From positions 1,239,576 to 1,303,575 of the forward strand of contig JBJCIZ010000028.1 in assembly GCA_051294375.1 (NCBI GenBank): a DNA stretch of 64,000 bases, in the 5' to 3' direction. Of the stretch, positions 1-64,000 are shown in pieces. This DNA comes from Paraspadella gotoi (lineage: Eukaryota > Animalia > Chaetognatha). Positions within the stretch are counted from its first letter, which is position 1, and every line of letters begins with the position of its first letter. Position numbers and translations under genes: made by a program. The notes below the pieces were generated by a model. The model was not told the origin of the DNA. It did no database searches and saw nothing but the letters and a program-made list of their open reading frames with translations.

Positions 1-1402
1 GCAGCCGCGCAGCAGGCTTGAAAACTCTTCGAAATCCTGCTGCGTCTTGGGATCGATCTGGAGATAGTCGATGAGAGGGCGAGCGTTGACGATCCCGTTG
101 ATGCTGAAAAGCATCGAAACGAAGACATACTGGAGGTTGGCGATGAGGCTGCGGAAACGAGGGGCGTCGGCGGCGGGATCTGCCGCTGCTGCGGCGGCGG
201 CCTTCTCCTCCTCATCCTCCTCAGGATCGGAGCGAAACAAGAGATTCCTTATCGTGGGATCGTGAAACCAAAGCTGAAGACAAGAGTTGATGTAGCAGGT
301 GCCGCCGAGATTCTCGAGCCCGACCCACTTGGACTCGAGACGCGGGAAGAAGAGATCCTCCAACTCTCTCGTCCACTGAGAATCGTCGATGTCATCCCAA
401 CGACCTTCGCCGATGTTGTGGAGGCAGAAGGGAGAAGAGCAACGGAGGCAACGAGGCTTTTGGCGGCAACGGGGGAAGTTGAAGCAATAGGTTTGACGGA
501 GATGGCGATCACCGATAGCGTTGAGGTCGCTGATGCTGGGGAGGGGAAGGTTAAGTTGGGAAAGTAGGAAGTGGATTTTTTAACTTAGAATTCTACCATA
601 TTTAAAATTAATGAGAAATTATTACTTCGATCCCTTTGCGAGCGATTCAACTCCTCACCTTGCGATCCAATTCCATCTCTCGGCCTCTGGATTCTTCCGA
701 TTCTTCATCTTCTTCGTTGGTTTATTATAATCGTCGTTGTGGTTGTTGTTGTCGTCGTCGTTGTCGTCGTTTTCCGCAAAAACGTCGTCTTGAACGGCCT
801 CGCGATTCGTCGGTAACGGGTGACGCTTCCGACGGCGACCGGACCACGGAACGGAGACTGCAGTGGACAGTTGGGTTAAAAATCAGACATTTCACATTCA
901 AGTCCAAAAATACAAAACTTGGGTAATATATGAGCTCAGAACCGCCGCCCCTTCTGTTTGAAGAAACAAAAAAAAAACCTAAAGAATCGACGTCGTCGTC
1001 GGCAGCGTCCTTGACCGCTTCAGCAGCAGCGTCTGCAGCAGCTTCGGCAGCAGCTTCGGCGACGACGTGATCGAAATCGGTGATCAAACTTCGTCGAATT
1101 GCTTCTTCCAATTCCTCCTCTTCAGACGCAGCGAGACCTTAAGACAAACCAAATCTCATACATTAAATATCACTAAATAAATATCATCACAAAATACTAT
1201 CACAAATTATCACGGAAACGAAAATCGCATAGCTTATAACGTAGCATTAACTTAACAACACATCAAACGTTAAAAAAGTCAAAATAAACATCACTAATAA
1301 CGAAATTCTATCATAAACGCTTGACCCACTACCTGCTTCAACATCCTGCAGCATTTCTGGGAAGGACCGCAGCAACCGCAAAGTCTCCGAGATGGAATTC
1401 AT
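1..1402 (-). CDS. USP48: USP48-like ubiquitin-specific protease, 5' exons (gene continues beyond window start)
   Basis: Minus exon 535->1 reads ...CLHNIGEGRW...VGLENLGGTCYINSCLQLWFH (Cys box)...LQYVFVSMLFS...QQDFEEFSSLL, matching recalled USP48 ([31 protein letters not shown]). AG acceptor at 536-537. Putative first exon 1402-1333 (ATG...CAG|GTAGTG). Low-complexity exons between them are less certain. Confidence 0.8.
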
Positions 1403-1866
1403 GAGTCAGTTGAGTCATGGTGGGTATTTTTCCAAGTGGGACTTCGCAAGGCTGAGGATATGCTGGGGATCGGCTGAGGATCGGCTGGGGATCTTCTAGA
1501 GTCTAGGGATATGAGGCTGATTCGGTTGGCGATTTCGTGACAAGGCTGATCGGATTTTAAATTCTACAAAATTCTGGAAAATGTTAAATCTATGAAACGA
1601 CGGTACCTATATATCGACAATTTATAAATAAGCGAAAATATGTAGAAAACAAAAACAGTAATTCGAAAAGTAGGTAATTTAAATACATCGTCATGAGACG
1701 CCTTGTATATGCTATATGGCACAGCAGCATTTAGAAACCCCGGCATTTCAGGACAGTAGCATCAAGACGACGCTGCGAATCGAACCTGTCGCAAATAAAC
1801 GCCGTTGAAATTCATCAACGCCGCATCGCTACAAAGTCGCCGTCAATCCATCAATGCGACAAATCC

Positions 1867-3434
1867 TCAAATTTGGTGCAGAAACTTATTCAAAATAAAA
1901 TCCCGTCCCGACCTCGTGAAAGCGCAGTCGGCACGGCGCTTCACCGAGTGAATGTCTCGTCTTATTTCGGTGCGGGCGGCGCCGTCTCCTGTCCCTGCCG
2001 GCCACCAAACGACGCCGTGTTTTGTACGTCGTGACGCGCGGCCGAGGGCGCGCTCGACGTCGGCTTCGACAGAGGAGGGCGTCCTCGTCGGCGTCGTCTT
2101 TATCATCTCCGGACGACGAGGTTTTAGCGTCGGGTTAGGGAGACCGACTTCGTAGAACGAGGAGGAAGAAGAGGAAGAGGAAGGAGGAAACTCTGTCGTC
2201 GTCGTCGGTTTCGACGATTTTGACTCTAAGAGGGCGTTGTTGTTGTTGTTGTTGTCGTTGTCGGCTTGAAGTGGACGAGGATCAGAACGAAGGTCGGCGA
2301 CGGGAAGATTCTTGTTCATATTGTCGACATTCTGTGAATATAAATCAGAAAATTATCATGTTTATTATTTTTAAAATACAAAAAGATTTTCTACGTATAG
2401 GATCTTGATAAGGATCTTGATAATGTTTCGTTCACGAAGCCCAAAATCAGATATATCGTGTTTCTGAAGAAAAGAAAAATCCTAATGTTATTTTAAGTAT
2501 GCCATCCCAATCGTTTAACGCGTCGGAAGGAGGTGACTGTTAGACTCAAATTTCTTAAAGGATCTTATCTTGTTTGTTTGTTTGTTTGTTCATATTCTAA
2601 TATATTTAAGTATCAATCCCTTTTTATTTTGTTTACATATCACGTGATATTAAAGAAGCATCTTAAAATAAAAACCGCTGATCAGACATCAACGATTGTC
2701 CCAAGCCTCCAATGTCATTCGGCCAAATGCCCCGCGCCACGCAGAATAGCCGATTAGCCGAAAAGACGAAAAGGCGAAATAACCAAAAATGCAAGTAAAC
2801 AATTTCTCACCTTGTCTCTCTCTATATTTAACTTCATAGCAGAGAGCGCCGCGATCGGAATACGAATGCGCGCCACGACGGGTCCGCGGCGGCGTCGTTC
2901 GACCGCGGCGTCGATAGTGGGCGTTTCTCCGGCGTGTGACGGTTGACGATCGATTAAGAGGCCGGGAGATTCGGATGTATCTCTTACCGCTCTAGAGTCA
3001 TCGCCGAAGAGCGGCGTTGATTTCGGCTCCACGTTTACGTCAGCGGCGGCTGCGTCCTCTCGAGGTCGAGTCCTCTCTTCGTCATTAAGGGCGCCGTTTC
3101 CCCAAACCGACGCCGTCCGAATCATCGAAGGCGAGTCTTTGACTTTGGCGAGATGATCGATAAGCGATCGACTCTCGTCAACCGGGGATTCCTCGTCAGT
3201 CGCGCCGGCGACGTCGGCGCCCCTTTGCCGCGCACCACCGTCGGCGCCGTTTACAACCGGGATTTCTTCTTTGACTTTAAAAAGTGGGCATTCCCTCAAC
3301 TTGAGCCAATCCTCTTCGGAGACGAGGAATGCCTGGCGAGGGACGCCCCGACCGAAGGAAACGATCGTCGGCGTCGGAGTGGTGAGAGATTGAAGGCGAT
3401 CGACGGAGGAGGTCGTCCAATCGTCGAGTTGCAT
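1867..3434 (-). CDS. Uncharacterised, largely disordered protein (2 coding exons: 3434-2811, 2331-1867)
   Basis: Two GC-rich ORFs join in phase 0 through AAG|GTGAGA (2811) and TTCACAG|AAT (2331). No family recognised. Confidence 0.55.
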
Positions 3435-3738
3435 CTTTGGGATCGATTGACTGATTGATCGATTGATTTTTCGATCGTTGGAAGAATACGAGTTTTAAGA
3501 TGACGATGGTAATAAAATAAGAAGGTTGCTCTGCGGGGGAGGGGGAGGATGAAGAAATGTCGAAGAAAATGTATAATGTTAACAAAACCGTCACTCTATT
3601 AAAAAAAAAAAATCTCTCCACGAGTCGAAATTTGAGTCAAACGAGAAAGAAAACAAACGAACTTGACATTGAGAGTCAGAAAGAGAAAAAGTCAGGTCCG
3701 TCCATTCGTCAGTTTGGAGAATCGAGAAACAAAACAGG

Positions 3739-3793
<55 letters not shown>

Positions 3794-5028
3794 ATAAAGA
3801 TCCTCCTCCGCTTCGAATCCTGTTTTTCAAGGCCGAAGTCGAGGAGGAGGAGGAGGAGGAGGAGGAGGAGGATGTGGAACTTTAAAGGCCAAGCGCTGTT
3901 CCAAGCTCAGCTGGTTTATTGTGAGGAGGAAAAGGAGGAGGAAGAAGAACAGGAGGAGGAAGAGGAGGTAAAAGAGGAGAACCTAAGTTCAAAGTTCCGG
4001 TCGAAGCTGAACGATCAACGATCAACGATCAACGAAGCTGGAAACTTTAGTGTACTGAAGTGTTCCACCTTGTGTCCCGATTTCTCTCTCTCTCTNNNNN
4101 NNNNNCTCTCTCTCATTCTTTTTGAGAAAAACTATGGTAGGTTAAGAAACTCTTTCCGGCCGAGGGCGGGCCGAAGGGTCAAAGCCACCAAAACACAACG
4201 TCTCAACAATGAGTTTTGAATAAAGCGACGGAAGTTTGGGTTGACCAATGACCGCCATCGACCACGAGGTGCGAGCGTTTTTTTTCCTTTAAAAATCTGA
4301 ATGAAGATTCATTTCCTGCATGAATGAAAAATGAATAATTCAATCTCTGAATGAAGATTCATTTCTATGAAAGGACGGTTTTGAATGAAGTGTACAAATC
4401 ATGAGCACAACTAGAATACATAATATATGAAGATCGTCCAATCAGAAAGCGGATACTTTCATAACAACACATTACATAATTTTATATAAAATTATAAACA
4501 AAAGAGGCGAAATCTTGGATCTGATGAAGAGAAAGAAAAGTTTGAGAAAAACTTAAGCAGATCGAAGGTTGATCACCGATCAGTTCGAGAAAATAACAGA
4601 CAATAATCAATTGATAATAAATCATTAGGAAATTATTTCTTTTACGGCCATTCAAACCAAAAGCATGAAAGATTTAAACGGAAAAGAAATACGCAAAGGA
4701 TTCTCAAATTTTTTATGCATACAATTACAAAGCGAACTGTCCAAACAAATCATTAAATAAATACAATCAATTCTATTTTATATCGAGCGAATTTCACTTT
4801 GCAAAAAAAAACCCCAAAAAATATCACTGGAAAAAAAAATTCTCATTTCGAATAGACGACATATATTTTCATTCATATAATTATAAATTAAGAGAGTATA
4901 AAATATATATAAGTGTAAAGACTATTTTATTACGTTATAAATCATATTTTTACAAACGCGTACGAGAGGTATCGTTCCAAGCGGAGCGGATAATAATTAA
5001 TTAATTAGTTAATTATTAATAATAAAAT

Positions 5029-5916
5029 TCAGCTAAAATCTCTGAGCACCGATCTCTCCAACGTAAAGTCGTAATCGAACTCGTCCAAGTCTAATTGATG
5101 CCAGCGCCGCGACAGAGCTGCATCAGCGCCGCCATCGCCGCCGCGCGACCGCACTTTCCTCTCCAATTTCTTCTCCAAGCAAAATCCTCCCTTCAGATTT
5201 TTCAGCGTCAAGAAATTGTCGGCGGCGTCGGCGCCGCGAGAGACGAGGAGGCGCGGATCGGCGCCGGGCGTTTGCGGCGCCGATTCCGTCGTGCCGGGAG
5301 GAGATTTGCGGAGCGGATCGGGGACGACGCCGAAGGAGGACGCTGGCGGCGGGGCGGCGACTGCGGCGGCGTCTTCGAGACCGACTCTGTCCAGCCGCGC
5401 GGCGAGGTTGGGATCTTGGACGACGTTGCCCGGCGTCGCGGCGCCGGAGGTGAGGTCGGCTTCGGAGGCAGAAGCGGCGCCTTCATCGATTCTCTCCACG
5501 AAGACGAATCCGTCACGGTCGGACTCCTCGAGAGAAAGGAGAGGGAGGGGGAGAGAGAGAGTGGGGGGGGGTTACACAAGAAGTTAGTCAAAAATATACC
5601 ACAAATATAACAAAAGGCCCGAGCGAAATGACAACGAAAGAAATTCCCATAAAAAGGGAAAATGAGTTTTTGCTTAAAAAACCTAAATTTTGGTTCGTTT
5701 GATGCGTCGAAATGAGGCAATCCTCACCTCAACTGGAAATCACGCCTCACGACTCACCTGAATGCAGCTGGACGACGAGGAGCTGCGGACTCGAGGGACA
5801 TCCACGGCAGAGACTGAGTTATGACCGCCGCCGCCGCCGCCCGATTTCCGCTTCTTGTTCTTAGCCTTTTGACCGCCGCCGCCGCCGCCGCTGAAAACGT
5901 TTTTAAGAACCTCCAT
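5029..5916 (-). CDS. UMAD1: UMA-domain protein (UMAD1-like), 2 exons 5916-5758 and 5526-5029
   Basis: Has the N-terminal DGFVFV motif and C-terminal EFDYDFTLERSVLRDFS*, resembling UMAD1 (DGFVLL...YDFTLENSVL). The exons join in phase 0. Confidence 0.7.
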
Positions 5917-6046
5917 CGCCAGCGGTGGGGGGGGGGGCAGTTGTTGTTGTTGTCAGTGAAGCGAATTTCAAGTGGAGTTCGACCGACCGACCGTTGATTG
6001 AGTTAGTACATGTAGATAGCCTCTTGTTTTTTCAAGCTAAGAATAA

Positions 6047-6103
<57 letters not shown>

Positions 6104-6658
6104 TAATAATCAGGAAAATATTTACTGATATAAAACACGAATCATTTTTCACCATAATAAAGAATTTATCGTTTGCGTTGGGAGTAACGACGGATGAAGA
6201 AAAAGTTTTTTTTTGGAAATATCTGGATTTTCAAAAACGTCCATAGTTTTAATTTGAAAATACAATTTGATTTCAAACATCAAAATTATTATTATTATTA
6301 TTATATTCGAATAAAATCGCATATAATATCAGACAAAATGTAAAAGAAGAGAGAAGGATCTCGGTTTTTGAAAATATCCGCATTTTCTTTTTTTTTTTCA
6401 TCCATCTAATAACAGAGAAAATTGATAATCCATAATTTATAATCTCGTTTTTATGGTATAATTAATTTGATTTAGAAAAAAATAGTCGAGTAATAAGTAC
6501 CAAAAATTAAAAGTCGATTCTCCCATGAAACTAACAATTATGCATTAAAGAAATAAAAAATAGAGAAAATCAAAACAACTTTTTATTATTAAAGTATCGT
6601 ACGATCCGCAGGCCGGCACAAGCGTAATTAACTACTATAAAATTTGGGCGAACGAATA

Positions 6659-7393
6659 CAGAAGGCTTCATATTATAAAATGTGGTACCCATTTTTTGTG
6701 ACCAGAATCTGTTCCCACCAAAGTACTCGATCGAATTTTATGAAATTTTACATATACAGTCCTAATGACGATATAAATGGAACTATCGAGGAGAATTTTG
6801 ATATTCAACCCCTGACAAGAGATACAGAGTCCTGGGGCTGGACCCCTGGGGGGCCAAAAAAGGCTAAAAAATTTTTTTTTTTAATATTTTAATATTTTTT
6901 AGTAGCATCAGGTGCATTGACGTCTTAAACATGTAAAAAAAAATATTTTAGAACTAAAATTGATAAATTTTAAATAATTAAGCATTGTTTGAAGATGCAT
7001 GGTTCATTGTTTTACTTCCAATTTTCCAAAATTATTCCAAATCTGACTTGAACAGCTGATGTTCATAAAGATGAAAATTAAGGTCAACTAACATTTTTGA
7101 GGTAATAAATAGGTTTTTGTGGAAGAGTAAACGTCTGTGCAACTGTTCAAAACAAAAATATTTGAAAATGCTGTAAAAATTTTTTTACCATTTTTTGCCT
7201 CAATGGGTGACCCCCCAGAGGGCCCATATGTCGGCTCAGGGGTCAATTATTGAAATTTGCCTCGATATTTCTATTTGTATTCACATAGGGATCGTTTCAT
7301 TCCAAATTTCAATAAATTTGGTACAGTAGTTTTATCGGAACGTGTTCTGGTCACAAAAAAGGGGTACCACATTTTATATTATAAAGCCTTCTG
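6659..7393. mobile_element. Non-autonomous TIR element (MITE, Tc1/mariner-like termini)
   Basis: TA|CAGAAGGCTT...ATAAAATGTGGTACCC...TTTTTGTGACCAGAA at the left end and its reverse complement ending ...AAGCCTTCTG|TA at the right. The degenerate inverted repeat extends about 220 bp. No transposase ORF. Confidence 0.8.
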
Positions 7394-8679
7394 TATTTGA
7401 TTGTGCAATCGGTTTATTTATAAATATTATTACATCGTTTGTGGTTTTTAAAGATTTTATAATTTGACCAAATATTGTTCGTTGGCTGTCGAGTGTCCAA
7501 GCGAACGGGTGAACCGATTTTGATCCGAGGTTGTCTCGTGGAAACGGAACAAAAGCCACTCAACTCGTCCTCGATAAAAAGAAAGAAACTTTAAATACGT
7601 AATTAAATATTAAAGCGCTAAAAGTGACAAAGGTTAAAGAAATTGAAATCAGGTGTGTAAATAAAAAATAAACGTCTTGTAAAATTATCAACTCTTATCG
7701 GGAACAATGATTAATGAAAGTGATAATGAGTGATAATAAGTGATAATAAGCGCCATGAAAGTGATAATGAGTAAAGGGATCTTTCAATTAGTTAATCCAG
7801 TGATTTAGGGATAAAAGGGGAAACAAATAATAAAATGAGTAAAACTCAAATATGTAAATTGCAAGGAGTAGAATTGATCGGTGGGAGAAAGAGTGAGACA
7901 CTTCGAGTGACTTGAAGATCGAAAGTTCACCAGTCCGTCAGTCTATCCATTTTCTTATTTTATAATTCTTACCTTATAATTCATTCTGTATCTTTGACTC
8001 TAAAGCAGCATGGTAGAAAAAACAGAGTCTGTAGCAAAAACCTTCCGAAAAAGCAAGATCCAAACCCGTCAAAGCCGCTTTAATTATAAAGCAAGACCGG
8101 CGAAAAAAAGCACTCCTTTTCAAGTAAAGCAAAAACCTCGAGATGCTGGAAATCGTTCTACAATCACAACAACAACTAAACCAACAAAAAAAATGCAACA
8201 GATTTTTTCTTAGTATATTACTAAATTAGATATGAGGTCATAAATATTCTTTGCGCATAGTATTTTTTTTTTAAAGTGTCGTGTTATTAAACATTGGAAA
8301 ACCCAAAAAAAGTTTATCTATTGGAATAGAACATAAAGGCATGACACTTTGAATAATTTACTGCTATATGCAAATAAGATGGGCTCGATATCATATCACT
8401 GGGAGTAAATAAATAAGACTGTGAGAGAGTCTTGATTGAAAGCTTGCAGAAACTTGCTATGTTATTATCTTGTAAGTGTGATGGAGGCCTTAAACCACCG
8501 AAGCCAGTCCAAAGTCAGAGACAAGATAGCTTATTTATCAAATGAATGGATAATTTTTATAATGGTTGTACCAATTTCATAATATACTAAGAAACCATCT
8601 GTTACAATATAATCTGTTACATCTGTTACCATCTGTTACAATATAAGCGCGATCGAAAGAAAGAGCGAGCTTTTTTTTT

Positions 8680-11600
8680 TCATTGAACATCAGAGAGCTT
8701 GAGTCCCGAAGAGTCGGCGTCGTCTTCGTCGCCGCAGTTTTTTCTGGCGTCGAATTCTTCAAGGATGTCCGCGACGACCTCATCGGCGGAGACGCATGGC
8801 GGGAGATCCGCCCGCCGCCGGCGTTCTTCCGCGTATTCCTCGGAGGCTTTGAGCCATAGCATCGTGTTTTTCGTTCCGGAACTCAAGTCGCGCCGATGAC
8901 CGCGTTTCCACGAAGAGTCTCGCTCGATGGCGCCGGTTGAACCCCCGGCGACGGAAGATGAAGCGATGGAAGCGAAAGGCGGCGTCGCGGCGTCGGCTGC
9001 GGCGCCCGACGAGGGTTGGCGGAGATGAAAGACTTTTTGGACAGAGGAAGAAGAGGCAAAGACGCCGGAGTGAATGGAAGCGGCGCCGCCGTCGCCCGAG
9101 CGGCGCTTTTGAAGAGAGCGCGTTTCGTCATCGCGAAGACGAGGTCTGGTGGGCGGGGTGCCGACTCGAAGGTGGGCGTGGCTGTTGAGAATAAGAAGAA
9201 TTTGAGTAAGAAATCGAAAGCGAGGCTCGGAAACTTAAAACCTAAAGCAACAGACGGGTTGCCTCTTGGGATGGGCATCTCACTGTTGGCTTTTAGGGCT
9301 TCCGACCCTCAGTGACGCCGCCTAACACTGGCGCGGTTACCCAAGGACGGTCTCGCTTTGCCAAGGCAGAGTCCGTAGGTCCGTGGTTAAAACGCAGGGT
9401 TGTGATGGTGCGTTCCCCCTCTGAGCCAATGAGATTGGCTGAATAATCTAAATAATTTATCCTTGAATCAACACAGAAATCCCAACCAAAATCCAATTCA
9501 TAATCCTCCATATATTCCGCTTCAACTCCCCCCCCCCCTCGTTCTCACTCTTTAACGATCGGACTGACGATTTCCTCGATCCCAACCCTAGCTACATCCG
9601 GGGACGAGAACGACATCCGGCGACGCCGCGTCGAGTCCAGCGGCGCCGCGAGGCTGGCGTCGTTCGCCGTCACGAAGGCCGAGTCGTCGTCGTCGTCGTC
9701 CTCGACTGGGAGGGAGTCGTCGGCGTCGCCCGTGTCGGCCACGAGAGCGTCGGTAGAGGCGTCGGCTTCCGGAAGCGAATCCGGAGGCGTGGCGGGCGAG
9801 TTGGAATCGTAGGCGGCGTGAAAGCGGATCGAGCTTGGGAAAGAGACGGGAAAGATCATTCATATTGACTAAACTTACTATACATACTTAATTTCATAAC
9901 TTAATTCACTAAATGAACTTGCCAGATCCTAACTTACCCAATGTCCTGGTACCAACTGGAAAGGTCGCCTCTGCCCTGAACTTCCCATTCTTCAAAGGAA
10001 TCGTCGACCCGAGAGATGTTAGGGACTTTGTAGCAGGGATCGCCTTTCTGGGAAAGAGAAACATAACCATCAATAGTAGGGCCAATCTTTGTCAATGGTG
10101 TGGGTCAGAAGTTTGTTTTCGGAACCTTCCCAAATGAAATTTCATACATTTCTGAGAAAACTTTCAATGGACCAAAATTGTCTAAAATGGCTTGAAGCAC
10201 TAGTAATTAATTTTTTAATATTTATTTATAGATAATAAATGTCAAATTTTTTTTTAAATTTCAAATTCAGATAGCTTATGAAAAGTTGTCTACATAAAGT
10301 ATAATTATTTTTTCAATATTTTGATGATAAGTGAGTCAAAATTTGAAAAAACTTGTAATAATCATCCTCATCAATCGAAAATTTTAATAGTTTTTACTAA
10401 TTTTCAGTAATAAAACATCAAAATTTTAAAAAGTTGTAATTACATTTTGGTTCGGAACATTTTTGCAAAAAAATATTTTAACACAATAACTAATATAAAT
10501 AATATATTCGTTTAATGCTGTTCCCATTAAAATTTTAAATTGGTTGGCTACCGCTATCAATAGGGATCGCCTGTTTTTTGTTATAAAATATTACTATAAC
10601 TTTCTGTTAAGTAAAATATTAGGCTGGCGTTTCTCACCTTTAGCTTCATATCGATCGTCACGTAGAGAATCGAGTTGTCCATGTTTTTAGAGTCGTATCC
10701 TTCAAGAATTCCTGCCAGGAAATTAAGGGGGGGGGAATAGATCGTAAATAAATATTAAATAAATAGCAATAAGTTCAGACGGTTATAAAGAAAACAACTG
10801 GCCTAACTACAACGACGACAATAAACATTCCAGACTTAAGCCAGCAACAAAGACAAATATGCAATTATCCATCTGTCCTTCGATCCGTGATTCGGAACCC
10901 AAATCTTGTCCAGACTCACTCTTGATGGAGACCAGTCCGCCTCTCGCGTGTTCTGCCAAATCAACGTCCAAAAATCCCATTTTCTTCGCCGTCACCTGAA
11001 AAAATGGATTTGAAGGAAAATGTTTGTTCTATTGCCTTAAAGGTTTAATATTAATATTTTACATTATTTATTTGTGGTTCAATTAATAGCCAAATAATTA
11101 TATTGACAATATTGTTGACAATCTCAAAGACTTACCGATGCGTAATATTATCATTAATGATTATTAACGGATGCTAATGATATATTAAATACTATTTAAT
11201 GAATTACGTAATCCATATAAGCTGACCTTCCAAGCCAGCACCTCCCTCCGCACGCTGATCCTGCAGAGAGAGGGTGCCAGCACCCCCGTCTCTTCGTCGG
11301 AACTGAGTCGCGCCTCGAAGTCGACGCCCCAATTCCAGACGACGCGATTCTTGGCGACGGACTCTTTGGGAGAGAAGCGGACCAGGTTCCGACCGTCCAG
11401 GACCCGGAGTTTGGCGAAGAGGACTCCGTTGGCGTAGGGGACCTGGGAAGAGGACCTGGTACGTTACAAGCGGACTTCCTTTGCGTAGGGGAACCTGGCA
11501 TAGGACCTTGGAACTCGTTGTAGGACTTAGTTTCTCGAAAGACCATCATCACGAGCTAACGACAATTCGAATTCCACATCCATTATGTACATTTACTACT

Positions 11601-11864
11601 ACTCGGTCTCACATTTGCATAATAGGTAATGATTGATTTGCATTCGTCTGGTTTTTCTCACATCTCACCAGGGATGTGGAGCGGGCCCCTTTAAGCTGCA
11701 GCTCCACATCCCTGCTCTTACATTTGGAAATTCTTTAATCCTTAATGAGTCTTTAGCCTAATTCAATGTTCTCAATTTGACAGTCATTTCATCGGCGTCT
11801 TTACGACCTGGGAGAGTTCCTTGACTGTGAGAGAGACGGAGAACTCGTACTTTTTCTTTCCCAT
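8680..11864 (-). CDS. EEIG1: EEIG/FAM102 family NT-C2 domain protein; exons 11864-11808, 11442-11227, 10995-10920, 10711-10638, 10047-9938, 9833-9549, 9181-8680
   Basis: Spliced translation MGKKKYEFSVSLTVKELSQ|VPYANGVLFAKLRVLDG...DEETGVLAPSLCRISVRRE...KMGFLDVDLAEHARGG...ILEGYDSKNMDNSIL...KGDPCYK matches recalled FAM102A motifs. All six GT-AG junctions keep frame. Confidence 0.9.
9243..9440 (-). mobile_element. 5'-truncated tRNA-twister element (subfamily A) in the last EEIG intron
   Basis: Similar to 23249-23503. The twister core at 9286-9364 is intact (GACCG / TAA-CCGC-GC / AGGG-TCGGAAGC-CCT). Confidence 0.8.
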
Positions 11865-12263
11865 TTCGAGAAGAGAAAAGAGAGACGAGGGTAAGCGACG
11901 TGACAAAGTGAGCGTGGCCGAGAATTCCTCATCGTAGCATCATTGTTTTCGTTGTTTTTTTTTAGTTTTAAACTTTTTGATTTGGTTTTTTGTTTTGTTT
12001 TGTTTTTTTATGTTTTGTACATAGAGCGGAGAAAAGAATCCGTAAATGCGTTGGAGTAGATTTGAAGTTGCACGACCGATTGTAGACAGAAATTAAAAAA
12101 AATCACAGAAGCGATCAGAGAGATAAAAATCTGAAAACGAAATAATTCAAATGATAACAAGAGATATCTCATAATTGTCACATCTTAATGAAAATCGTTA
12201 AATCGCGAGGGACTGAATGACAATGAAGCCAAAAGGAACTGAGTTGCGATGGTCCTTCTTCCC

Positions 12264-13046
12264 TCATGTAAAATCCTCTTTTCGCGGATTCGGGTCGGGA
12301 ACTCGGCGAAGCACTTTATTCTCCGGCCAGACTTGCTTAAGTTTCCTCGCCCTCGCGAGATGTAATCTCTCAGCGTATCGTCGATCGCTAAGATCAGCTT
12401 CTCTTCCTCTCCAGATCCATTGTTCGTTGTCCTTGGGATAATCAAAGGGATTCGGCTCGTGGTCGTCGTTGTGCGACTCCGGCACCAGATGTTCTTCGAA
12501 CTCTCGAACGAAGGGTCGTCCGAGTTGATCGTGTCTCCACTCGCGACGAGGACGTCCGGGGATGCCCGTCTCCAGCAAGTGAAATGCCTCGTCTCTTTCC
12601 GCGACGACGGCGAGGATGTTCTCCATCGACTCGTCGCATTTGTCGAGTCGATCCGGCGACGGAAAAGAGACGCAGAGTCGACGATATTCTTCCTCCATCG
12701 TTAAGAGGAGATTGACTTCCTTCAAGAGAACGAACCACAGTTGATGCAGATCGGAATTGCTCTTCAGTCTCAGTTCTTCAATATTCCAAGCTCGACCGAC
12801 TCTCAATTCCTTTTTGCCCCAATTGTCTGAATCGTCGAAGAAATCCATGAGAGACGAAGATGAAGAAGAAGTTGAAAATCGGGAGTTTGAGATGGGAGAG
12901 AGAGAAGGGGGAGAAGTGTTGAAAGAATAGAGCTGGAGACGGGGAGTATTAAAAGATCGAAAAGCCGGAAGAGATCGAAAGGGCGACGTGACGACGAATC
13001 GTCGAAAATCCCCGACGTTTCTTTGGACGATCGACTTGAGCGCCAT
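12264..13046 (-). CDS. MRPL47: Mitochondrial ribosomal protein L47 (uL29m), intronless
   Basis: 260 aa with an Arg/Ser-rich transit-like N-terminus and LMDFFDD...VGRAWNIEELRLKSNSDLHQLWFVLLKEVNLLLTM...FPSPDRLDKCDESMENI, characteristic of MRPL47. Confidence 0.95.
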   Translation of the reverse strand: MALKSIVQRNVGDFRRFVVTSPFRSLPAFRSFNTPRLQLYSFNTSPPSLSPISNSRFSTSSSSSSLMDFFDDSDNWGKKELRVGRAWNIEELRLKSNSDLHQLWFVLLKEVNLLLTMEEEYRRLCVSFPSPDRLDKCDESMENILAVVAERDEAFHLLETGIPGRPRREWRHDQLGRPFVREFEEHLVPESHNDDHEPNPFDYPKDNEQWIWRGREADLSDRRYAERLHLARARKLKQVWPENKVLRRVPDPNPRKEDFT

Positions 13047-13301
13047 CGTTGGCAGGAAACTTCTATAAAAACGGGAACAATAAGCATAAACAATTATCTG
13101 AACAACCTTTACAAAATAAGAAATACCGGGTAGATACGACGGTAATGATGTTCGTTAAATATATCCGAAATTAATCGATTACCAGCGATATACTATCTAA
13201 ATTAAATCCGAATTGCCCGATAAGAACTTTTCATAAATTTTTCAAAAAACCAACAAACATTAAAGCCATTTCAAAGCTTTTCAAAACTCGACAAATAAAA
13301 A

Positions 13302-13420
13302 GTCAATTTCATCCCTAATCGGAATCAGTTCCAGAGAAGCCGTCGATTTCATCCCTAATCGAAATCAGTTCCAGAGAAGTCGTCAATTTCTTCCCTAATC
13401 GGAATCAGTTCTAGAGAAAC
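13302..13420. repeat. 3 x 40-bp tandem repeat upstream of MRPL47
   Basis: Unit GTCAATTTCATCCCTAATCGGAATCAGTTCCAGAGAAGCC with a few substitutions. Confidence 0.9.
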
Positions 13421-13725
13421 CATCCGTTTTGAGCTCAATGAATCAAAAATCATCTGCAATGCAAATTCAACGTCGTAAAAATATATAATTCTATATATAT
13501 TTTGGCAGCGAAACAAAGGCAAAACAAAGTATATATTAAACAAGACAGCGAAACGCGTGTACAACAGCCGTAATAACAATAAAAAGCCAACAATCGCTTC
13601 AGAAAAGCCGAAGCGTTTAATTCATATAAAAAAAGAAGCCAATGTAAAAATAAACATTTTCGGAATCCACTTTGGTGGACTACCAAAAAATATAAAATCT
13701 CATGCGAGAGTAATAGTCCAAGCGA

Positions 13726-13757
<32 letters not shown>

Positions 13758-13871
13758 CGACTTTGGTTGTAAGTATAACTCAAAAGTAATATTTTCGCGA
13801 CAAATTTTAGATCTTTTCTCTGATGTGGAGATTTCTCGTTTTTCTCTTCCTCCTCCTCCTCCTCCTCCTCC

Positions 13872-16863
13872 TCATTTCCGCCAGGCAGTTGAGGATCCTC
13901 CAACGTCTCTGACGAGCATCTCCACTTTAGCGAAATACAGAAGATTCTCTCCGTCGAACCAGAAGGGATTTCGTTGAGTCAGACAGACGTGATAACAGGC
14001 GTTGAACCACCATCCCACACTGGAGAGGGAGCGGGTGTGGGATTGATTAATTGATTGATTGATGACTGACTGTCTCTTACTCTTCATGCAAACGTGATAG
14101 TACACGTATGAGAGAAGAATCCAGTCATAGGCAAATCGTAAATTCGAAACTCAGCTCGTCTCATTAGCTTACACAGCTAAATACTCACTATCCAACAGTG
14201 AGTTCCGGGATCAATCCCCTCACGGTCATGCTGGTTAAGTGTGATAGTACCGGTATAAGTGATATGGGGAGGTCACTGCAGGTCCAAAGCCCTGAGCGCC
14301 AGCAGTCGGGAAATACACAACACCCTGGGCAACAGACAAGTACACCCGTCATATCACTGTCATTATGTCCGATGGTGATTCTTCTTCCTGTCATGTCTGT
14401 CTGTCTGTCCTTCTGTTGCATCTAAACCTCTTTCTCGTCTGTCTTTCTGTCTAAGTGTCATTCTTTTTTCTTTGTTTTCTTTGCCGTGTGGTCGTGTCTT
14501 TGTCTCTTTCATCATTACTTCCTGCCTTTCTGTCCCGACCCAAATTCCTGAACCTCATTATCTTCCTCACTTGTTATAAGTATCGGCGCAGTTGGCAGAG
14601 GTGAGGTCGTTGTCACTGTCCCATGTGGAGAACTGTGACCCGTCCAACTTTCGCTCAGGAAATTGAGTCACGTCGTGAATTGGATCGAAGGTGGAGGCGC
14701 GACTGAACCCATCGAATGACTGGATGGGACCTGAGAGAGAAAGAGAGAGAGAGATGATTTAACCGAATGTGGGGAAGAGTACAGAATTTTTGCAGACTGG
14801 TTCACGGCAAAAGTTGATTTCGTGATTGATAAGATCGATAACGTATTTACAATTTTATTCGTTCGGTTCACAAAAAAGCTTTTAAAGAATCTCTTTAAAA
14901 GATAACACTAATAAACAATCAATTTTTTTTCTTCTATTTTGAAATAGGTTTATCTCTACTAAGAGCAAGTACAAACCTTTCTGAAAAAAAACTAAAAATT
15001 GAACCTTTTAAGAAAAGAAGGCGGAATGACGAAATGCAAATGAGAAAAAAGAGTTGTACCGATATGAATGGCGTAGTTGCCTTCTTCGTCGTCCAACTTA
15101 AAATCGTCATAAACAATCCATCCCGTTTGTCCCGAATATTTGCCTCCCGTTTCGTCTGATTTGTAGACCCCGCGGATCATGAGTTGGAAGCGACTGTCCT
15201 GAGAAGTACAATCATATCATTATAAAATATCTAATATTTATCATTTTATCTTTTTTTATAATTTTTTTTGGGGTTAATTTATTTAAATCTAATATTATTT
15301 AACAATTATTTGGATGGGGACTTAAGTGTTGTCTTCTGGAAATAGAGGGAGCATCTACACAACACAAGGTTAGATTACTTTCTGCTCTAGTTTTCTAATA
15401 GATATCGTACATCATTCCTGTTGGAAAATCATTAATGACAAAAATCAATATCTAAAAGGCCGAACAAAAAGGGGGGAACGGATAATTTTTAGGGTGGGAT
15501 TAAGGTTATAAATGATTATTTTTAGCTTGTAGAAGACGAAAATAGTAATAATAAAAGTGAAAAGAAGGTGAAGAATTGTGACGATGTAAGAGAAGTAGAA
15601 AAGAAGTGAGACGAGCTCTCTCCTGATCCACTTTTATCATCGCCCGGTGGTAAGTCGCCTCAAACTTTCTTTTTTATTATTGACTTGATGGGTTAACTCA
15701 CTTAGTTTTTAGATTGGCTTAAATGACTGGTTCTTATTTAAACTGCGGGCATCTTGCGCTAGATAGAGAGATAGAGAGATCTGCCAGCGATGTAGGAAAG
15801 ATAATAATGTAATCGTAAAAAGCTTTTTAGTTGCGCCGCGAGTACTCGCGGAGCAACTCTAAGTCATTTTTCGGTCGGCCGGTCGGTCGGTCCGTCTGTC
15901 GGTCTATCTGTCCCACTTATGTTAAAAACTTGCTTATAATTTGTTAAAAATCAAATATAAGCAACTACTGGCGCCGTCTTTTGTTTTTAAATAAATCTTA
16001 TAAACTATAAGGAATAAATGACATGATAAGTAAAAAGAAAAGTAATGCGGCGCAACACCTTGGAATAACCGTTCCTTGTTTATCGCTTAAAAGGTCAGTT
16101 AAATGGTTTTTTAAACGGACAGTTTAAAATATCATTATAAAATAAATCATAATAAAATAAATATATTTTAATTGACTTCATTCAATAACGTAATTTAGGC
16201 AACAAAAAAACAAAAAAACAAAAAAAAAACAAAACAAAACAAAAAATATGGATTCTCCAAAATGCAAATGAGATTATAAAACCGTATCTTATTTTCCCTC
16301 TCCCTCCCCAACTCACGGCGGCTGTGATCCGCCTCAAGGCTTCCAACCCGAGCCAGAACTCGGTCTCATCGCTGCCGTTGGCGCCGGCGCCGGCCCGGCC
16401 GAAGCCTTCGCGGTACTGAGCCCAATTCTTTGACTCGAAGAGGCCAGAGGATCCGAGGTTTCGGTGGACGATGATCCAACCCTGGTCGTCGCAAAGATGG
16501 AAGACTCGACCGCCGTGGGATGAGCTGGAAGGCGGGGAGAGGGAAGGAAAGCTTTTATTGTTTTTAACCTTTTTGCCTTTTTACTTTTTACTTTTTCTTT
16601 TCTTTTTTTTTATTATTACGCTTTTTTGTATTTGTTATCGTAATTTTTTTTTTGGGGGGGTTTGGGTCTCGGATTTATTTGTTTGCTGAATTGGTAAGTT
16701 TATTAGTCTATCACCCTTGTAAATTTAGATATAAAATTAATATTTATAAAGAGAAACCCGAGTCTTCAAGGCCGACACCTGTTGGAAGCCGTCACGGCCA
16801 TGTTGTTGCAGGCGAACTGAGCTCGTCTCTTTATTTCAGCCTCCCAAGAGGCGGAGGAAGGAA

Positions 16864-16894
<31 letters not shown>

Positions 16895-18368
16895 TCCGCC
16901 GCCGCCGCCCCTCCCTAAAAATAAGATAATCGCTCAGATTGCTGCTCACTCAAAGCACGTCGGGTTTCAAGCCTCTAATTTTCCATTGACATTGACAGGT
17001 TTTACACCAGACGGCAAGTGGGCCTTAGCCTCATAGCCAGCAATGGAACGGGTAATGGCTCATGGGCGAGGGCGAATTTAACAATTCCCGGTGCAAACCA
17101 GACCCTTAAAACCTCAACTTAAAAAGTAGAAGTAACCTCACATCGATTCCCTATCACAACGCAATATACGGACCAGTGGCTCCCCGAAGACAATCGCATC
17201 TCCTGTGAAGTCCATCGATCTCGTTGGTCAAATTCCAAATTTGTTGGTTCATTTCTTCCATCGTTTTCTCGAATTTTTTCTCGTATTTTTCTTTGATTTG
17301 ACGCGAGAGGAAAATCTCCGTTTTGGCTTCTAACTCGAGAAAATTCTCGTGGACGAGATACTCCAGTTCAGTCTGGAAGAAGAGGGTAAAAAGGTTAAGC
17401 TAACTTAAAATTATTTCGCATTTTGTGATTTACCATTTTTGTCAAAATTTTACTTTCGCCGACCGGGGTTTGGGGTGATTTAGAGTTAGGGGTGGTAAGG
17501 GTAATTGAGTAAAATTTTACCCGCATTTTTTTTTGCTCCAAAAATAAGGCCCGGGGAAGGATTTTTACATTTAAACGAAACCTTAAAATCCCCTGACAAA
17601 ATCCGAAAATTGATTTTTTCATCTAATTGGAACAATTAAGATATTAATTCTTCCATTTATCTGAACGTGAACAGGAAAACGTGAACGTGAGCGTGAAATG
17701 ATAAAAAAAAAGGATTTAAAAAAAAATATTTTCAAAACAAATCCCTTCTATTCTTTGCTGTAGCAAATGCCAAGAAAAAATCCTTATTTTTTGTTTTCCG
17801 TAAATTAATTTTTGTTAATTTAGGATGTATTATTTAATATTATTATTATTATTATTATTATTTAATATTTTGGATCGACCAGCGCCAATCTTACTTTGGT
17901 CCTCTTCATCCCCCTTTCATCTTTCTGAGCTGAAAAAAGGATTTAATATTTAATAATTTAATATTTAATATTTAAGATCGAGCAGCGCCAATCTTACTTT
18001 GGTCCTGTTCATCCCCCTTTCATCTTTCTGAGCTGAAAAAAGGATGAACAACAAGAATTTAATATTTAATTATTTAATATTTAATAATTTAATATTTAAT
18101 AATTTAATATTTAATAATTAAGATCGAGCAGCGCCAATCTTACTTTGGTCCTGTTCATCCCCCTTTCATCTTTCTGAGCTGAAAAAAGGATGAACAACAA
18201 GAATTTTCGGACGAGTTTGACCTTAAGAGCTTCGAGGTCGCCCCTGTCCACTGCCCCGTCCACGACCCGTCCGGAGGGGCTCCGCTTGACGACCCCGCGT
18301 TCCGCCTCGGTCGTCCACGCGGCCACAACGACGCAGAGAAGGACGAAGGGCGTCGACGACCCAAACAT
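13872..18368 (-). CDS. Secreted fibrinogen-related domain protein (signal peptide, coiled coil, FReD; angiopoietin-like layout)
   Basis: Signal peptide MFGSSTPFVLLCVVVAAWTTEA. Coiled-coil exon at ~17372-17175. FReD motifs GWIIVHR...NWAQYREGFG...EFWLGLEAL (~16525-16315), YDDFKLDDEEGNYAIHIG (~15197-15060), QFSTWDSDND...NCA (~14730-14570) and GWWFNACY (~14020-13872). Confidence 0.85.
14125..14360 (+). mobile_element. Degenerate tRNA-twister element (subfamily B) in a FReD-gene intron
   Basis: Similar to 46384-46641, but the ACACGC segment after TAA is deleted and L1 reads GATAG, so the ribozyme is probably dead. Confidence 0.75.
15826..16081 (+). mobile_element. DINE-1/HINE-like non-autonomous Helentron derivative
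   Basis: Sub-terminal inverted repeats GTTGCGCCGC / GCGGCGCAAC, a 5' internal palindrome (GTTGCGCCGCGAGTACTCGCGGAGCAAC), a GTCY-type microsatellite, a 3' hairpin GGAA-TAACCG-TTCC and T-runs on both flanks. Confidence 0.7.
17872..18208. repeat. Three ~70-85 bp direct copies separated by AT-rich spacers, each containing a splice acceptor, a 30-nt segment and a donor
   Basis: Minus strand TTTTTTCAGCTCAG|AAAGATGAAAGGGGGATGAASAGGACCAAA|GTAAGA occurs three times. Confidence 0.85.
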
Positions 18369-18783
18369 TTTTTCCCTTTTTTTAGTTTTACGTAATTTGA
18401 AAAGTAAATAAGGTAGAAAATCCGTTCATCATATTAAATAAGATTAATTTGAAGTTTGACTAAAAAAAGAAACGTAAGATTTATAGTTTAATGACAACGA
18501 GAAATAACGTAAAAACTAATTGTGATAACTTAAAGTTTCATTGTAATAATATTATCAAAAACAAGACTCGTCATGAGTAACAAATTCGGTTGACAAATAA
18601 ACGGAAATAATAATCAAATGCAAAAACAAACAAAACGTTTAAAAAAAAAAGAGACGTTAAGTTAAAGGAAGAAAGTAACGTCATGTGGAAATAACTAAAA
18701 GCAAATTTTGGTTCTGGATTGTTTTAAAAACAAAAGCAACTAATTTAGTTTAAAAAATGGAGAAGAAAAGAAAAATGTTTTTT

Positions 18784-20043
18784 TCAATTATTTTCAATTA
18801 TTGGACGCCTGAAAATATTAATCATATTTGCAATGTTTCCTCTGACGAACTTGCAGCCGCCGCAATAAAGGAAGCTTTCTTTAATTCGAATACTCTTTTC
18901 ATCAGGACGGCGGGAATGGCGGCCGTTGTTGCAGACAGGAGATTCCCCGTTAAAAACATTTGATGGCAAACAATGAGAGGAAATCAGAACGACTCTCGAA
19001 AACTGAACCAGATGACCGCGATTGGCCGCATTGGCAGTATTGGCCGCATTGGCAGTATTGGGAGTATCGGCCGTATTGGCCGCATTGGCAGTATTGGCCT
19101 CATTGGCAGTATTGGCCGCATTGGCAGTATCGGCCGTATTGGCAGTATCGGCCGTATTGGCCTCATTGGCCGTATTGGACTCACTGGCCTCATTGGCTGC
19201 GTTGGCAGTATTGGCAGTATTGGCCAAGTGGCATCGTGGTAAAATGAAAACATCTTTTTTCTGATCTTGCAGATTGACGAATGGAATTGAAATTTGCTTT
19301 TCCAACTCTTGAAAATGGGAAAGGTCATAAGGCGACCTGTTTCCTACAAAATCAATATCGTAGGCCAAATCCCCAAGATGTAAATCTTCCTCGTAAGTTG
19401 CGGGCGCCATTAAAATTGAAGAGGATTGCTTGATCCCATTTACAAGACTCAACGCTTCTGAAATGGAAGTGAAGCAGCCACCGCCACTGGGATTGACGTA
19501 GATGACGCTACGCGGATACTTACAGGCTTCAAATCCTGGCTGACGTTTGATGAAATCCTTGTAAATTGGATGCTTGATACGGTTCATTGACAACCATATG
19601 AATGTGTCAGTCGAGTTTTCCAAATCTATCTCCATGAGGGTACCGCTCATTCTGGTATATTTGTCCATGTAGTACTCCACTACTTCATCTGAAGTGTATT
19701 TAGTCGGTGATCTACTATAAAACGTGTTGATTATTTCGGAAGTTTGTGCATAATGTAGATAAAATTCTGCACAATCTGGACATTCTTCCGTGGATGACTT
19801 GGCGGAAAAAAGAGCGCTCATTAACATACGTTGAATAAATCCAGGATCCTTTATGGAACGGGCAGCGTGGAAGGCTTCTTGACCCTTCACACATGCGTTG
19901 GCCCAGCATTTAGCGACTTCTAGGGGCGGGGCGCCTTCTTTCTTCGCAGTTTCCGCCGCATCAATGTAAACTTCCATCGCTTTATCGTATTTCTTTTCGT
20001 CCGAATAATTTTGGGCTTCTTGCTTTAACTCCAAGTATCTCAT
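18784..20043 (-). CDS. Intronless 419-aa ORF: TPR-like N-terminus, start of a pectin-lyase-like beta-helix (VIYVNPSGGGCFTSISEAL) and an (A-N-T/A)n tract
   Basis: Long open frame. The N-terminal YSDEKKYDKAMEVYIDA is TPR-like and the GxGxFTSIxEAL motif precedes right-handed beta-helices. The C-terminus may be truncated. Confidence 0.55.
   Translation of the reverse strand: MRYLELKQEAQNYSDEKKYDKAMEVYIDAAETAKKEGAPPLEVAKCWANACVKGQEAFHAARSIKDPGFIQRMLMSALFSAKSSTEECPDCAEFYLHYAQTSEIINTFYSRSPTKYTSDEVVEYYMDKYTRMSGTLMEIDLENSTDTFIWLSMNRIKHPIYKDFIKRQPGFEACKYPRSVIYVNPSGGGCFTSISEALSLVNGIKQSSSILMAPATYEEDLHLGDLAYDIDFVGNRSPYDLSHFQELEKQISIPFVNLQDQKKDVFILPRCHLANTANTANAANEASESNTANEANTADTANTADTANAANTANEANTANAANTADTPNTANAANTANAANRGHLVQFSRVVLISSHCLPSNVFNGESPVCNNGRHSRRPDEKSIRIKESFLYCGGCKFVRGNIANMINIFRRPIIENN
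19012..19226. repeat. 9-bp tandem repeat (ATTGGCAGT/ATTGGCCGC variants) encoding (ANT/ANA/ANE)n
   Basis: Directly visible 9-nt periodicity. Confidence 0.95.
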
Positions 20044-20719
20044 TTTCGACGCTAATTTGTCTTGTGATGGCCAGGAATCTGTATCCTGGACATGAGAGAG
20101 TTGCCCGATTTAAAAATTTCTCATAAAAACTCGAAAATTTATTTGCTAATGACTTTTATAAGAAAAGAATGTTCCAGTAAATATACACATATAATAAATA
20201 AGGATCACCATTTGGTGATGGCTCGCCTATACCTGATATTGGGATTAAAGAGCCGAAATCCATGAAGGGTATAGGTTCCCAACTGATGACCTTCCCATTG
20301 TATAAACATAATAGATAAAAAATATTCAAAAAAGAAATAATTAAAAAATAGGATAAAGAAAAAATAAAATTTTCATTAAAGTATTTTAAAATTATTCATG
20401 AAATAAAGGTGCCCCTATAGACCTTTCCCCAGTTTGTATCCCTATCAGAACATACAATTCTACATGGTAGTCTTATCCCTATTGGTAAAAAAAAATCATA
20501 TATAACGTTGGTCCCCCTCAAAAAATTATCCATTCCCACCCCTTTCTGTTCAGCCTCTTAGATATTATGATTTTTCATTGATGACTTTCTAACAGAAATG
20601 ATGTGTGATATCTATTAGAAAACTAGGACAGATAGTAATCTAACCTTGTGTTGTATAGATGCTCCTCTATGGCAACAACCGGGTGCCTGTGATGCCCATT
20701 GGGATGGGGCATCTCACTG

Positions 20720-20799
20720 TTGGCTTTGGGGCTTCCGACCCTCAGTGACGCCTCCAGTCACTGGCGCGGTTACCCTAGGACGGTCTCGCTTTGCCAACG
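20720..20799 (-). ncRNA. Type-P5 twister ribozyme in the downstream LTR; predicted cleavage 20772^20771
   Basis: GTTGGC-AAA-GCGA-GACCG-TCCTAGGG-T^AA-CCGC-GC-CAGTGAC/GTCACTG-AGGG-TCGGAAGC-CCC-AAA-GCCAAC. Confidence 0.75.
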
Positions 20800-21203
20800 C
20801 AGAGGGAAGTCGTTAGGACTGTGGATGGAACACTACGCCTGGGATGGTGTGTTCCCCTCTGAGCAATGGATTTGCTGACAGATGGTGGACGTGAGGCGGT
20901 GTGAATATACCGCCACAGGATCCCGGGCCAAGACATCACTCAGGTTCCTCAAGCCTGAGAGGTGTCTGACAAGACTGTTACCATAGTGGGAGAGAGAGAG
21001 AGAGCGCGAGTTGTGGGGGCATAGGCGTTTGTCGTAGCGTACCCCAGGGGCATAGGCGTTTGTCGTAGCGTACCCAAAGTCGGCAGGGCATAGGGCGTTT
21101 GTCGTAGCATACCCTGAGAAGGTTGCGTGTTCGATAGTAGGGCTCACCACTTATGGCAACAGCCGGGTGCCTGTGATGCCCATTGGGATGGGGCATCTCA
21201 CTG

Positions 21204-21283
21204 TTGGCTTTGGGGGCTTCCGACCCTCAGTGACGCCTCCAGTCACTGGCGCGGTTACCCTAGGACGGTCTCGCTTTGCCAAC
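21204..21283 (-). ncRNA. Type-P5 twister ribozyme in the upstream LTR; predicted cleavage 21257^21256
   Basis: Same core as 20720-20799. Confidence 0.75.
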
Positions 21284-21611
21284 GCAGAGGGAAGTCATTA
21301 GGACTGTGGATGGAACACTACGCCTGGGATGGTGTGTTCCCCTCTGAGCCAATGGATTTGGCTGACGGATGGTGGACGTGAGGCGGTGTGAATATACCGC
21401 CACACTCCCTCTATTTCCAGAAGACAACACTGACTTCCCCTTCCCAAATTGAAATATTAGATAAATAAACATTTTTAAAAAAGAAAGCAATATATATTTG
21501 TTTAGATAATATAGATTAAATACTAGACATTATGTATATACTCTCTTTTCGTTGTTTTTTGAGGTATTAGGACAAAAACAGTTTTATTTGACAACGATTT
21601 AATTGACACAA

Positions 21612-21668
21612 TTTATTCAGACATGTTTCGGCTCTTTCACTTAGAGCCTTCATCAGTGCTTTTGACAA
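21612..21668 (-). ncRNA. Minimal type I hammerhead ribozyme
   Basis: CA-CTGATGA-AGGCTCT-AAGTGAA-AGAGCC-GAAA-CATGTC^TG, with a palindromic ACATGT stem III. Confidence 0.8.
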
Positions 21669-22530
21669 TCAATATTTAGTCTCTGTTAAAGTAAGTTTTG
21701 AGAGAGAGAGAGAGAGAGAGCCACCCCAACCGCACAATGATTCCCCTGTCCCCACTCAACGGGTCAGGCGGAGGCCTCTCAGCAGGCAATGGACGTCCGA
21801 TACCTTTCCTGAACCTGTAGCAACTTGGCGTGACTCTCCTCGCGCCGAGCGTCACCCAAAACGACGGCTACAGGAGGAGGGAGAGGAGTCTGTATCTCCT
21901 GTAGCAAAACAGGCCAGAACAGGCAACTGCCTGCCTCACCGTCAGGTGAGGAGGGCTGTCGGCAGGCTTATCAGGCCAAAGGGATATACGAGTAGCACTT
22001 GGCATTTTCCCAGGCGGATCTCTTCCGGATCCCAGCATGACAAACTCTACATATATACCCTCGCAACCTATGACAGGCCAATGACCCGACCTTATCGTCA
22101 ACGTCCTCCATTTGCCCGGCCGGGGGGGGGCTAGTTCATTTTTGAGCTCTTTCTTTTACTTACTTTCACTTTTCTTCACTTATCTATCCCTCACCACTTA
22201 TTTTCTATTTCAAATTTCACTTTATTCTACTAACTTATTTATTTCCGTTGTTAACATTTAATTTCAGTTTATATTTAGATTATTTAATGCACTTTATCTC
22301 TGTTGTACATTGCTAAATGTATTGTTTAAATTTTTGCTTTGCTCTCTCTCTCTCTCTTCTCTCACTCTTTTTCATTTTTCAAAGACTTACTTCTTCCCTC
22401 TCCTTACCTTCAGCTGTCCTCACACTCTGACCACTGTCCCTTACCTTATTCTTTGTTGGAAACTCTCCTTCAATTTTCTCTCTCTCTCTCTCCTCTCTCA
22501 AAACTTACTTTAACAGAGACTAAATATTGA

Positions 22531-22585
22531 TTGTCAAAAGCACTGATGAAGGCTCTAAGAAAGAGCCGAAACATGTCTGACTAAA
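22531..22585 (+). ncRNA. Minimal type I hammerhead ribozyme; predicted cleavage after C22577
   Basis: CA-CTGATGA-AGGCTCT-AAGAA-AGAGCC-GAAA-CATGTC^TGAC. Confidence 0.8.
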
Positions 22586-23248
22586 TTGTGTCAATTAAAT
22601 CGTTGTCAAATAAAACTGTTTTTGTCCTAATAGATAAATACTAAATCATTCATAAAATATAAAATAGAAAATAGTGAAACAAGTAATTTGCAAATTTTCA
22701 TATATTATTATTATTTATTAAATGAATGGATAATTTTTATATTGGTTGTACTTATTTTATAAACTAGTTACTAAACGTATTAATAAATTTTCATAGCATT
22801 AGAAATGAGGCAACCTCTCTCTCTTTTCGATATTCGTAAATAGATTCTCAGAAAAGAATCCTGACCGCTGCTCTGCCGCTGCTGTCGCCACCGACGCCCT
22901 AAAACCGCGTCAGTTTCAAAAGAGAAGAAAAGAGATTCCGTCAGTAAAATAAGATTGTGAACTCTGAAGATGTGAGTATCTTATTATAGGATTTAGGGCC
23001 TGAAAGAAAAATATATGTTTTATGAAATACATACTGAGCACTTACGTCTTAACTCCAGAGGAGAGAGATAGAGACCGGTGGGAAGTCGACTCAATACATT
23101 GCCCCTTTCCCGTTCGGTCGTGCTCGCTTCCTTATTATCCTCTTTGTTTTATATTTCTAAGAAAATTAGTGAAAATCACCTTAGCTTAAAAAGTTTTTTT
23201 AATATACTTGTAATTTAAAATAAAAAATACATTACGTAATACGTATAT

Positions 23249-23503
23249 TATGTCAACAGGCGGGTTGCCTGTGATGCCCATTGGGATGGGGCATCTCACT
23301 GTTGGCTTTGGGGGCTTCCGACCCTCAGTGACGCCTCCAGTCACTGGCGCGGTTACCCAAGGACGGTCTCGCTTTGCCAACGCAGAGGGAAGTCGTTAGG
23401 ACTGTGGATGGAACACAACGCCTGGGATGGTGTGTACCCCCTCTGAGCCAATGGATTTGGTTGTAGGATGGTGGACGTGAGGCGGTGTGAATATACCGCC
23501 ACA
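23249..23503 (-). mobile_element. Solo LTR-like tRNA-twister element (subfamily A); twister at 23381-23301
   Basis: TGTGGCG...GTTGACATA flanked by the ATAT/ATAT 4-bp TSD. A-box-like TGGCTCAGAGGGG and T-arm TGTG-TTCCATC-CACA. Twister cleavage predicted at 23355^23354. Confidence 0.85.
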
Positions 23504-23637
23504 ATATAAAATTATGATACACCTGCCAAGCTTCGCTTTATATTTACGACTTATGTATGTACGCACTCGAAAATCTTTTAAGGGTCTCTGATAAATTAAA
23601 TTTATTTAGCAAATAAGAACGAAAAAAATAAATATTG

Positions 23638-23871
23638 TATGGTGGACTAAAATCCACCAACCGTTTATCAGCGGCCATTGGTGCCGGAGGCAAGTCATTC
23701 GCCTCCCAACCCAAAGGTCCGGGGTTCTAGCCCGGTGGTCGTCTGGCAGTTAAGAGGGACGGGGCGCTTAACCCGCCTGTAACATGGTGTTACAGCCTGA
23801 TCCGAAGCTCAGGGACTGCGTATATTGAACGGTTCTGTCATTAACACTTATCAATAATTACTGTCTCTTCA
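23638..23871 (+). mobile_element. tRNA-twister element, divergent subfamily D; twister at 23746-23819
   Basis: ATTG/ATTG flanks. 5' hairpin GGTGGA/TCCACC. tRNA-like GCGGCCATTGGTGCCGGAGG...GGTTCTAGCCC. Then GCAGT-TAA-GAGG-GACGG-GGCGCT-T^AA-CCC-GC-CTGTAAC/GTTACAG-CCTGA-TCCGAAGC-TCAGG-G-ACTGC. Confidence 0.75.
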
Positions 23872-24366
23872 ATTGGTCAATAAAAACAACTTATACAAAA
23901 TTTTAAAATAAACCAAATTTTTGACTGACAAAAATTCTAAATTCTAAAATAATTTTTTTTTCTTTTAGGATTCAAATCTTGATAAAAAAAACACAAAACC
24001 ACTGTAACGGCTTCCACTACTCAGAAACTGCAGCAGCAGCAGGAGTAGCAGCAGCAAAATGATCGAACGAGAAAACGAGCAAAGAAACAAACAAACTGAA
24101 TTGAAAAAAATTCATTGCGAGACCCATAATTAAAAAAAAAGGAAGTAATATTATAAAAAGTAATATTATAACAAAGAGGCGGATAACAACAACGATTCCA
24201 GATCAGACGAAACCCAGCGAAGGGAAAGACCTCGACGCCGCCGAATTAACATCAACTCTAATATATTTATTGGTATGTAGCTATATGTATATTACTTAAT
24301 ATAATAATGATAATAACGCCAAATCCTGCTCGAGGTCCGCTCGTCCTCGATGGGTTTCGGCCAATC

Positions 24367-27300
24367 CTAATCCAAGAGCTGCAGCAGCGTCCCTTGCTCT
24401 TGAAACAAAAAGGCTGAGAAGACTCGATCCAGCTCCGCCTCTGCGTCGCGGAACGCCTGCCGCTCGATCCGCGACCGGAAATCCTCGGCGGCGCCTCGAT
24501 TCGCGCCGCGCGTTACCGTCCGACCCGAAGTGGGCGTGGCGCTCGTGGGAGGGAGAACGTCGAGGGAGACTCTTCCGCCCTCTGGCGTCCGGAGAAAGGC
24601 GAACTCTTCCAAGACGTCGACGACGACGACGAAGGAGAAGAATTGGGGATAAGAAAAAGATCCTTGACGCTGAATTCGTTTGACGACGTCGAGGAAAAGA
24701 GATGAATATTTGGGCCAAGAGAATTGGGTCAGGACGATGAGGTGACCCAGGGCGCGATCCTCTTGGACGCCTGAAGGTTTAACAATGGCACGTTGAGAGT
24801 GAGAGAAGAGAGAGGGAGAGAGAGAGAATAGCTAACAAATGGGGTTCATGCGTCGCACGTTTCTTTTTCTACAGGTAAATGTATTGAAATTGACATAACC
24901 AGCGACTCTTAAGCATTTATTAATTATTAATCATCATACATATGTACATAATCATCAACAAACTTCACAAATTCCAGNNNNNNNNNNNNNNNNNNNNNNN
25001 NNACTCTCAATATAAAGATGAATGGAAATAAATTTTATATTGGTGTATTGAGTGATACTTTGATTATGATCTATTTTATATGATTACGTAAATAGATACA
25101 ATTTTGTACATACTCGATACTTAATCTTAACCTCGCAGTGGTTTTTTTAAATAACGCAGCTTAGAGGTTAGACTCGTAATAAGATGAACACACTCGAATT
25201 AGATACTATAAGATTAGTAACTGTAATCTGTCAATTAAAGAATGAGGCGCATAAAGAGGCTGGTCTGTGTTATTTCAGAATTGTCATTTAGTAAGTTAGT
25301 GTGCATGTCACAACAGGGATGAGTCGTTGGGGCTCCTCTCAGGCGTCTGACGCGTCTCTTGCTCTGCTCCGCACGCAGAGGATGAGTAAAGAGCCCGCGA
25401 CGCAGGTGAAAGAGAAGAAAAGAAGTTCCGTCAGTAAAAAAGATTGTGAACTCCTCTGAAGATGGAGTATCCTTAAGTTATTGAGGATTTCAGGGTTGAC
25501 TATAGAAATTACAAATACTGTATATTAATAGCATTCAAATTACTATATACACAGAAGATGAAGTAGAGAGTCTCGCGTGGCTGAAGTTCGAAACTCGAAC
25601 ACTGGCTCTCTCACGCGTGTCCACGTACAGGTGATTAGTACAATTTATTATTAATGCCTCCTTGCTTTTCATCTCTTTCTCTTCAGAATCATCTTTACGT
25701 CTCGTCTACTACTACTATACTCCCCTTACTGTCTCCTAACGTTCTTTTCTATAATCATTTATTACTGCTCATAGATATTAAATTCTAAAATAATCTCATT
25801 ACCAGAGCGAAGTGAGCATCTATAGAAACTGGTAATAAATGTCAAATTAAGAGATCGCCTAAATGTCTACCCGCTGTGCGTGTGGCCTGACTCTTCGCTC
25901 GAAATGAGCTGCCATAGAGAAGGAAAGAATGGAGGCAGATCGTAGCAAACTGAGTTGGGATTGGAGGCTTCCGGACCACCTGACGACATGAAACGCATAG
26001 GTACCGACTGGCCCGCGGGTATACCAGAAAGAGAGACGGAGTCCGATGAGAATGATGAAGAGATTGATTGAGATTTTGATTTAGAAATTAGAGGTCTTTT
26101 TAAGATAGGAAGACAGGAGGGGATTTAGTTGGGTTTGACTTAATGGGAATCGAGAACGACGTTTGATCGAATCGAAGTTTCATTGTTTTAAGCCGAGAAA
26201 AAAAACCGCATTTGGTCTGAAGGAAGAGAGTATAAATGCCTACGCTATATGCGAGCACAACCAGAAACGAAAGTACAGATTAGGAACTGGTTGATGGAGA
26301 CAACAACATAAAGCTGGCCGGAGGATGGAGATTGAGTATGATTTGCACGATGTCACCCACAATGAACACATGGTGGCGGGGTATACGCGCATTAGGTCTT
26401 TCAGTGGGTGGCGTGACACTGTGCATTGAGGATCTGTAGATGATACAAGAATATAACCGCTCCTTTCATAATCCGATCAGTGAAGTCAACTTCATGAGCA
26501 AATGCGCGTATCTCTGATATATATAATTCTCGCCTACTTATATTGATTTATGTAATATATGGTAATGTATGGAATCTATATACTCACCAGATCGACAATC
26601 TCCGTTTATCAGCGCCATTTGGTGCCGGAGGCATAGGTCATTCGGCTCCAACCCAAAGGTCCGGGGTTCTAGCCCCGGGTGGTCGTCTGCAGGTTAAGAG
26701 GGACGGGGCGCCTTAACCCCGCCTGTAACATTGGTGTTTACAGCTTGATCCGAAGCTTGTTCTGAGCTGAACGCGTGTAATTGGAAGACTCCTGTATCTG
26801 TCCTGTACCCATCTTACTCCATATATACTTTACCTGTTCCTGTCCACAGGCATATTAGTACCACTCGGTAATGACCCGATCTTATACAAAATTTTTAAAC
26901 TCAGCTAAAAAACTAGTAATCTCTGACATATTTGCTTGGACAGCAAGCCTAGATTGATTCTATGTGTTCATAATGAACTCATATTTTATATTCTCTCGAT
27001 ATTCTCTTTGGCTGGAATATCAAATCTCCGCTAAACAGCAAATCGACTAGAGAACCATATACGGGATAATCCACATACTCCCAATACGAAGTCTTATGTC
27101 GAGCGCTTTCGACATTGCGGACATGTTAGCGAGATTTCTCAAGTCTATATCAGTAATCGATACGTTTTGAACTAACGAAGACAAAAGAGAAAATAACCGA
27201 AATATTACTTCTAAGACTAATGATATAAAACAGGAGTTAGTTGCACGAAGACCTGTAATAAACAGTTAAGCCAGACCAAACAGACGAGTTCCTCAGAGTG

Positions 27301-30300
27301 TTTAAATATTATAGTAATTGTCAATATACTTGACTTAGAACACAAGAGAGAAGGGCAGGGATAACGCGAACACTCTCTCGGGATATTGCAGATCAGAGTG
27401 GCTTGAAGCAGCGCTCAAGGGAAAGGTCGAGCCTGTCCGACACGACGTAACAGCTGCACTCTCATTACGTAATTTATTGGTTATGTCAGACTCTTGGACT
27501 AATCCCGATATAAAATATAGCTTGTGTGCGGATTTAAATAATCTAATGCCGATAATACACAGCACACTCGCGACTCTGATTCGCGAGGTGCCGCTGATTC
27601 CTCGGATGAGATTATCTCAGGTCCGAAAAAGATGTCCTAATCAAGAGCTGCAGCAGGTCCCTTGTCTTAACAAAAAGGCTGAGATAAGACTCGATCAGCT
27701 CCGCTCCGCTTGGCGCGCTGGTCTGGTGTACTCTCCTGGTCTCCCGCAGTATTCTCCGTCGCTCTGTATTGAATTTCTCTGGTGCGGCTGCTCTTCTCTC
27801 AGATTTCGTCTGCGTCGAACGCGAAGCGACGCGGTTACCGTGCTCTGGACTCCCGCGAATGCTGGAGCAGGTGGACGCTCGTAGGGAAGAGAGACTGCAG
27901 GGAGCTCGGTCTCGAAGCATACGCGATGATCATACTGTGTCTTGCGCAGTCAGGAGACAACGCACGAGGCTTCTTCACAACAGAGAGTGTCTCTGGGACG
28001 GGATAGGCTGAAGAATAGTACGTAGGAGTGTAGGAAGAGTAGAGGAAGAAATTGCGATAGAAGAACGTGCACTTGACGCTAGGAATTGTATTGAGACAGT
28101 ACGAGGAAAGAGATGAATATTTGGGCCAAGAGAATGTGGGTCAGGACGATGAGGTGACCCAGGGCGCGATCCTCTTGGACGCCTGAAGGTTAACAATGGC
28201 ACTTTGAGAGATAGAGAGAGGAGGAGAGAGAGATACTAAACAAATGGGGTTCATGCGTGACGTTTTCGTGTATGATTCTACCAGTGTAGAAGAGTGTATG
28301 TAGAAAAGATGTAGAACATGAAAGAACCAGCAGACATCTAATAACACGCTCTCTCGATATAGTCGATTTAATATTTATCATCATGTGAAAATTCGCTGCT
28401 GAGATAAAAATGGAACTGGGGACTCTCTGCTCTCGTGAAGCTAATAAGAGAGCTTTAGGGCAATTCGCAGTTGGAGAAGAGAGGTTTACAATAGATCATC
28501 AAAATTTTCAGAAAAGATTTTCAGATCATTAAACTATTCATCGTAAATGAATCAGACAAGTAGAGATCAACATAGATAATCAGCTAAATATAATTAAAAA
28601 TTAATTAATTCAATTAGAATCACTTATATCGTCAGTTAAAACCTTTATTATGTCAGCATTACGATAAATCAATTTCATCATCATCATCACCCGCGTTAAA
28701 AATCTTCGTCTTCAGCGCCGACACAATCAACTCGACGCAGTAGGCGACCAAAACTCCCTTCGCAGGCGGCGCATCGGCGCAGGGCAGCAGCTGGACGAGA
28801 CGGCCGGGCATGGTGGGATCGTCCTCGGCGGGCGGGGCGTCGAAGAGTCCGGCCGAGAGGGGCTGTTGGGTCGGATCAACGTCCGGGGGCGAGCCTAAGA
28901 GGCCAAGAATGAAGAGGGCGCGCTCGACGGCGGCCGAATATTTCCCGAGACAAAAGAGAGAAGAGGCGAGTTGAAGATGACGGCGCAGTTCCTCTTTGCG
29001 AGATCGAGATGGATGAGCGGGGTGAGTGACGGCGTGGGCCGCCTCGGAGAACATGCCCTAACGAGGGGGGCGAAGCGATAGTCTCGATATTATAATAAAA
29101 CAAAATATCAAATATCAAAAGTCAATCGATCCAACTTATCTCTTGACTTTGATTAGGGTATGGACCGGTATGGTCTATGGTAGTTTAATTTCTCCATCCC
29201 TCTTTCAATCTTTCTTTCTATCTTTTAACTTTTCATATTTATTTATATTTATTTAACCAAGTAATATTACGTGCTATTTTACAATACATTCCATTGTTCA
29301 TACTTGATAAATGCTGAGATCGATGTGAAATTCGTTGAACCACGTCCACGTGTCCGATCGCCAAGAGGCCAAGAGTTTTTGCAGATCTTTCTGGATGTTT
29401 TGATGAGAGTTCAAGAGTTCGTAGCATTTGAGCGCCGTGAGGAAATCGGCGATGACGCGGACTTCCCCCGCGACGCCGGGAAGCGCGCCGGGGATGGAGC
29501 CGAGACCTTGGTAGCGGGTGCCGACGTGGATGGCTGGAGGTCCGCCGATCGCGCCTGGAGATGTTCAGTTGAATTTTTGTCTGTCTCTGAATCTCTTCAA
29601 AGAGAATCTTCACCGGTCCAGTCGAAACAGCCTGAGCACCATCGAGAGTAAGAGAACGACGAGGGAATGTACAAATCCAAGGGCGGGACTCTTTGAGTCA
29701 AAGATTGGTTTTATTAGGGTTGGATGAAAGGCTGAGGCTGCACTAAATAATTTGCCATCTCACCTGAGTTACGAAAGTGACGTCTCTGGTATACACTTCT
29801 AATGTCAAGTTATGACATGAACAACTCAATAACATAAATTAAATTGAGTCTTACACATCATATATCTGTATCGTTTTCTGCTCATAGATCCTATATATAT
29901 AACTACTCTATATATCATCATATATTACGTACTAATCCCTTTCATAAAAATCCTTCAAACAATTCCTTGTCAATAATGATAACAGAAAATTTAACTCTGT
30001 ACGAGGCAGTAATTTATAGTTAGTGTTTGTACAGAACCGTTCAACTATAAGCAGTCCAGCTTCCGGACAGGCTGTAACCACAGCGCCCTGTCCTCTTACT
30101 CTAGGCGAATCTGACCATCGCTTCTAGGGGGCCGAAATCCTCATACCCCTAAACGGTAAATGATGAAGCTGTGGGTGACCCAAGAGATTCATCACCATTT
30201 ATTCAATTTGAATATTAATATCATTGAATAAATAAATATTCACATCTAATATATAACTGAATAGACATGGTGACAATGTTTATTTGTCATGAAATTAAAT

Positions 30301-33300
30301 TCATACATGAATAAAATCCGATCGAATGAATTCTCTTCTCTCACTACAATATTGCGCATGAACTTTTGACACAATGCTAGCATACTCTATAGTGAAACAC
30401 TTTGTGTTGGTGCAGCTCCCGCATGTGTATCGTTGGCTCTGCCGCGAGCGGTATCTTAGATACAGAGTTCTGCCGTGATGAATGTAGTGATACCAACCAT
30501 AAGAGCGAGAGTTATATAAAATTATCTTTCTCCTTTTGTGAATTAAAAGTAAAAATAAGACTTGCCTATCATCCAATGATCAAAAGAGTATCTTTATGTT
30601 TCTGACGAGCATATAAGAAATATAACAATGCATTATCGTAAGGAAAGACGAAATATACTCTGTACTCAATCGATCTTTAATGGTAAAATTATTTATAAAT
30701 ATACACCACATTGGATTAATTTGACTTTAACAATTGGTCATATGAAAGCAAAATCAATTTTTTTTTTTTTGGATTTAATTAAAATCCCATATAGTTATCC
30801 AGCAAACCAACTAATACAATGCATATGTAAGACAAGCCATCTTGCTTCATATTTGTTCATACTGTTACTTTAAGGGTATCTATGTTACTCTTATTAAGCC
30901 TATCCTTAATTATATAATTTAATTATTTTTCTTCAGAGTATGGCCCATCGAGAGTCTTCAACTCAGTTCTTCCGCGCATTATAGTATATTATAATAAAAT
31001 TTATACATTACAGTGTACTATTATAGTACCAGAATCGCGAGTTCAGGTTGTCACCTTCTCGTACTACTATTTATGAGAAGCATAAAGATTTTGAAGTTAA
31101 AAATATATGCACATATATCATCAACCAAGGCTTTTTCACACGTCACCAATACGTTAAAGAATCAAGGAGGCAATCAATACATATACAATGCGAATTGTGA
31201 GAATTCAAGTACTCCACTCCCTACTTATGAACAACAAAAATTACTAATATTAATCTCTATCACGCAGCCACCCTCTCCAAAATAAAATCTATCAGATTCT
31301 TACCTCGATCCAACTTATTTCTTTACCTTAGTCTATGCAATAACCAACTATCAACGAGCTATCGTATATCTATACCCACACAACTCATCTCTACCTTCAA
31401 CATCTTCCTCTCCACCTCTACACGAGACACACCGTGCCAAGCTCCACGGACCCTGAGACACTCACTGGACTCCCTTGGTATCGAACAACACTTACCACCA
31501 TCCCGCGCCGGCAAATCCCGCCCCACGAATTCAGAAGGAGCCGAGCCGAGAGTGCGAGACGTGACACCGCTAATCCTAGACCTGCTCTATATCCTGTACG
31601 CGAGACGCGGAGCCCTCTTTACCCAATTCACACCCGCGACGATCGTAAATGACTTCCGTCTTTAGCAGATGCAGAAGCGACGAAAAACACAGGTAGATTC
31701 TCTAAGAGAGCGTTGTACGCCACTGCTGCGATGTCAGCCAGAGGACTGATCTTCTTCTATTATCTCTCACACCGCTCGATGGGTGGCGCGGATCACATTG
31801 CAGGCTCACATCTGCGGTTCAGGCAAAACCGACCAGCAGAGCAACCTCCGCATATTATGGTCAAATGGCTCGCCTTGCAGACTCGATGTATCGTTCTTTC
31901 TTTTCTTTTATCCTTTTTATTCTCTGTATATCTTCTGCGGGATAATACACTAAATTTTATATAAACTCGAATGTTTATTAAATATTATTCCTCCGTGTAT
32001 GACACCAGAAGGCAGCCACGGAGTACGAAGTCCACCTCATCGTACGCAACCACATCGACGCAACCGCGGATGAAGCAACATCCAACCTAGCCAGAGGCAG
32101 CAAGAAATGTAACCAACCGATCACGCGCCCACAGTCAACCGAGCTCAGAATGGGTCACAATTCTCCTCTTACGCAACCAACCGAGCCAAAGCGCAATCAA
32201 CCGAAGTATCTCCTCTTATGCCCAATCGACCGACCAATCAACCGATAAGAGATATCTACTATCGATACCCATCCAGTAAACGGCATGTAACGATGGACCA
32301 TCAGACCTAAACGTCGCATCCCTGCTTTACTCACCACGCACACCGACACAAGGAATGCACACGATACCAGGAGTACGAATTAGACGAGCTGATCATCCTG
32401 ATCTCATGAGAGCAACCATCACGACTCATTCAAATCTGCTACACTGTACGTTATCTACAATATAACCAAACCGAGAGAGAGAGAACCCATATATCTCATA
32501 GGTCCATTCAGGCAGAGTAGTGTCCTCATATTAACTGTCACCACACCAGCGCAGCTCAGCGCAAGTCACAATTAGATCTGGACCGTGTCTCCTTCATACC
32601 ACTAACCAACAGCAGCGCAGATGACACTTACCTTCTCTACCTCTTACATCCCGGACAAAAGGTTCGTGCGAACCACACCGCACCTCTCAGAGCCCTTTTC
32701 ACCTCCGTAATCGAGTCTTCCTTTGACACATAAGTATTTGGAGCTCTCTTCATCCGCGCGGTACGAGCTTCGCGCATGTTGACCACGTCTCTCACTCAAG
32801 CGACAGTATAGTCGCGCGTTCCGTCAACTGTCGACTTTGCTTTCTCTCTCTCTCATCACGTCTCTTCTCCTCAGGTGTGCCGTCTCTCTTCTCGCGACTC
32901 CCTCTTCTCTTACCTAGAAATTTTCACTGAGTTCGAGAGAGGAGTGCTCCAACTCGGCTTTTTCCCTGCTCCACCACCATAGACCCTATTGTCACCCTTC
33001 TCTATTTCTCTCCTTACGCCGCGCGTGCCGATTCGGCGGTCATGACAGTTCGATTACTTTAGAGCTTTCTTCTGGTTCCTGTATTGCTTCTCTGTGGTCG
33101 GTTCGCTCTTTCTGGTTGTGCCATTACATGGGTATTAGCGACCATATACGAGTGCTGCGTCTTTTTTCACTCTCACTCCGCCACCTCTCTTCGACATCCT
33201 GCGACCCTGATTCCCTCGACATTTTTCATTCGCTATCATCCGACGCCGGCTCTTCCGTGTTTCACTATTCAGTGCGTGACGAGCCCACGCTTAACGGCGC

Positions 33301-35847
33301 TCACTTGCCTCCATTGCTGCACGTCCACTTGCTTCCGTAGAGCGTCTCTATGGGTGCATCTCACATAAGTATTCTTCGCTTTATCCAGGACATAATGAAC
33401 TATACGCGTATATCCTTTTTGCGCTCTCGTGTCTATTACATGTCTGCTTTACGTTCTTATATGTTCTTTACTTTCCTTCATTGGTGTCAGGTGAGGGTGA
33501 TGATGATGATGATGATAGATGATGAATGCATGATGATGATGATGATGATGATGAAAAATTTGAAGAAGAGGACAACGCGTTAGAATTTTTTTTTTTTTCT
33601 TTTCTTTTTCTTTTCTTTCTTTTCTTTCTTTCTCTTCTTTCTCTTCTTCTCTTCTTCTTTCTTTTTTTTTCTTTCTTCGCGCCAAAATGACGTTATTTGC
33701 TATTTGCGAATTATATAATCAATTATTAAAATAACTCTGAGCCAATTTGTTTTCCCTTCTCCACAGCGACTACATGTACGTCCATCTCCCAGGAGCAGTT
33801 CGTCCACATGGGATCCAACTCGTCGACGGCCGACTCGGGAGGTGTGCCCCTCGTAATGATCGAGTCTTTCGGAGGAGGACAACACACCCTCACCCACAAC
33901 CCAGTCATGCCCCGCATCCGGGCGCCCGGCCAGGTGAGAGAGAGAGAAGAGAGGTAAGGAAAATACAAAGTGGACAAAAACTTCATATTAANNNNNNNNN
34001 NNNNNNNNNNNNNNNNATTCCGTTGATGGGATCATGTTATAAAGTTAACTATTGAAGGGACCATGAACTAAGCTCTGGACATCTTTTATATCTAAGCAAA
34101 TATGTAATTTTTTTTTTTAAAACGAGAAACGACGTGACAGTGACACCTGTCATCATGATTTATCGTCGTTGTCATCTTGGTCACAGTCGTGTCTGTGAGA
34201 TCATTGGTATCGTCGTTGTCATCGTAATCATTATGATGGTTGTCATCGTCATCTTTGGCCAACTGACTGACTGACCCCTCTTTCTTGCTGCCTCTGCTGT
34301 TGATGTTGCTTCTCCGCGTTGATGAGTCGCTCGATGAGGATCGTCCCGTGCTCCTTCGATTCACGAGATAAATATTTATAAAATGTAAATTAAATAAATT
34401 ATTATATCCCGAAACATAAAAAAAAAAAAAAACCTGCATGAGCGAAGGGAACATTTCCAATATCAAGAGTTTGACTCTCGCGTGTTCGACGATGTCGCTG
34501 CATCGATCCGCCACCTGACGGGAGAAAAAAAAAACGTTATCGACGTCTCCATGGCAACTCGAGACTCACCTTTTTTTCTCACCTTCAACAGCATGACCTC
34601 CTGCACGTGGGACGGCAGAGTGTAAGAGAGAGATAACGTTTTTATTGCGAGTGCTAATTTAGTCGTGATATACGAGTTGCGATATTAACCAGATTTACGT
34701 AGTCTTCATTCATACCATTTAGACATTATTATATATTTACGTTTAAATTTGAGACTTTTAAGACAGCGACGCTTTTATTTTCCCATGAAGTGTAAGAAAG
34801 ATTTATTTAGCATGATTTGAATTTTATTCACTTGGGCAACTCATAATTACTATTATTCGCCCCTCCTACCCAGCCGTCCTGTCTGCTTTCTTTTTGCCCT
34901 TTTTCTCTTGTTTCATCTTCCGCTTCCCCCCCTCGGACCGCGCGCATCCTGCGCAGGCTCGCTCGACTTTTGATGATAACACGGCAACTCTCGGGACTTC
35001 TGGGGAATGAATCTTACTCTCGCATCGGCGTGAATCGGCCAGTCCGAGGTGAGGCGACCTGCGGACCCAACCATTTTCATCGCGCCCTGGCTTTCAAACG
35101 TTGCCGTTCCCCCCCNNNNNNNNNNNNNNNNNNNNNNNNNAAAATTCTAAAAGTGAGGAATGAACTACGTGGTACTAATGAACATTAATGTATAAAAAAA
35201 TTTTATTATATTTTTTGCAATTTACGCAGTAGGCTATTTTTATATATAGTACTAACCCTATAAATGTTACAATTTCCAAATGGTTTTCATAAGATTTTTT
35301 TGCAATTTGGTTTCGTCAAAAAAAGTTGATAATAAGAAATATAACTCATTTTTTAAAAAAATTTTCATTAAGTTGGTCAAAAATCGTATAACTATATATT
35401 AAGCTGAAAATTAATTTTTTGTATATTAAATGTTTTTTTATTTTTAACTCAATGAAAGAATTTTTTANNNNNNNNNNGGCGCCCGGATGCGGGGGCATGA
35501 CTGGGTTGTGGGGGTGAGGGTGTTGTCCTCCTCCGAAAGACTCGATCATTACGAGGGGCACACCTCCCGAGTCGACCGTCGACGAGTTGGATCCCATGTG
35601 GACGAACTGCTCCTGGGAGATGGCGTACATGTAGTCGCTGTGGGAGAAGGGAACAAATTGGCTCAGAGTTATTTTAATAATTGATTATATAATTCGCAAA
35701 TAGCAAATAACGTCATTTTGGCGCGAAAGAAAGAAAAAAAAAGAAAGAAAGAAAGAGAGAAAGAAGAAAGAAAGAAAGACAGAGAGAAAGAGAGAAAGAA
35801 AGAAAAAAAGGAAAAAAATTCTAACGCGTTGTCCTCTTCTTCAATTT

Positions 35848-35887
<40 letters not shown>

Positions 35888-38550
35888 CACTCACCTGACG
35901 CAATGAAGGAATAAAACTATAGTAACGTAAAGCAGCTGCTTATAAGCGGCGCCCGAAGGATCTCCGTAGTTCATGTCCTGATAAAGACAAAGGATCTTTG
36001 TCCACTGCGCCTCTCGACTCTCGATGGCAAAGATGCCCTTGCTGGCCGCCCAGCCTAACTCTGCCCCGGCCGCGTCGATGATGCCGAAGAGGGTCGCCCA
36101 GGGATCGAAGGGCTGCGACGTCGTCGTCTTGTCTCCAGGAGCAGCAGCAGCACCGCCGGCTCCGGCGAGGGTCTCGCTCTCCTCCAGCCGCAGCAGATGG
36201 GGCTGAGTGATGTAGTTGATGCAGAAGTCGATGGATTTTTGGATCCAACGATAAAGATTCTTCTGTTGAGGATCGGAGACGCGAGCGAGGACGACGGGAA
36301 GAACGTCGACGACGACCATCTTGCGGTGGGCGTTCACTGGGGTCGGTTCAACCTTTTTAAAAAGGTAAGGTAAGGTAAGGTCCATTCCGTTGATGGGATC
36401 ATGTTATAAAGTTAACTATTGAAGGACCATGAACTAGCTTGGACATCTTTTATATCTAAGCAAATATGTTTTTTTTTTTTTAAAAACGAGAACGCTGACA
36501 GTGACACCTGTCATCATGATTTATCGTCGTTGTCATCTGGTCACAGTCGTGTCTGTGAGATCATTTGTATATGTCGTTGTCATCGTAATCATTATGATGG
36601 TTGTCATCGTCATCTTTGGCCAATGACTGACTGACTGACCCCTCTTTCTTGCTGCCTCTGCTGTTGATGTTGCTTCTCCGCGTTGATGAGTCGCTCGATG
36701 AGGATCGTCCCGTGCTCCTTCGATTCACGAGATAAATATTTATAAAAATGTAAATTAAATAAATTATTATATCCCGAAACATAAAAAAAAAAAAAAAAAA
36801 AACCTGCATGAGCGAAGGGAACATTTCCAATATCAAGAGTTTGACTCTCGCGTGTTCGACGATGTCGCTGCATCGATCCGCCACCTGACGGGAGAAAAAA
36901 AAACGTTATCGACGTCTCCATGGCAACTCGAGACTCACCTTTTTTTCTACCTTCAACAGCATGACCTCCTGCACGTGGGACGGCAACGTTTGAAAGAGGG
37001 CGCGATGAAAATGGGTTGGGTCGCGGTCGCCCTCACCTCGGAGGGATTCCGCGATGGAGGTAAGTTCATCCCAGAGTCGAGGTTCGTTCTCAAGTCGGGG
37101 CTGCGGTGGTGGGGGGGGGGGAAAGAGAGAAACAAAGAAAAAGGGACAAAAAGAAAGAGACAGGACGGGGAGGGGAAATAATAGTAATTATGAGTTGCCA
37201 AGTGAATAAATCAAATCTGTAATAATTTTACTTATGAATAAAGCGTCGTTAAAAGTCTAAATTTAACTTAAATAAAATTCTAAAAGTGAGGAATGAACTA
37301 CGTGGTACTAATGAACATTAATGTATAAAAAATTTTATTATATTTTTTGCAATTTACAGTAGCATAGTACTAACCCTATAAATGTTACAATTTCCAAATG
37401 GTTTTCATAAGATTTTTTTTGCAGATTTGGTTTCGTCAAAAAAGTTTATAATAAGAAATATAACTCATTTTTTAAAAAAATTTTCATTAAGTTGGTCAAA
37501 AATCGTATAACTATATATTAAGCTGAAAATTAATTTTTTGTATATTAAATGTTTTTTATTTTTTAACTCAATGAAAGAATTTTTTAAAATTAGTTATGGT
37601 GGACCAACCGTTCATCAGCGGCCATTGGTGCCGGAGGCAAGTCATTCGCCTCCCAACCCAAAGGTCCAGGGTTCTAGCATTGTCGGGAAGAAACTTTCGT
37701 GAAGATTCATCATCGGACTTTTATTCATTTAAAATATTAATTCATTGACAAATAAAACATTTCACCACGGTTCTATTCATTTATTATTCATTGATTGATA
37801 TTTATTATTCAATGAATTAATATTCAAATGAATAAAAAGTCCGATGATGAATCTTCCTTTGGGTCACCCCACACTCATCATTACCCGTTAGGGGGTATGC
37901 AGGATTCGCCCCCTAGAAGCATGGTCGTCGCCTAGGAGTTAAGAGGGACAGGGCGCCTGTAACATGGTGTTACAGCCTGATCCGAAGCTCAGGGACTGCT
38001 TATATTGAACGGTTCTGTCACTAACACATAACTATAATTACTGCCTCATCAGAGTTAAATTTTCTTTTATCAACTTTTGACAAGGAATTTAAGGATTTTT
38101 TAAGGATAGTACTATATATTATATATTATATATATTATATAACTATAGTCTACTGAGAAAACATACAATTATTTTACTCTTTTTTAAATTTAATGTTCAT
38201 TGGTTGTTCATGTTCATAATTGACCATTAGAATTTCCAGACGTCACTTTCACTACTAGTGATCAATTAATGAGCCTCACCTTTCACTCACCTAAAAACCA
38301 AATCTTTGAGCAAGAGTCCCGCCTGTTTGACATTCCCCGCCGCCTTCTCGATGGCGTAGGCTTCGAACTGGACCGAGAATTCTTTGGGGAAGAGAGTCTT
38401 GGCGGTGATGAGCCAAGCCTTGGCCGCTGAAGGATCGCTCTCCAGATGCTCGCGGGCCTTAATGGAGGGGAGCCGCGTTTTATAGAGAGTTCTTTCAACT
38501 CCGTTTTTGAAACCTGGTTCGATGCCATCATTGGCACCTTCGCCATTCAT
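24367..38550 (-). CDS. INTS10: Integrator complex subunit 10, multi-exon (locus partly misassembled)
   Basis: First exon has KAREHLESDPSAAKAWLITAKTLFPKEFSVQFEAY. An internal exon has WTWFNEFHIDLSIYQ (~29300). The last exon has DRALGHLIVL...LEEFAFLRTPEGGRVSLDVLP...TRGANRGAAEDFR. All match recalled INTS10 motifs. Confidence 0.9.
24983..35478. other. Probable assembly artefact: noisy, indel-rich direct and inverted re-copies of neighbouring sequence between N gaps
   Basis: ~24983-28380 is an insertion-riddled copy of ~22715-24960. ~29700-30300 is a noisy reverse copy of ~37740-38310. 33470-33930 is the reverse complement of 35480-35900. 34016-34620 repeats 36385-36985. 35141-35467 repeats 37273-37585. 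Real INTS10 exons lie at ~28690-29680. Confidence 0.75.
37595..38051 (+). mobile_element. Subfamily D tRNA-twister element with a deleted twister core and a nested insertion
   Basis: Matches 23638-23871, with flanks TAGT/GAGT. It is interrupted at the B-box by ~240 bp that includes the foldback at 37701-37856. Confidence 0.75.
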
Positions 38551-39295
38551 TAAATGAAGATTTTCTTCGGAATTAATAACATCGTAACTTTCACAAAGAA
38601 ACTTTTTGCAATCAACTTCATCAAATTTAAGCGATGACTTTTCTTACTCTAGAGACGAGGAGATTAAGCGCCGCCTCTCCACTTCCGTCAGAGTTCATCA
38701 AAGGAATCATCATTTATTTATATAACATCACAACTGGAAATTTCAAATTATAAAGTAATTATAAACGGATTTGGTTTAAAACCAACAGAAAGAGTCAACC
38801 GTTATCGCGGTTGTGGGATGAAAAAAATGTTAAATGCTTTTCTTCATCAACATAAGAGACTCGGGAGCAAAAGTTTTCTCTTCGTGCAGAAAATCGTGGT
38901 TGCCTTCCAACGCGTAATCAAATTGTAGGGAAATTCGTTAGTCGTTCATTAGTCGCCAGAAGTTCGGTTAACCTTTGAAAGGATGTTTTTTTTTTCTTTC
39001 AGCTTCCTAAAAATCTCGACAGGCTTTAGAACTAATGTCATAATTAAAGCAAGATAACAAACTCGAACAAAATTATATTCGTTCAAGACAGTAATAGTTA
39101 TACGAGTTTCCCTCGATTCTTTTTTTTTTAAAAAGAAAGTATTTCATAGAAATGTGAAAAAGAAAACTTATTTCGTCCAGAAATAAGAAGTTAATAAAGT
39201 TGCATTGTAAAACCAATGAAAAAAATATTTATACGTAAAGTGCGGAAAATTTTTTAAAAAACGGGGAGCAGAAGTGACGGTTATGGTAAAAGCGT

Positions 39296-39570
39296 GGAAG
39301 GTGGGGATTGAGGAGGATTGGGGAAGGAGAGGATGGGGATTGGGGAAGGTGAATAGGATGGGATTGGGGAGGGGAGAGATGGGGATTTTTGAAGGGGAGA
39401 TGGGGATTGGGGAAGGGGAGGATGGGATTGGGGAAGGGGATGGGATGGGGTGGAAGGGGAGGATGGGGAAGGAGAGGATGGGGATTGGGGAAGGAGAGGA
39501 TGGGGATTGGGGAAGGAGAGGATGGGGATGGAAAGGGAGGATGGGATTGGGAAGGAGGATGAGGAACGGG
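39296..39570. repeat. Purine/G-tract degenerate repeat (GGATGGGGATTGGGGAAG-like), G-quadruplex-capable on +
   Basis: Many GGG/GGGG runs with short loops, downstream of the NDST stop. Confidence 0.8.
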
Positions 39571-39676
39571 TAAGTGCTGATGAGTGGGGAAGGTAGGGAA
39601 ACCACAAGGAATGACAGCGGGGAAAGGTAAGCCAGTTGATGGGGGGGGGGAGGACACAGGAAGGACGGGGAAAGAT

Positions 39677-39772
39677 TGTTCATTGTTCAATGTTCAATGT
39701 TCATTGTTCAATGTTCATTGTTCAATGTTCATTGTTCAATGTTCATTGTTCAATGTTCATTGTTCAATGTTC
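39677..39772. repeat. 7-bp tandem repeat TGTTCA(A/T) abutting the NDST stop codon
   Basis: Directly visible. Confidence 0.9.
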
Positions 39773-42527
39773 AAACTTCGGAGACTTTGGTCAAATCTTC
39801 TTCGAGCCAATTGGGGATCTTGAGTCCGAGTTTCTTCAATAGTTTGACCAGCGCCAAATTGTGAGGCTCGAAGTGACGTTGGAGATAATTTTGGGTGAGT
39901 AAATCCATCGGAGGATAACGACGACCCTTACCTTTGCCGAGACAAAGAGTTCGACGCTCGTCTTTGATTTGGCAGAAAAATCCTTAAGGTATTATTGCTT
40001 CAAATTAATTCAAATTACATTTGGTTTCATTTTGTATTTGTTTTTCAAAATACGTACCCTACCCTCAAATAAACTTTTGCCATCCTACGATAATAATCGG
40101 CCATACAGTATCAATCACACTGTATTTTTTTAATGATCTTCTAACGAGATTTAACGATCAAAATCTTAAATCGGTCAACTTACCCAATAGCCCTTACCAT
40201 TCGATCCCCACCTTTCCTTACCTTTCTTGGGATCGAACTTGATCAACTCCTCATAATTAACTTTCTCCACATCCAAAAAGTCCTGCACTCGATCCAAGAC
40301 TCCGTAAGGCCTCGACTTGAGTTCCTCTCCGTCCACGACGAGCAGCTGCCGCGGCGGCACGTGACTCAACCACCGCTCCAGATGCTGCGCGTAGTAGCCG
40401 GGCTGCAGACAATGGTTGCGGAGGCTGCGGAGCTGGCGGACGTGAGACGGGGAAAGATGTGGCGCCGCCGAGCCGGCGACGATGTCGTGGAAGGAGTGGG
40501 CGAGAGCGACGGGCTCCCGTTTGGCCCGAGAATGTTGATACCAAGAGTAGGCTCGTTTGGCGGCGGAAATTATGATGACGATCACGCGGGTTTTAGGGAG
40601 AAGGGCGCGGACGCGTTGGGGGACCAGCTCCTTTTGGGTTGGAAGAGAGGGTTAATTCATTTATTAATTTCAATATTTAAATTAACAATTTACACAAAGT
40701 AATGATATTTTTTTTTTTTAGAATAACTCGGCAAGTCGGCATCGTACTGGATAATTACATTGGTTATTATTTTAAAACCGAATTAATAATCCTCACTTTA
40801 CAGATTGAACCAGTTTAAAAAACTAGGACATTGAACTTTAAAGTTATTGATTAACAACGAATAACACAAGTCGCCATTATTTTTTTTTTCACCTGATCGA
40901 AATAATTGGCGGATTTTTCGAAGATCAACTTCCCTTGGGTTTGATTTCGATCGGGAAAGAAAGTCATGTACCAATCGACGCCTCGAAAGTAATTGTTTCC
41001 GTTGAAGAACTGAACTTCTTCGTAGGTTTCCGAACTCTGCGATGAAAGGACCAAAGGATGAATTTTTTAATAAATCCTATTAATTAAAGGAATGAGTTAA
41101 TCTATCGTTGGATCGATGGATGGATAACCTTAATCGAGGCAGAAATCCTTGGATGCAGAGTCAAGAACCAATGCAAGGCCGTCGTCCCCGTCTTTTGCGG
41201 ACCGACGATGATGAAGTCGGGAAGGCGACCGCAAGTCTTCTCCGCCGACCAGATTTCTCTGAGGAAAAAAAAGGAAAAAAAAGAAAATGATTAAAATGAA
41301 AGAAAATGGAAAAGAGAAGTCCCAACCTGTGGCGGGGATCGGAGCAAGGGTCTCCCCAGAGGGGACTCTGTTCCCCGGGGAACAACTCGAAATATTTCAT
41401 CGCCAACTCAAAGGGAGGAGCTGATTTGATGCGAAGGTTCGTCCAACACGAGACGAAGTCGAAGAGAGACTGAAAATTGATAATTATTTTTTATTTATAT
41501 AATCATCACGGAATGGACTATTAAACGGACTTGGTTGGCTAGTGATGTGGATTGGCTCGTCTCCTTTCCGAATATCAGATACCAGACGAATCAACAGACT
41601 ACTTCACCTTACGAATGACGAAATGGACCGACAGAGGAACCGACAGAGGGATTCGATGGTCAAATAGCTAAGAGAACTCGAGAGCATTCACCTCTTACAC
41701 CCCAACTCAAGAAAGAACTCTTCTTTCAAATAAATATATACATTTAATATTGTCATCACCTTTGTCTTACCTTTGTTATGTGTCATCGTTATCTGTGTTC
41801 ATCACCCTTCATTTGTCCGTCATTAAAATATTTATCAACCAAAATACTTTGCCCACTTATATTACCCTCGTTATTTTGACTAAACGTCAACTTCCAGGCA
41901 GTCGTTGGCTCGTCGTGATGTTGTCGACTTCCCCACTCCTCCGAATGAGACTTAATTGAAACTACCTATCCCACTCGGAAACTACGCTTATCCTATGAAA
42001 AACTACGCTACCCTACTCGAAAAATTTGTGCACTTCCCTGTTCCCGAAGATTCTTCAGCTCACAATTAACTTGTTCAAAAAAAAAAAAAAAGATAAAAAA
42101 AAAAGAAGAAATTAATACAAAGTTTTCTCCTTTCAATTGCCCCTTTTGATATTTTGAAATAACTTTTTGCGAAATCAGGAGTTGCGTACTACGCTAGCCG
42201 AGTGCCAAAAAACAAACAAACGAAATCAAACTAAAAATTCCCTCTCCGCCCCCCCCAAAAGGTACTATTTCCCTAAATTTTCGAAACTGTTCCCCTCCGT
42301 TCAAATTCAGCAAAACAAAAACCAAACAAAACAATTTCTATATATCCCACGCTCTTCCTTCCTTCGTGCTTTGGCACTACGTCGTCACGTGCCAGCATCT
42401 CCCAACAAAAGAAATCGAATCGACGTTCTCCCTCTCCTCTCGAAATCTCGCTGCCCAGTCCATCGCTCCTGACCGATTCTAGAGAATCGAAAAAGATCAT
42501 TGTCCGTAAAAAAAAATAAAAATCTAG

Positions 42528-42561
<34 letters not shown>

Positions 42562-45500
42562 TCTCCTTTGATCATCTTGAGTAAGAATGAACACAACAAA
42601 AAATGGCTCAACCCAGTCCGTAAATGAAAGAATTCAAGTACATTTGAAAACGCCGCCTTAAAGTCAATTTCCGCCTCCCCCTTACTCTTCTCTTCGTTGC
42701 CCATCAGCAATGAAATGAAAATAATTGTAAGAGGCTTTCTCTCCATATTTTCAAAAATCAACCTTGTACACGTTTCATTCATGGCACCATGATGGCCCTA
42801 AAGGATTGTCAGCTTTTTCAAATGAACAAAGCAGGCTCTTTGGTCATTTAGAGGTCCAAAAACATTCTCATGACAATTTCAATTAACCCTTTACTAGCCT
42901 GGCTGTACGTTTCAAGAGATAACATTTTTGAAGGCAAGAAGACGATTTTTTTGCTCTTGCCTTCAAGTTGACTCAACTGTTGATGCTCTCGTTGTTTTGT
43001 TACTTGAGTTCCATCGTTATTAAAAGAAAGGAACAGGAATTCAACAATAGAAAGAATTGAAAGAAGATAGAGAAGAAAAGAAGAGAAGGAAAGAAAGAGA
43101 AGAAGAAGAGAAGAGAGAAAAGAAATTATGAAAGAAAGAAAGAAGCTGACAAAAAGGATACCGATGGAATAGAGAGCAAGAATACGGTCGAGAGGCATCT
43201 GAGAGCACTTCTCACTGTGTAGGGATAACTATTCCAGAAAAGTAAAAATTCAGGTAAAGTAGAAGTAAAATAAAGAAAGCAGAAGATGGAGAAAAGAAGA
43301 TGAAACTTAAACTTGCTGAAAAAATGGACGCCCTCATATTTTTCAGTAAATTCATAAGGATATCGATTTTGACTCTCTAGTGACCTACAGTACTAAGAAG
43401 ATGCAGAAACGCAAACTTTCTTGCTACAACTTCCCGGAGGATTTAAACTCCCATAAAGTCTAATTCTGCATCACAAACAGAAGCTGAAAACTAGCACCCA
43501 CATGTCCAATTCGATCGGCAAACAGAGCTCACACAGTAGACAATGGCACCAAATTCCAGCTTATCTAGGCTGGTTTTAAAGCTCTTATGATACATTGGGA
43601 ACTTCTTTTCCTTCCACCAATAGTTTCAGTCTGAATACCAAGAAAAGAGACGTGACAAGCAAATCCCAAAAATTTTACAATGAAATCACAACTTGCTTTT
43701 TGAAAGCCAAAGACCACACAAGAACAAAATGGCTCAGACAACAGCAAAAATAAAAGTAAGAGAGCTTGACAGCAACAAATAATAACTTAAATATTTCCCC
43801 CTCTCAACTAATTCAGGAACCTTTTCCTTTTTTCCCAACAGGTTTTTGGGGGCCCACTCAATTGCCAAATGAAATCTTTAGATTGGAAAAGATTAATTCA
43901 CCTTGCTTCAGATTTTGCCCATTTGACAAAAGCTTTTTATCAACAAGCATTTTCAAAGCACGGCCCAGACCTACTTCATACACCTACAGAGTTAAACCGC
44001 CTTCCCGTGATTGGCAAACCCATTTGAGCACCCTTACAGCAAATCAACATTCAACCAGCCAAAGGAATATTCCCATAAACTAATGGAACTGAAAATTGAG
44101 CCACCTCATTTGTAGACCATGCTGTTTGCTTCTCAAGACCAGAAAAATATCCTCAATTATACTGTCAGAACATGCCATTTCGGACAAGGAATGTTAGCCT
44201 ACTCGCAAACCACCCACTGGGATGTGTAGATGGCACCAGCAAGACTCGTCTGGTGTTCTAAAAACCCGCCCTCGTCGATAGAAAAAGGGGGTGACATCAA
44301 CGGAATGGGACCTATAAACGGACTTGGTTTGGCCTTAGTGGATGTTGATTGCTCGTCTCCTTCAGAATCATCAGAATACCGACGATCACAGACCTTTACT
44401 TCAACCTTGAATGCCATGACCGCGAGGAAACGAGCGGAGGGAATTGAATGGTCAAATAGCTAGAGAACTTGAGGCATTCACCTCTACACCCAACTTCAAG
44501 AAAGAATTTTTCAAATTAATTATTGAACCATTTGAATTTGTCATCACCTTTGTCTATAACCTTTGTCTCGTGTCATCGTTTATCTGTGTCTTTCACCCTA
44601 TCTATTGTCCGTCATTTTAATAAACTTTATAACCATACTTTGCCACTTATTATTTACCCTCGTTTATTTGATTTAAACGTCTAACATATTAAAATTATTC
44701 TTTTAAATATTGACGAAAATTAATATTTATTTTATAAGGAAGCCTTTTTCTCTCATAGTGATACGACTACAACGTACAATATGTAAAAAAGTATTAATAC
44801 ATGGATTTTTTTAAAAATATTGAATAGACAAATTGTAGACATATTGTGAGTTTTGACTGACCCTGAATGTCAAGAGAGCGAGTCGATCCCGCGCGTAGTT
44901 TGACATGTGAGTCATGAAGATATTGACAGGATTAAAGAGAAGAGTTTGGAAGAGCTCTCCGCCCTGGATTGGCAAAAGGTGAGAGGAGGAAACCAATTGA
45001 ATACATTCAACGATAGATAATATAATATAGTCATTCAATATATATGTTTTTGATGAGTTGATTCCATTGATTTACTTGATTAAATGAGATTAGCTAATGA
45101 TTTATTAAAATTAGTTTGTGAACAATTGCTACTTTTTTGGTCGAAAATGAATTGATGAATTAAAATACTAAAATTAAGAAAGATTATCTTGCGATTGAAT
45201 GATTAATATATTGCTATTTTGCGAGTGATAGATTATTTCGATGCCGACTTGCCTCTATCGATCGAAAGAGCGCCTTTTTTCCGCCAGGATATTCGTCCAA
45301 GTAGAGATTGTGCGTGTAAAGTCCGCAAGTTTGTCGTGGGAGAACGAAGATATCTCTGTGGACGAATCCCCTTCGCTTGTGCGGCGGACGGAGGTGGGGA
45401 TATTCCTCGGTGCTCGTTACTCTCACGCCCCAGACTTTCTTCCAGGCTTGATAGAGGGCGTCGTGAACTTTAAATCGAAGAAAAATCATAATACAGAATA

Positions 45501-48279
45501 GTAATAGTGCATCTTCAAACATTCAATATTAATTCACAACTCTACTCACCGGGATAAACGCCAGAATGATGCGGCGCTACAGAGTAGACGGTCTCGTCCA
45601 GCGGAATACCGCGCTGCAGCCCGAACTCCCGATTCCACTGCATCTCCTGCAGCATCTGCGCAGAGTCCAGCTTGTGTGGCTGCGTGTGTCTCCACATGTG
45701 GCCGAACCACAGGAATTCTTTAGCTCGAGAGATGAGATAATCCTCAGCTTCGTCTTCGTCGCTTTGGCCGCGGTGGTAGAAATTACCTAAATAATCATTA
45801 ATGTTTAATAACTTTTAATCATTTAAATAATTAAATAATTCTGACCCGAATATCCCAAGAGAAACTTGAATCCCGGGATTACGTCGGCGAAGTCTCTCTG
45901 CGCATCGAGGAGGGCGTCGACGTCGGACTCGATCATCCGGACGCGACCAACCAAGATATCGTCGATGTCGATCTGGACGAAGCGATCGAGGGAGATCGAG
46001 ATGCGACCTGGAGGAGGGAGAAAGGGAGTTAGAGAAGAGAAGAGAAGAGAAGAGAAGAGAAGAGAAGAGAGAGAAGCCAAGCCAAGCCACCGTTGGACAG
46101 ATGATCCAGCGCCTCAAGGAATAAAACTTTGTGCAGCCAAACGGAGGAGATTTCGTGGCCGAAGAAGACGCGACGGATTCCATCGTTGGCGCCCGTGTCC
46201 TAGAGAAAATTGGGGGGGGGGAATGGGAAGTGGTGGGGTAAAAGAAGAAATGAAAATATTGGGTCAATGTTGGGAAATGACATTTCTAAAGACTCTCAAT
46301 ATACTCCTCTTTCACATTATCAGTTTTAAGTCTTTAAACTTTCGGTTCGAAGAATTGTCAAAGTACATTATTTTCTAAGATATTGTGGCGAATCCTAAAT
46401 TCGCCTCCCGTATAGCTTGGTGAAACTCAGCTCGTCCCATTGGCTTGGACAGCTAAGTACTCGTTCACCAACCGTGAGTTCAGGGTTCAATCCCCTAACG
46501 GTCACGCTGGTTAAAGTGTGATGGTGTCGGCATAAACACGCCAGTGACATGGGGTGGTCACTGCAGGTCCAAAGCCCTGAGCGCCAGCTGTCGGGAGATG
46601 CCTCACACCCCAGGCATTACACATGTCCCTCCGTTGCCATAATATACAAATAAACCCATGCTTTCTCGTCTATATTATATCGTTGTCCTTGGGCTCCTCC
46701 TCCTCCTCTCACCTGCATGACTGTGACGAGAGCGACTCGATCCTCGACGAGAGATTCCAAACTCGAATTTGTCGCCGCAGACTTAATTGTAATAAGCTTA
46801 TTATTTAAACTAATAAAATATTTTAATAAAGAAAGGCTTTATAGGCTTTACCTGCTTGTCCGCTCTGAAGGCAAGAGCGACTGGGACGAAGGCTTCATCG
46901 CCGTCGGCGTGAAACGAAGTCCAATCGCGTTTAGGCGTCGGGCCTGTCAGGACTCGCCCGGGGCGGAGAATGCGGAAGAGCGGAGAGGAGGGAAAGAGTT
47001 GAAGATCCTGAGATTAAGTTATTTGGTTATTTTAAGTTATTATAATAAGAATTTTGCGCCGTTGATTTAATAACCTATTTGAGCAATAAATAATTAAACC
47101 TTTTTAGCAGTTGTTTCAAAACTTTTAATTTATAAGTATTTTCAAAGAATTTATTTTGAAGAATGGAGTTAAGTTAAGGCTTAACCCATATAGCCTGTCC
47201 AAAGTTGAATGAATAGTGAACATTGATTGAACTTATTTCATATTTAAAATAAATGACTCTTTTCTTTCCTTTTCATTCCCTTACCTTCAAGGCAAGATTG
47301 GTCGAATACACCAAATTGGGAATTCCTTTAAGCGGTCGGTCAGTCTCCGTCTCGTCCGCGGGTTTAGAGAAGTAGATCATCCCAGCCTTGTAGTGTTGAC
47401 AGTACGAGTCCAGGAGATCCCGGTTCCACTGATTCAATCTCATGTAGGACAAAAGATTCTCGAAAACGATCACGGCGTAGCGGCCCTATGAGAGAGAGGG
47501 AGAGAGTGAGTGGGCGTCGATCGTCAACAAATAGTCGCTGTAGAATTTCCCCTTTCAGTTCTCCTTCCTTTTTACTCAAGATTTCTTTTTTTTTCTTTTC
47601 TTTTTTTTTAAGAGTTTTTTTAATTTTTCTTAGTTTTTTCTTTTTTTTTATTGAACGTTTATGAAAAAAAAATGGCGACGAAAGTTTGGAAAATCGTCAA
47701 CGGAACTTGCAGGCTGAGGATCGTGACTTCAAGGCCAAGAAGCGTCATTCCCGATCGACAGGCGAGAAAATTAATGATGCGTCCTTAGCCGTATAAGGTA
47801 GAAAGGGAAGGATAAGAAACGAATCATGAGAACTCATGTACCTTCAAGACTCTGTAAGACTCTGAAAGGCTCGGTAAGGCTCGGTTAGACTCGGTAAGTC
47901 TATTTCTCCACCGCAGACTTTGACGAGACGGCTGCGTCGAAATCCCGGCGGCGGCGGCGGCGGGGCGGCGACGCTGCTGTCGGCGGCGCCTTACCTTTTA
48001 AAAGAGACTCAACGGAAGTACAGCGCCGACGAGGAGGAGGAAGAGGAAGAAGAGGAGGAAGAGGAGGAGGTGCAAAAGAAGGGTCTTCGCAGGGAAATGA
48101 TACGGGTAATAGGAAAGATTTTAAACGATACTTTTAATATTTGAGGTAATAGTCTTTATTGAATAATTTTACACTTTTTGGGGATTTACATTATTGATGA
48201 AATACAATAATGAAAAAAAAGCTAAGAATTCAATGAAAACAATTTTTGAAAAGCTCACGTAAACCAGATTGTTTAAGCG

Positions 48280-48330
<51 letters not shown>

Positions 48331-49172
48331 GCCGATCCCCACGCGCGAGAAATGGGCGAACTGGACAAACAACGCCGAATCCAATCCTCAGTATCGAGCG
48401 ACTGTTCGAGCGGCTCGCGCCGTCCTCTCTCAGCCGCCGCCGCCGCCGCCGACCTTTCCCGCTCTGCCGCCGGGATTCTGCGCCGATCCGGAGAAGGTTC
48501 CGCCGGTGCCGCCTCCGCTGCCGACGATCCAGTTCTTCGGTGAGTCATTTCACTATTCTTTAACAAGTATGAATCTTGTGTAAGCGAGTTCTCACCCTAA
48601 CAGCGATGCAAGACGAGAATGAAAACAACTCGAAGCTGCCGAGCAGCTGCCCCAAGCCGAGTCCCTGTCTCGCCCAGGAGCCGGAATGCGCGGCCAAACT
48701 GCAAATGACGCCCAAGTGAGATGGAAGAGGCCAGGGGTTTTAAGAAACAAAGTCAGTTAAACTTAGCACTAGATAGATAATGACCATCTCGCTTTCGCTC
48801 TCTCGCTCTCACACTCTCACCACCACAGAATTCCCGACCTTCCTTTCTGCGATCACCCTGACCCGCCGCCGGACCTTCCCGTCCCACCTCCCTGCGGCGA
48901 GCTCGGTCCGCCGCCGCCACCGCCCCCCGATCCGCCCAAGATGATGGTCGATCCCGAGGGTCCACCGCCCGGCCTGCCGGAGCCGCCCTGCATGTCTTAC
49001 GATCTGCCAGCGCCGCCGGAGCCCTGCTCTGGCAACGATCCGCCCAAGATTCCCCCGCTGCCTTGTTTCCCCTTGGAACGACCAATCACCGCAATGAACA
49101 AATGCGATGAGGAAAACAACAACAACTTCGCTATCAACGAAGTTCCGAAATTGCCCGACGTGGAGGCGAGTG

Positions 49173-49231
<59 letters not shown>

Positions 49232-51082
49232 GATTATAAACATGGACTTGCGACCAACAGAATCGGGGTCAAGTCGAGCTCAACTTAAACACAAACATGC
49301 AGAGGGGAGGAGAGACGAATTGGCAGCGATCTAACTTGCCGCCGCCGCCGCCGCAGTTGAGCGCCAAGTCGCGATCGGTGGCCAGGTGAGGCGACGGGCG
49401 TCAGCGAGGGTCAGAGGGGATGAAATGAAAGAGTTTCTTTGTCTTGACAGCTACTGGAATGCCGAGGATCAACTAGGAATGATCAGACCGCGCAGGAATT
49501 CACGCTCCTCGGTCGAAGAGGTTCGGCTGGCGCCACGACAGGAGGAGACGCTGCAGCAGCAGCAGCATCCTCAGCTGGAAATGCCAGTCGACGCGGAGAT
49601 GGAATCGGAGACTGTCCAAGACCAAGTTAGTTAAAGGTTTATGAATTTGAAAAGGGATCATAATCATTTCTCGGAAATGGTCGTCAAGGAGACGGTGGCC
49701 ATCCAGAACGTCGCCGTCGAAGAGGAAAAGGAAGAGGATCCGGAATTCCGCGTCACTTGGTCATCTAAAAGGTGAAGAAGAAGAAGAAGAAGAAGAAGAA
49801 GAAGAAGAACATGAATGAGAGAATGAATCAAGGACGAAAAGTAAATGAATAAAATAACTTTTTTCTTCATTTGCAGAAAAAGACGATTTCGGTTTTGAAG
49901 AAACAAAACTCACTTTTTAGTTTTTTCTGAAAATTAAAAAAAACAAAAACGAAATTAACCAAATAAACGTGGTTCGCTACTGTAATAAACAAATTTTAAT
50001 TCCCAATCGGTTGTAGACAGGCAAGAGTTAAAACCTAACCATTGGTTAACCAAGGGAAATGACCTGTTGATCTAACCGTATAACACCGATCCGCGGAGAG
50101 GGCGGGCAGCGTATAACTCGGTGTATAACTCACCGATCCGTTACCATTGGAGAGTGAGAGCAGCGTATTTCTCAGTGTATAACTCACCGATCCGTTACCA
50201 TTGGAGAGTGAGAGCAGCGTATTTCTCAGTGTATAACTCACCGATCCGTTACCATTGGAGAGTGAGAGCAGCGTATTTCTCAGTGTATAACTCACCGATC
50301 CGTTACCATTGGAGAGTGAGAGCAGCGTATTTCTCAGTGTATAACTCACCGATCCGTTACCATTGGAGAGTGAGAGCAGCGTATTTCTCAGTGTATAACT
50401 CACCGATCCGTTGCCAGTGGTGAGGGCGGGCAGCGTATTCCTCAGCGGCTCAACGCGGAATCGAATTCTGTTGGCGTCGAGGATTTGAGCGATTTGAACG
50501 CCGTTGGTGGAGTAGGGGGTCTCCACGAGGAGCAGGACTTTGGGTTCGACGAGGGGAGGACCTGAGAAGGACCTGGGGAAGAAAAAGAATTGAGAAAATG
50601 AAGTTGAAATAAAATATATATATAGTAGTAAATAATAAGGATAATACATTTTCGACTCACGAATCTCTGAGGCTGGAATTTGATTTTGATTTAAAAGGCG
50701 CCATCTTGCAGACGAACTCGGGATCGGGCGGCGCGAGCGCTCGCCATCGAAAGTCGCGTCGCGAGTGAAATGTAGAGACATAATAAGTAGTGAAAAGAAG
50801 AGTGAGAGCGGAGAGGGATAAGGCGAAGGCCACGCCCCTTCTCATTGACGGGGGCCGAAAAAAGCGAAGGAGACTGAGAGAAAGAAGATTATATTACGAT
50901 TAATAATTACAGTAGATAATATTACTAAAATATTCATTAATAGCGGTTATTAAAATTTAAAATAATTTAACAAAAGATTTATACCGAAGGAAGATTGAGG
51001 AACGAAGCGGAGATGAAGAGACGCTGGAGGAAGGAAGGAGATAGGCTTTGTCCGATTGATCCGTCTTGTAGCGAACATACAT
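39771..51082 (-). CDS. NDST: Heparan sulfate N-deacetylase/N-sulfotransferase, multi-exon
   Basis: Type II TM segment, then [21 protein letters not shown]...[33 protein letters not shown]...RGFVH...[53 protein letters not shown] and [17 protein letters not shown] junctions were checked at several exons. Confidence 0.95.
46384..46641 (+). mobile_element. Solo LTR-like tRNA-twister element (subfamily B) in an NDST intron
   Basis: TGTGGCG...GTTGCCATA with an ATAT/ATAT TSD. A-box-like TGGCTTGGACAG and B-box GGTTCAATCC. Confidence 0.85.
46506..46588 (+). ncRNA. Type-P5 twister ribozyme; predicted cleavage 46533^46534
   Basis: P5 GCTGG/CCAGC; P2 GTGT/ACAC; L1 GATGG; P1 TG-TCGG-CA; T^AA; GC; P3 CAGTGAC/GTCACTG; P4 CAGG/CCTG with loop TCCAAAGC (TGG:CCA and GC:GC pseudoknots). 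Confidence 0.85.
48606..49774 (+). CDS. Nested antisense gene in an NDST intron encoding a Pro/Cys-rich unknown protein
   Basis: Exons ~48606-48715, 48829-49164 (GC donor), 49357-49385, 49451-49625 and ~49675-49774. Frame is kept over three consecutive junctions. The last acceptor is non-canonical. Confidence 0.55.
50107..50445. repeat. 54-bp tandem repeat (~6 copies) spanning an NDST exon end and splice donor
   Basis: Unit CAGCGTATTTCTCAGTGTATAACTCACCGATCCGTTACCATTGGAGAGTGAGAG, which reads [18 protein letters not shown] on the minus strand. Confidence 0.95.
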
Positions 51083-52179
51083 ACTGACAAATGATAGGAC
51101 AATGAGTGGGCCTGGCCACTGACAAATGCTAGGACAATGACTGGCCACTTTCACAGCAAATTCATCCTTTTCCCTCACCTGGCGCTCTTTCGTCGAAGCG
51201 TGGACCAGGCGATTGGGCAGGCGAGACCGAATAGAGCCGAGATGAGGCAGGCGACAACAATCAAAGCCTCCACGCCGAAGGGAGTCTCGTCCGCGGATCG
51301 ATCCCCGTCCGCACGCCGCCGCGTCCAGACGCCGCCGCGCCGCTCGCACGCCTCACGTGAAGCAGCCGCCGCCGCGCCCGCCGCGCTGGACGCAGCGTCG
51401 ATGTTGTTGCCGAAGTTCCAGTCGGCGTTGGAGGCGTCGACGACGAAGACGACGATGAGACGGACGACGAGGCGTTGGATCAACGAGAGACGAGATTCGA
51501 CGGAGACGAGCCGACGACGCATTCCGGGCGAAAAGGAAGAGGAAGCATCGAGGCGGAGGCAGTAGGAGGAGGAGGAGGAGGAGGAGGAGGAAGGGACGGA
51601 TCCCTTTTTAGTTTTTTAAATTAAATTTAATGAAAAAAGAAGAAAAAATTCATTTTCGAAGACGAAAAATCGAAATTGATTTCGCGAGAATCGATTTTAA
51701 TCCACAAAACAATAAATTGAAATAACAAGAATTCCCCTCCCTCGCCCATACGGCCGACTCAATCTCTCTCTCTTTAAATATCTTCTCACTAATAAACAAT
51801 CAAATCCCAACTTTAGACCAGAAGTCAAAAACGACTTCATCTCTGACCCGAAATCCAAAACGAGGTCGGGAAAGCGGGAAACTCTTCTAATGACTAGAAT
51901 CGTAGAATATGTTGCAATGATATGAAAAAAAAATACATAAAAAAAACACCACATGTAGTTAAATATGTTGATTAATGATTATTTGGTTATCACAGAGATC
52001 GTAATATTAAAAAAAAGCTGGAATTTAAAAAAAATGTAAGTAGCTAATTTAAAAAAAAATAAATACAAACCGCGCGCGGTTTTCAAAAGGTTTTGAGTTT
52101 TAGCGTCTCTTCGAGTCTTCGAGTCTCTTCTCTCTTCTCTTCTTCCTCAAAATCATTTTCTCGTGAATCGAAACGGAAG

Positions 52180-52433
52180 TCAGACGCTAATTCCCAAATC
52201 AGCGACGCAGCCCAGCGTCGGCGCAGCGCATCCCCGCGCCCGCCGCCGCGACGCCGCCTCCCCTTCCATCTCCCTCGTCATCTCTTCCTCGCAAAGTCGT
52301 TGCTCTTGACGCTTCAGGTATTCCGCGTACAAGTGGCGTGCCTGGCGGAGGACGCCGTCAACGCGATGACGTCGGACCATCTTGTCGAAGTGGATCGCCA
52401 CCTGGAAAGCGGAAGGGATATCTGTGTTGTATG

Positions 52434-52488
<55 letters not shown>

Positions 52489-54289
52489 TCATTCGAGTCC
52501 AAATGCCTCTTGAGAATGGCGTCTCTCTGTTGCAACAAGAGGGTGAGGCAGAGAAAGAGGAGGAAGGGGCATCCGTCGCCGAGAATTTCCGGAGGCGGAA
52601 GAGGCTCGAGGGGCGGAGTCTCCACGTTGCACACCTGGAAAATAATTTAATTAATTAATTAAACAATTGTGTTAATTTTTATGATTATAATATTAATAAA
52701 TATACTCATTTACTTATAGTTATCCCTACCTGCACGAAATCGACGGTGAGACTCCCGAACGAGGCACCGTTTTCCGTGAGGGACGAGGATCGTCGACGAT
52801 GCCTCGCCGGAGAGTCGCTCGGGTCGACGGTCTCGGTAGCACGGACGAGGTCGGCGTCGAATTCGGAGAGAGAAAAGGCCGTCGAACGGGATTCGTTCTC
52901 GCCGAGGGCTGAGGTCGCTCTTGTTGTTGTTTTTGTTGTTGTTTTTGTTGTTGTAGTAATTTGGCATTGGGCTGAAGACGGATCTGGGTGGAGAGGAATA
53001 GAAAGAAATGTACACAAGTGAATATTAAATAATAATTATTTAAAAAAATATACATTCGTCCATCAGCGTGGCGAGGGAAGGGCGCGTTGAAGGGCAATGG
53101 GATCACTCTCATTCTCTAAACGGGTTTAAGCCTTTGTGAAGAATTCCACGCAAAAAGAGTGAGGAAAGGCTTTCACCTCCACCAATATGCCTCACCCTAA
53201 CCTTAACTCACCCCAACATCCCGCTCCCGCCGCAACCCTCAAGCGAACTCACCTCTCCCTCTCTTCTCTTCCCAACTCTCGTCCAACGACAACAACTCTT
53301 CCACCTCCGCAGCAGCAGCAGCAGCAGCCTCCTCGCCGCCGCCGCCGACGGACTCGTGGGCGGATTCGCAGGAGTCGAGAAAGGTCACGTGATTGAGAGT
53401 CGACTCTTCGGGTCGACCGAGGAAAGGATCGCAATACCAGGTCGTGGTGGAGATGGTGCGTTGGACGGGCTGGGGCTGGGGCGAGTCGTTGTTGTTGTTG
53501 TTGTTGTTGTAGGTGGGCGTTAGTTGGGACTCCTCCATCGGAAGAGAGGAAGAGGAGGAAGAGGAGGAGACGGGATCAACGCTGTCGCATCCACCAGTTT
53601 CGCCGGAGCAGTCGTCGTCGTCGTCGTTGTTGTTGTTGTCGTGGGGTAAGGAATCGTTTGGTCGGTCGTCTTCGTCGATTAGGAATCTAGGACGATCGCC
53701 GTCTTCGCCTTCGAGTTCGTCGCCAAGGAAGGGATTCAAAAAGGGATTCGTTGAAGAGGAAGGGATTTCGTTGTCATCGTCGAGGGAGAAGTTCGTCGCT
53801 GGGGAAGAATCTGGAAAAAGTGAATCTGTTTAAATATTATAAAATGTATTACATTATCTTACATTAATATCAATCAACGAATTGTAGCGGTATTAATTTA
53901 TATCAAGCTACTCGTCCAAGAATCAGCAGCATCATTTGCGCCAGAGGTATCAAGCGCTCCTTCCAACCCTTACTTAATTTACGTAAACATTAAAACAAAT
54001 CAAAGTGAACTAAAATAAAAATAACTTACTGCTTGTAAGTGTAACGCAGACTGAAATATGCAAATAAGATTAAAACGCGAGTTTTCCGACTCACCCATGG
54101 CTCCGATCCCGAATTCGCCGTTGACGAAGGGATTTGTGGTGAACGACCTCGAAATCGTCGTAGATCCAACGGCGAATTCGCCGTCGTCTTCGTCGTTGGA
54201 TCGATGCCGAGTGGATCCTCGCACGGAGTCGGGTGGAGCGAAGATCGACTTTAAGGAGTGAGTTCGCTTCTGGGTCGCCTGATAGATAA

Positions 54290-54352
<63 letters not shown>

Positions 54353-57300
54353 TGATTAAGGCTAAAAGCCCGAGTCCAACTATCTCGGCGTTGACATCTC
54401 CCTCACCTGCAGAAAGGATCGTTTGGATTGGTGAGTGACGCCCGACAAATTCTCCAAATGTCGATCCAGAAAAACTTTCGTCTTTTCTACAGTTTTAGTC
54501 AACGAAGTTTCGAAGATTTGATCAAAGTCGCCGCCGCCGCCGCCGACGCTCTCGTCCGCCGAGACCACGCTCGGTTTCCGTCTGGCGGCGTAGATATGCC
54601 CGGCGGACGAGGCGGGGGAAGCGGCGCCTGGATCGAGAGACGATTTAAATACTAAAATGTCGCATTTAATAATAAAAGGTTAACTAATTCCATTACCCCT
54701 CCCGTTGGGCGTGGTCGGTCGCAAGGAAGGCAAAGAAGACGGAAGATGTTTGACTTGATCTCGAAGGCGCGTGTAGTGAGTTTGAGGAGGAAGAGGAGGA
54801 GGTTCGCCGGAGTAAGAGGTGGAAGAGGAAGACTGAAGGAGGAAATAGAAATGTCAAGACAAAATACATTTTATAAATGATGATGATGATGATGATGATG
54901 ATGATGTCGTTTTGTCTCAAAGGATTCTTGGTACCATTTAAATTTATATTATATTCCATTAGCCCTGTTGGAGGAAGGGAGACGGAAACGTCATTTCATG
55001 TCAAGCGAAACCGTGAAACCTGTCTGTGAAAAGGCGGAGGCGGTCGGCGAGGAGGAAGAGACCTCGAGACGTTCTCCTCTTCCCTCAACTCCTTCGTCGA
55101 CGAATCCGCGACGTCGGATGTCGAGACGGAATTCGGAGGAGGAAGAGGAGAAGAGTTCGATTCTGGGGCGGAGGAGGAACTGAAAAGAAAAGAATGAATG
55201 AGAAGGTCAATGAAATGAGAAGGTCAATGAAATTAGAAGGTCAATGAAATGAGAAGGTCAATGAAATGAGAGGGTCAATGAAATGAGAAGGTCAATGAAA
55301 TGAGAAGGTCAATGAAATGAGAGTGTCAATGAAATGAGAAGGTCAATGAAATGAGAAGGTCAATGAAATGAGAAGGTCAATGAAATGAGAAGGTCAATGA
55401 AATGAGAGTGTCAATGAAATGAGATGGTAAATGAAATGAGAGGGTCAATGAAATGAGAGGGTCAATGAAATGAGAAGGTCAATGAAATTAGAAGGTCAAT
55501 GAAATGAGAGGGTCAATGAAATGAGAATATCAAAAAAGTAAAAATGCCCAAGAAAAGAGATGGCAGAAGAAATGATTATACACCAAAATGAAAGGAAAGT
55601 TTAGCGAAATAAAATAAAATTGAGAAGACATTTGAGTCAGCTCTCTTTCTCACTTGTAATCGGTCAAGGGAAGCTCTTCGTGAGGCGGACTCGGATAGAA
55701 GGAGGCCCAATGAATCTCCAACATGACGAGAGCCTCTTCGAAGGGAAACTCTCGCTTCAGTTCGAGCAACAACCAGCGGAAGCAGAAGAATAAGTCGAAC
55801 GCGTCTTCGTCCTGTAAATTAATAAATTAATAAAGAAATAAATAAATTAAAATTAAATTTAAAAAAAATAAATATATAAATATAATTCAAATTAATGAAA
55901 TGAATAAAAAATTAAAAGAACCCCCCTTAATCAGAAAACGTCAAACTTTGACCCAAATGACGAAAAAAATAAACACAAACGGATGAAATTATAAACATTA
56001 AACAAGGCTACAAAATAAACAACAAAAGAAGAAAAAAAACGACAAAACAAACAAAACAACAAGAAAAGTTTGTTTTTTTTAAAACGAATCAAAACTAAGA
56101 CAAAATAAAAACAGAGAGACCCCCCCCCCTCTCGACCTTGAGGTATTGCGAAAAGACGGGATCGTGATGCTCGAGCAAAAGAGACAAATGATTAAACTTG
56201 GTCGTCATGGCGATGCCGTCCGTCATAAAGTTTTTGGATACACGACGCATGAGGGCGCAGAAGCAGACGTAGGCGCGGGACTCGTCGCCCATGACGACGA
56301 GAATGGGCGAAGCGAGGTCGCCCATGCCTTGACAGTAAGAGACCTGGGAGAAATACGAAGATAAACTTTTTTTTAAAAATAACTAATCCGACACTAAACA
56401 AATGAAGTGAACAAAGATTTCCATCCGCTCGTACAATATGCAAATGAGATTAAACAAACACCAAGAAAATTTCCACTCAACGAAGAGAGGAAGTAATACA
56501 ATGACTTAGGACCAAACAAAACATGCGTTTTATAATTAATTTAATATCAAATCACGAAAAATCGATGAGAACGCGAATTAGATTAGAAAGACGTTCGACT
56601 GCTGATTGAAAAGAAAATCCTCTTCCTCTTCCTCCTCCAATAAACGAACAGGTTTCTGCTTTCGTCCATTTATGTTTCTTTCCCTTTTCACACGAATCAC
56701 AGTCCGCGTGAGAAGTGAGGTTCCACCCACAAGAATCCTCTCATCTCATTGGTTATTAATTTTAGCGAAACCAATGAATCTCATTGGTCTAGATTAGACA
56801 AAAGAATAAAATCACTTGACGATTTTCCATTTAATTTTTTTACTTTAAAATCCTCGACTTCGTCAATAACATAAGATAAACTACCTTTACCACGTGATAT
56901 CGTTTTAAAAGTAAGAGAGTCAACGAACCCTAACCGATTGGAGCCACTTGAGAGCCTCAAAGTCCAAAGTGTCGAGGGAGACACTTTGATCTCATTCGGT
57001 TGTTTTACCAAATGATTGACGCATTGACTCGACTTAAAAAAATCTCCTCAATCCTCATTTAAACCTTTGGATGATTGAGCGCAAAAGTGACGAGGACGTT
57101 GAACAACTTGACCACATTTCCCGTCTCCTCTTCGCCCGCGTAGAACTTGTGCGTCCTGTCCGTGCGGAGGACGTCCTTCTGGACCATCGAGGTGACGGCG
57201 CGGACTTCCTCCGCGGTGTAGCCTGCGGAGTGAAGGGTGGAGATTGCAAAGGGTACAAGTAAACAAGTTCAAGATGTTTATTATTATAAAAAACGAGGAA

Positions 57301-58119
57301 AATCGCAACAACAACAACAACAACTCCCCCCCTCCCACCTCTCGGCTCATCGTCTCGTCCGAATCCCGTCCACTCTTTGCGCAAAACCTCGTATTCTTCA
57401 GACTTTTTCTTCATGTAATCTATTCGTTGTTGACCTATAAGTAAAAACACATGAAGATAAACGCTTTGCGATTACGAAAGGAAATTACAATTTACGGTCA
57501 ACCCCCGTCCCCCCCCCCCAAGATAAACTTTTGTGGAAATGCGAATTTAATTCATTGATAAATAAATAAATATTCATTATTATTTAATTCTTCATTCAGC
57601 TATCATGAGCTAACGATCAATATTTTATAGTATAAAATGTGACCAAACCCTCTGACCCGTTAAATCGTGGGGATAGACGTTCAAGAGATGCGGCCACAAC
57701 GCCCTCCTCAGCGACGTCTCTATTCCTCCATGATAGACGCTCTTGCGGAACTCGAGCGGCCTCACGAGTCGTCCGTCGGAATCGAGGAAATTCTCGAGTT
57801 CGGCTCGAGACATCGGAGACTTTGAAGGACGAAGAAGTCGAGGGTCGGGGAAGGCGGAGGAGGAAGAGGAGGAGGAGAGGCGATCGGCGAGATCCACGCC
57901 GCGCATCGCCTTTTAAAGGGAGGAAGGAGGGTAAGGGAGGAAGGAGGGTAAGGGCGAAAGGTGAGCTCAGTTTTAAGATGTTTTTATTTATATCAAAGTT
58001 GAAATAGTTTATCATTTTGGCGACGATAGTTTCGCCACCCTACAGGCCCCATACGTGGTTGACCACTTAGTTGTACGGTCGCGAGAGAAGCCCGTTACTG
58101 ACATTCACTCACTCACACA

Positions 58120-58172
<53 letters not shown>

Positions 58173-59662
58173 ATTCGATAAGGTGTTTAGATTAACATTT
58201 TTATGCTTCGCGAAGGAACCACAGGAATTGCAACAGGGGTTCTAAAGGCGAAAGGTTGAATGTAATCGTTAATAGAAGAGAGAGAGAGAGAGAGAGAAAG
58301 GAGGTCATGGGACTCTACTACTAATATTACTATCCATATGTCATGTTCTGTCATGTCATGTCATCAGAACCTGCGAGACGGAGCTGAAGGCTTTGCCGAC
58401 TTGGCTGGAGAGGCTGGCGAAGGCGTTGGGGAGTTTGTCTCCGACAAAGTGTTGGACTTGAGTCTGCGACGTCGCGCGGTTGACGAAGAATCCGTCCAAC
58501 GAGGGACGACGCATCGACGCATCTTCGTTGCGGACAAAAGAAAAGTGAAAGAAAAAGGAACAGTTTAACTTGGGACTTTAATTCAATTATCTACATGATA
58601 ATTGAACAAATTCAAAATATGTAAAATAATCCAAGATAAGTAATAAAATAGAAGGAAGCTAAACGGCATTTCCAAGGTTTCGCTTTGTCTAGGAAAACAC
58701 TGGAAAATGAGAAAATGAGTACGTAAAAAGACTAAACCGAGGCCTCTATTCAAAACTCATCTTTTTAGTCTTACCGCTGCTGCTCGTCCTGCGTCGCTCA
58801 CCAAACTCCCACCGCTGCGGCTTCTGCAGCGCGGAGACGTCCAGCGGCGACAGGACGTCCCAGTCTTCGAGTCCAGGATCGAAAGGCTTCACTTCTACTT
58901 TGAGTCGGAGGTAGGGGGTTGAGGCACTGGGGGGGGAGAGGGGTACGAGAAGGGGGTTTGAAAGAAGGGTGAGGGGTTTGAAAGATGGGTAAGGGGTAGG
59001 AAATGGGGTGAGAAAGAAGGGTAAGGGGGAGGGAAGAGAGAGTCGTGATTATTCGAAAAAAAAATACGATCGTTTAGTCAATCGCATCTTTATTTAATAT
59101 TTTATACATATATATTTAACCGGTTTCGTCGAAACGATTCGCTGAAACAATTCCTTTCTTCTCACCAGTATTTAAACTTACGTTTTGTTAAAATTTTTTA
59201 TTTAAAAAAAAAATAATGACAGACTAATAAAAAGTTTCTCATTGGGTCGCGTCTTGCCCACGACAAAACCAAATTCACAACAACAACAACAAAAACAACG
59301 CCGCCGCCGCCTCACCCAAGAAACGCTGCGTCGAGATCCCAATCTGAAAGAAGAGAGACATAAACGTCGCGTTGGGCGTCGGGGTCGTGCGCCACGTAGG
59401 CGACGGTGAAGTCGACGCCAATGTCGAAGGCGCGCGCCAACAGCGCCACCAAGACTTCGTAGGTGGTGATCTGCGGATCCACGCAAAACCGGCGGTACTC
59501 GGGTGGGAGAGAGGGCGTCACTCTCTTGGCCTTGAAAGGAAAAAAGGGGATAGAGGGGAAGAGGAGAGAGAGAAGGGGAAGGAGAGGGGAAGAAAGGAAA
59601 AGAGAGAGAAGGAAGTGGGAGAGAGGAAAGGAGGCAAAACCGATTGTTCCTACGTTAATCAC

Positions 59663-59699
<37 letters not shown>

Positions 59700-59868
59700 C
59701 TCTCTTTTCCACCCACTCATTCACCTTAACTCTCACTGCCTCTCTTCTGATCTCGAAGACGCAAGCTTTGGTGTGAACAACGGGTTCGCCGACTGGACCC
59801 GCGGCCGGAGAAAAAGATCCTCCGCCGGCGCTGCTGTCGCCGCCGATGCCGATGCCGCGGGCCGCCAT
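52180..59868 (-). CDS. TBC1D25: TBC1 domain family member 25 (Rab GAP), multi-exon
   Basis: REAVRVK...LPPEYRRFCVDPQITTYEVL...VSLLSDWDL, PYLRLKVEVKP...EDWDV, VYHGGIETSLRRALWPHLLNVYP, VQKDVLRTDR, YCQGMGDLASP, FRWLLLELKREF, GDGCPFLLFLCL and HFDKMVRRH. Confidence 0.93.
54281..54352. repeat. (GATA)n microsatellite
   Basis: Directly visible, intronic. Confidence 0.95.
55197..55527. repeat. 17-bp minisatellite (GAGAAGGTCAATGAAAT), about 19 copies, intronic
   Basis: Directly visible. Confidence 0.95.
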
Positions 59869-60541
59869 CTTGGTTTCAAATTGAGATCGAGGCTCACTTT
59901 TTTCTCTTCTTCATTTGTGATTGTATTTTTTTTTTCTTTGAAGTTTCAGAGCAAAAATTTACGATTAAAATATCAGAAATGCTGCCTTGGAAGATTCTTT
60001 TTGATGACATCCGCTCAATTTCATTTTAGTTTTAGTTTTGCCGAAATCTACATAAAAATATAGAAAAATAAAATCACTAGTCGACTAGTAGGTTTCGTTT
60101 TTAAAAAGGTTAATTTACAATTAATGCGTTTAAAAAATCCATTGATAACAAATGCGAATAACTGATTCATTTGAAGCTAGTAAATTTGAAATAAACATTC
60201 ATTGATATTAATACTACAAACTAAACAATAAACATACAGCCATATTTTTTGCTCGACTGAAAATCAGTTGATCTTAATCAAACCTATCTTTAAATACATT
60301 AGCCTTTATTACATAGATTGTCAGATTATTAAAACATTAATATCTATTAGTAAGTGTGAAGAAAATCCAAAGGTTGATCAACATCAAAAATCCCAAATTT
60401 TAAAACGCGGAAAGATAAATAAGTAAATAAAATTTAAAAAACTAAACGCGTAATAACACGATTTTTTTAATTCGAATTCTTAATGTTGTTTTTAGTTTTG
60501 TTATTTTTGTTTTGTTTTGTTTCTTAAGCGAATCGAGAGAC

Positions 60542-60727
60542 TTAGACTTCGCAAGAGAAGTCCCGCTGACAAGGCTTGCAGACAGGCGCGGGATGACGGG
60601 AGGCGTGGCCCGGGAGCGGAGTGGGCGCGCCCATGCAACGAGAACAAAAGATCTCACCACAGGACCAGCAGTGACGGGGAGTTGAGGACTGACCAGAGTT
60701 TGGATCCAGGCTGGCGATGCCGCAGGC

Positions 60728-60789
<62 letters not shown>

Positions 60790-63673
60790 TCATCGATTCT
60801 CGATGAATATTCATTTCTATTTACTTTAATTATTGTAACCTACATAGTAAACTAGTATATAATACAACACGACTTGACATTCTCATACCAGGGATTTTAA
60901 TATTTATAAACCCTTTTTACTATAACATAGTAATTATAACGTACACTATTTTAATACAATCGCAACCTGGGCAAGTGGACGCGTGACGAAAGAGACGCCA
61001 ATCAACGACGACAGAATCGATCTCGTTCGCCAAATCGTTGGATGTAAAAGGAAGAGCGAAGTCGACGCCCGATTGGTCAGCGTCGGAATTCGATCGGCCA
61101 ATCGGATCCACGATCTCAAAATCCTTTTCCACTTCCTCTTTCTTTTCTTCGACGGCGATTGGCTTCTTGTGCGGCCCCCAGTCGCCCGTCGAGACGGCCT
61201 CCTCCTCTTCCTCTCCTCCGCCGGCGCCGTCGACCAACGCCATGCCGCCGATGTCGACGCCGCCGCCGTCGACGCCGGCCGCGAAACCGACGCCGTTCCG
61301 TTCCGAGCGCCGGCGTCGGGATTTAAGCAGGGCGCCCCTCAGTTGGGAGATCCTGGAACTGAGATGGCGAGCGTGATCCTGCATCGAAGTCACGTGATCC
61401 TTGACGGCGCCGACGATCGATTCCACTCGATCGCAAGGATGAAGTCCAGAGTCGAATCGGTTGTACATTCCGACCCAGAGTTGCATCGCCTTTAATTAAT
61501 TCAAAGGGGGAACACAAAGTCACGATGTTCTTTTTTAAAAAATAAAATTAATACAAATTTAATGAATATATATATATATATATTATATATTATATATTCA
61601 CTTGAGAACTGGTGTCGGGAAACAAGAGGCTCGAGGCGGACTTGTTCGATTCCTCCGATTCCTTGTAGAATGGATTGTATAAAGAGTCCGTGTGTCTGTG
61701 CGAGTGAATGTATCCCCAGAAGGAATACGTACGGATCGTGAGGGCTTCCTCTCGGCGCTTGAGGAAGGAGGAAAGGAGAATGTTAAACAATAGTTTAATT
61801 CTCAATATGCATTTCATTCATTAAGAGTAGATTCCTATCTCAATAATATCTCATTCCATATTTCTGCCGCCGACCTGTCGCTCGCAATTTCCGAGAAATG
61901 TTCCGAATTGACAAGAATAGACGTGATCGTGAAGGAGGAGAAGGAATTTCTCGTTGAACTCAAAGGCTTGAGGGAATTGGGTTTGCATTTGGAAAAGACA
62001 ATCCAGGAATTGAGTGAAGACCGGGGAGACCTGGAGACGGAAAGAAAAGGCTTTAATCTCATTTGCATTTTATCGTATTTGTATATTTATTAAAATATTT
62101 ACATTTACACATACAAGTAAGAGCAAGAAAACCAGAACCAGAAATACCATTCTAAAACGACCGGAATCACAACCACGACGCCGACAACATCAACAACAAT
62201 AACATCAATGGTAACAACAACAATTAAGGCACCTCCTTGGACTCGACGGATCCTAACAGATGCCCGCATCTGTCGTTGAATTTGTGGCCAAAGGAGAGCC
62301 AGTCCTTCTCGATGAGAGCCTCGATGCCGCGAATGGTTCGGTAGTGAGGATCGAGCATCACTTGGGCCAAGGAACAAGTCTGGGCCGTTCGATCCCAACC
62401 GTCTTTTGAGTCGTTGAGGGGGGAAAAACAAATTTCATGTTTTTTTGTCATTATTACTTCTAGACATTATTACTCCTTAAAATATAGGGAACTATGGCAA
62501 CGGGAGGATAGCCTGTGATACCCGGGGCGCGGGGTATCTCACCAACTGGCGTAGGGGCTGCGGACCCTCAGTGACCGCCTCCTGTCACTGGCATGTTTAT
62601 ACCGGCACCGTCACATTTTAAGCCAGAACCGGGATACCCAGGGATTGAACCCGGGACGCACGGATGGAATGAGATGATTTAGCCTGCTCAGCCATTGAGA
62701 CGAGGCTGAGGACGGACAGCAGTGAGGCAGCTTTAAGTCTTGCTGCCACAGAACAATTAAATAAAGTGTTAAACGGTAATAAGCATTGAGAAAAAATAAT
62801 AAGTAATAATATTTTTTTTCAGAAAATTCACTAAAACGAAGTGTTACAAATTTAACAAAATCTTTCGCGATATTTGTTTACCATACCCGCCCACATTTGG
62901 CACACACGACCACTCACTACCCACACGACCACACACTACCCACACCCGCCTTAACCTGAGCAGTGGACGAGAACGGAGACCCGCTCGACGGCGACGGCGC
63001 GGGCGATGAAGGCCGACGTCTTGAGGATGGCCTGGATGTGTTTGAGCCAACCCGTAGAATCCACGCCCGACAAATAACCCGACATCGTCGGCTGGAGAGA
63101 CTCCAGCTGCTCCAGAAGCTTTTGAAGACTGGAGCGCATGACGTGGATGTTCTCCACACCTGTGGATGAAAAGGGAAAAGAAAAATGATGGAATAAGAAA
63201 ACGTGTAAGTGGTAAAATAAAATTAAGATTAATGAAATTAATATTACCAATAGGCTATAGTATAAAATATATTCATTCGATATATGTAGGCTCTCTAGCC
63301 TCGATTTGGGTAAAAGCCTATGTTCCTCCCTTTAATCTCATGTGATAAAATGGTAACTGTAATGAACTGTTATGAACTGACCGGAGAACTTAAACTTGAT
63401 ATCCCTATAATTGTCTTCGCTCTCGTATCCTTTCCCCGACGCCCGATTCGCCATCGCGTTGATCTTGGGTCTCGTGTCCACGACGTACATAAACTTGGAG
63501 TCAGGATTCGCCCGCAGGATGATCTGCAGCAGCGTCTCATCCTCGACGCTGCGTTTCTGGAATCCTGACAGCGGCTGGCTGCTGCGGCAGATGGCGGACG
63601 CGGCGTCGCTGTGGAGGTAGGTCAGGACGGGGAGTCGACCTTTGGATCTGGAGTTGAGAAGGATATGGGGAAT

Positions 63674-63753
<80 letters not shown>

Positions 63754-64000
63754 TCACACCTGAAACCGGCGCTGCCGGCGAGGATGCTTCCGGCGGCGGA
63801 GGTAGGGACGAAAAGGTGGCGCGGGTAAGTGGGAGTCAGTTCGTAATTGTAGTTGATGTCTGCATCGGGAGATGGCGCTTATTATAAATATCTATTATTA
63901 TCCCGACAAATTTATTGAATTCCTCACCGCTGAGTTTCCAGAACTCGTTGGGCACTCCCATCCGCTCATACTCGGATCGAAGATCGAAGAAGTCCCACCC
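60542..64000 (-). CDS. MTMR6: Myotubularin-related phosphatase (MTMR6/7/8 group) with a C-terminal FYVE-like finger; 5' end outside the window
   Basis: [54 protein letters not shown], catalytic VLVHCS|[28 protein letters not shown] and the Cys-rich [12 protein letters not shown]...VCKPC. Confidence 0.9.
62493..62750 (-). mobile_element. Solo LTR-like tRNA-twister element (subfamily C) in an MTMR intron
   Basis: TGTGGC...GTTGCCATA with a perfect GAAC/GAAC TSD. A-box TGGCTGAGCAGG and B-box GGTTCAATCC. Confidence 0.88.
62546..62626 (-). ncRNA. Type-P5 twister ribozyme; predicted cleavage 62599^62598
   Basis: P5 CTGGC/GCCAG; P2 ATGT/ACAT; L1 GACGG; P1 TG-CCGG-TA; T^AA; GC; P3 CAGTGAC/GTCACTG; P4 AGGG/CCCT with loop TCCGCAGC. 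Confidence 0.85.

Follow-up and report, generated by a model that had tools for sequence, protein, structure and literature searches.

A 64,000-nucleotide stretch of the genome of the chaetognath Paraspadella gotoi (assembly GCA_051294375.1, contig JBJCIZ010000028.1, positions 1,239,576 to 1,303,575; hereafter the window) contains a 737 bp element on the minus strand in which two long terminal repeats (LTRs) flank a non-coding core, and there is good support for reading it as a Helenus-like TRIM whose LTRs hold a conserved twister. The sequences show a twister fold that is conserved, covarying and intact at its catalytic positions, and catalysis by this fold is likely. With modest confidence we favour a life cycle in which the RNA of this non-autonomous TRIM, with tRNA-type boxes and a P5-type twister in each LTR, cuts itself twice and a 485-nt circle is copied by a borrowed, probably Gypsy-type, reverse transcriptase.

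The two-LTR element and its relatives in the window

The upstream (5') LTR (21152..21404, minus strand, 253 bp) runs from TGTGGC to GCCATA, which are imperfect inverted ends, and has a hairpin directly behind its 5' end. The downstream (3') LTR (20668..20917, minus strand, 250 bp) is 97.6% identical to it and differs by three substitutions and three one-base gaps, one of which removes a G from the A box. Together with the 234 bp core between them (20918..21151, minus strand), this matches the two direct repeats of about 250 bp around a non-coding core of the preliminary description. The longest ATG open-reading frame of the element has 72 codons and the core is without meaningful coding potential; having two LTRs, a length below about 1 kb and no coding capacity, the element has the size and content of a TRIM. 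As had been stated before, a polypurine tract (PPT) ahead of the 3' LTR is absent: within the final 30 nucleotides of the core, purine runs reach no more than four letters, and only GGGA at 20924-20921 precedes that LTR. Three near-identical hairpins of 28-29 nt in the core (21114-21086, 21075-21048 and 21044-21017, together 21017..21114, minus strand) are a candidate packaging signal.

The element is flanked by CTCC at 21405..21408 (plus strand) and by CTCC plus two extra nucleotides at 20662..20667 (plus strand), the imperfect target-site duplication (TSD) that had been reported, in which AG slippage may explain the extra letters. It is inserted into another repeat, the empty copy of which, earlier placed at about 15326, lies at 15278-15523, and public contigs hold the empty junction itself, joining 20661 to 21405 and skipping 743 nt with four shared letters (737 + 4 + 2). 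Many different contig flanks begin as loose ends exactly at the LTR ends 21151 and 21404, and the LTR-core junctions are spanned by divergent public DNA contigs. Core depth in run X5 is 8-22 thousand, of the same order as that of the LTRs and compared with 65 in the outermost flank bin, where summed contig depth is not a copy number, 4 of the 15 runs were used and X5 and X6, with nearly identical numbers, count as a single data set; X6 and X10 carry guessed 'RNA?' labels, which were not taken as evidence of expression. The two-LTR form is clearly not unique to the locus at 20668-21404, and its recurrence together with the high depth of the core removes the reading as paired SINEs.

A second type of core joins at 21121 (21121-21151, loose ends in X5, X6 and X10), sharing the LTR and both boxes of the primer-binding site (PBS) before it diverges, and may represent either a further non-autonomous family or the helper. 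One-base homopolymer indels are clustered in some copies (26566-26888, 20668-20917), and the window differs from most contigs at the homopolymers at 21093, 21167 and 21338. Some of these indels may be assembly errors, which makes the divergence between the LTRs unsuitable for dating.

The PBS-like sequence that had been noticed 2 nt past the upstream LTR proved real and has two parts. Box 1, TGGTGAGCCC (21140..21149, minus strand), is complementary to the 3' end of tRNA-Trp, matching 9 of 10 positions of the honeybee tRNA (Helenus supplement, Fig. S2); box 2 (21118..21134, minus strand), 5 nt further on, is the complement of a tRNA-Trp stretch that covers the variable loop and the T arm, with 17 of 17 positions matching a nematode fragment and a wheat fragment in agreement. 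As both boxes name one tRNA, a chance PBS is unlikely, the assignment to tRNA-Trp being made with tRNA sequences printed in papers for species other than the host. Two-part primer sites are known from the Ty elements of yeast. An Rfam scan of the PBS stretch returned no matches, and a search for tRNA-Trp genes in viral contigs returned one chance match inside a coding region and nothing else.

An LTR profile search of the window found seven copies, comprising the two of the element, three intact solo LTRs and two truncated LTRs. The solo LTRs fall into three subfamilies sharing 62-71% identity: subfamily A at 23249..23503 (minus strand; TSD ATAT/ATAT), subfamily B at 62493..62750 (minus strand; 66% to A; TSD GTTC/GTTC) and subfamily C at 46384..46641 (plus strand; 62% to A and 71% to B; TSD ATAT/ATAT). 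All three have an exact 4-bp TSD and end without an A tail or any other tail. One truncated copy belongs to subfamily A (9246..9446, minus strand), the other is decayed, close to subfamily C and carries a deletion in the twister core (14151..14334, plus strand, within 14142-14353). The outcome that had been named as fatal to the LTR reading, SINEs with TSDs of variable length paired at this locus only, is thus not what the exact TSDs and the multi-copy core present, and in place of the hallmarks of SINEs or non-LTR retrozymes (an A-rich or repeat tail, variable TSDs, tandem units without a PBS) we found fixed ends, 4-bp TSDs and a PBS. Two of the three solo TSDs and the loose-end consensus (flanks of 21151, 21404, 23248, 23504, 46383 and 46642) share an ATAT/TATA-like target preference.

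A fourth, distant group, family D, is only 50-55% identical to subfamilies A-C and has the same layout. Its copy at 23636..23897 (plus strand, 262 bp) has TGTAT...ATACA ends, a 5' hairpin, A and B boxes and a twister of the P5 type whose P1 is 6 nt long and self-complementary; its flanks, ATAT and AAAT, match at three of four positions (TSD matches in D copies are 3/4 and none). Further copies lie at 26566-26888 (plus strand), about 37596-38051 (plus strand, interrupted) and 30003-30078 (minus strand); no two-LTR copy of family D occurs in the window. Judged by sequence, three to four families of twister-bearing LTRs are present in this one window, with D as the distant fourth. These families, the two-box PBS and the palindromic P1 treated below are absent from the preliminary description.

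The surrounding DNA holds other repeats and several genes. An element of about 1.07 kb with 156-bp terminal inverted repeats and TA at both ends (21565-22632), 160 bp from the LTR element, is probably a non-autonomous DNA transposon; a further element, at 33444-35935, has long inverted arms of about 490 bp and 88% identity and an inner part that is repeated at 36384-37586. Some 560 bp downstream of the LTR element, and on its strand, an open frame of 441 codons (18784-20109, minus strand) contains a 9-bp tandem repeat and has no Pfam match. The Pfam scan of window open-reading frames identified genes for MRPL47 (12264-13154), a fibrinogen-domain protein (16182-16580), Integrator subunit 10 (24367-36403), a heparan sulfate N-deacetylase/sulfotransferase (40178-50841) and a myotubularin-related phosphatase (62951-63835). 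A search with the MRPL47 protein puts the host within the invertebrates, its named matches covering roughly half to four-fifths of the protein at 38-61% identity.

The twister fold and its palindromic P1

The P5-type twister fold occupies 21202..21283 in the 5' LTR and 20718..20798 in the 3' LTR (both minus strand), with predicted cuts at 21257^21256 and 20772^20771; these U^AA positions, and their spacing of 485 nt, had been predicted before and are correct as sites. Each non-deleted copy has the order P5-P2-GA-T1-P1-UAA-P2-GC-P3-P4-L4-P4-P5, and UAA, GA, the GC/GC pairs of T2 and the L4 motif are present in 6 of the 7 copies, the seventh being the one with a deletion. Across the seven sequences 92.5% of 161 cells are paired and 8 of 24 pairs are altered on both sides, two each in P2, T1, P1 and P4; for example, the T1 pseudoknot is spelled CGG/CCG, CCG/CGG and CCA/UGG in the three subfamilies. 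A covariation score as high was reached in 0 of 500 shuffles and slid structures are 27-45% paired, figures to be read knowing that the seven window sequences are related and represent about three lineages, that the structure was derived from the same sequences, and that the tool itself warns that related sequences can beat shuffles. A twister descriptor matched eight loci in the window and none in 30 Markov controls, and a stricter form matched four, missing two divergent solo LTRs; because both were written after the sequences had been seen, these shuffle controls serve as sanity checks only. A covariance model trained on subfamilies A-C retrieved three unseen copies of family D with 27.6, 19.0 and 18.7 bits, the next best match scoring 10.3. 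A pattern scan of metagenome contigs based on P3 gave 59 loci which we attribute to chance, none of them having a twister context or similarity to the LTRs.

No Rfam family matched anywhere in the window at gathering thresholds. The preliminary description had named the Rfam twister-P5 model as a check: the best match to it (RF02684), at 46516-46579 in the solo LTR at 46384-46641, spans the full model with all core residues, but scores 22.2 bits (E 0.012) against a cut-off of 37.6, and the element locus itself gave only a partial twister-P1 match (15.2 bits, E 5.1). When the 62-kb copy and family D were scanned with Rfam by E-value, no twister matched, and over 20600-21500 no hammerhead matched at E values up to 10. 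The LTR twisters share with RF02684 the order P2-GA-T1-P1-UAA-P2-GC-P4-L4 and all core residues; they differ in an added P3 hairpin, in a self-complementary 8-mer (a 6-mer in D) in place of the P1 hairpin, and in the score below gathering.

Subfamily A, to which the element belongs, has a single mismatch in each of P2 and P4; its pseudoknot-free twister core is predicted to be less stable, by about 9 kcal/mol, than a competing fold. For the 46-kb copy the predicted monomer is a twister and the predicted dimer a double twister. Variants at a frequency of at least 5% in public contigs fall, within the twister of the 5' LTR, only in loop L3 (21237, 21241). A high-throughput twister study reports tolerance of imperfections in P1, P2 and P4 and of replacing A by C in the A-A pair, but not of changes to the pseudoknot or the catalytic positions (PMC11662667); the LTR twisters show this pattern.

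Helix P1 is replaced by a self-complementary 8-mer (21258..21265 in the 5' LTR, minus strand) that would form a 2-bp hairpin in a monomer and a duplex of up to 8 bp between two ribozymes. The segment from T1 to the cut is always 8 nt in subfamilies A-C and cannot form a stable hairpin. Five of the 7 copies have a fully self-complementary segment, spelled in four ways, and two of the four subfamily A copies have a central U-U, set against a background of 10 self-complementary 8-mers among 748 in the LTRs; random 8-mers paired as well in 0-6 of 500 cases for the four fully self-complementary P1 segments tested and in 45 of 500 for the U-U variant. Predicted homoduplexes in five of the seven copies have 6-8 bp and -9.5 to -11 kcal/mol, the monomer hairpin being unstable, and the inner P1 pairs, which can form only between two molecules, covary. 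Subfamilies B and C are predicted to dimerise as a double twister, 14-15 kcal/mol below two monomers; for subfamily A, computed without pseudoknots, two monomers in the competing fold (-66.4) beat the double twister (-61.6). The retention of the palindrome in four spellings suggests pairing between two LTR ribozymes. By analogy the LTR twister P1 mirrors the dimeric hammerheads of animals, for which palindromic loops are described in the accessible parts of two papers (PMC7229834, PMC6765202). P1 is reported, in the available part of the twister study, as dispensable for cleavage in vitro (PMC11662667), so that gating by dimer formation is hypothetical and may be unnecessary.

Transcription, cleavage and competing readings

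The tRNA-type A box (21341..21351, minus strand) has one mismatch to the consensus and aligns with the A boxes at 62493-62750 and 46384-46641; the B box, or T-loop-like motif (21308..21316, minus strand), has a C at a purine position, also one mismatch to its consensus. In subfamilies B and C an A box is accompanied by a canonical GTTCAATCC B box within a T-arm hairpin, and the spacing between boxes is 35 nt at the element (subfamily A) and 44 nt in the copies at 62493-62750 and 14142-14353. Each LTR had been described as holding a tRNA-like module followed by a P5-type twister; the boxes, degenerate at this locus, and the covarying fold are present, and ARAGORN called no tRNA in the window sequence. 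The module reads as a promoter rather than a tRNA gene, the interpretation that Kojima gives to the tRNA part of Helenus in the text available (PMC10886601), and the boxes would be used by Pol III. No T4 run occurs inside the element and the first lies 45 nt downstream; such an absence is not significant, being found in 40% of shuffles of the element and in 16% over 1003 unique nucleotides.

In the cycle that we favour, Pol III would initiate near 21360, meet no T4 run in the element and read through both LTRs. The palindromic P1 segments of the two LTRs would then pair, giving a double twister in which both U^A bonds are cut, and a host RtcB-type ligase would join the 5'-OH and cyclic-phosphate ends of the resulting 485-nt monomer, which would lack a terminal repeat. 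A lone twister in the circle, without a partner P1, would cut more slowly, so the circle would stay intact; tRNA-Trp would prime reverse transcription through more than one round of it, rebuilding two LTRs, and integration by a helper integrase would generate the 4-bp duplication. Cleavage by both twisters would leave an RNA that lacks a terminal repeat, on which normal strand transfer could not take place without joining of the ends. For animal retrozymes, circularisation of monomers by RtcB is reported in vitro (PMC7229834), and for plant retrozymes a multi-round copying of a circle that rebuilds two LTRs was proposed (PMC4918200). The 4-bp TSD and the PBS for a tRNA 3' end would, by the analogy of animal Helenus, point to a Gypsy helper; the 46 of 71 long window open-reading frames scanned gave no Pfam match to a reverse transcriptase or integrase. 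The circular monomer is predicted to be only modestly structured (z -1.9, 59% paired). Without a PPT, plus-strand priming is unexplained in this cycle and in its linear rival alike.

That rival, which we judge rather unlikely, is an ordinary linear TRIMp3 cycle with the twister confined to trimming the RNA: the cut in the 3' LTR would replace a Pol III terminator and circles, if any, would be by-products. Molecules left uncut at the 5' LTR would retain about 100 nt of terminal repeat, and strand transfer could proceed normally. The position of the first T4 run, outside the element, fits this cycle, as do the Helenus LTRs, which in the consensus material available, compared by eye, typically end soon past the tRNA part and often with a T-rich tract, where the present LTRs have the twister instead. 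The competing fold of subfamily A would leave cleavage partial, and cleavage without need of P1, as given in the available portion of the twister study (PMC11662667), also suits a trimming role. However, the same ribozyme is present in both LTRs and the one in the 5' LTR is transcribed first, and joint action of two copies, in which both would cut, is the best explanation for a P1 that stays palindromic through compensatory changes.

We regard as improbable a Helenus-type TRIM that acquired a twister segment, from a SINE or a Penelope-like tail for instance, and in which the fold is non-catalytic or kept for RNA stability or packaging. Sub-threshold Rfam scores, the mismatches in P2 and P4 and the misfold of subfamily A would be expected of such a segment, but LTRs that are only 62-71% identical retain GA, UAA, the two T2 pairs and the L4 core, the changes in T1, P2 and P4 are compensatory, the core is kept in distant family D as well, and the restriction of contig variants to L3 and the tolerance of P2 and P4 imperfections reported in the available text (PMC11662667) further argue against it. 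The remaining alternative, largely refuted and very improbable, is a chance pairing of non-LTR repeats, whether a tRNA-plus-ribozyme SINE, a non-LTR retrozyme (cf. Schistosoma SM-alpha) or Penelope pseudo-LTRs, for which there is precedent in repeats joining tRNA or Pol III promoters to ribozymes and in the link between animal retrozymes and Penelope-like elements (PMC6765202, PMC4918200 and 10.64898/2026.07.22.740005, as far as their accessible text goes) and which would accommodate the imperfect TSD of the 20668-21404 copy and the missing PPT, but which conflicts with the fixed TG...TA ends and inverted termini, the exact TSDs and absent A tails of the three solo copies, the two-box tRNA-Trp PBS 2 nt from the LTR, the multi-copy core and the four-letter overlap at the empty site.

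A broader form of the favoured circle reading, which we advance only tentatively and with some doubt, is an undescribed animal LTR-retrozyme superfamily with four or more diverged families in this genome, driven by Pol III and devoid of a PPT, whose twisters would cut only as a palindrome-locked pair and whose self-protecting circle would be the template of reverse transcription.

Relation to known elements

The preliminary description had presented tRNA-headed LTRs as part of a candidate new class, yet tRNA-bearing LTRs already define the Helenus TRIMs (TRIMp3; Kojima 2024), which include animal members with 4-bp TSDs, as the available text of that paper sets out (PMC10886601). As there described, Helenus elements and the present one are alike in being non-coding TRIMs below 1 kb with tRNA A and B boxes in the LTR and a PBS for a tRNA 3' end, in their animal 4-bp TSDs, solo LTRs and several families per genome, and in their proposed Gypsy helper; one wasp Helenus family uses a tRNA-Trp PBS (PMC10886601). 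In contrast to that description, the tRNA part of our element lies mid-LTR, ahead of some 130 nt made up of ribozyme and hairpin, a second box is added to the PBS, and the PPT that Helenus has is absent, for which reason we class the element as Helenus-like rather than as Helenus. The word twister has 0 occurrences in the accessible Helenus text (PMC10886601), where a ribozyme is not described, and the accessible Helenus consensus file holds 14 AAGCCC and 13 CAGCCC places, 0 of them in a twister L4 context as judged by eye in a file whose line breaks can hide motifs.

The other half of the design is that of the plant LTR retrozymes (Cervera et al. 2016, PMC4918200), which share a ribozyme in both LTRs, a non-coding body, 4-bp TSDs, a PBS and solo LTRs, as well as a predicted unit-length RNA between the cut sites and dependence on Gypsy, which for our element is presumed. 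Plant elements have a type III hammerhead, a tRNA-Met PBS and a PPT, whereas ours has a twister, a tRNA-Trp PBS and no PPT; circles were shown for the former and are only predicted for the latter, and the term polymerase III is absent from the plant retrozyme text (PMC4918200). Metazoan non-LTR retrozymes, Penelope hammerheads and SM-alpha share a weak helix, a palindromic loop, action as dimers and circularisation by RtcB, and SM-alpha of Schistosoma joins Pol III transcription with a ribozyme (PMC7229834, PMC6765202; accessible parts). Unlike our element, the non-LTR retrozymes of metazoans, as described there, carry hammerheads in tandem repeats without LTR, PBS or 4-bp TSD; the available text of a 2020 review has LTR, PBS and PPT missing from metazoan retrozymes (PMC7761336), and that of a 2026 preprint, in which the word twister does not occur, calls LTR retrozymes primarily plant elements (10.64898/2026.07.22.740005). 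The T-variants of Perere-3/RTE (Liu et al. 2021, PMC8501958, as far as its accessible text goes) share a twister within an animal retrotransposon and differ in being non-LTR elements with one ribozyme at the 5' end, the P1 of which is completed by flanking DNA.

In the sources covered, which take in open texts or parts of them, most subscription papers and Repbase lying outside that scope, we found neither a twister in an LTR nor an animal LTR retrozyme in print, and found the circle-forming, ribozyme-in-LTR design described only for plant elements with a different ribozyme. The 'new retroelement class' of the preliminary description is accordingly an overstatement of what is a combination of the Helenus-type TRIM with the retrozyme design: the twister in the LTR makes this combination new, each half being already known. 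In the engineered, non-mobile Tornado system, a Pol III transcript with two twisters of different permutation is ligated by RtcB into a circle. If the superfamily reading is true, PPT-less elements with a pair of twisters would be a natural version of it. The element also raises the question of how reverse transcription is completed by an LTR element with neither PPT nor terminal RNA repeat, and it would be a natural instance in which a domain-swapped dimeric twister can be put to the test. The twister itself would gain a second role in retrotransposons besides the 5' trimming of RTE elements. The use of an unrelated ribozyme in an animal LTR, a twister where plants have a hammerhead, would point to convergence, and, if the cycle proposed here is true, the strategy of a ribozyme in the LTR and a circular template would reach animals.

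Follow-up and report, generated by a model that had tools for sequence, protein, structure and literature searches.

Twister-type folds in the LTRs of a gene-less miniature retrotransposon: a candidate animal LTR retrozyme

The window, that is, the whole 64-kb stretch of Paraspadella gotoi DNA analysed here, contains a 258-bp solo LTR of lineage A at 46384-46641 (+ strand) that runs from TGTGGC to GCCATA between exact ATAT target-site duplications (TSDs). Within this LTR, tRNA-type promoter boxes (A-box-like sequence 46441-46449 and B box 46484-46494, + strand) precede a fold at 46506-46588. The coordinates assigned by an earlier, sequence-only reading were exact and span the fold from the 5' P5 strand to the 3' P5 strand. 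Its parts are arranged in the order P5, P2', GA, T1, an 8-base linker, TAA, P2 and GC, followed by a 7-bp P3 hairpin, P4 with its T-CCA-AA-GC loop and, last, the P5 strand that closes the fold. Specifically, the + strand carries P5 (46506-10/46584-88), P2 (46516-19/46536-39), the predicted catalytic GA (46520-21), the T1 pseudoknot (46522-24/46569-71), the self-complementary P1 linker (46525-32), UAA (46533-35, predicted cut 46533/46534), the T2 pseudoknot (46540-41/46574-75), P3 (46542-63) and P4 (46564-67/46576-79). Judged from this order, the fold is a P5 circular permutation of twister. The type-P5 twister ribozymes were reportedly described as a class by Roth and colleagues in 2014. The class features used here were drawn from the available portions of PMC6154101 and PMC8501958.

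Pfam searching of 36 of the 71 ORFs of at least 120 aa in the window identified no retroelement domain, and no autonomous helper element was found within the 64 kb. Host domains recognised in these ORFs were MRPL47, INTS10, myotubularin and heparan sulfate deacetylase. For MRPL47, the best named matches came from molluscs, annelids and insects, with identities of roughly 40-60%, which marks the host as an animal and favours no single phylum. ARAGORN reported no tRNA over the whole window.

The best Rfam match on 141 bases around the site was Twister-P5 (RF02684, clan CL00120) at 46516-46579, with 22.2 bits (E 0.0058) against a gathering cut-off of 37.6 bits. The RF02684 alignment places P3 as an insertion, and the sub-threshold score probably reflects the lack of P3 in this model. 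No Rfam family reached its gathering threshold in the whole window, and hammerhead families gave no match there. At E<=10, RF03160 (E 6.2) was the sole twister among 37 window matches, the top-ranked of which were miRNA matches driven by microsatellites. Lineages B and C, scanned over 23230-23880, gave no RF02684 match at E<=10. The sequence-only reading had named non-significant twister covariance-model scores as one part of what would refute it, and on this count the result goes partly against it: no twister model scored at gathering, although the best local match was a twister. Single-strand folding z-scores of seven cores were unremarkable (-1.7 to +0.6), pseudoknots lying outside this method. 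Taken together, the catalytic positions, both pseudoknots, the two-sided base changes described below and the best local Rfam match make the twister assignment well supported at the level of sequence, and we hold with high confidence that this is a real twister lineage.

A descriptor with the core letters, P2 and P4, T1 of 3 bp and P1 of 2 bp as obligatory parts matched eight sites in the window (9.3k, 20.7k, 21.2k, 23.3k, 23.8k, 26.7k, 46.5k and 62.6k). Only one match in total was obtained from 500 block-wise dinucleotide shuffles, a contrast that is somewhat inflated because the descriptor was composed after the copies had been seen. Self-comparison of the window revealed 11 related places, three of which (14.2k, 30.1k and 37.9k) fail the descriptor; part of the core is lost at 14.2k and 37.9k, and the 30.1k copy is very noisy. 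The copies had been described as four divergent subfamilies with conserved pairings. The divergence and the kept pairings were borne out, whereas the number of lineages is really three to four: the two A copies share 68% identity, A and B 60-65%, and C 49-54%.

The T1 pairs previously listed were confirmed as TGG:CCA (46.5k), CGG:CCG (62.6k and 23.8k) and CCG:CGG (9.3k, 20.7k, 21.2k and 23.3k). The listed variants of P2, P3 and P4 are also present but need qualification in lineages B and C, at 9.3k and in P4. Specifically, the core-adjacent P2 pair is A.C in lineage B copies, P2 of lineage C (23.8k) has only two pairs in register or three with a bulged A, P3 is imperfect at 9.3k, and P4 measures 3 bp at 20.7k, 21.2k and 23.3k. 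In addition, the second-last L4 position of the 62.6k copy is C, not A. The reported invariance of GA, TAA, GC and T...AGC holds in all eight descriptor matches, but the descriptor itself demands these letters; the same applies to the UAA in L1 with its U-A step next to P1 (8/8). The conserved G-A after P2' is likewise present in the descriptor matches.

Pairing was counted on a MAFFT alignment of eight related copies, with a structure derived from the same sequences and with lineage C misaligned in P3. On this basis, 89.4% of 198 cells were paired and 10 of 26 pairs were altered on both sides; these values were reached by none and by two of 500 shuffles, respectively, and slid controls gave 25-42% paired cells. 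T1 was paired in 23 of 24 cells, with two of its three pairs altered on both sides, T2 pairs were invariant across the aligned copies, and P4 and P2 were paired in 90% and 79% of cells. Across A, A2 and B, conserved columns amounted to 40/66 in the core, 35/64 in the part 3' of it, and 12/53 and 27/85 in the 5' parts, so that core conservation is barely above that of the 3' LTR part but above that of the 5' parts. The sequence-only reading proposed long-term selection on catalysis. Comparison of the copies makes this plausible, and we leave it at that grade because only three to four lineages are available and the 3' LTR part is almost as conserved as the core.

Each intact copy of the fold lies inside an LTR of 234-258 bp, behind tRNA-type A and B boxes, and four solo copies are flanked by exact 4-bp TSDs. 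The units at 46.4k, 62.6k and 23.3k are 255-258 bp long, extend from TGTGGC to G(C/A)CATA and have an exact 4-bp TSD each. The second of these, a 258-bp solo LTR of lineage A2 (62493-62750, - strand, TSD GTTC, core 62554-62616), has clear A and B boxes and is located in sense orientation within intron 62403-62954 of a myotubularin-family gene. The third is a 255-bp solo LTR of lineage B (23249-23503, - strand, TSD ATAT, core 23311-23372). A partial lineage B LTR whose ends are not intact occupies 9248-9442 (- strand, core 9295-9356). Lineage C is represented by a 234-bp unit (23638-23871, + strand, core 23754-23811) with TA...CA ends and TSD ATTG. Here a 5' hairpin is followed by tRNA-like A and B boxes and the twister core, the same order of parts as elsewhere. 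The unit probably represents the solo LTR of a related family. No two-LTR form of lineage A or C was seen in the window. Decayed copies were also present: a lineage A copy at 14146-14349 (+ strand) from which the twister P2/T2 strand is deleted, and a lineage C copy at 37595-38051 (+ strand) that is split by an insertion of about 240 bp and lacks part of the core. Another lineage C copy (26602-26759, + strand), which contains the 26.7k descriptor match, belongs to a noisy duplicate of the nearby 22.9-24.9k region, which includes the 23.8k unit, and the copy near 30.0-30.1k is a noisy inverted duplicate of that at 37.9k; neither was counted as an independent insertion.

The only complete element in the window is a 737-bp miniature element of lineage B (20668-21404, - strand; TSD GGAG plus two extra bases on one side). 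Its 5' LTR (21152-21404, - strand, core 21213-21274) and 3' LTR (20668-20917, - strand, core 20728-20789) are 97.6% identical, and each contains a twister core. Between them lies a 234-bp internal region (20918-21151, - strand) with three repeats of about 31 bp, a CT microsatellite and a hairpin, in which no sign of gag-pol was found. On the same strand, the tRNA-Trp primer-binding site (PBS; TGGTGAGCCC, 21140-21149) starts two bases after the 5' LTR, and a further 17-base tRNA-Trp-complementary stretch follows at 21117-21133, all 17 bases being complementary to the tRNA-Trp fragment printed in the available part of PMC8722339. Rfam gave no match on the PBS region. The polypurine tract (PPT) is at most a purine run of 4-5 bases, ending three bases before the 3' LTR. 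We consider it very likely that the family is a Gypsy-mobilised miniature LTR element. Lineages A and B were at first considered as SINEs, a view abandoned in the light of their inverted ends, 4-bp TSDs and two-LTR copy.

The element interrupts another repeat, the uninterrupted form of which is found at 15.3k. Joints skipping 743 bases were present in all four sequencing runs (12, 14, 5 and 5 contigs); other copies of the host repeat, rather than an empty allele, may be their source. Relative to the unique flank, the summed depth of contigs was raised by factors from several hundred up to tens of thousands over LTRs, internal region and lineage C. This measure does not give a copy number, but it indicates that the LTRs and lineage C are abundant repeats and that the internal region is repetitive in its own right. 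The run X6, guessed to be RNA, behaved like the DNA run X5. Moreover, the LTR-PBS junction and the junction of the internal region with the 3' LTR were recovered in one contig each in two further studies, possibly from the same organism and not counted as other species. Runs X12 and X13, from other organisms, yielded no contigs for the element, which is no proof of its absence there.

The promoter boxes were identified with A and B box patterns of tRNA-type promoters and compared with the description of Helenus in the available part of PMC10886601. Boxes occur upstream of every twister; they are clear at 62.6k and can also be seen at 46.4k and in lineage C, and the B box is degenerate in lineage B, the lineage of the only complete element, the 3' LTR of which also has no A box match. 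Additionally, no run of four T was found on the sense strand of the six units or the 737-bp element, which is weak evidence since the element has 58% GC. The boxes suggest that transcription of the element by RNA polymerase III is fairly likely.

The P1 linker comprises 6-8 bases between T1 and UAA and forms no stable hairpin (+2.9 to +5.6 kcal/mol): two pairs are possible in A and B, and one by energy evaluation in C, always at positive energy. A full P1 duplex is possible only between two copies. In five copies spanning all four lineages, the linker pairs with itself at 8/8, 8/8, 8/8, 8/8 and 6/6 positions, and the centre of this self-complementarity differs among A, B and C. Exceptions are the lineage B copies at 9.3k and 23.3k (6/8), and the noisy 26.7k copy reaches 4/7. 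By composition, the chance of self-complementary inner linker positions in three lineages is about 0.002-0.007, the two 6/8 copies standing apart. Swapped dimers were 8-15 kcal/mol below two monomers, counting nested pairs only; tertiary contacts do not enter these energies, and an energy gain is expected of any swap from hairpin to duplex. A self-complementary P1 linker would predict cutting as a dimer of two LTRs, for which the hammerheads of Penelope-like elements offer a precedent (PMC6765202, available part). However, twisters can cut without P1, albeit inefficiently, according to the accessible portion of PMC8501958, so the monomer may be active. A strict requirement for the dimer is a possibility that we put slightly short of an even chance. 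The sense-oriented intronic LTR at 62.6k would agree with a ribozyme that stays silent as a single copy, but the same copy has the changed L4 base.

Based on these observations, we propose that twister-type folds in the LTRs of a gene-less miniature retrotransposon cut its RNA to unit length, and that this RNA would be circularised and moved by a likely CsRn1-clade Gypsy helper. As a whole, this reading, built on sequence features, seems to us somewhat more probable than improbable. Transcription by RNA polymerase III would begin from the tRNA-type boxes in the 5' LTR and continue through the element. The twisters of the 5' and 3' LTRs would then pair via their P1 linkers and cleave at the U-A step, and the double cut would free a 485-base RNA without a terminal repeat. 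With the terminal repeat lost through a cut at one position in both LTRs, circularisation would be required; once closed, the 485-base RNA would be reverse transcribed from a tRNA-Trp primer so that two LTRs are rebuilt, and helper enzymes would integrate the copy. LTR-LTR recombination would leave solo LTRs, the single twister of which would cut poorly and thus be tolerated inside host introns. Circular RNA has been shown for plant retrozymes (PMC4918200 and PMC7761336, available parts). The predicted 485-base circle is 59% paired, compared with the more than 70% quoted for hammerhead-repeat RNAs in the accessible text of the retrozyme paper PMC4918200, and on this analysis the circular intermediate itself is a tentative proposal with nearly balanced chances. 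The evidence that counts against the cycle is the Rfam score below cut-off, the degenerate B box, the weak PPT, the 59% paired circle and the near-equal 3' conservation.

Alternatively, the twister might be active as a monomer and only define the end of a linear RNA, for example by replacing a T-run terminator, in an ordinary linear LTR cycle. Such a role would agree with the T-rich stretch located immediately behind the B box of many Helenus LTRs in the available part of PMC10886601, where the twister stands here, with the tolerance of twisters for a short or absent P1 (PMC8501958, available part), and with the modest pairing of the predicted circle. However, cuts at the same site in both LTRs would remove the terminal repeat that strand transfer requires, and the self-complementarity of the linker would be left unexplained. 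A monomer-active sense twister in the myotubularin intron would also cleave the host pre-mRNA, an objection tempered by the changed L4 base of that very copy. We regard this alternative as unlikely.

A passenger role for the module of tRNA boxes and twister, either as a SINE-like insertion or as part of an autonomous CsRn1 LTR and in both cases genuine in origin but now dispensable for spread, appears less likely still. A SINE insertion was proposed by Kojima as the origin of Helenus LTRs (PMC10886601, available part), and the near-equal conservation of the 3' LTR part suits a passenger, as does the failure of three of the 11 window copies to fit the descriptor. Against it, decay of dead genomic copies is expected under any model, lineages with no more than 50-68% identity still share the pairings, the two pseudoknots and the catalytic bases, and the core is kept in the young two-LTR element. 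It is also conceivable, but very improbable, that the fold is a non-catalytic twister look-alike, for instance a packaging or dimerisation signal. The palindrome could indeed serve RNA dimerisation for packaging, and both the sub-cut-off Rfam score and the unremarkable z-scores would be in keeping with this; yet the fold holds catalytic G, UAA step, L4 loop and its two pseudoknots in register, and a packaging signal would require none of them. We retain the proposal of twister cutting followed by circularisation and helper-driven movement as our preferred reading.

The sequence features make it likely that the element is an animal LTR retrozyme with a ribozyme different from that of plant retrozymes. 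A role for animal twisters is so far known to be demonstrated only 5'-terminally in a non-LTR element, and known descriptions of LTR retrozymes come only from plants, with hammerheads. A search of titles and the beginnings of abstracts in open-access PubMed Central and bioRxiv returned no report of a twister in an LTR or TRIM, of a ribozyme in Helenus or of a dimeric twister. Pattern searches gave no match to the family core in viral contigs; the LTR-end plus PBS pattern matched two viral contigs, one of which was examined and resembled chance, and a tRNA-Trp motif scan gave two matches, neither a tRNA. A further 37 metagenome matches of the LTR-end plus PBS motif were set aside as chance, none having a second LTR copy. 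The full conjunction, namely an undescribed class of animal LTR retrozymes that is Pol III-driven and tRNA-Trp-primed, with an interchangeable ribozyme behind the promoter, a twister here and a type III hammerhead in two gall-wasp Helenus families, and with an obligate-dimer twister active only if both LTRs share a transcript, a viroid-sized circle and silent solo LTRs, must be called doubtful, perhaps one chance among three. A twister in an animal miniature LTR would join twister, Helenus and retrozyme, with ribozymes as swappable parts, and animals would be predicted to make small circular RNAs from a new source. Moreover, the two-copy twister would be a natural switch discriminating the full element from the solo LTR.

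Compared with the type-P5 twister (RF02684), the predicted ribozyme shares the order P2'-GA-T1-P1-UAA-P2-GC-P4-L4 closed by P5, both pseudoknots and the core bases, but it adds a 7-bp P3, which is absent from the Rfam P5 model, and its P1 is a self-complementary linker of 6-8 bases, not a stable hairpin. The T-variant twisters of Perere-3 in Schistosoma mansoni (PMC8501958, available part) are likewise tied to a retroelement and altered in P1; unlike the present ones, they belong to a non-LTR element, sit at its 5' end as P1-type permutations and occur once per element.

With regard to the helper, the hallmarks of the CsRn1 clade of Ty3/Gypsy elements are a tRNA-Trp PBS, TGT...ATA ends and 4-bp TSDs (PMC2582038), and the CsRn1 5' end is TGTGGYG (PMC3601003). 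Lineages A and B share TGTGG..ATA ends, the tRNA-Trp PBS and the 4-bp TSD, whereas gag-pol is absent here and lineage C ends in TA...CA. The passages on CsRn1 in these two papers mention neither a ribozyme nor Pol III boxes.

Helenus (TRIMp3; Kojima 2024, PMC10886601) is a miniature LTR element with tRNA-type boxes, a 4-bp TSD and a Gypsy-type PBS. According to the available part of that paper, it has in common with the present family a non-coding build with two LTRs within less than 1 kb, a tRNA PBS, many solo LTRs, the 4-bp TSD of animal Helenus and a Gypsy-type helper, the last being predicted here; the A and B boxes of Helenus have clear counterparts at 62.6k but a degenerate B box in lineage B. 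The LTRs described here differ in about 150 further bases after the B box, which hold the twister, in the weak PPT and in the ..CCATA ends; bivalve Helenus LTRs in the accessible supplement stop soon after the B box. In place of the PPT of Helenus there is the purine run of 4-5 bases, and because this tract is unconvincing, we term the family Helenus-like and do not file it as a Helenus member. The available text of PMC10886601 does not mention a ribozyme in Helenus, and a text search for four twister L4 motifs, which line breaks can hide, matched no LTR in the accessible data file.

In the same data file, the gall wasp elements Helenus-2_SyJa and Helenus-2_SyUm match the tRNA-Trp string searched at their PBS. 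Together with this PBS, they share with the present family the TGTGG LTR start and a ribozyme-like motif behind the tRNA boxes; read by eye, their LTRs carry a type III hammerhead core that shows three helices as well as complementary loops. Their motif thus reads as a hammerhead, not a twister, and they have a longer internal region and a clear PPT. Three other matches of the hammerhead core motif, in the fungal parts of the file, had no such context in the passages retrieved; other ribozyme-bearing Helenus families may be present in the remaining parts of the supplement.

The plant LTR retrozymes (Cervera et al. 2016, PMC4918200; PMC7761336) are also non-coding, with a self-cleaving motif in each LTR, a 4-bp TSD, a PBS, a Gypsy helper and solo LTRs, cleavage being predicted in our case. 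According to the available parts of these papers, they differ in a type III hammerhead, a tRNA-Met PBS, a clear PPT and demonstrated circular RNA; the self-cleaving motif by which retrozymes are recognised, the type III hammerhead, is replaced here by the twister fold. The metazoan retrozymes covered in the accessible part of the 2020 review (PMC7761336) are without LTRs, PBS and PPT. Each of the parts brought together here, twister, Helenus and retrozyme, is already known, and it is their combination that seems to be new.

Each LTR lineage of the miniature, twister-bearing retrotransposon begins with a 6-7 bp hairpin, at 46387-46405 (lineage A), 62750-62728 (lineage A2), 21404-21385 (lineage B) and 23640-23659 (lineage C), whose pairing is kept while the letters vary between lineages. 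Additionally, a second hairpin lies 3' of the twister in lineages A and B. In the two-LTR element of lineage B, the stretch 21117-21149 (minus strand) holds the primer-binding site and, after a short gap, 17 further bases complementary to tRNA-Trp. This extended complementarity is possibly a two-part primer site, or possibly a relic of reverse transcription that reached further into the primer.

The same element was inserted into an AT-rich interspersed repeat (20488-20667/21405-21469), an intact copy of which lies uninterrupted at 15278-15523. A lineage C copy is itself interrupted by an insertion of approximately 240 bp (37676-37922). This insert has a 5-bp flanking duplication and TG as its first bases; it could be a solo LTR from a different family. 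An additional high-depth repeat was found at 8490-8582 and 22711-22762; its first copy carries a short motif resembling the twister P4/L4 hairpin and did not pass the twister descriptor, a pattern demanding the core letters, P2, P4, T1 and P1.

Local duplications (22.9-24.9k versus 25.4-28.3k, 37.7-38.3k versus 29.7-30.3k, 41.5-41.9k versus 44.3-44.7k, and 33.4-37.6k) showed 72-95% identity, with short N gaps and numerous small indels. They have the look of redundant or uncorrected assembly and inflate copy counts. The host genes, all on the minus strand, comprise MRPL47 as a single ORF (12264-13046), INTS10 exons (28.6-36.4k), myotubularin exons (62.3-63.8k) and, at 50.0-50.8k, a heparan sulfate N-deacetylase domain that a 54-bp tandem array overlaps.

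Among the published Helenus elements, a hammerhead is not mentioned for the gall-wasp Helenus-2_SyJa-LTR and Helenus-2_SyUm-LTR in PMC10886601. By eye, the sequences of both in its supplementary DataS1 file contain a type III hammerhead core 3' of the tRNA boxes, with loops I and II mutually complementary.
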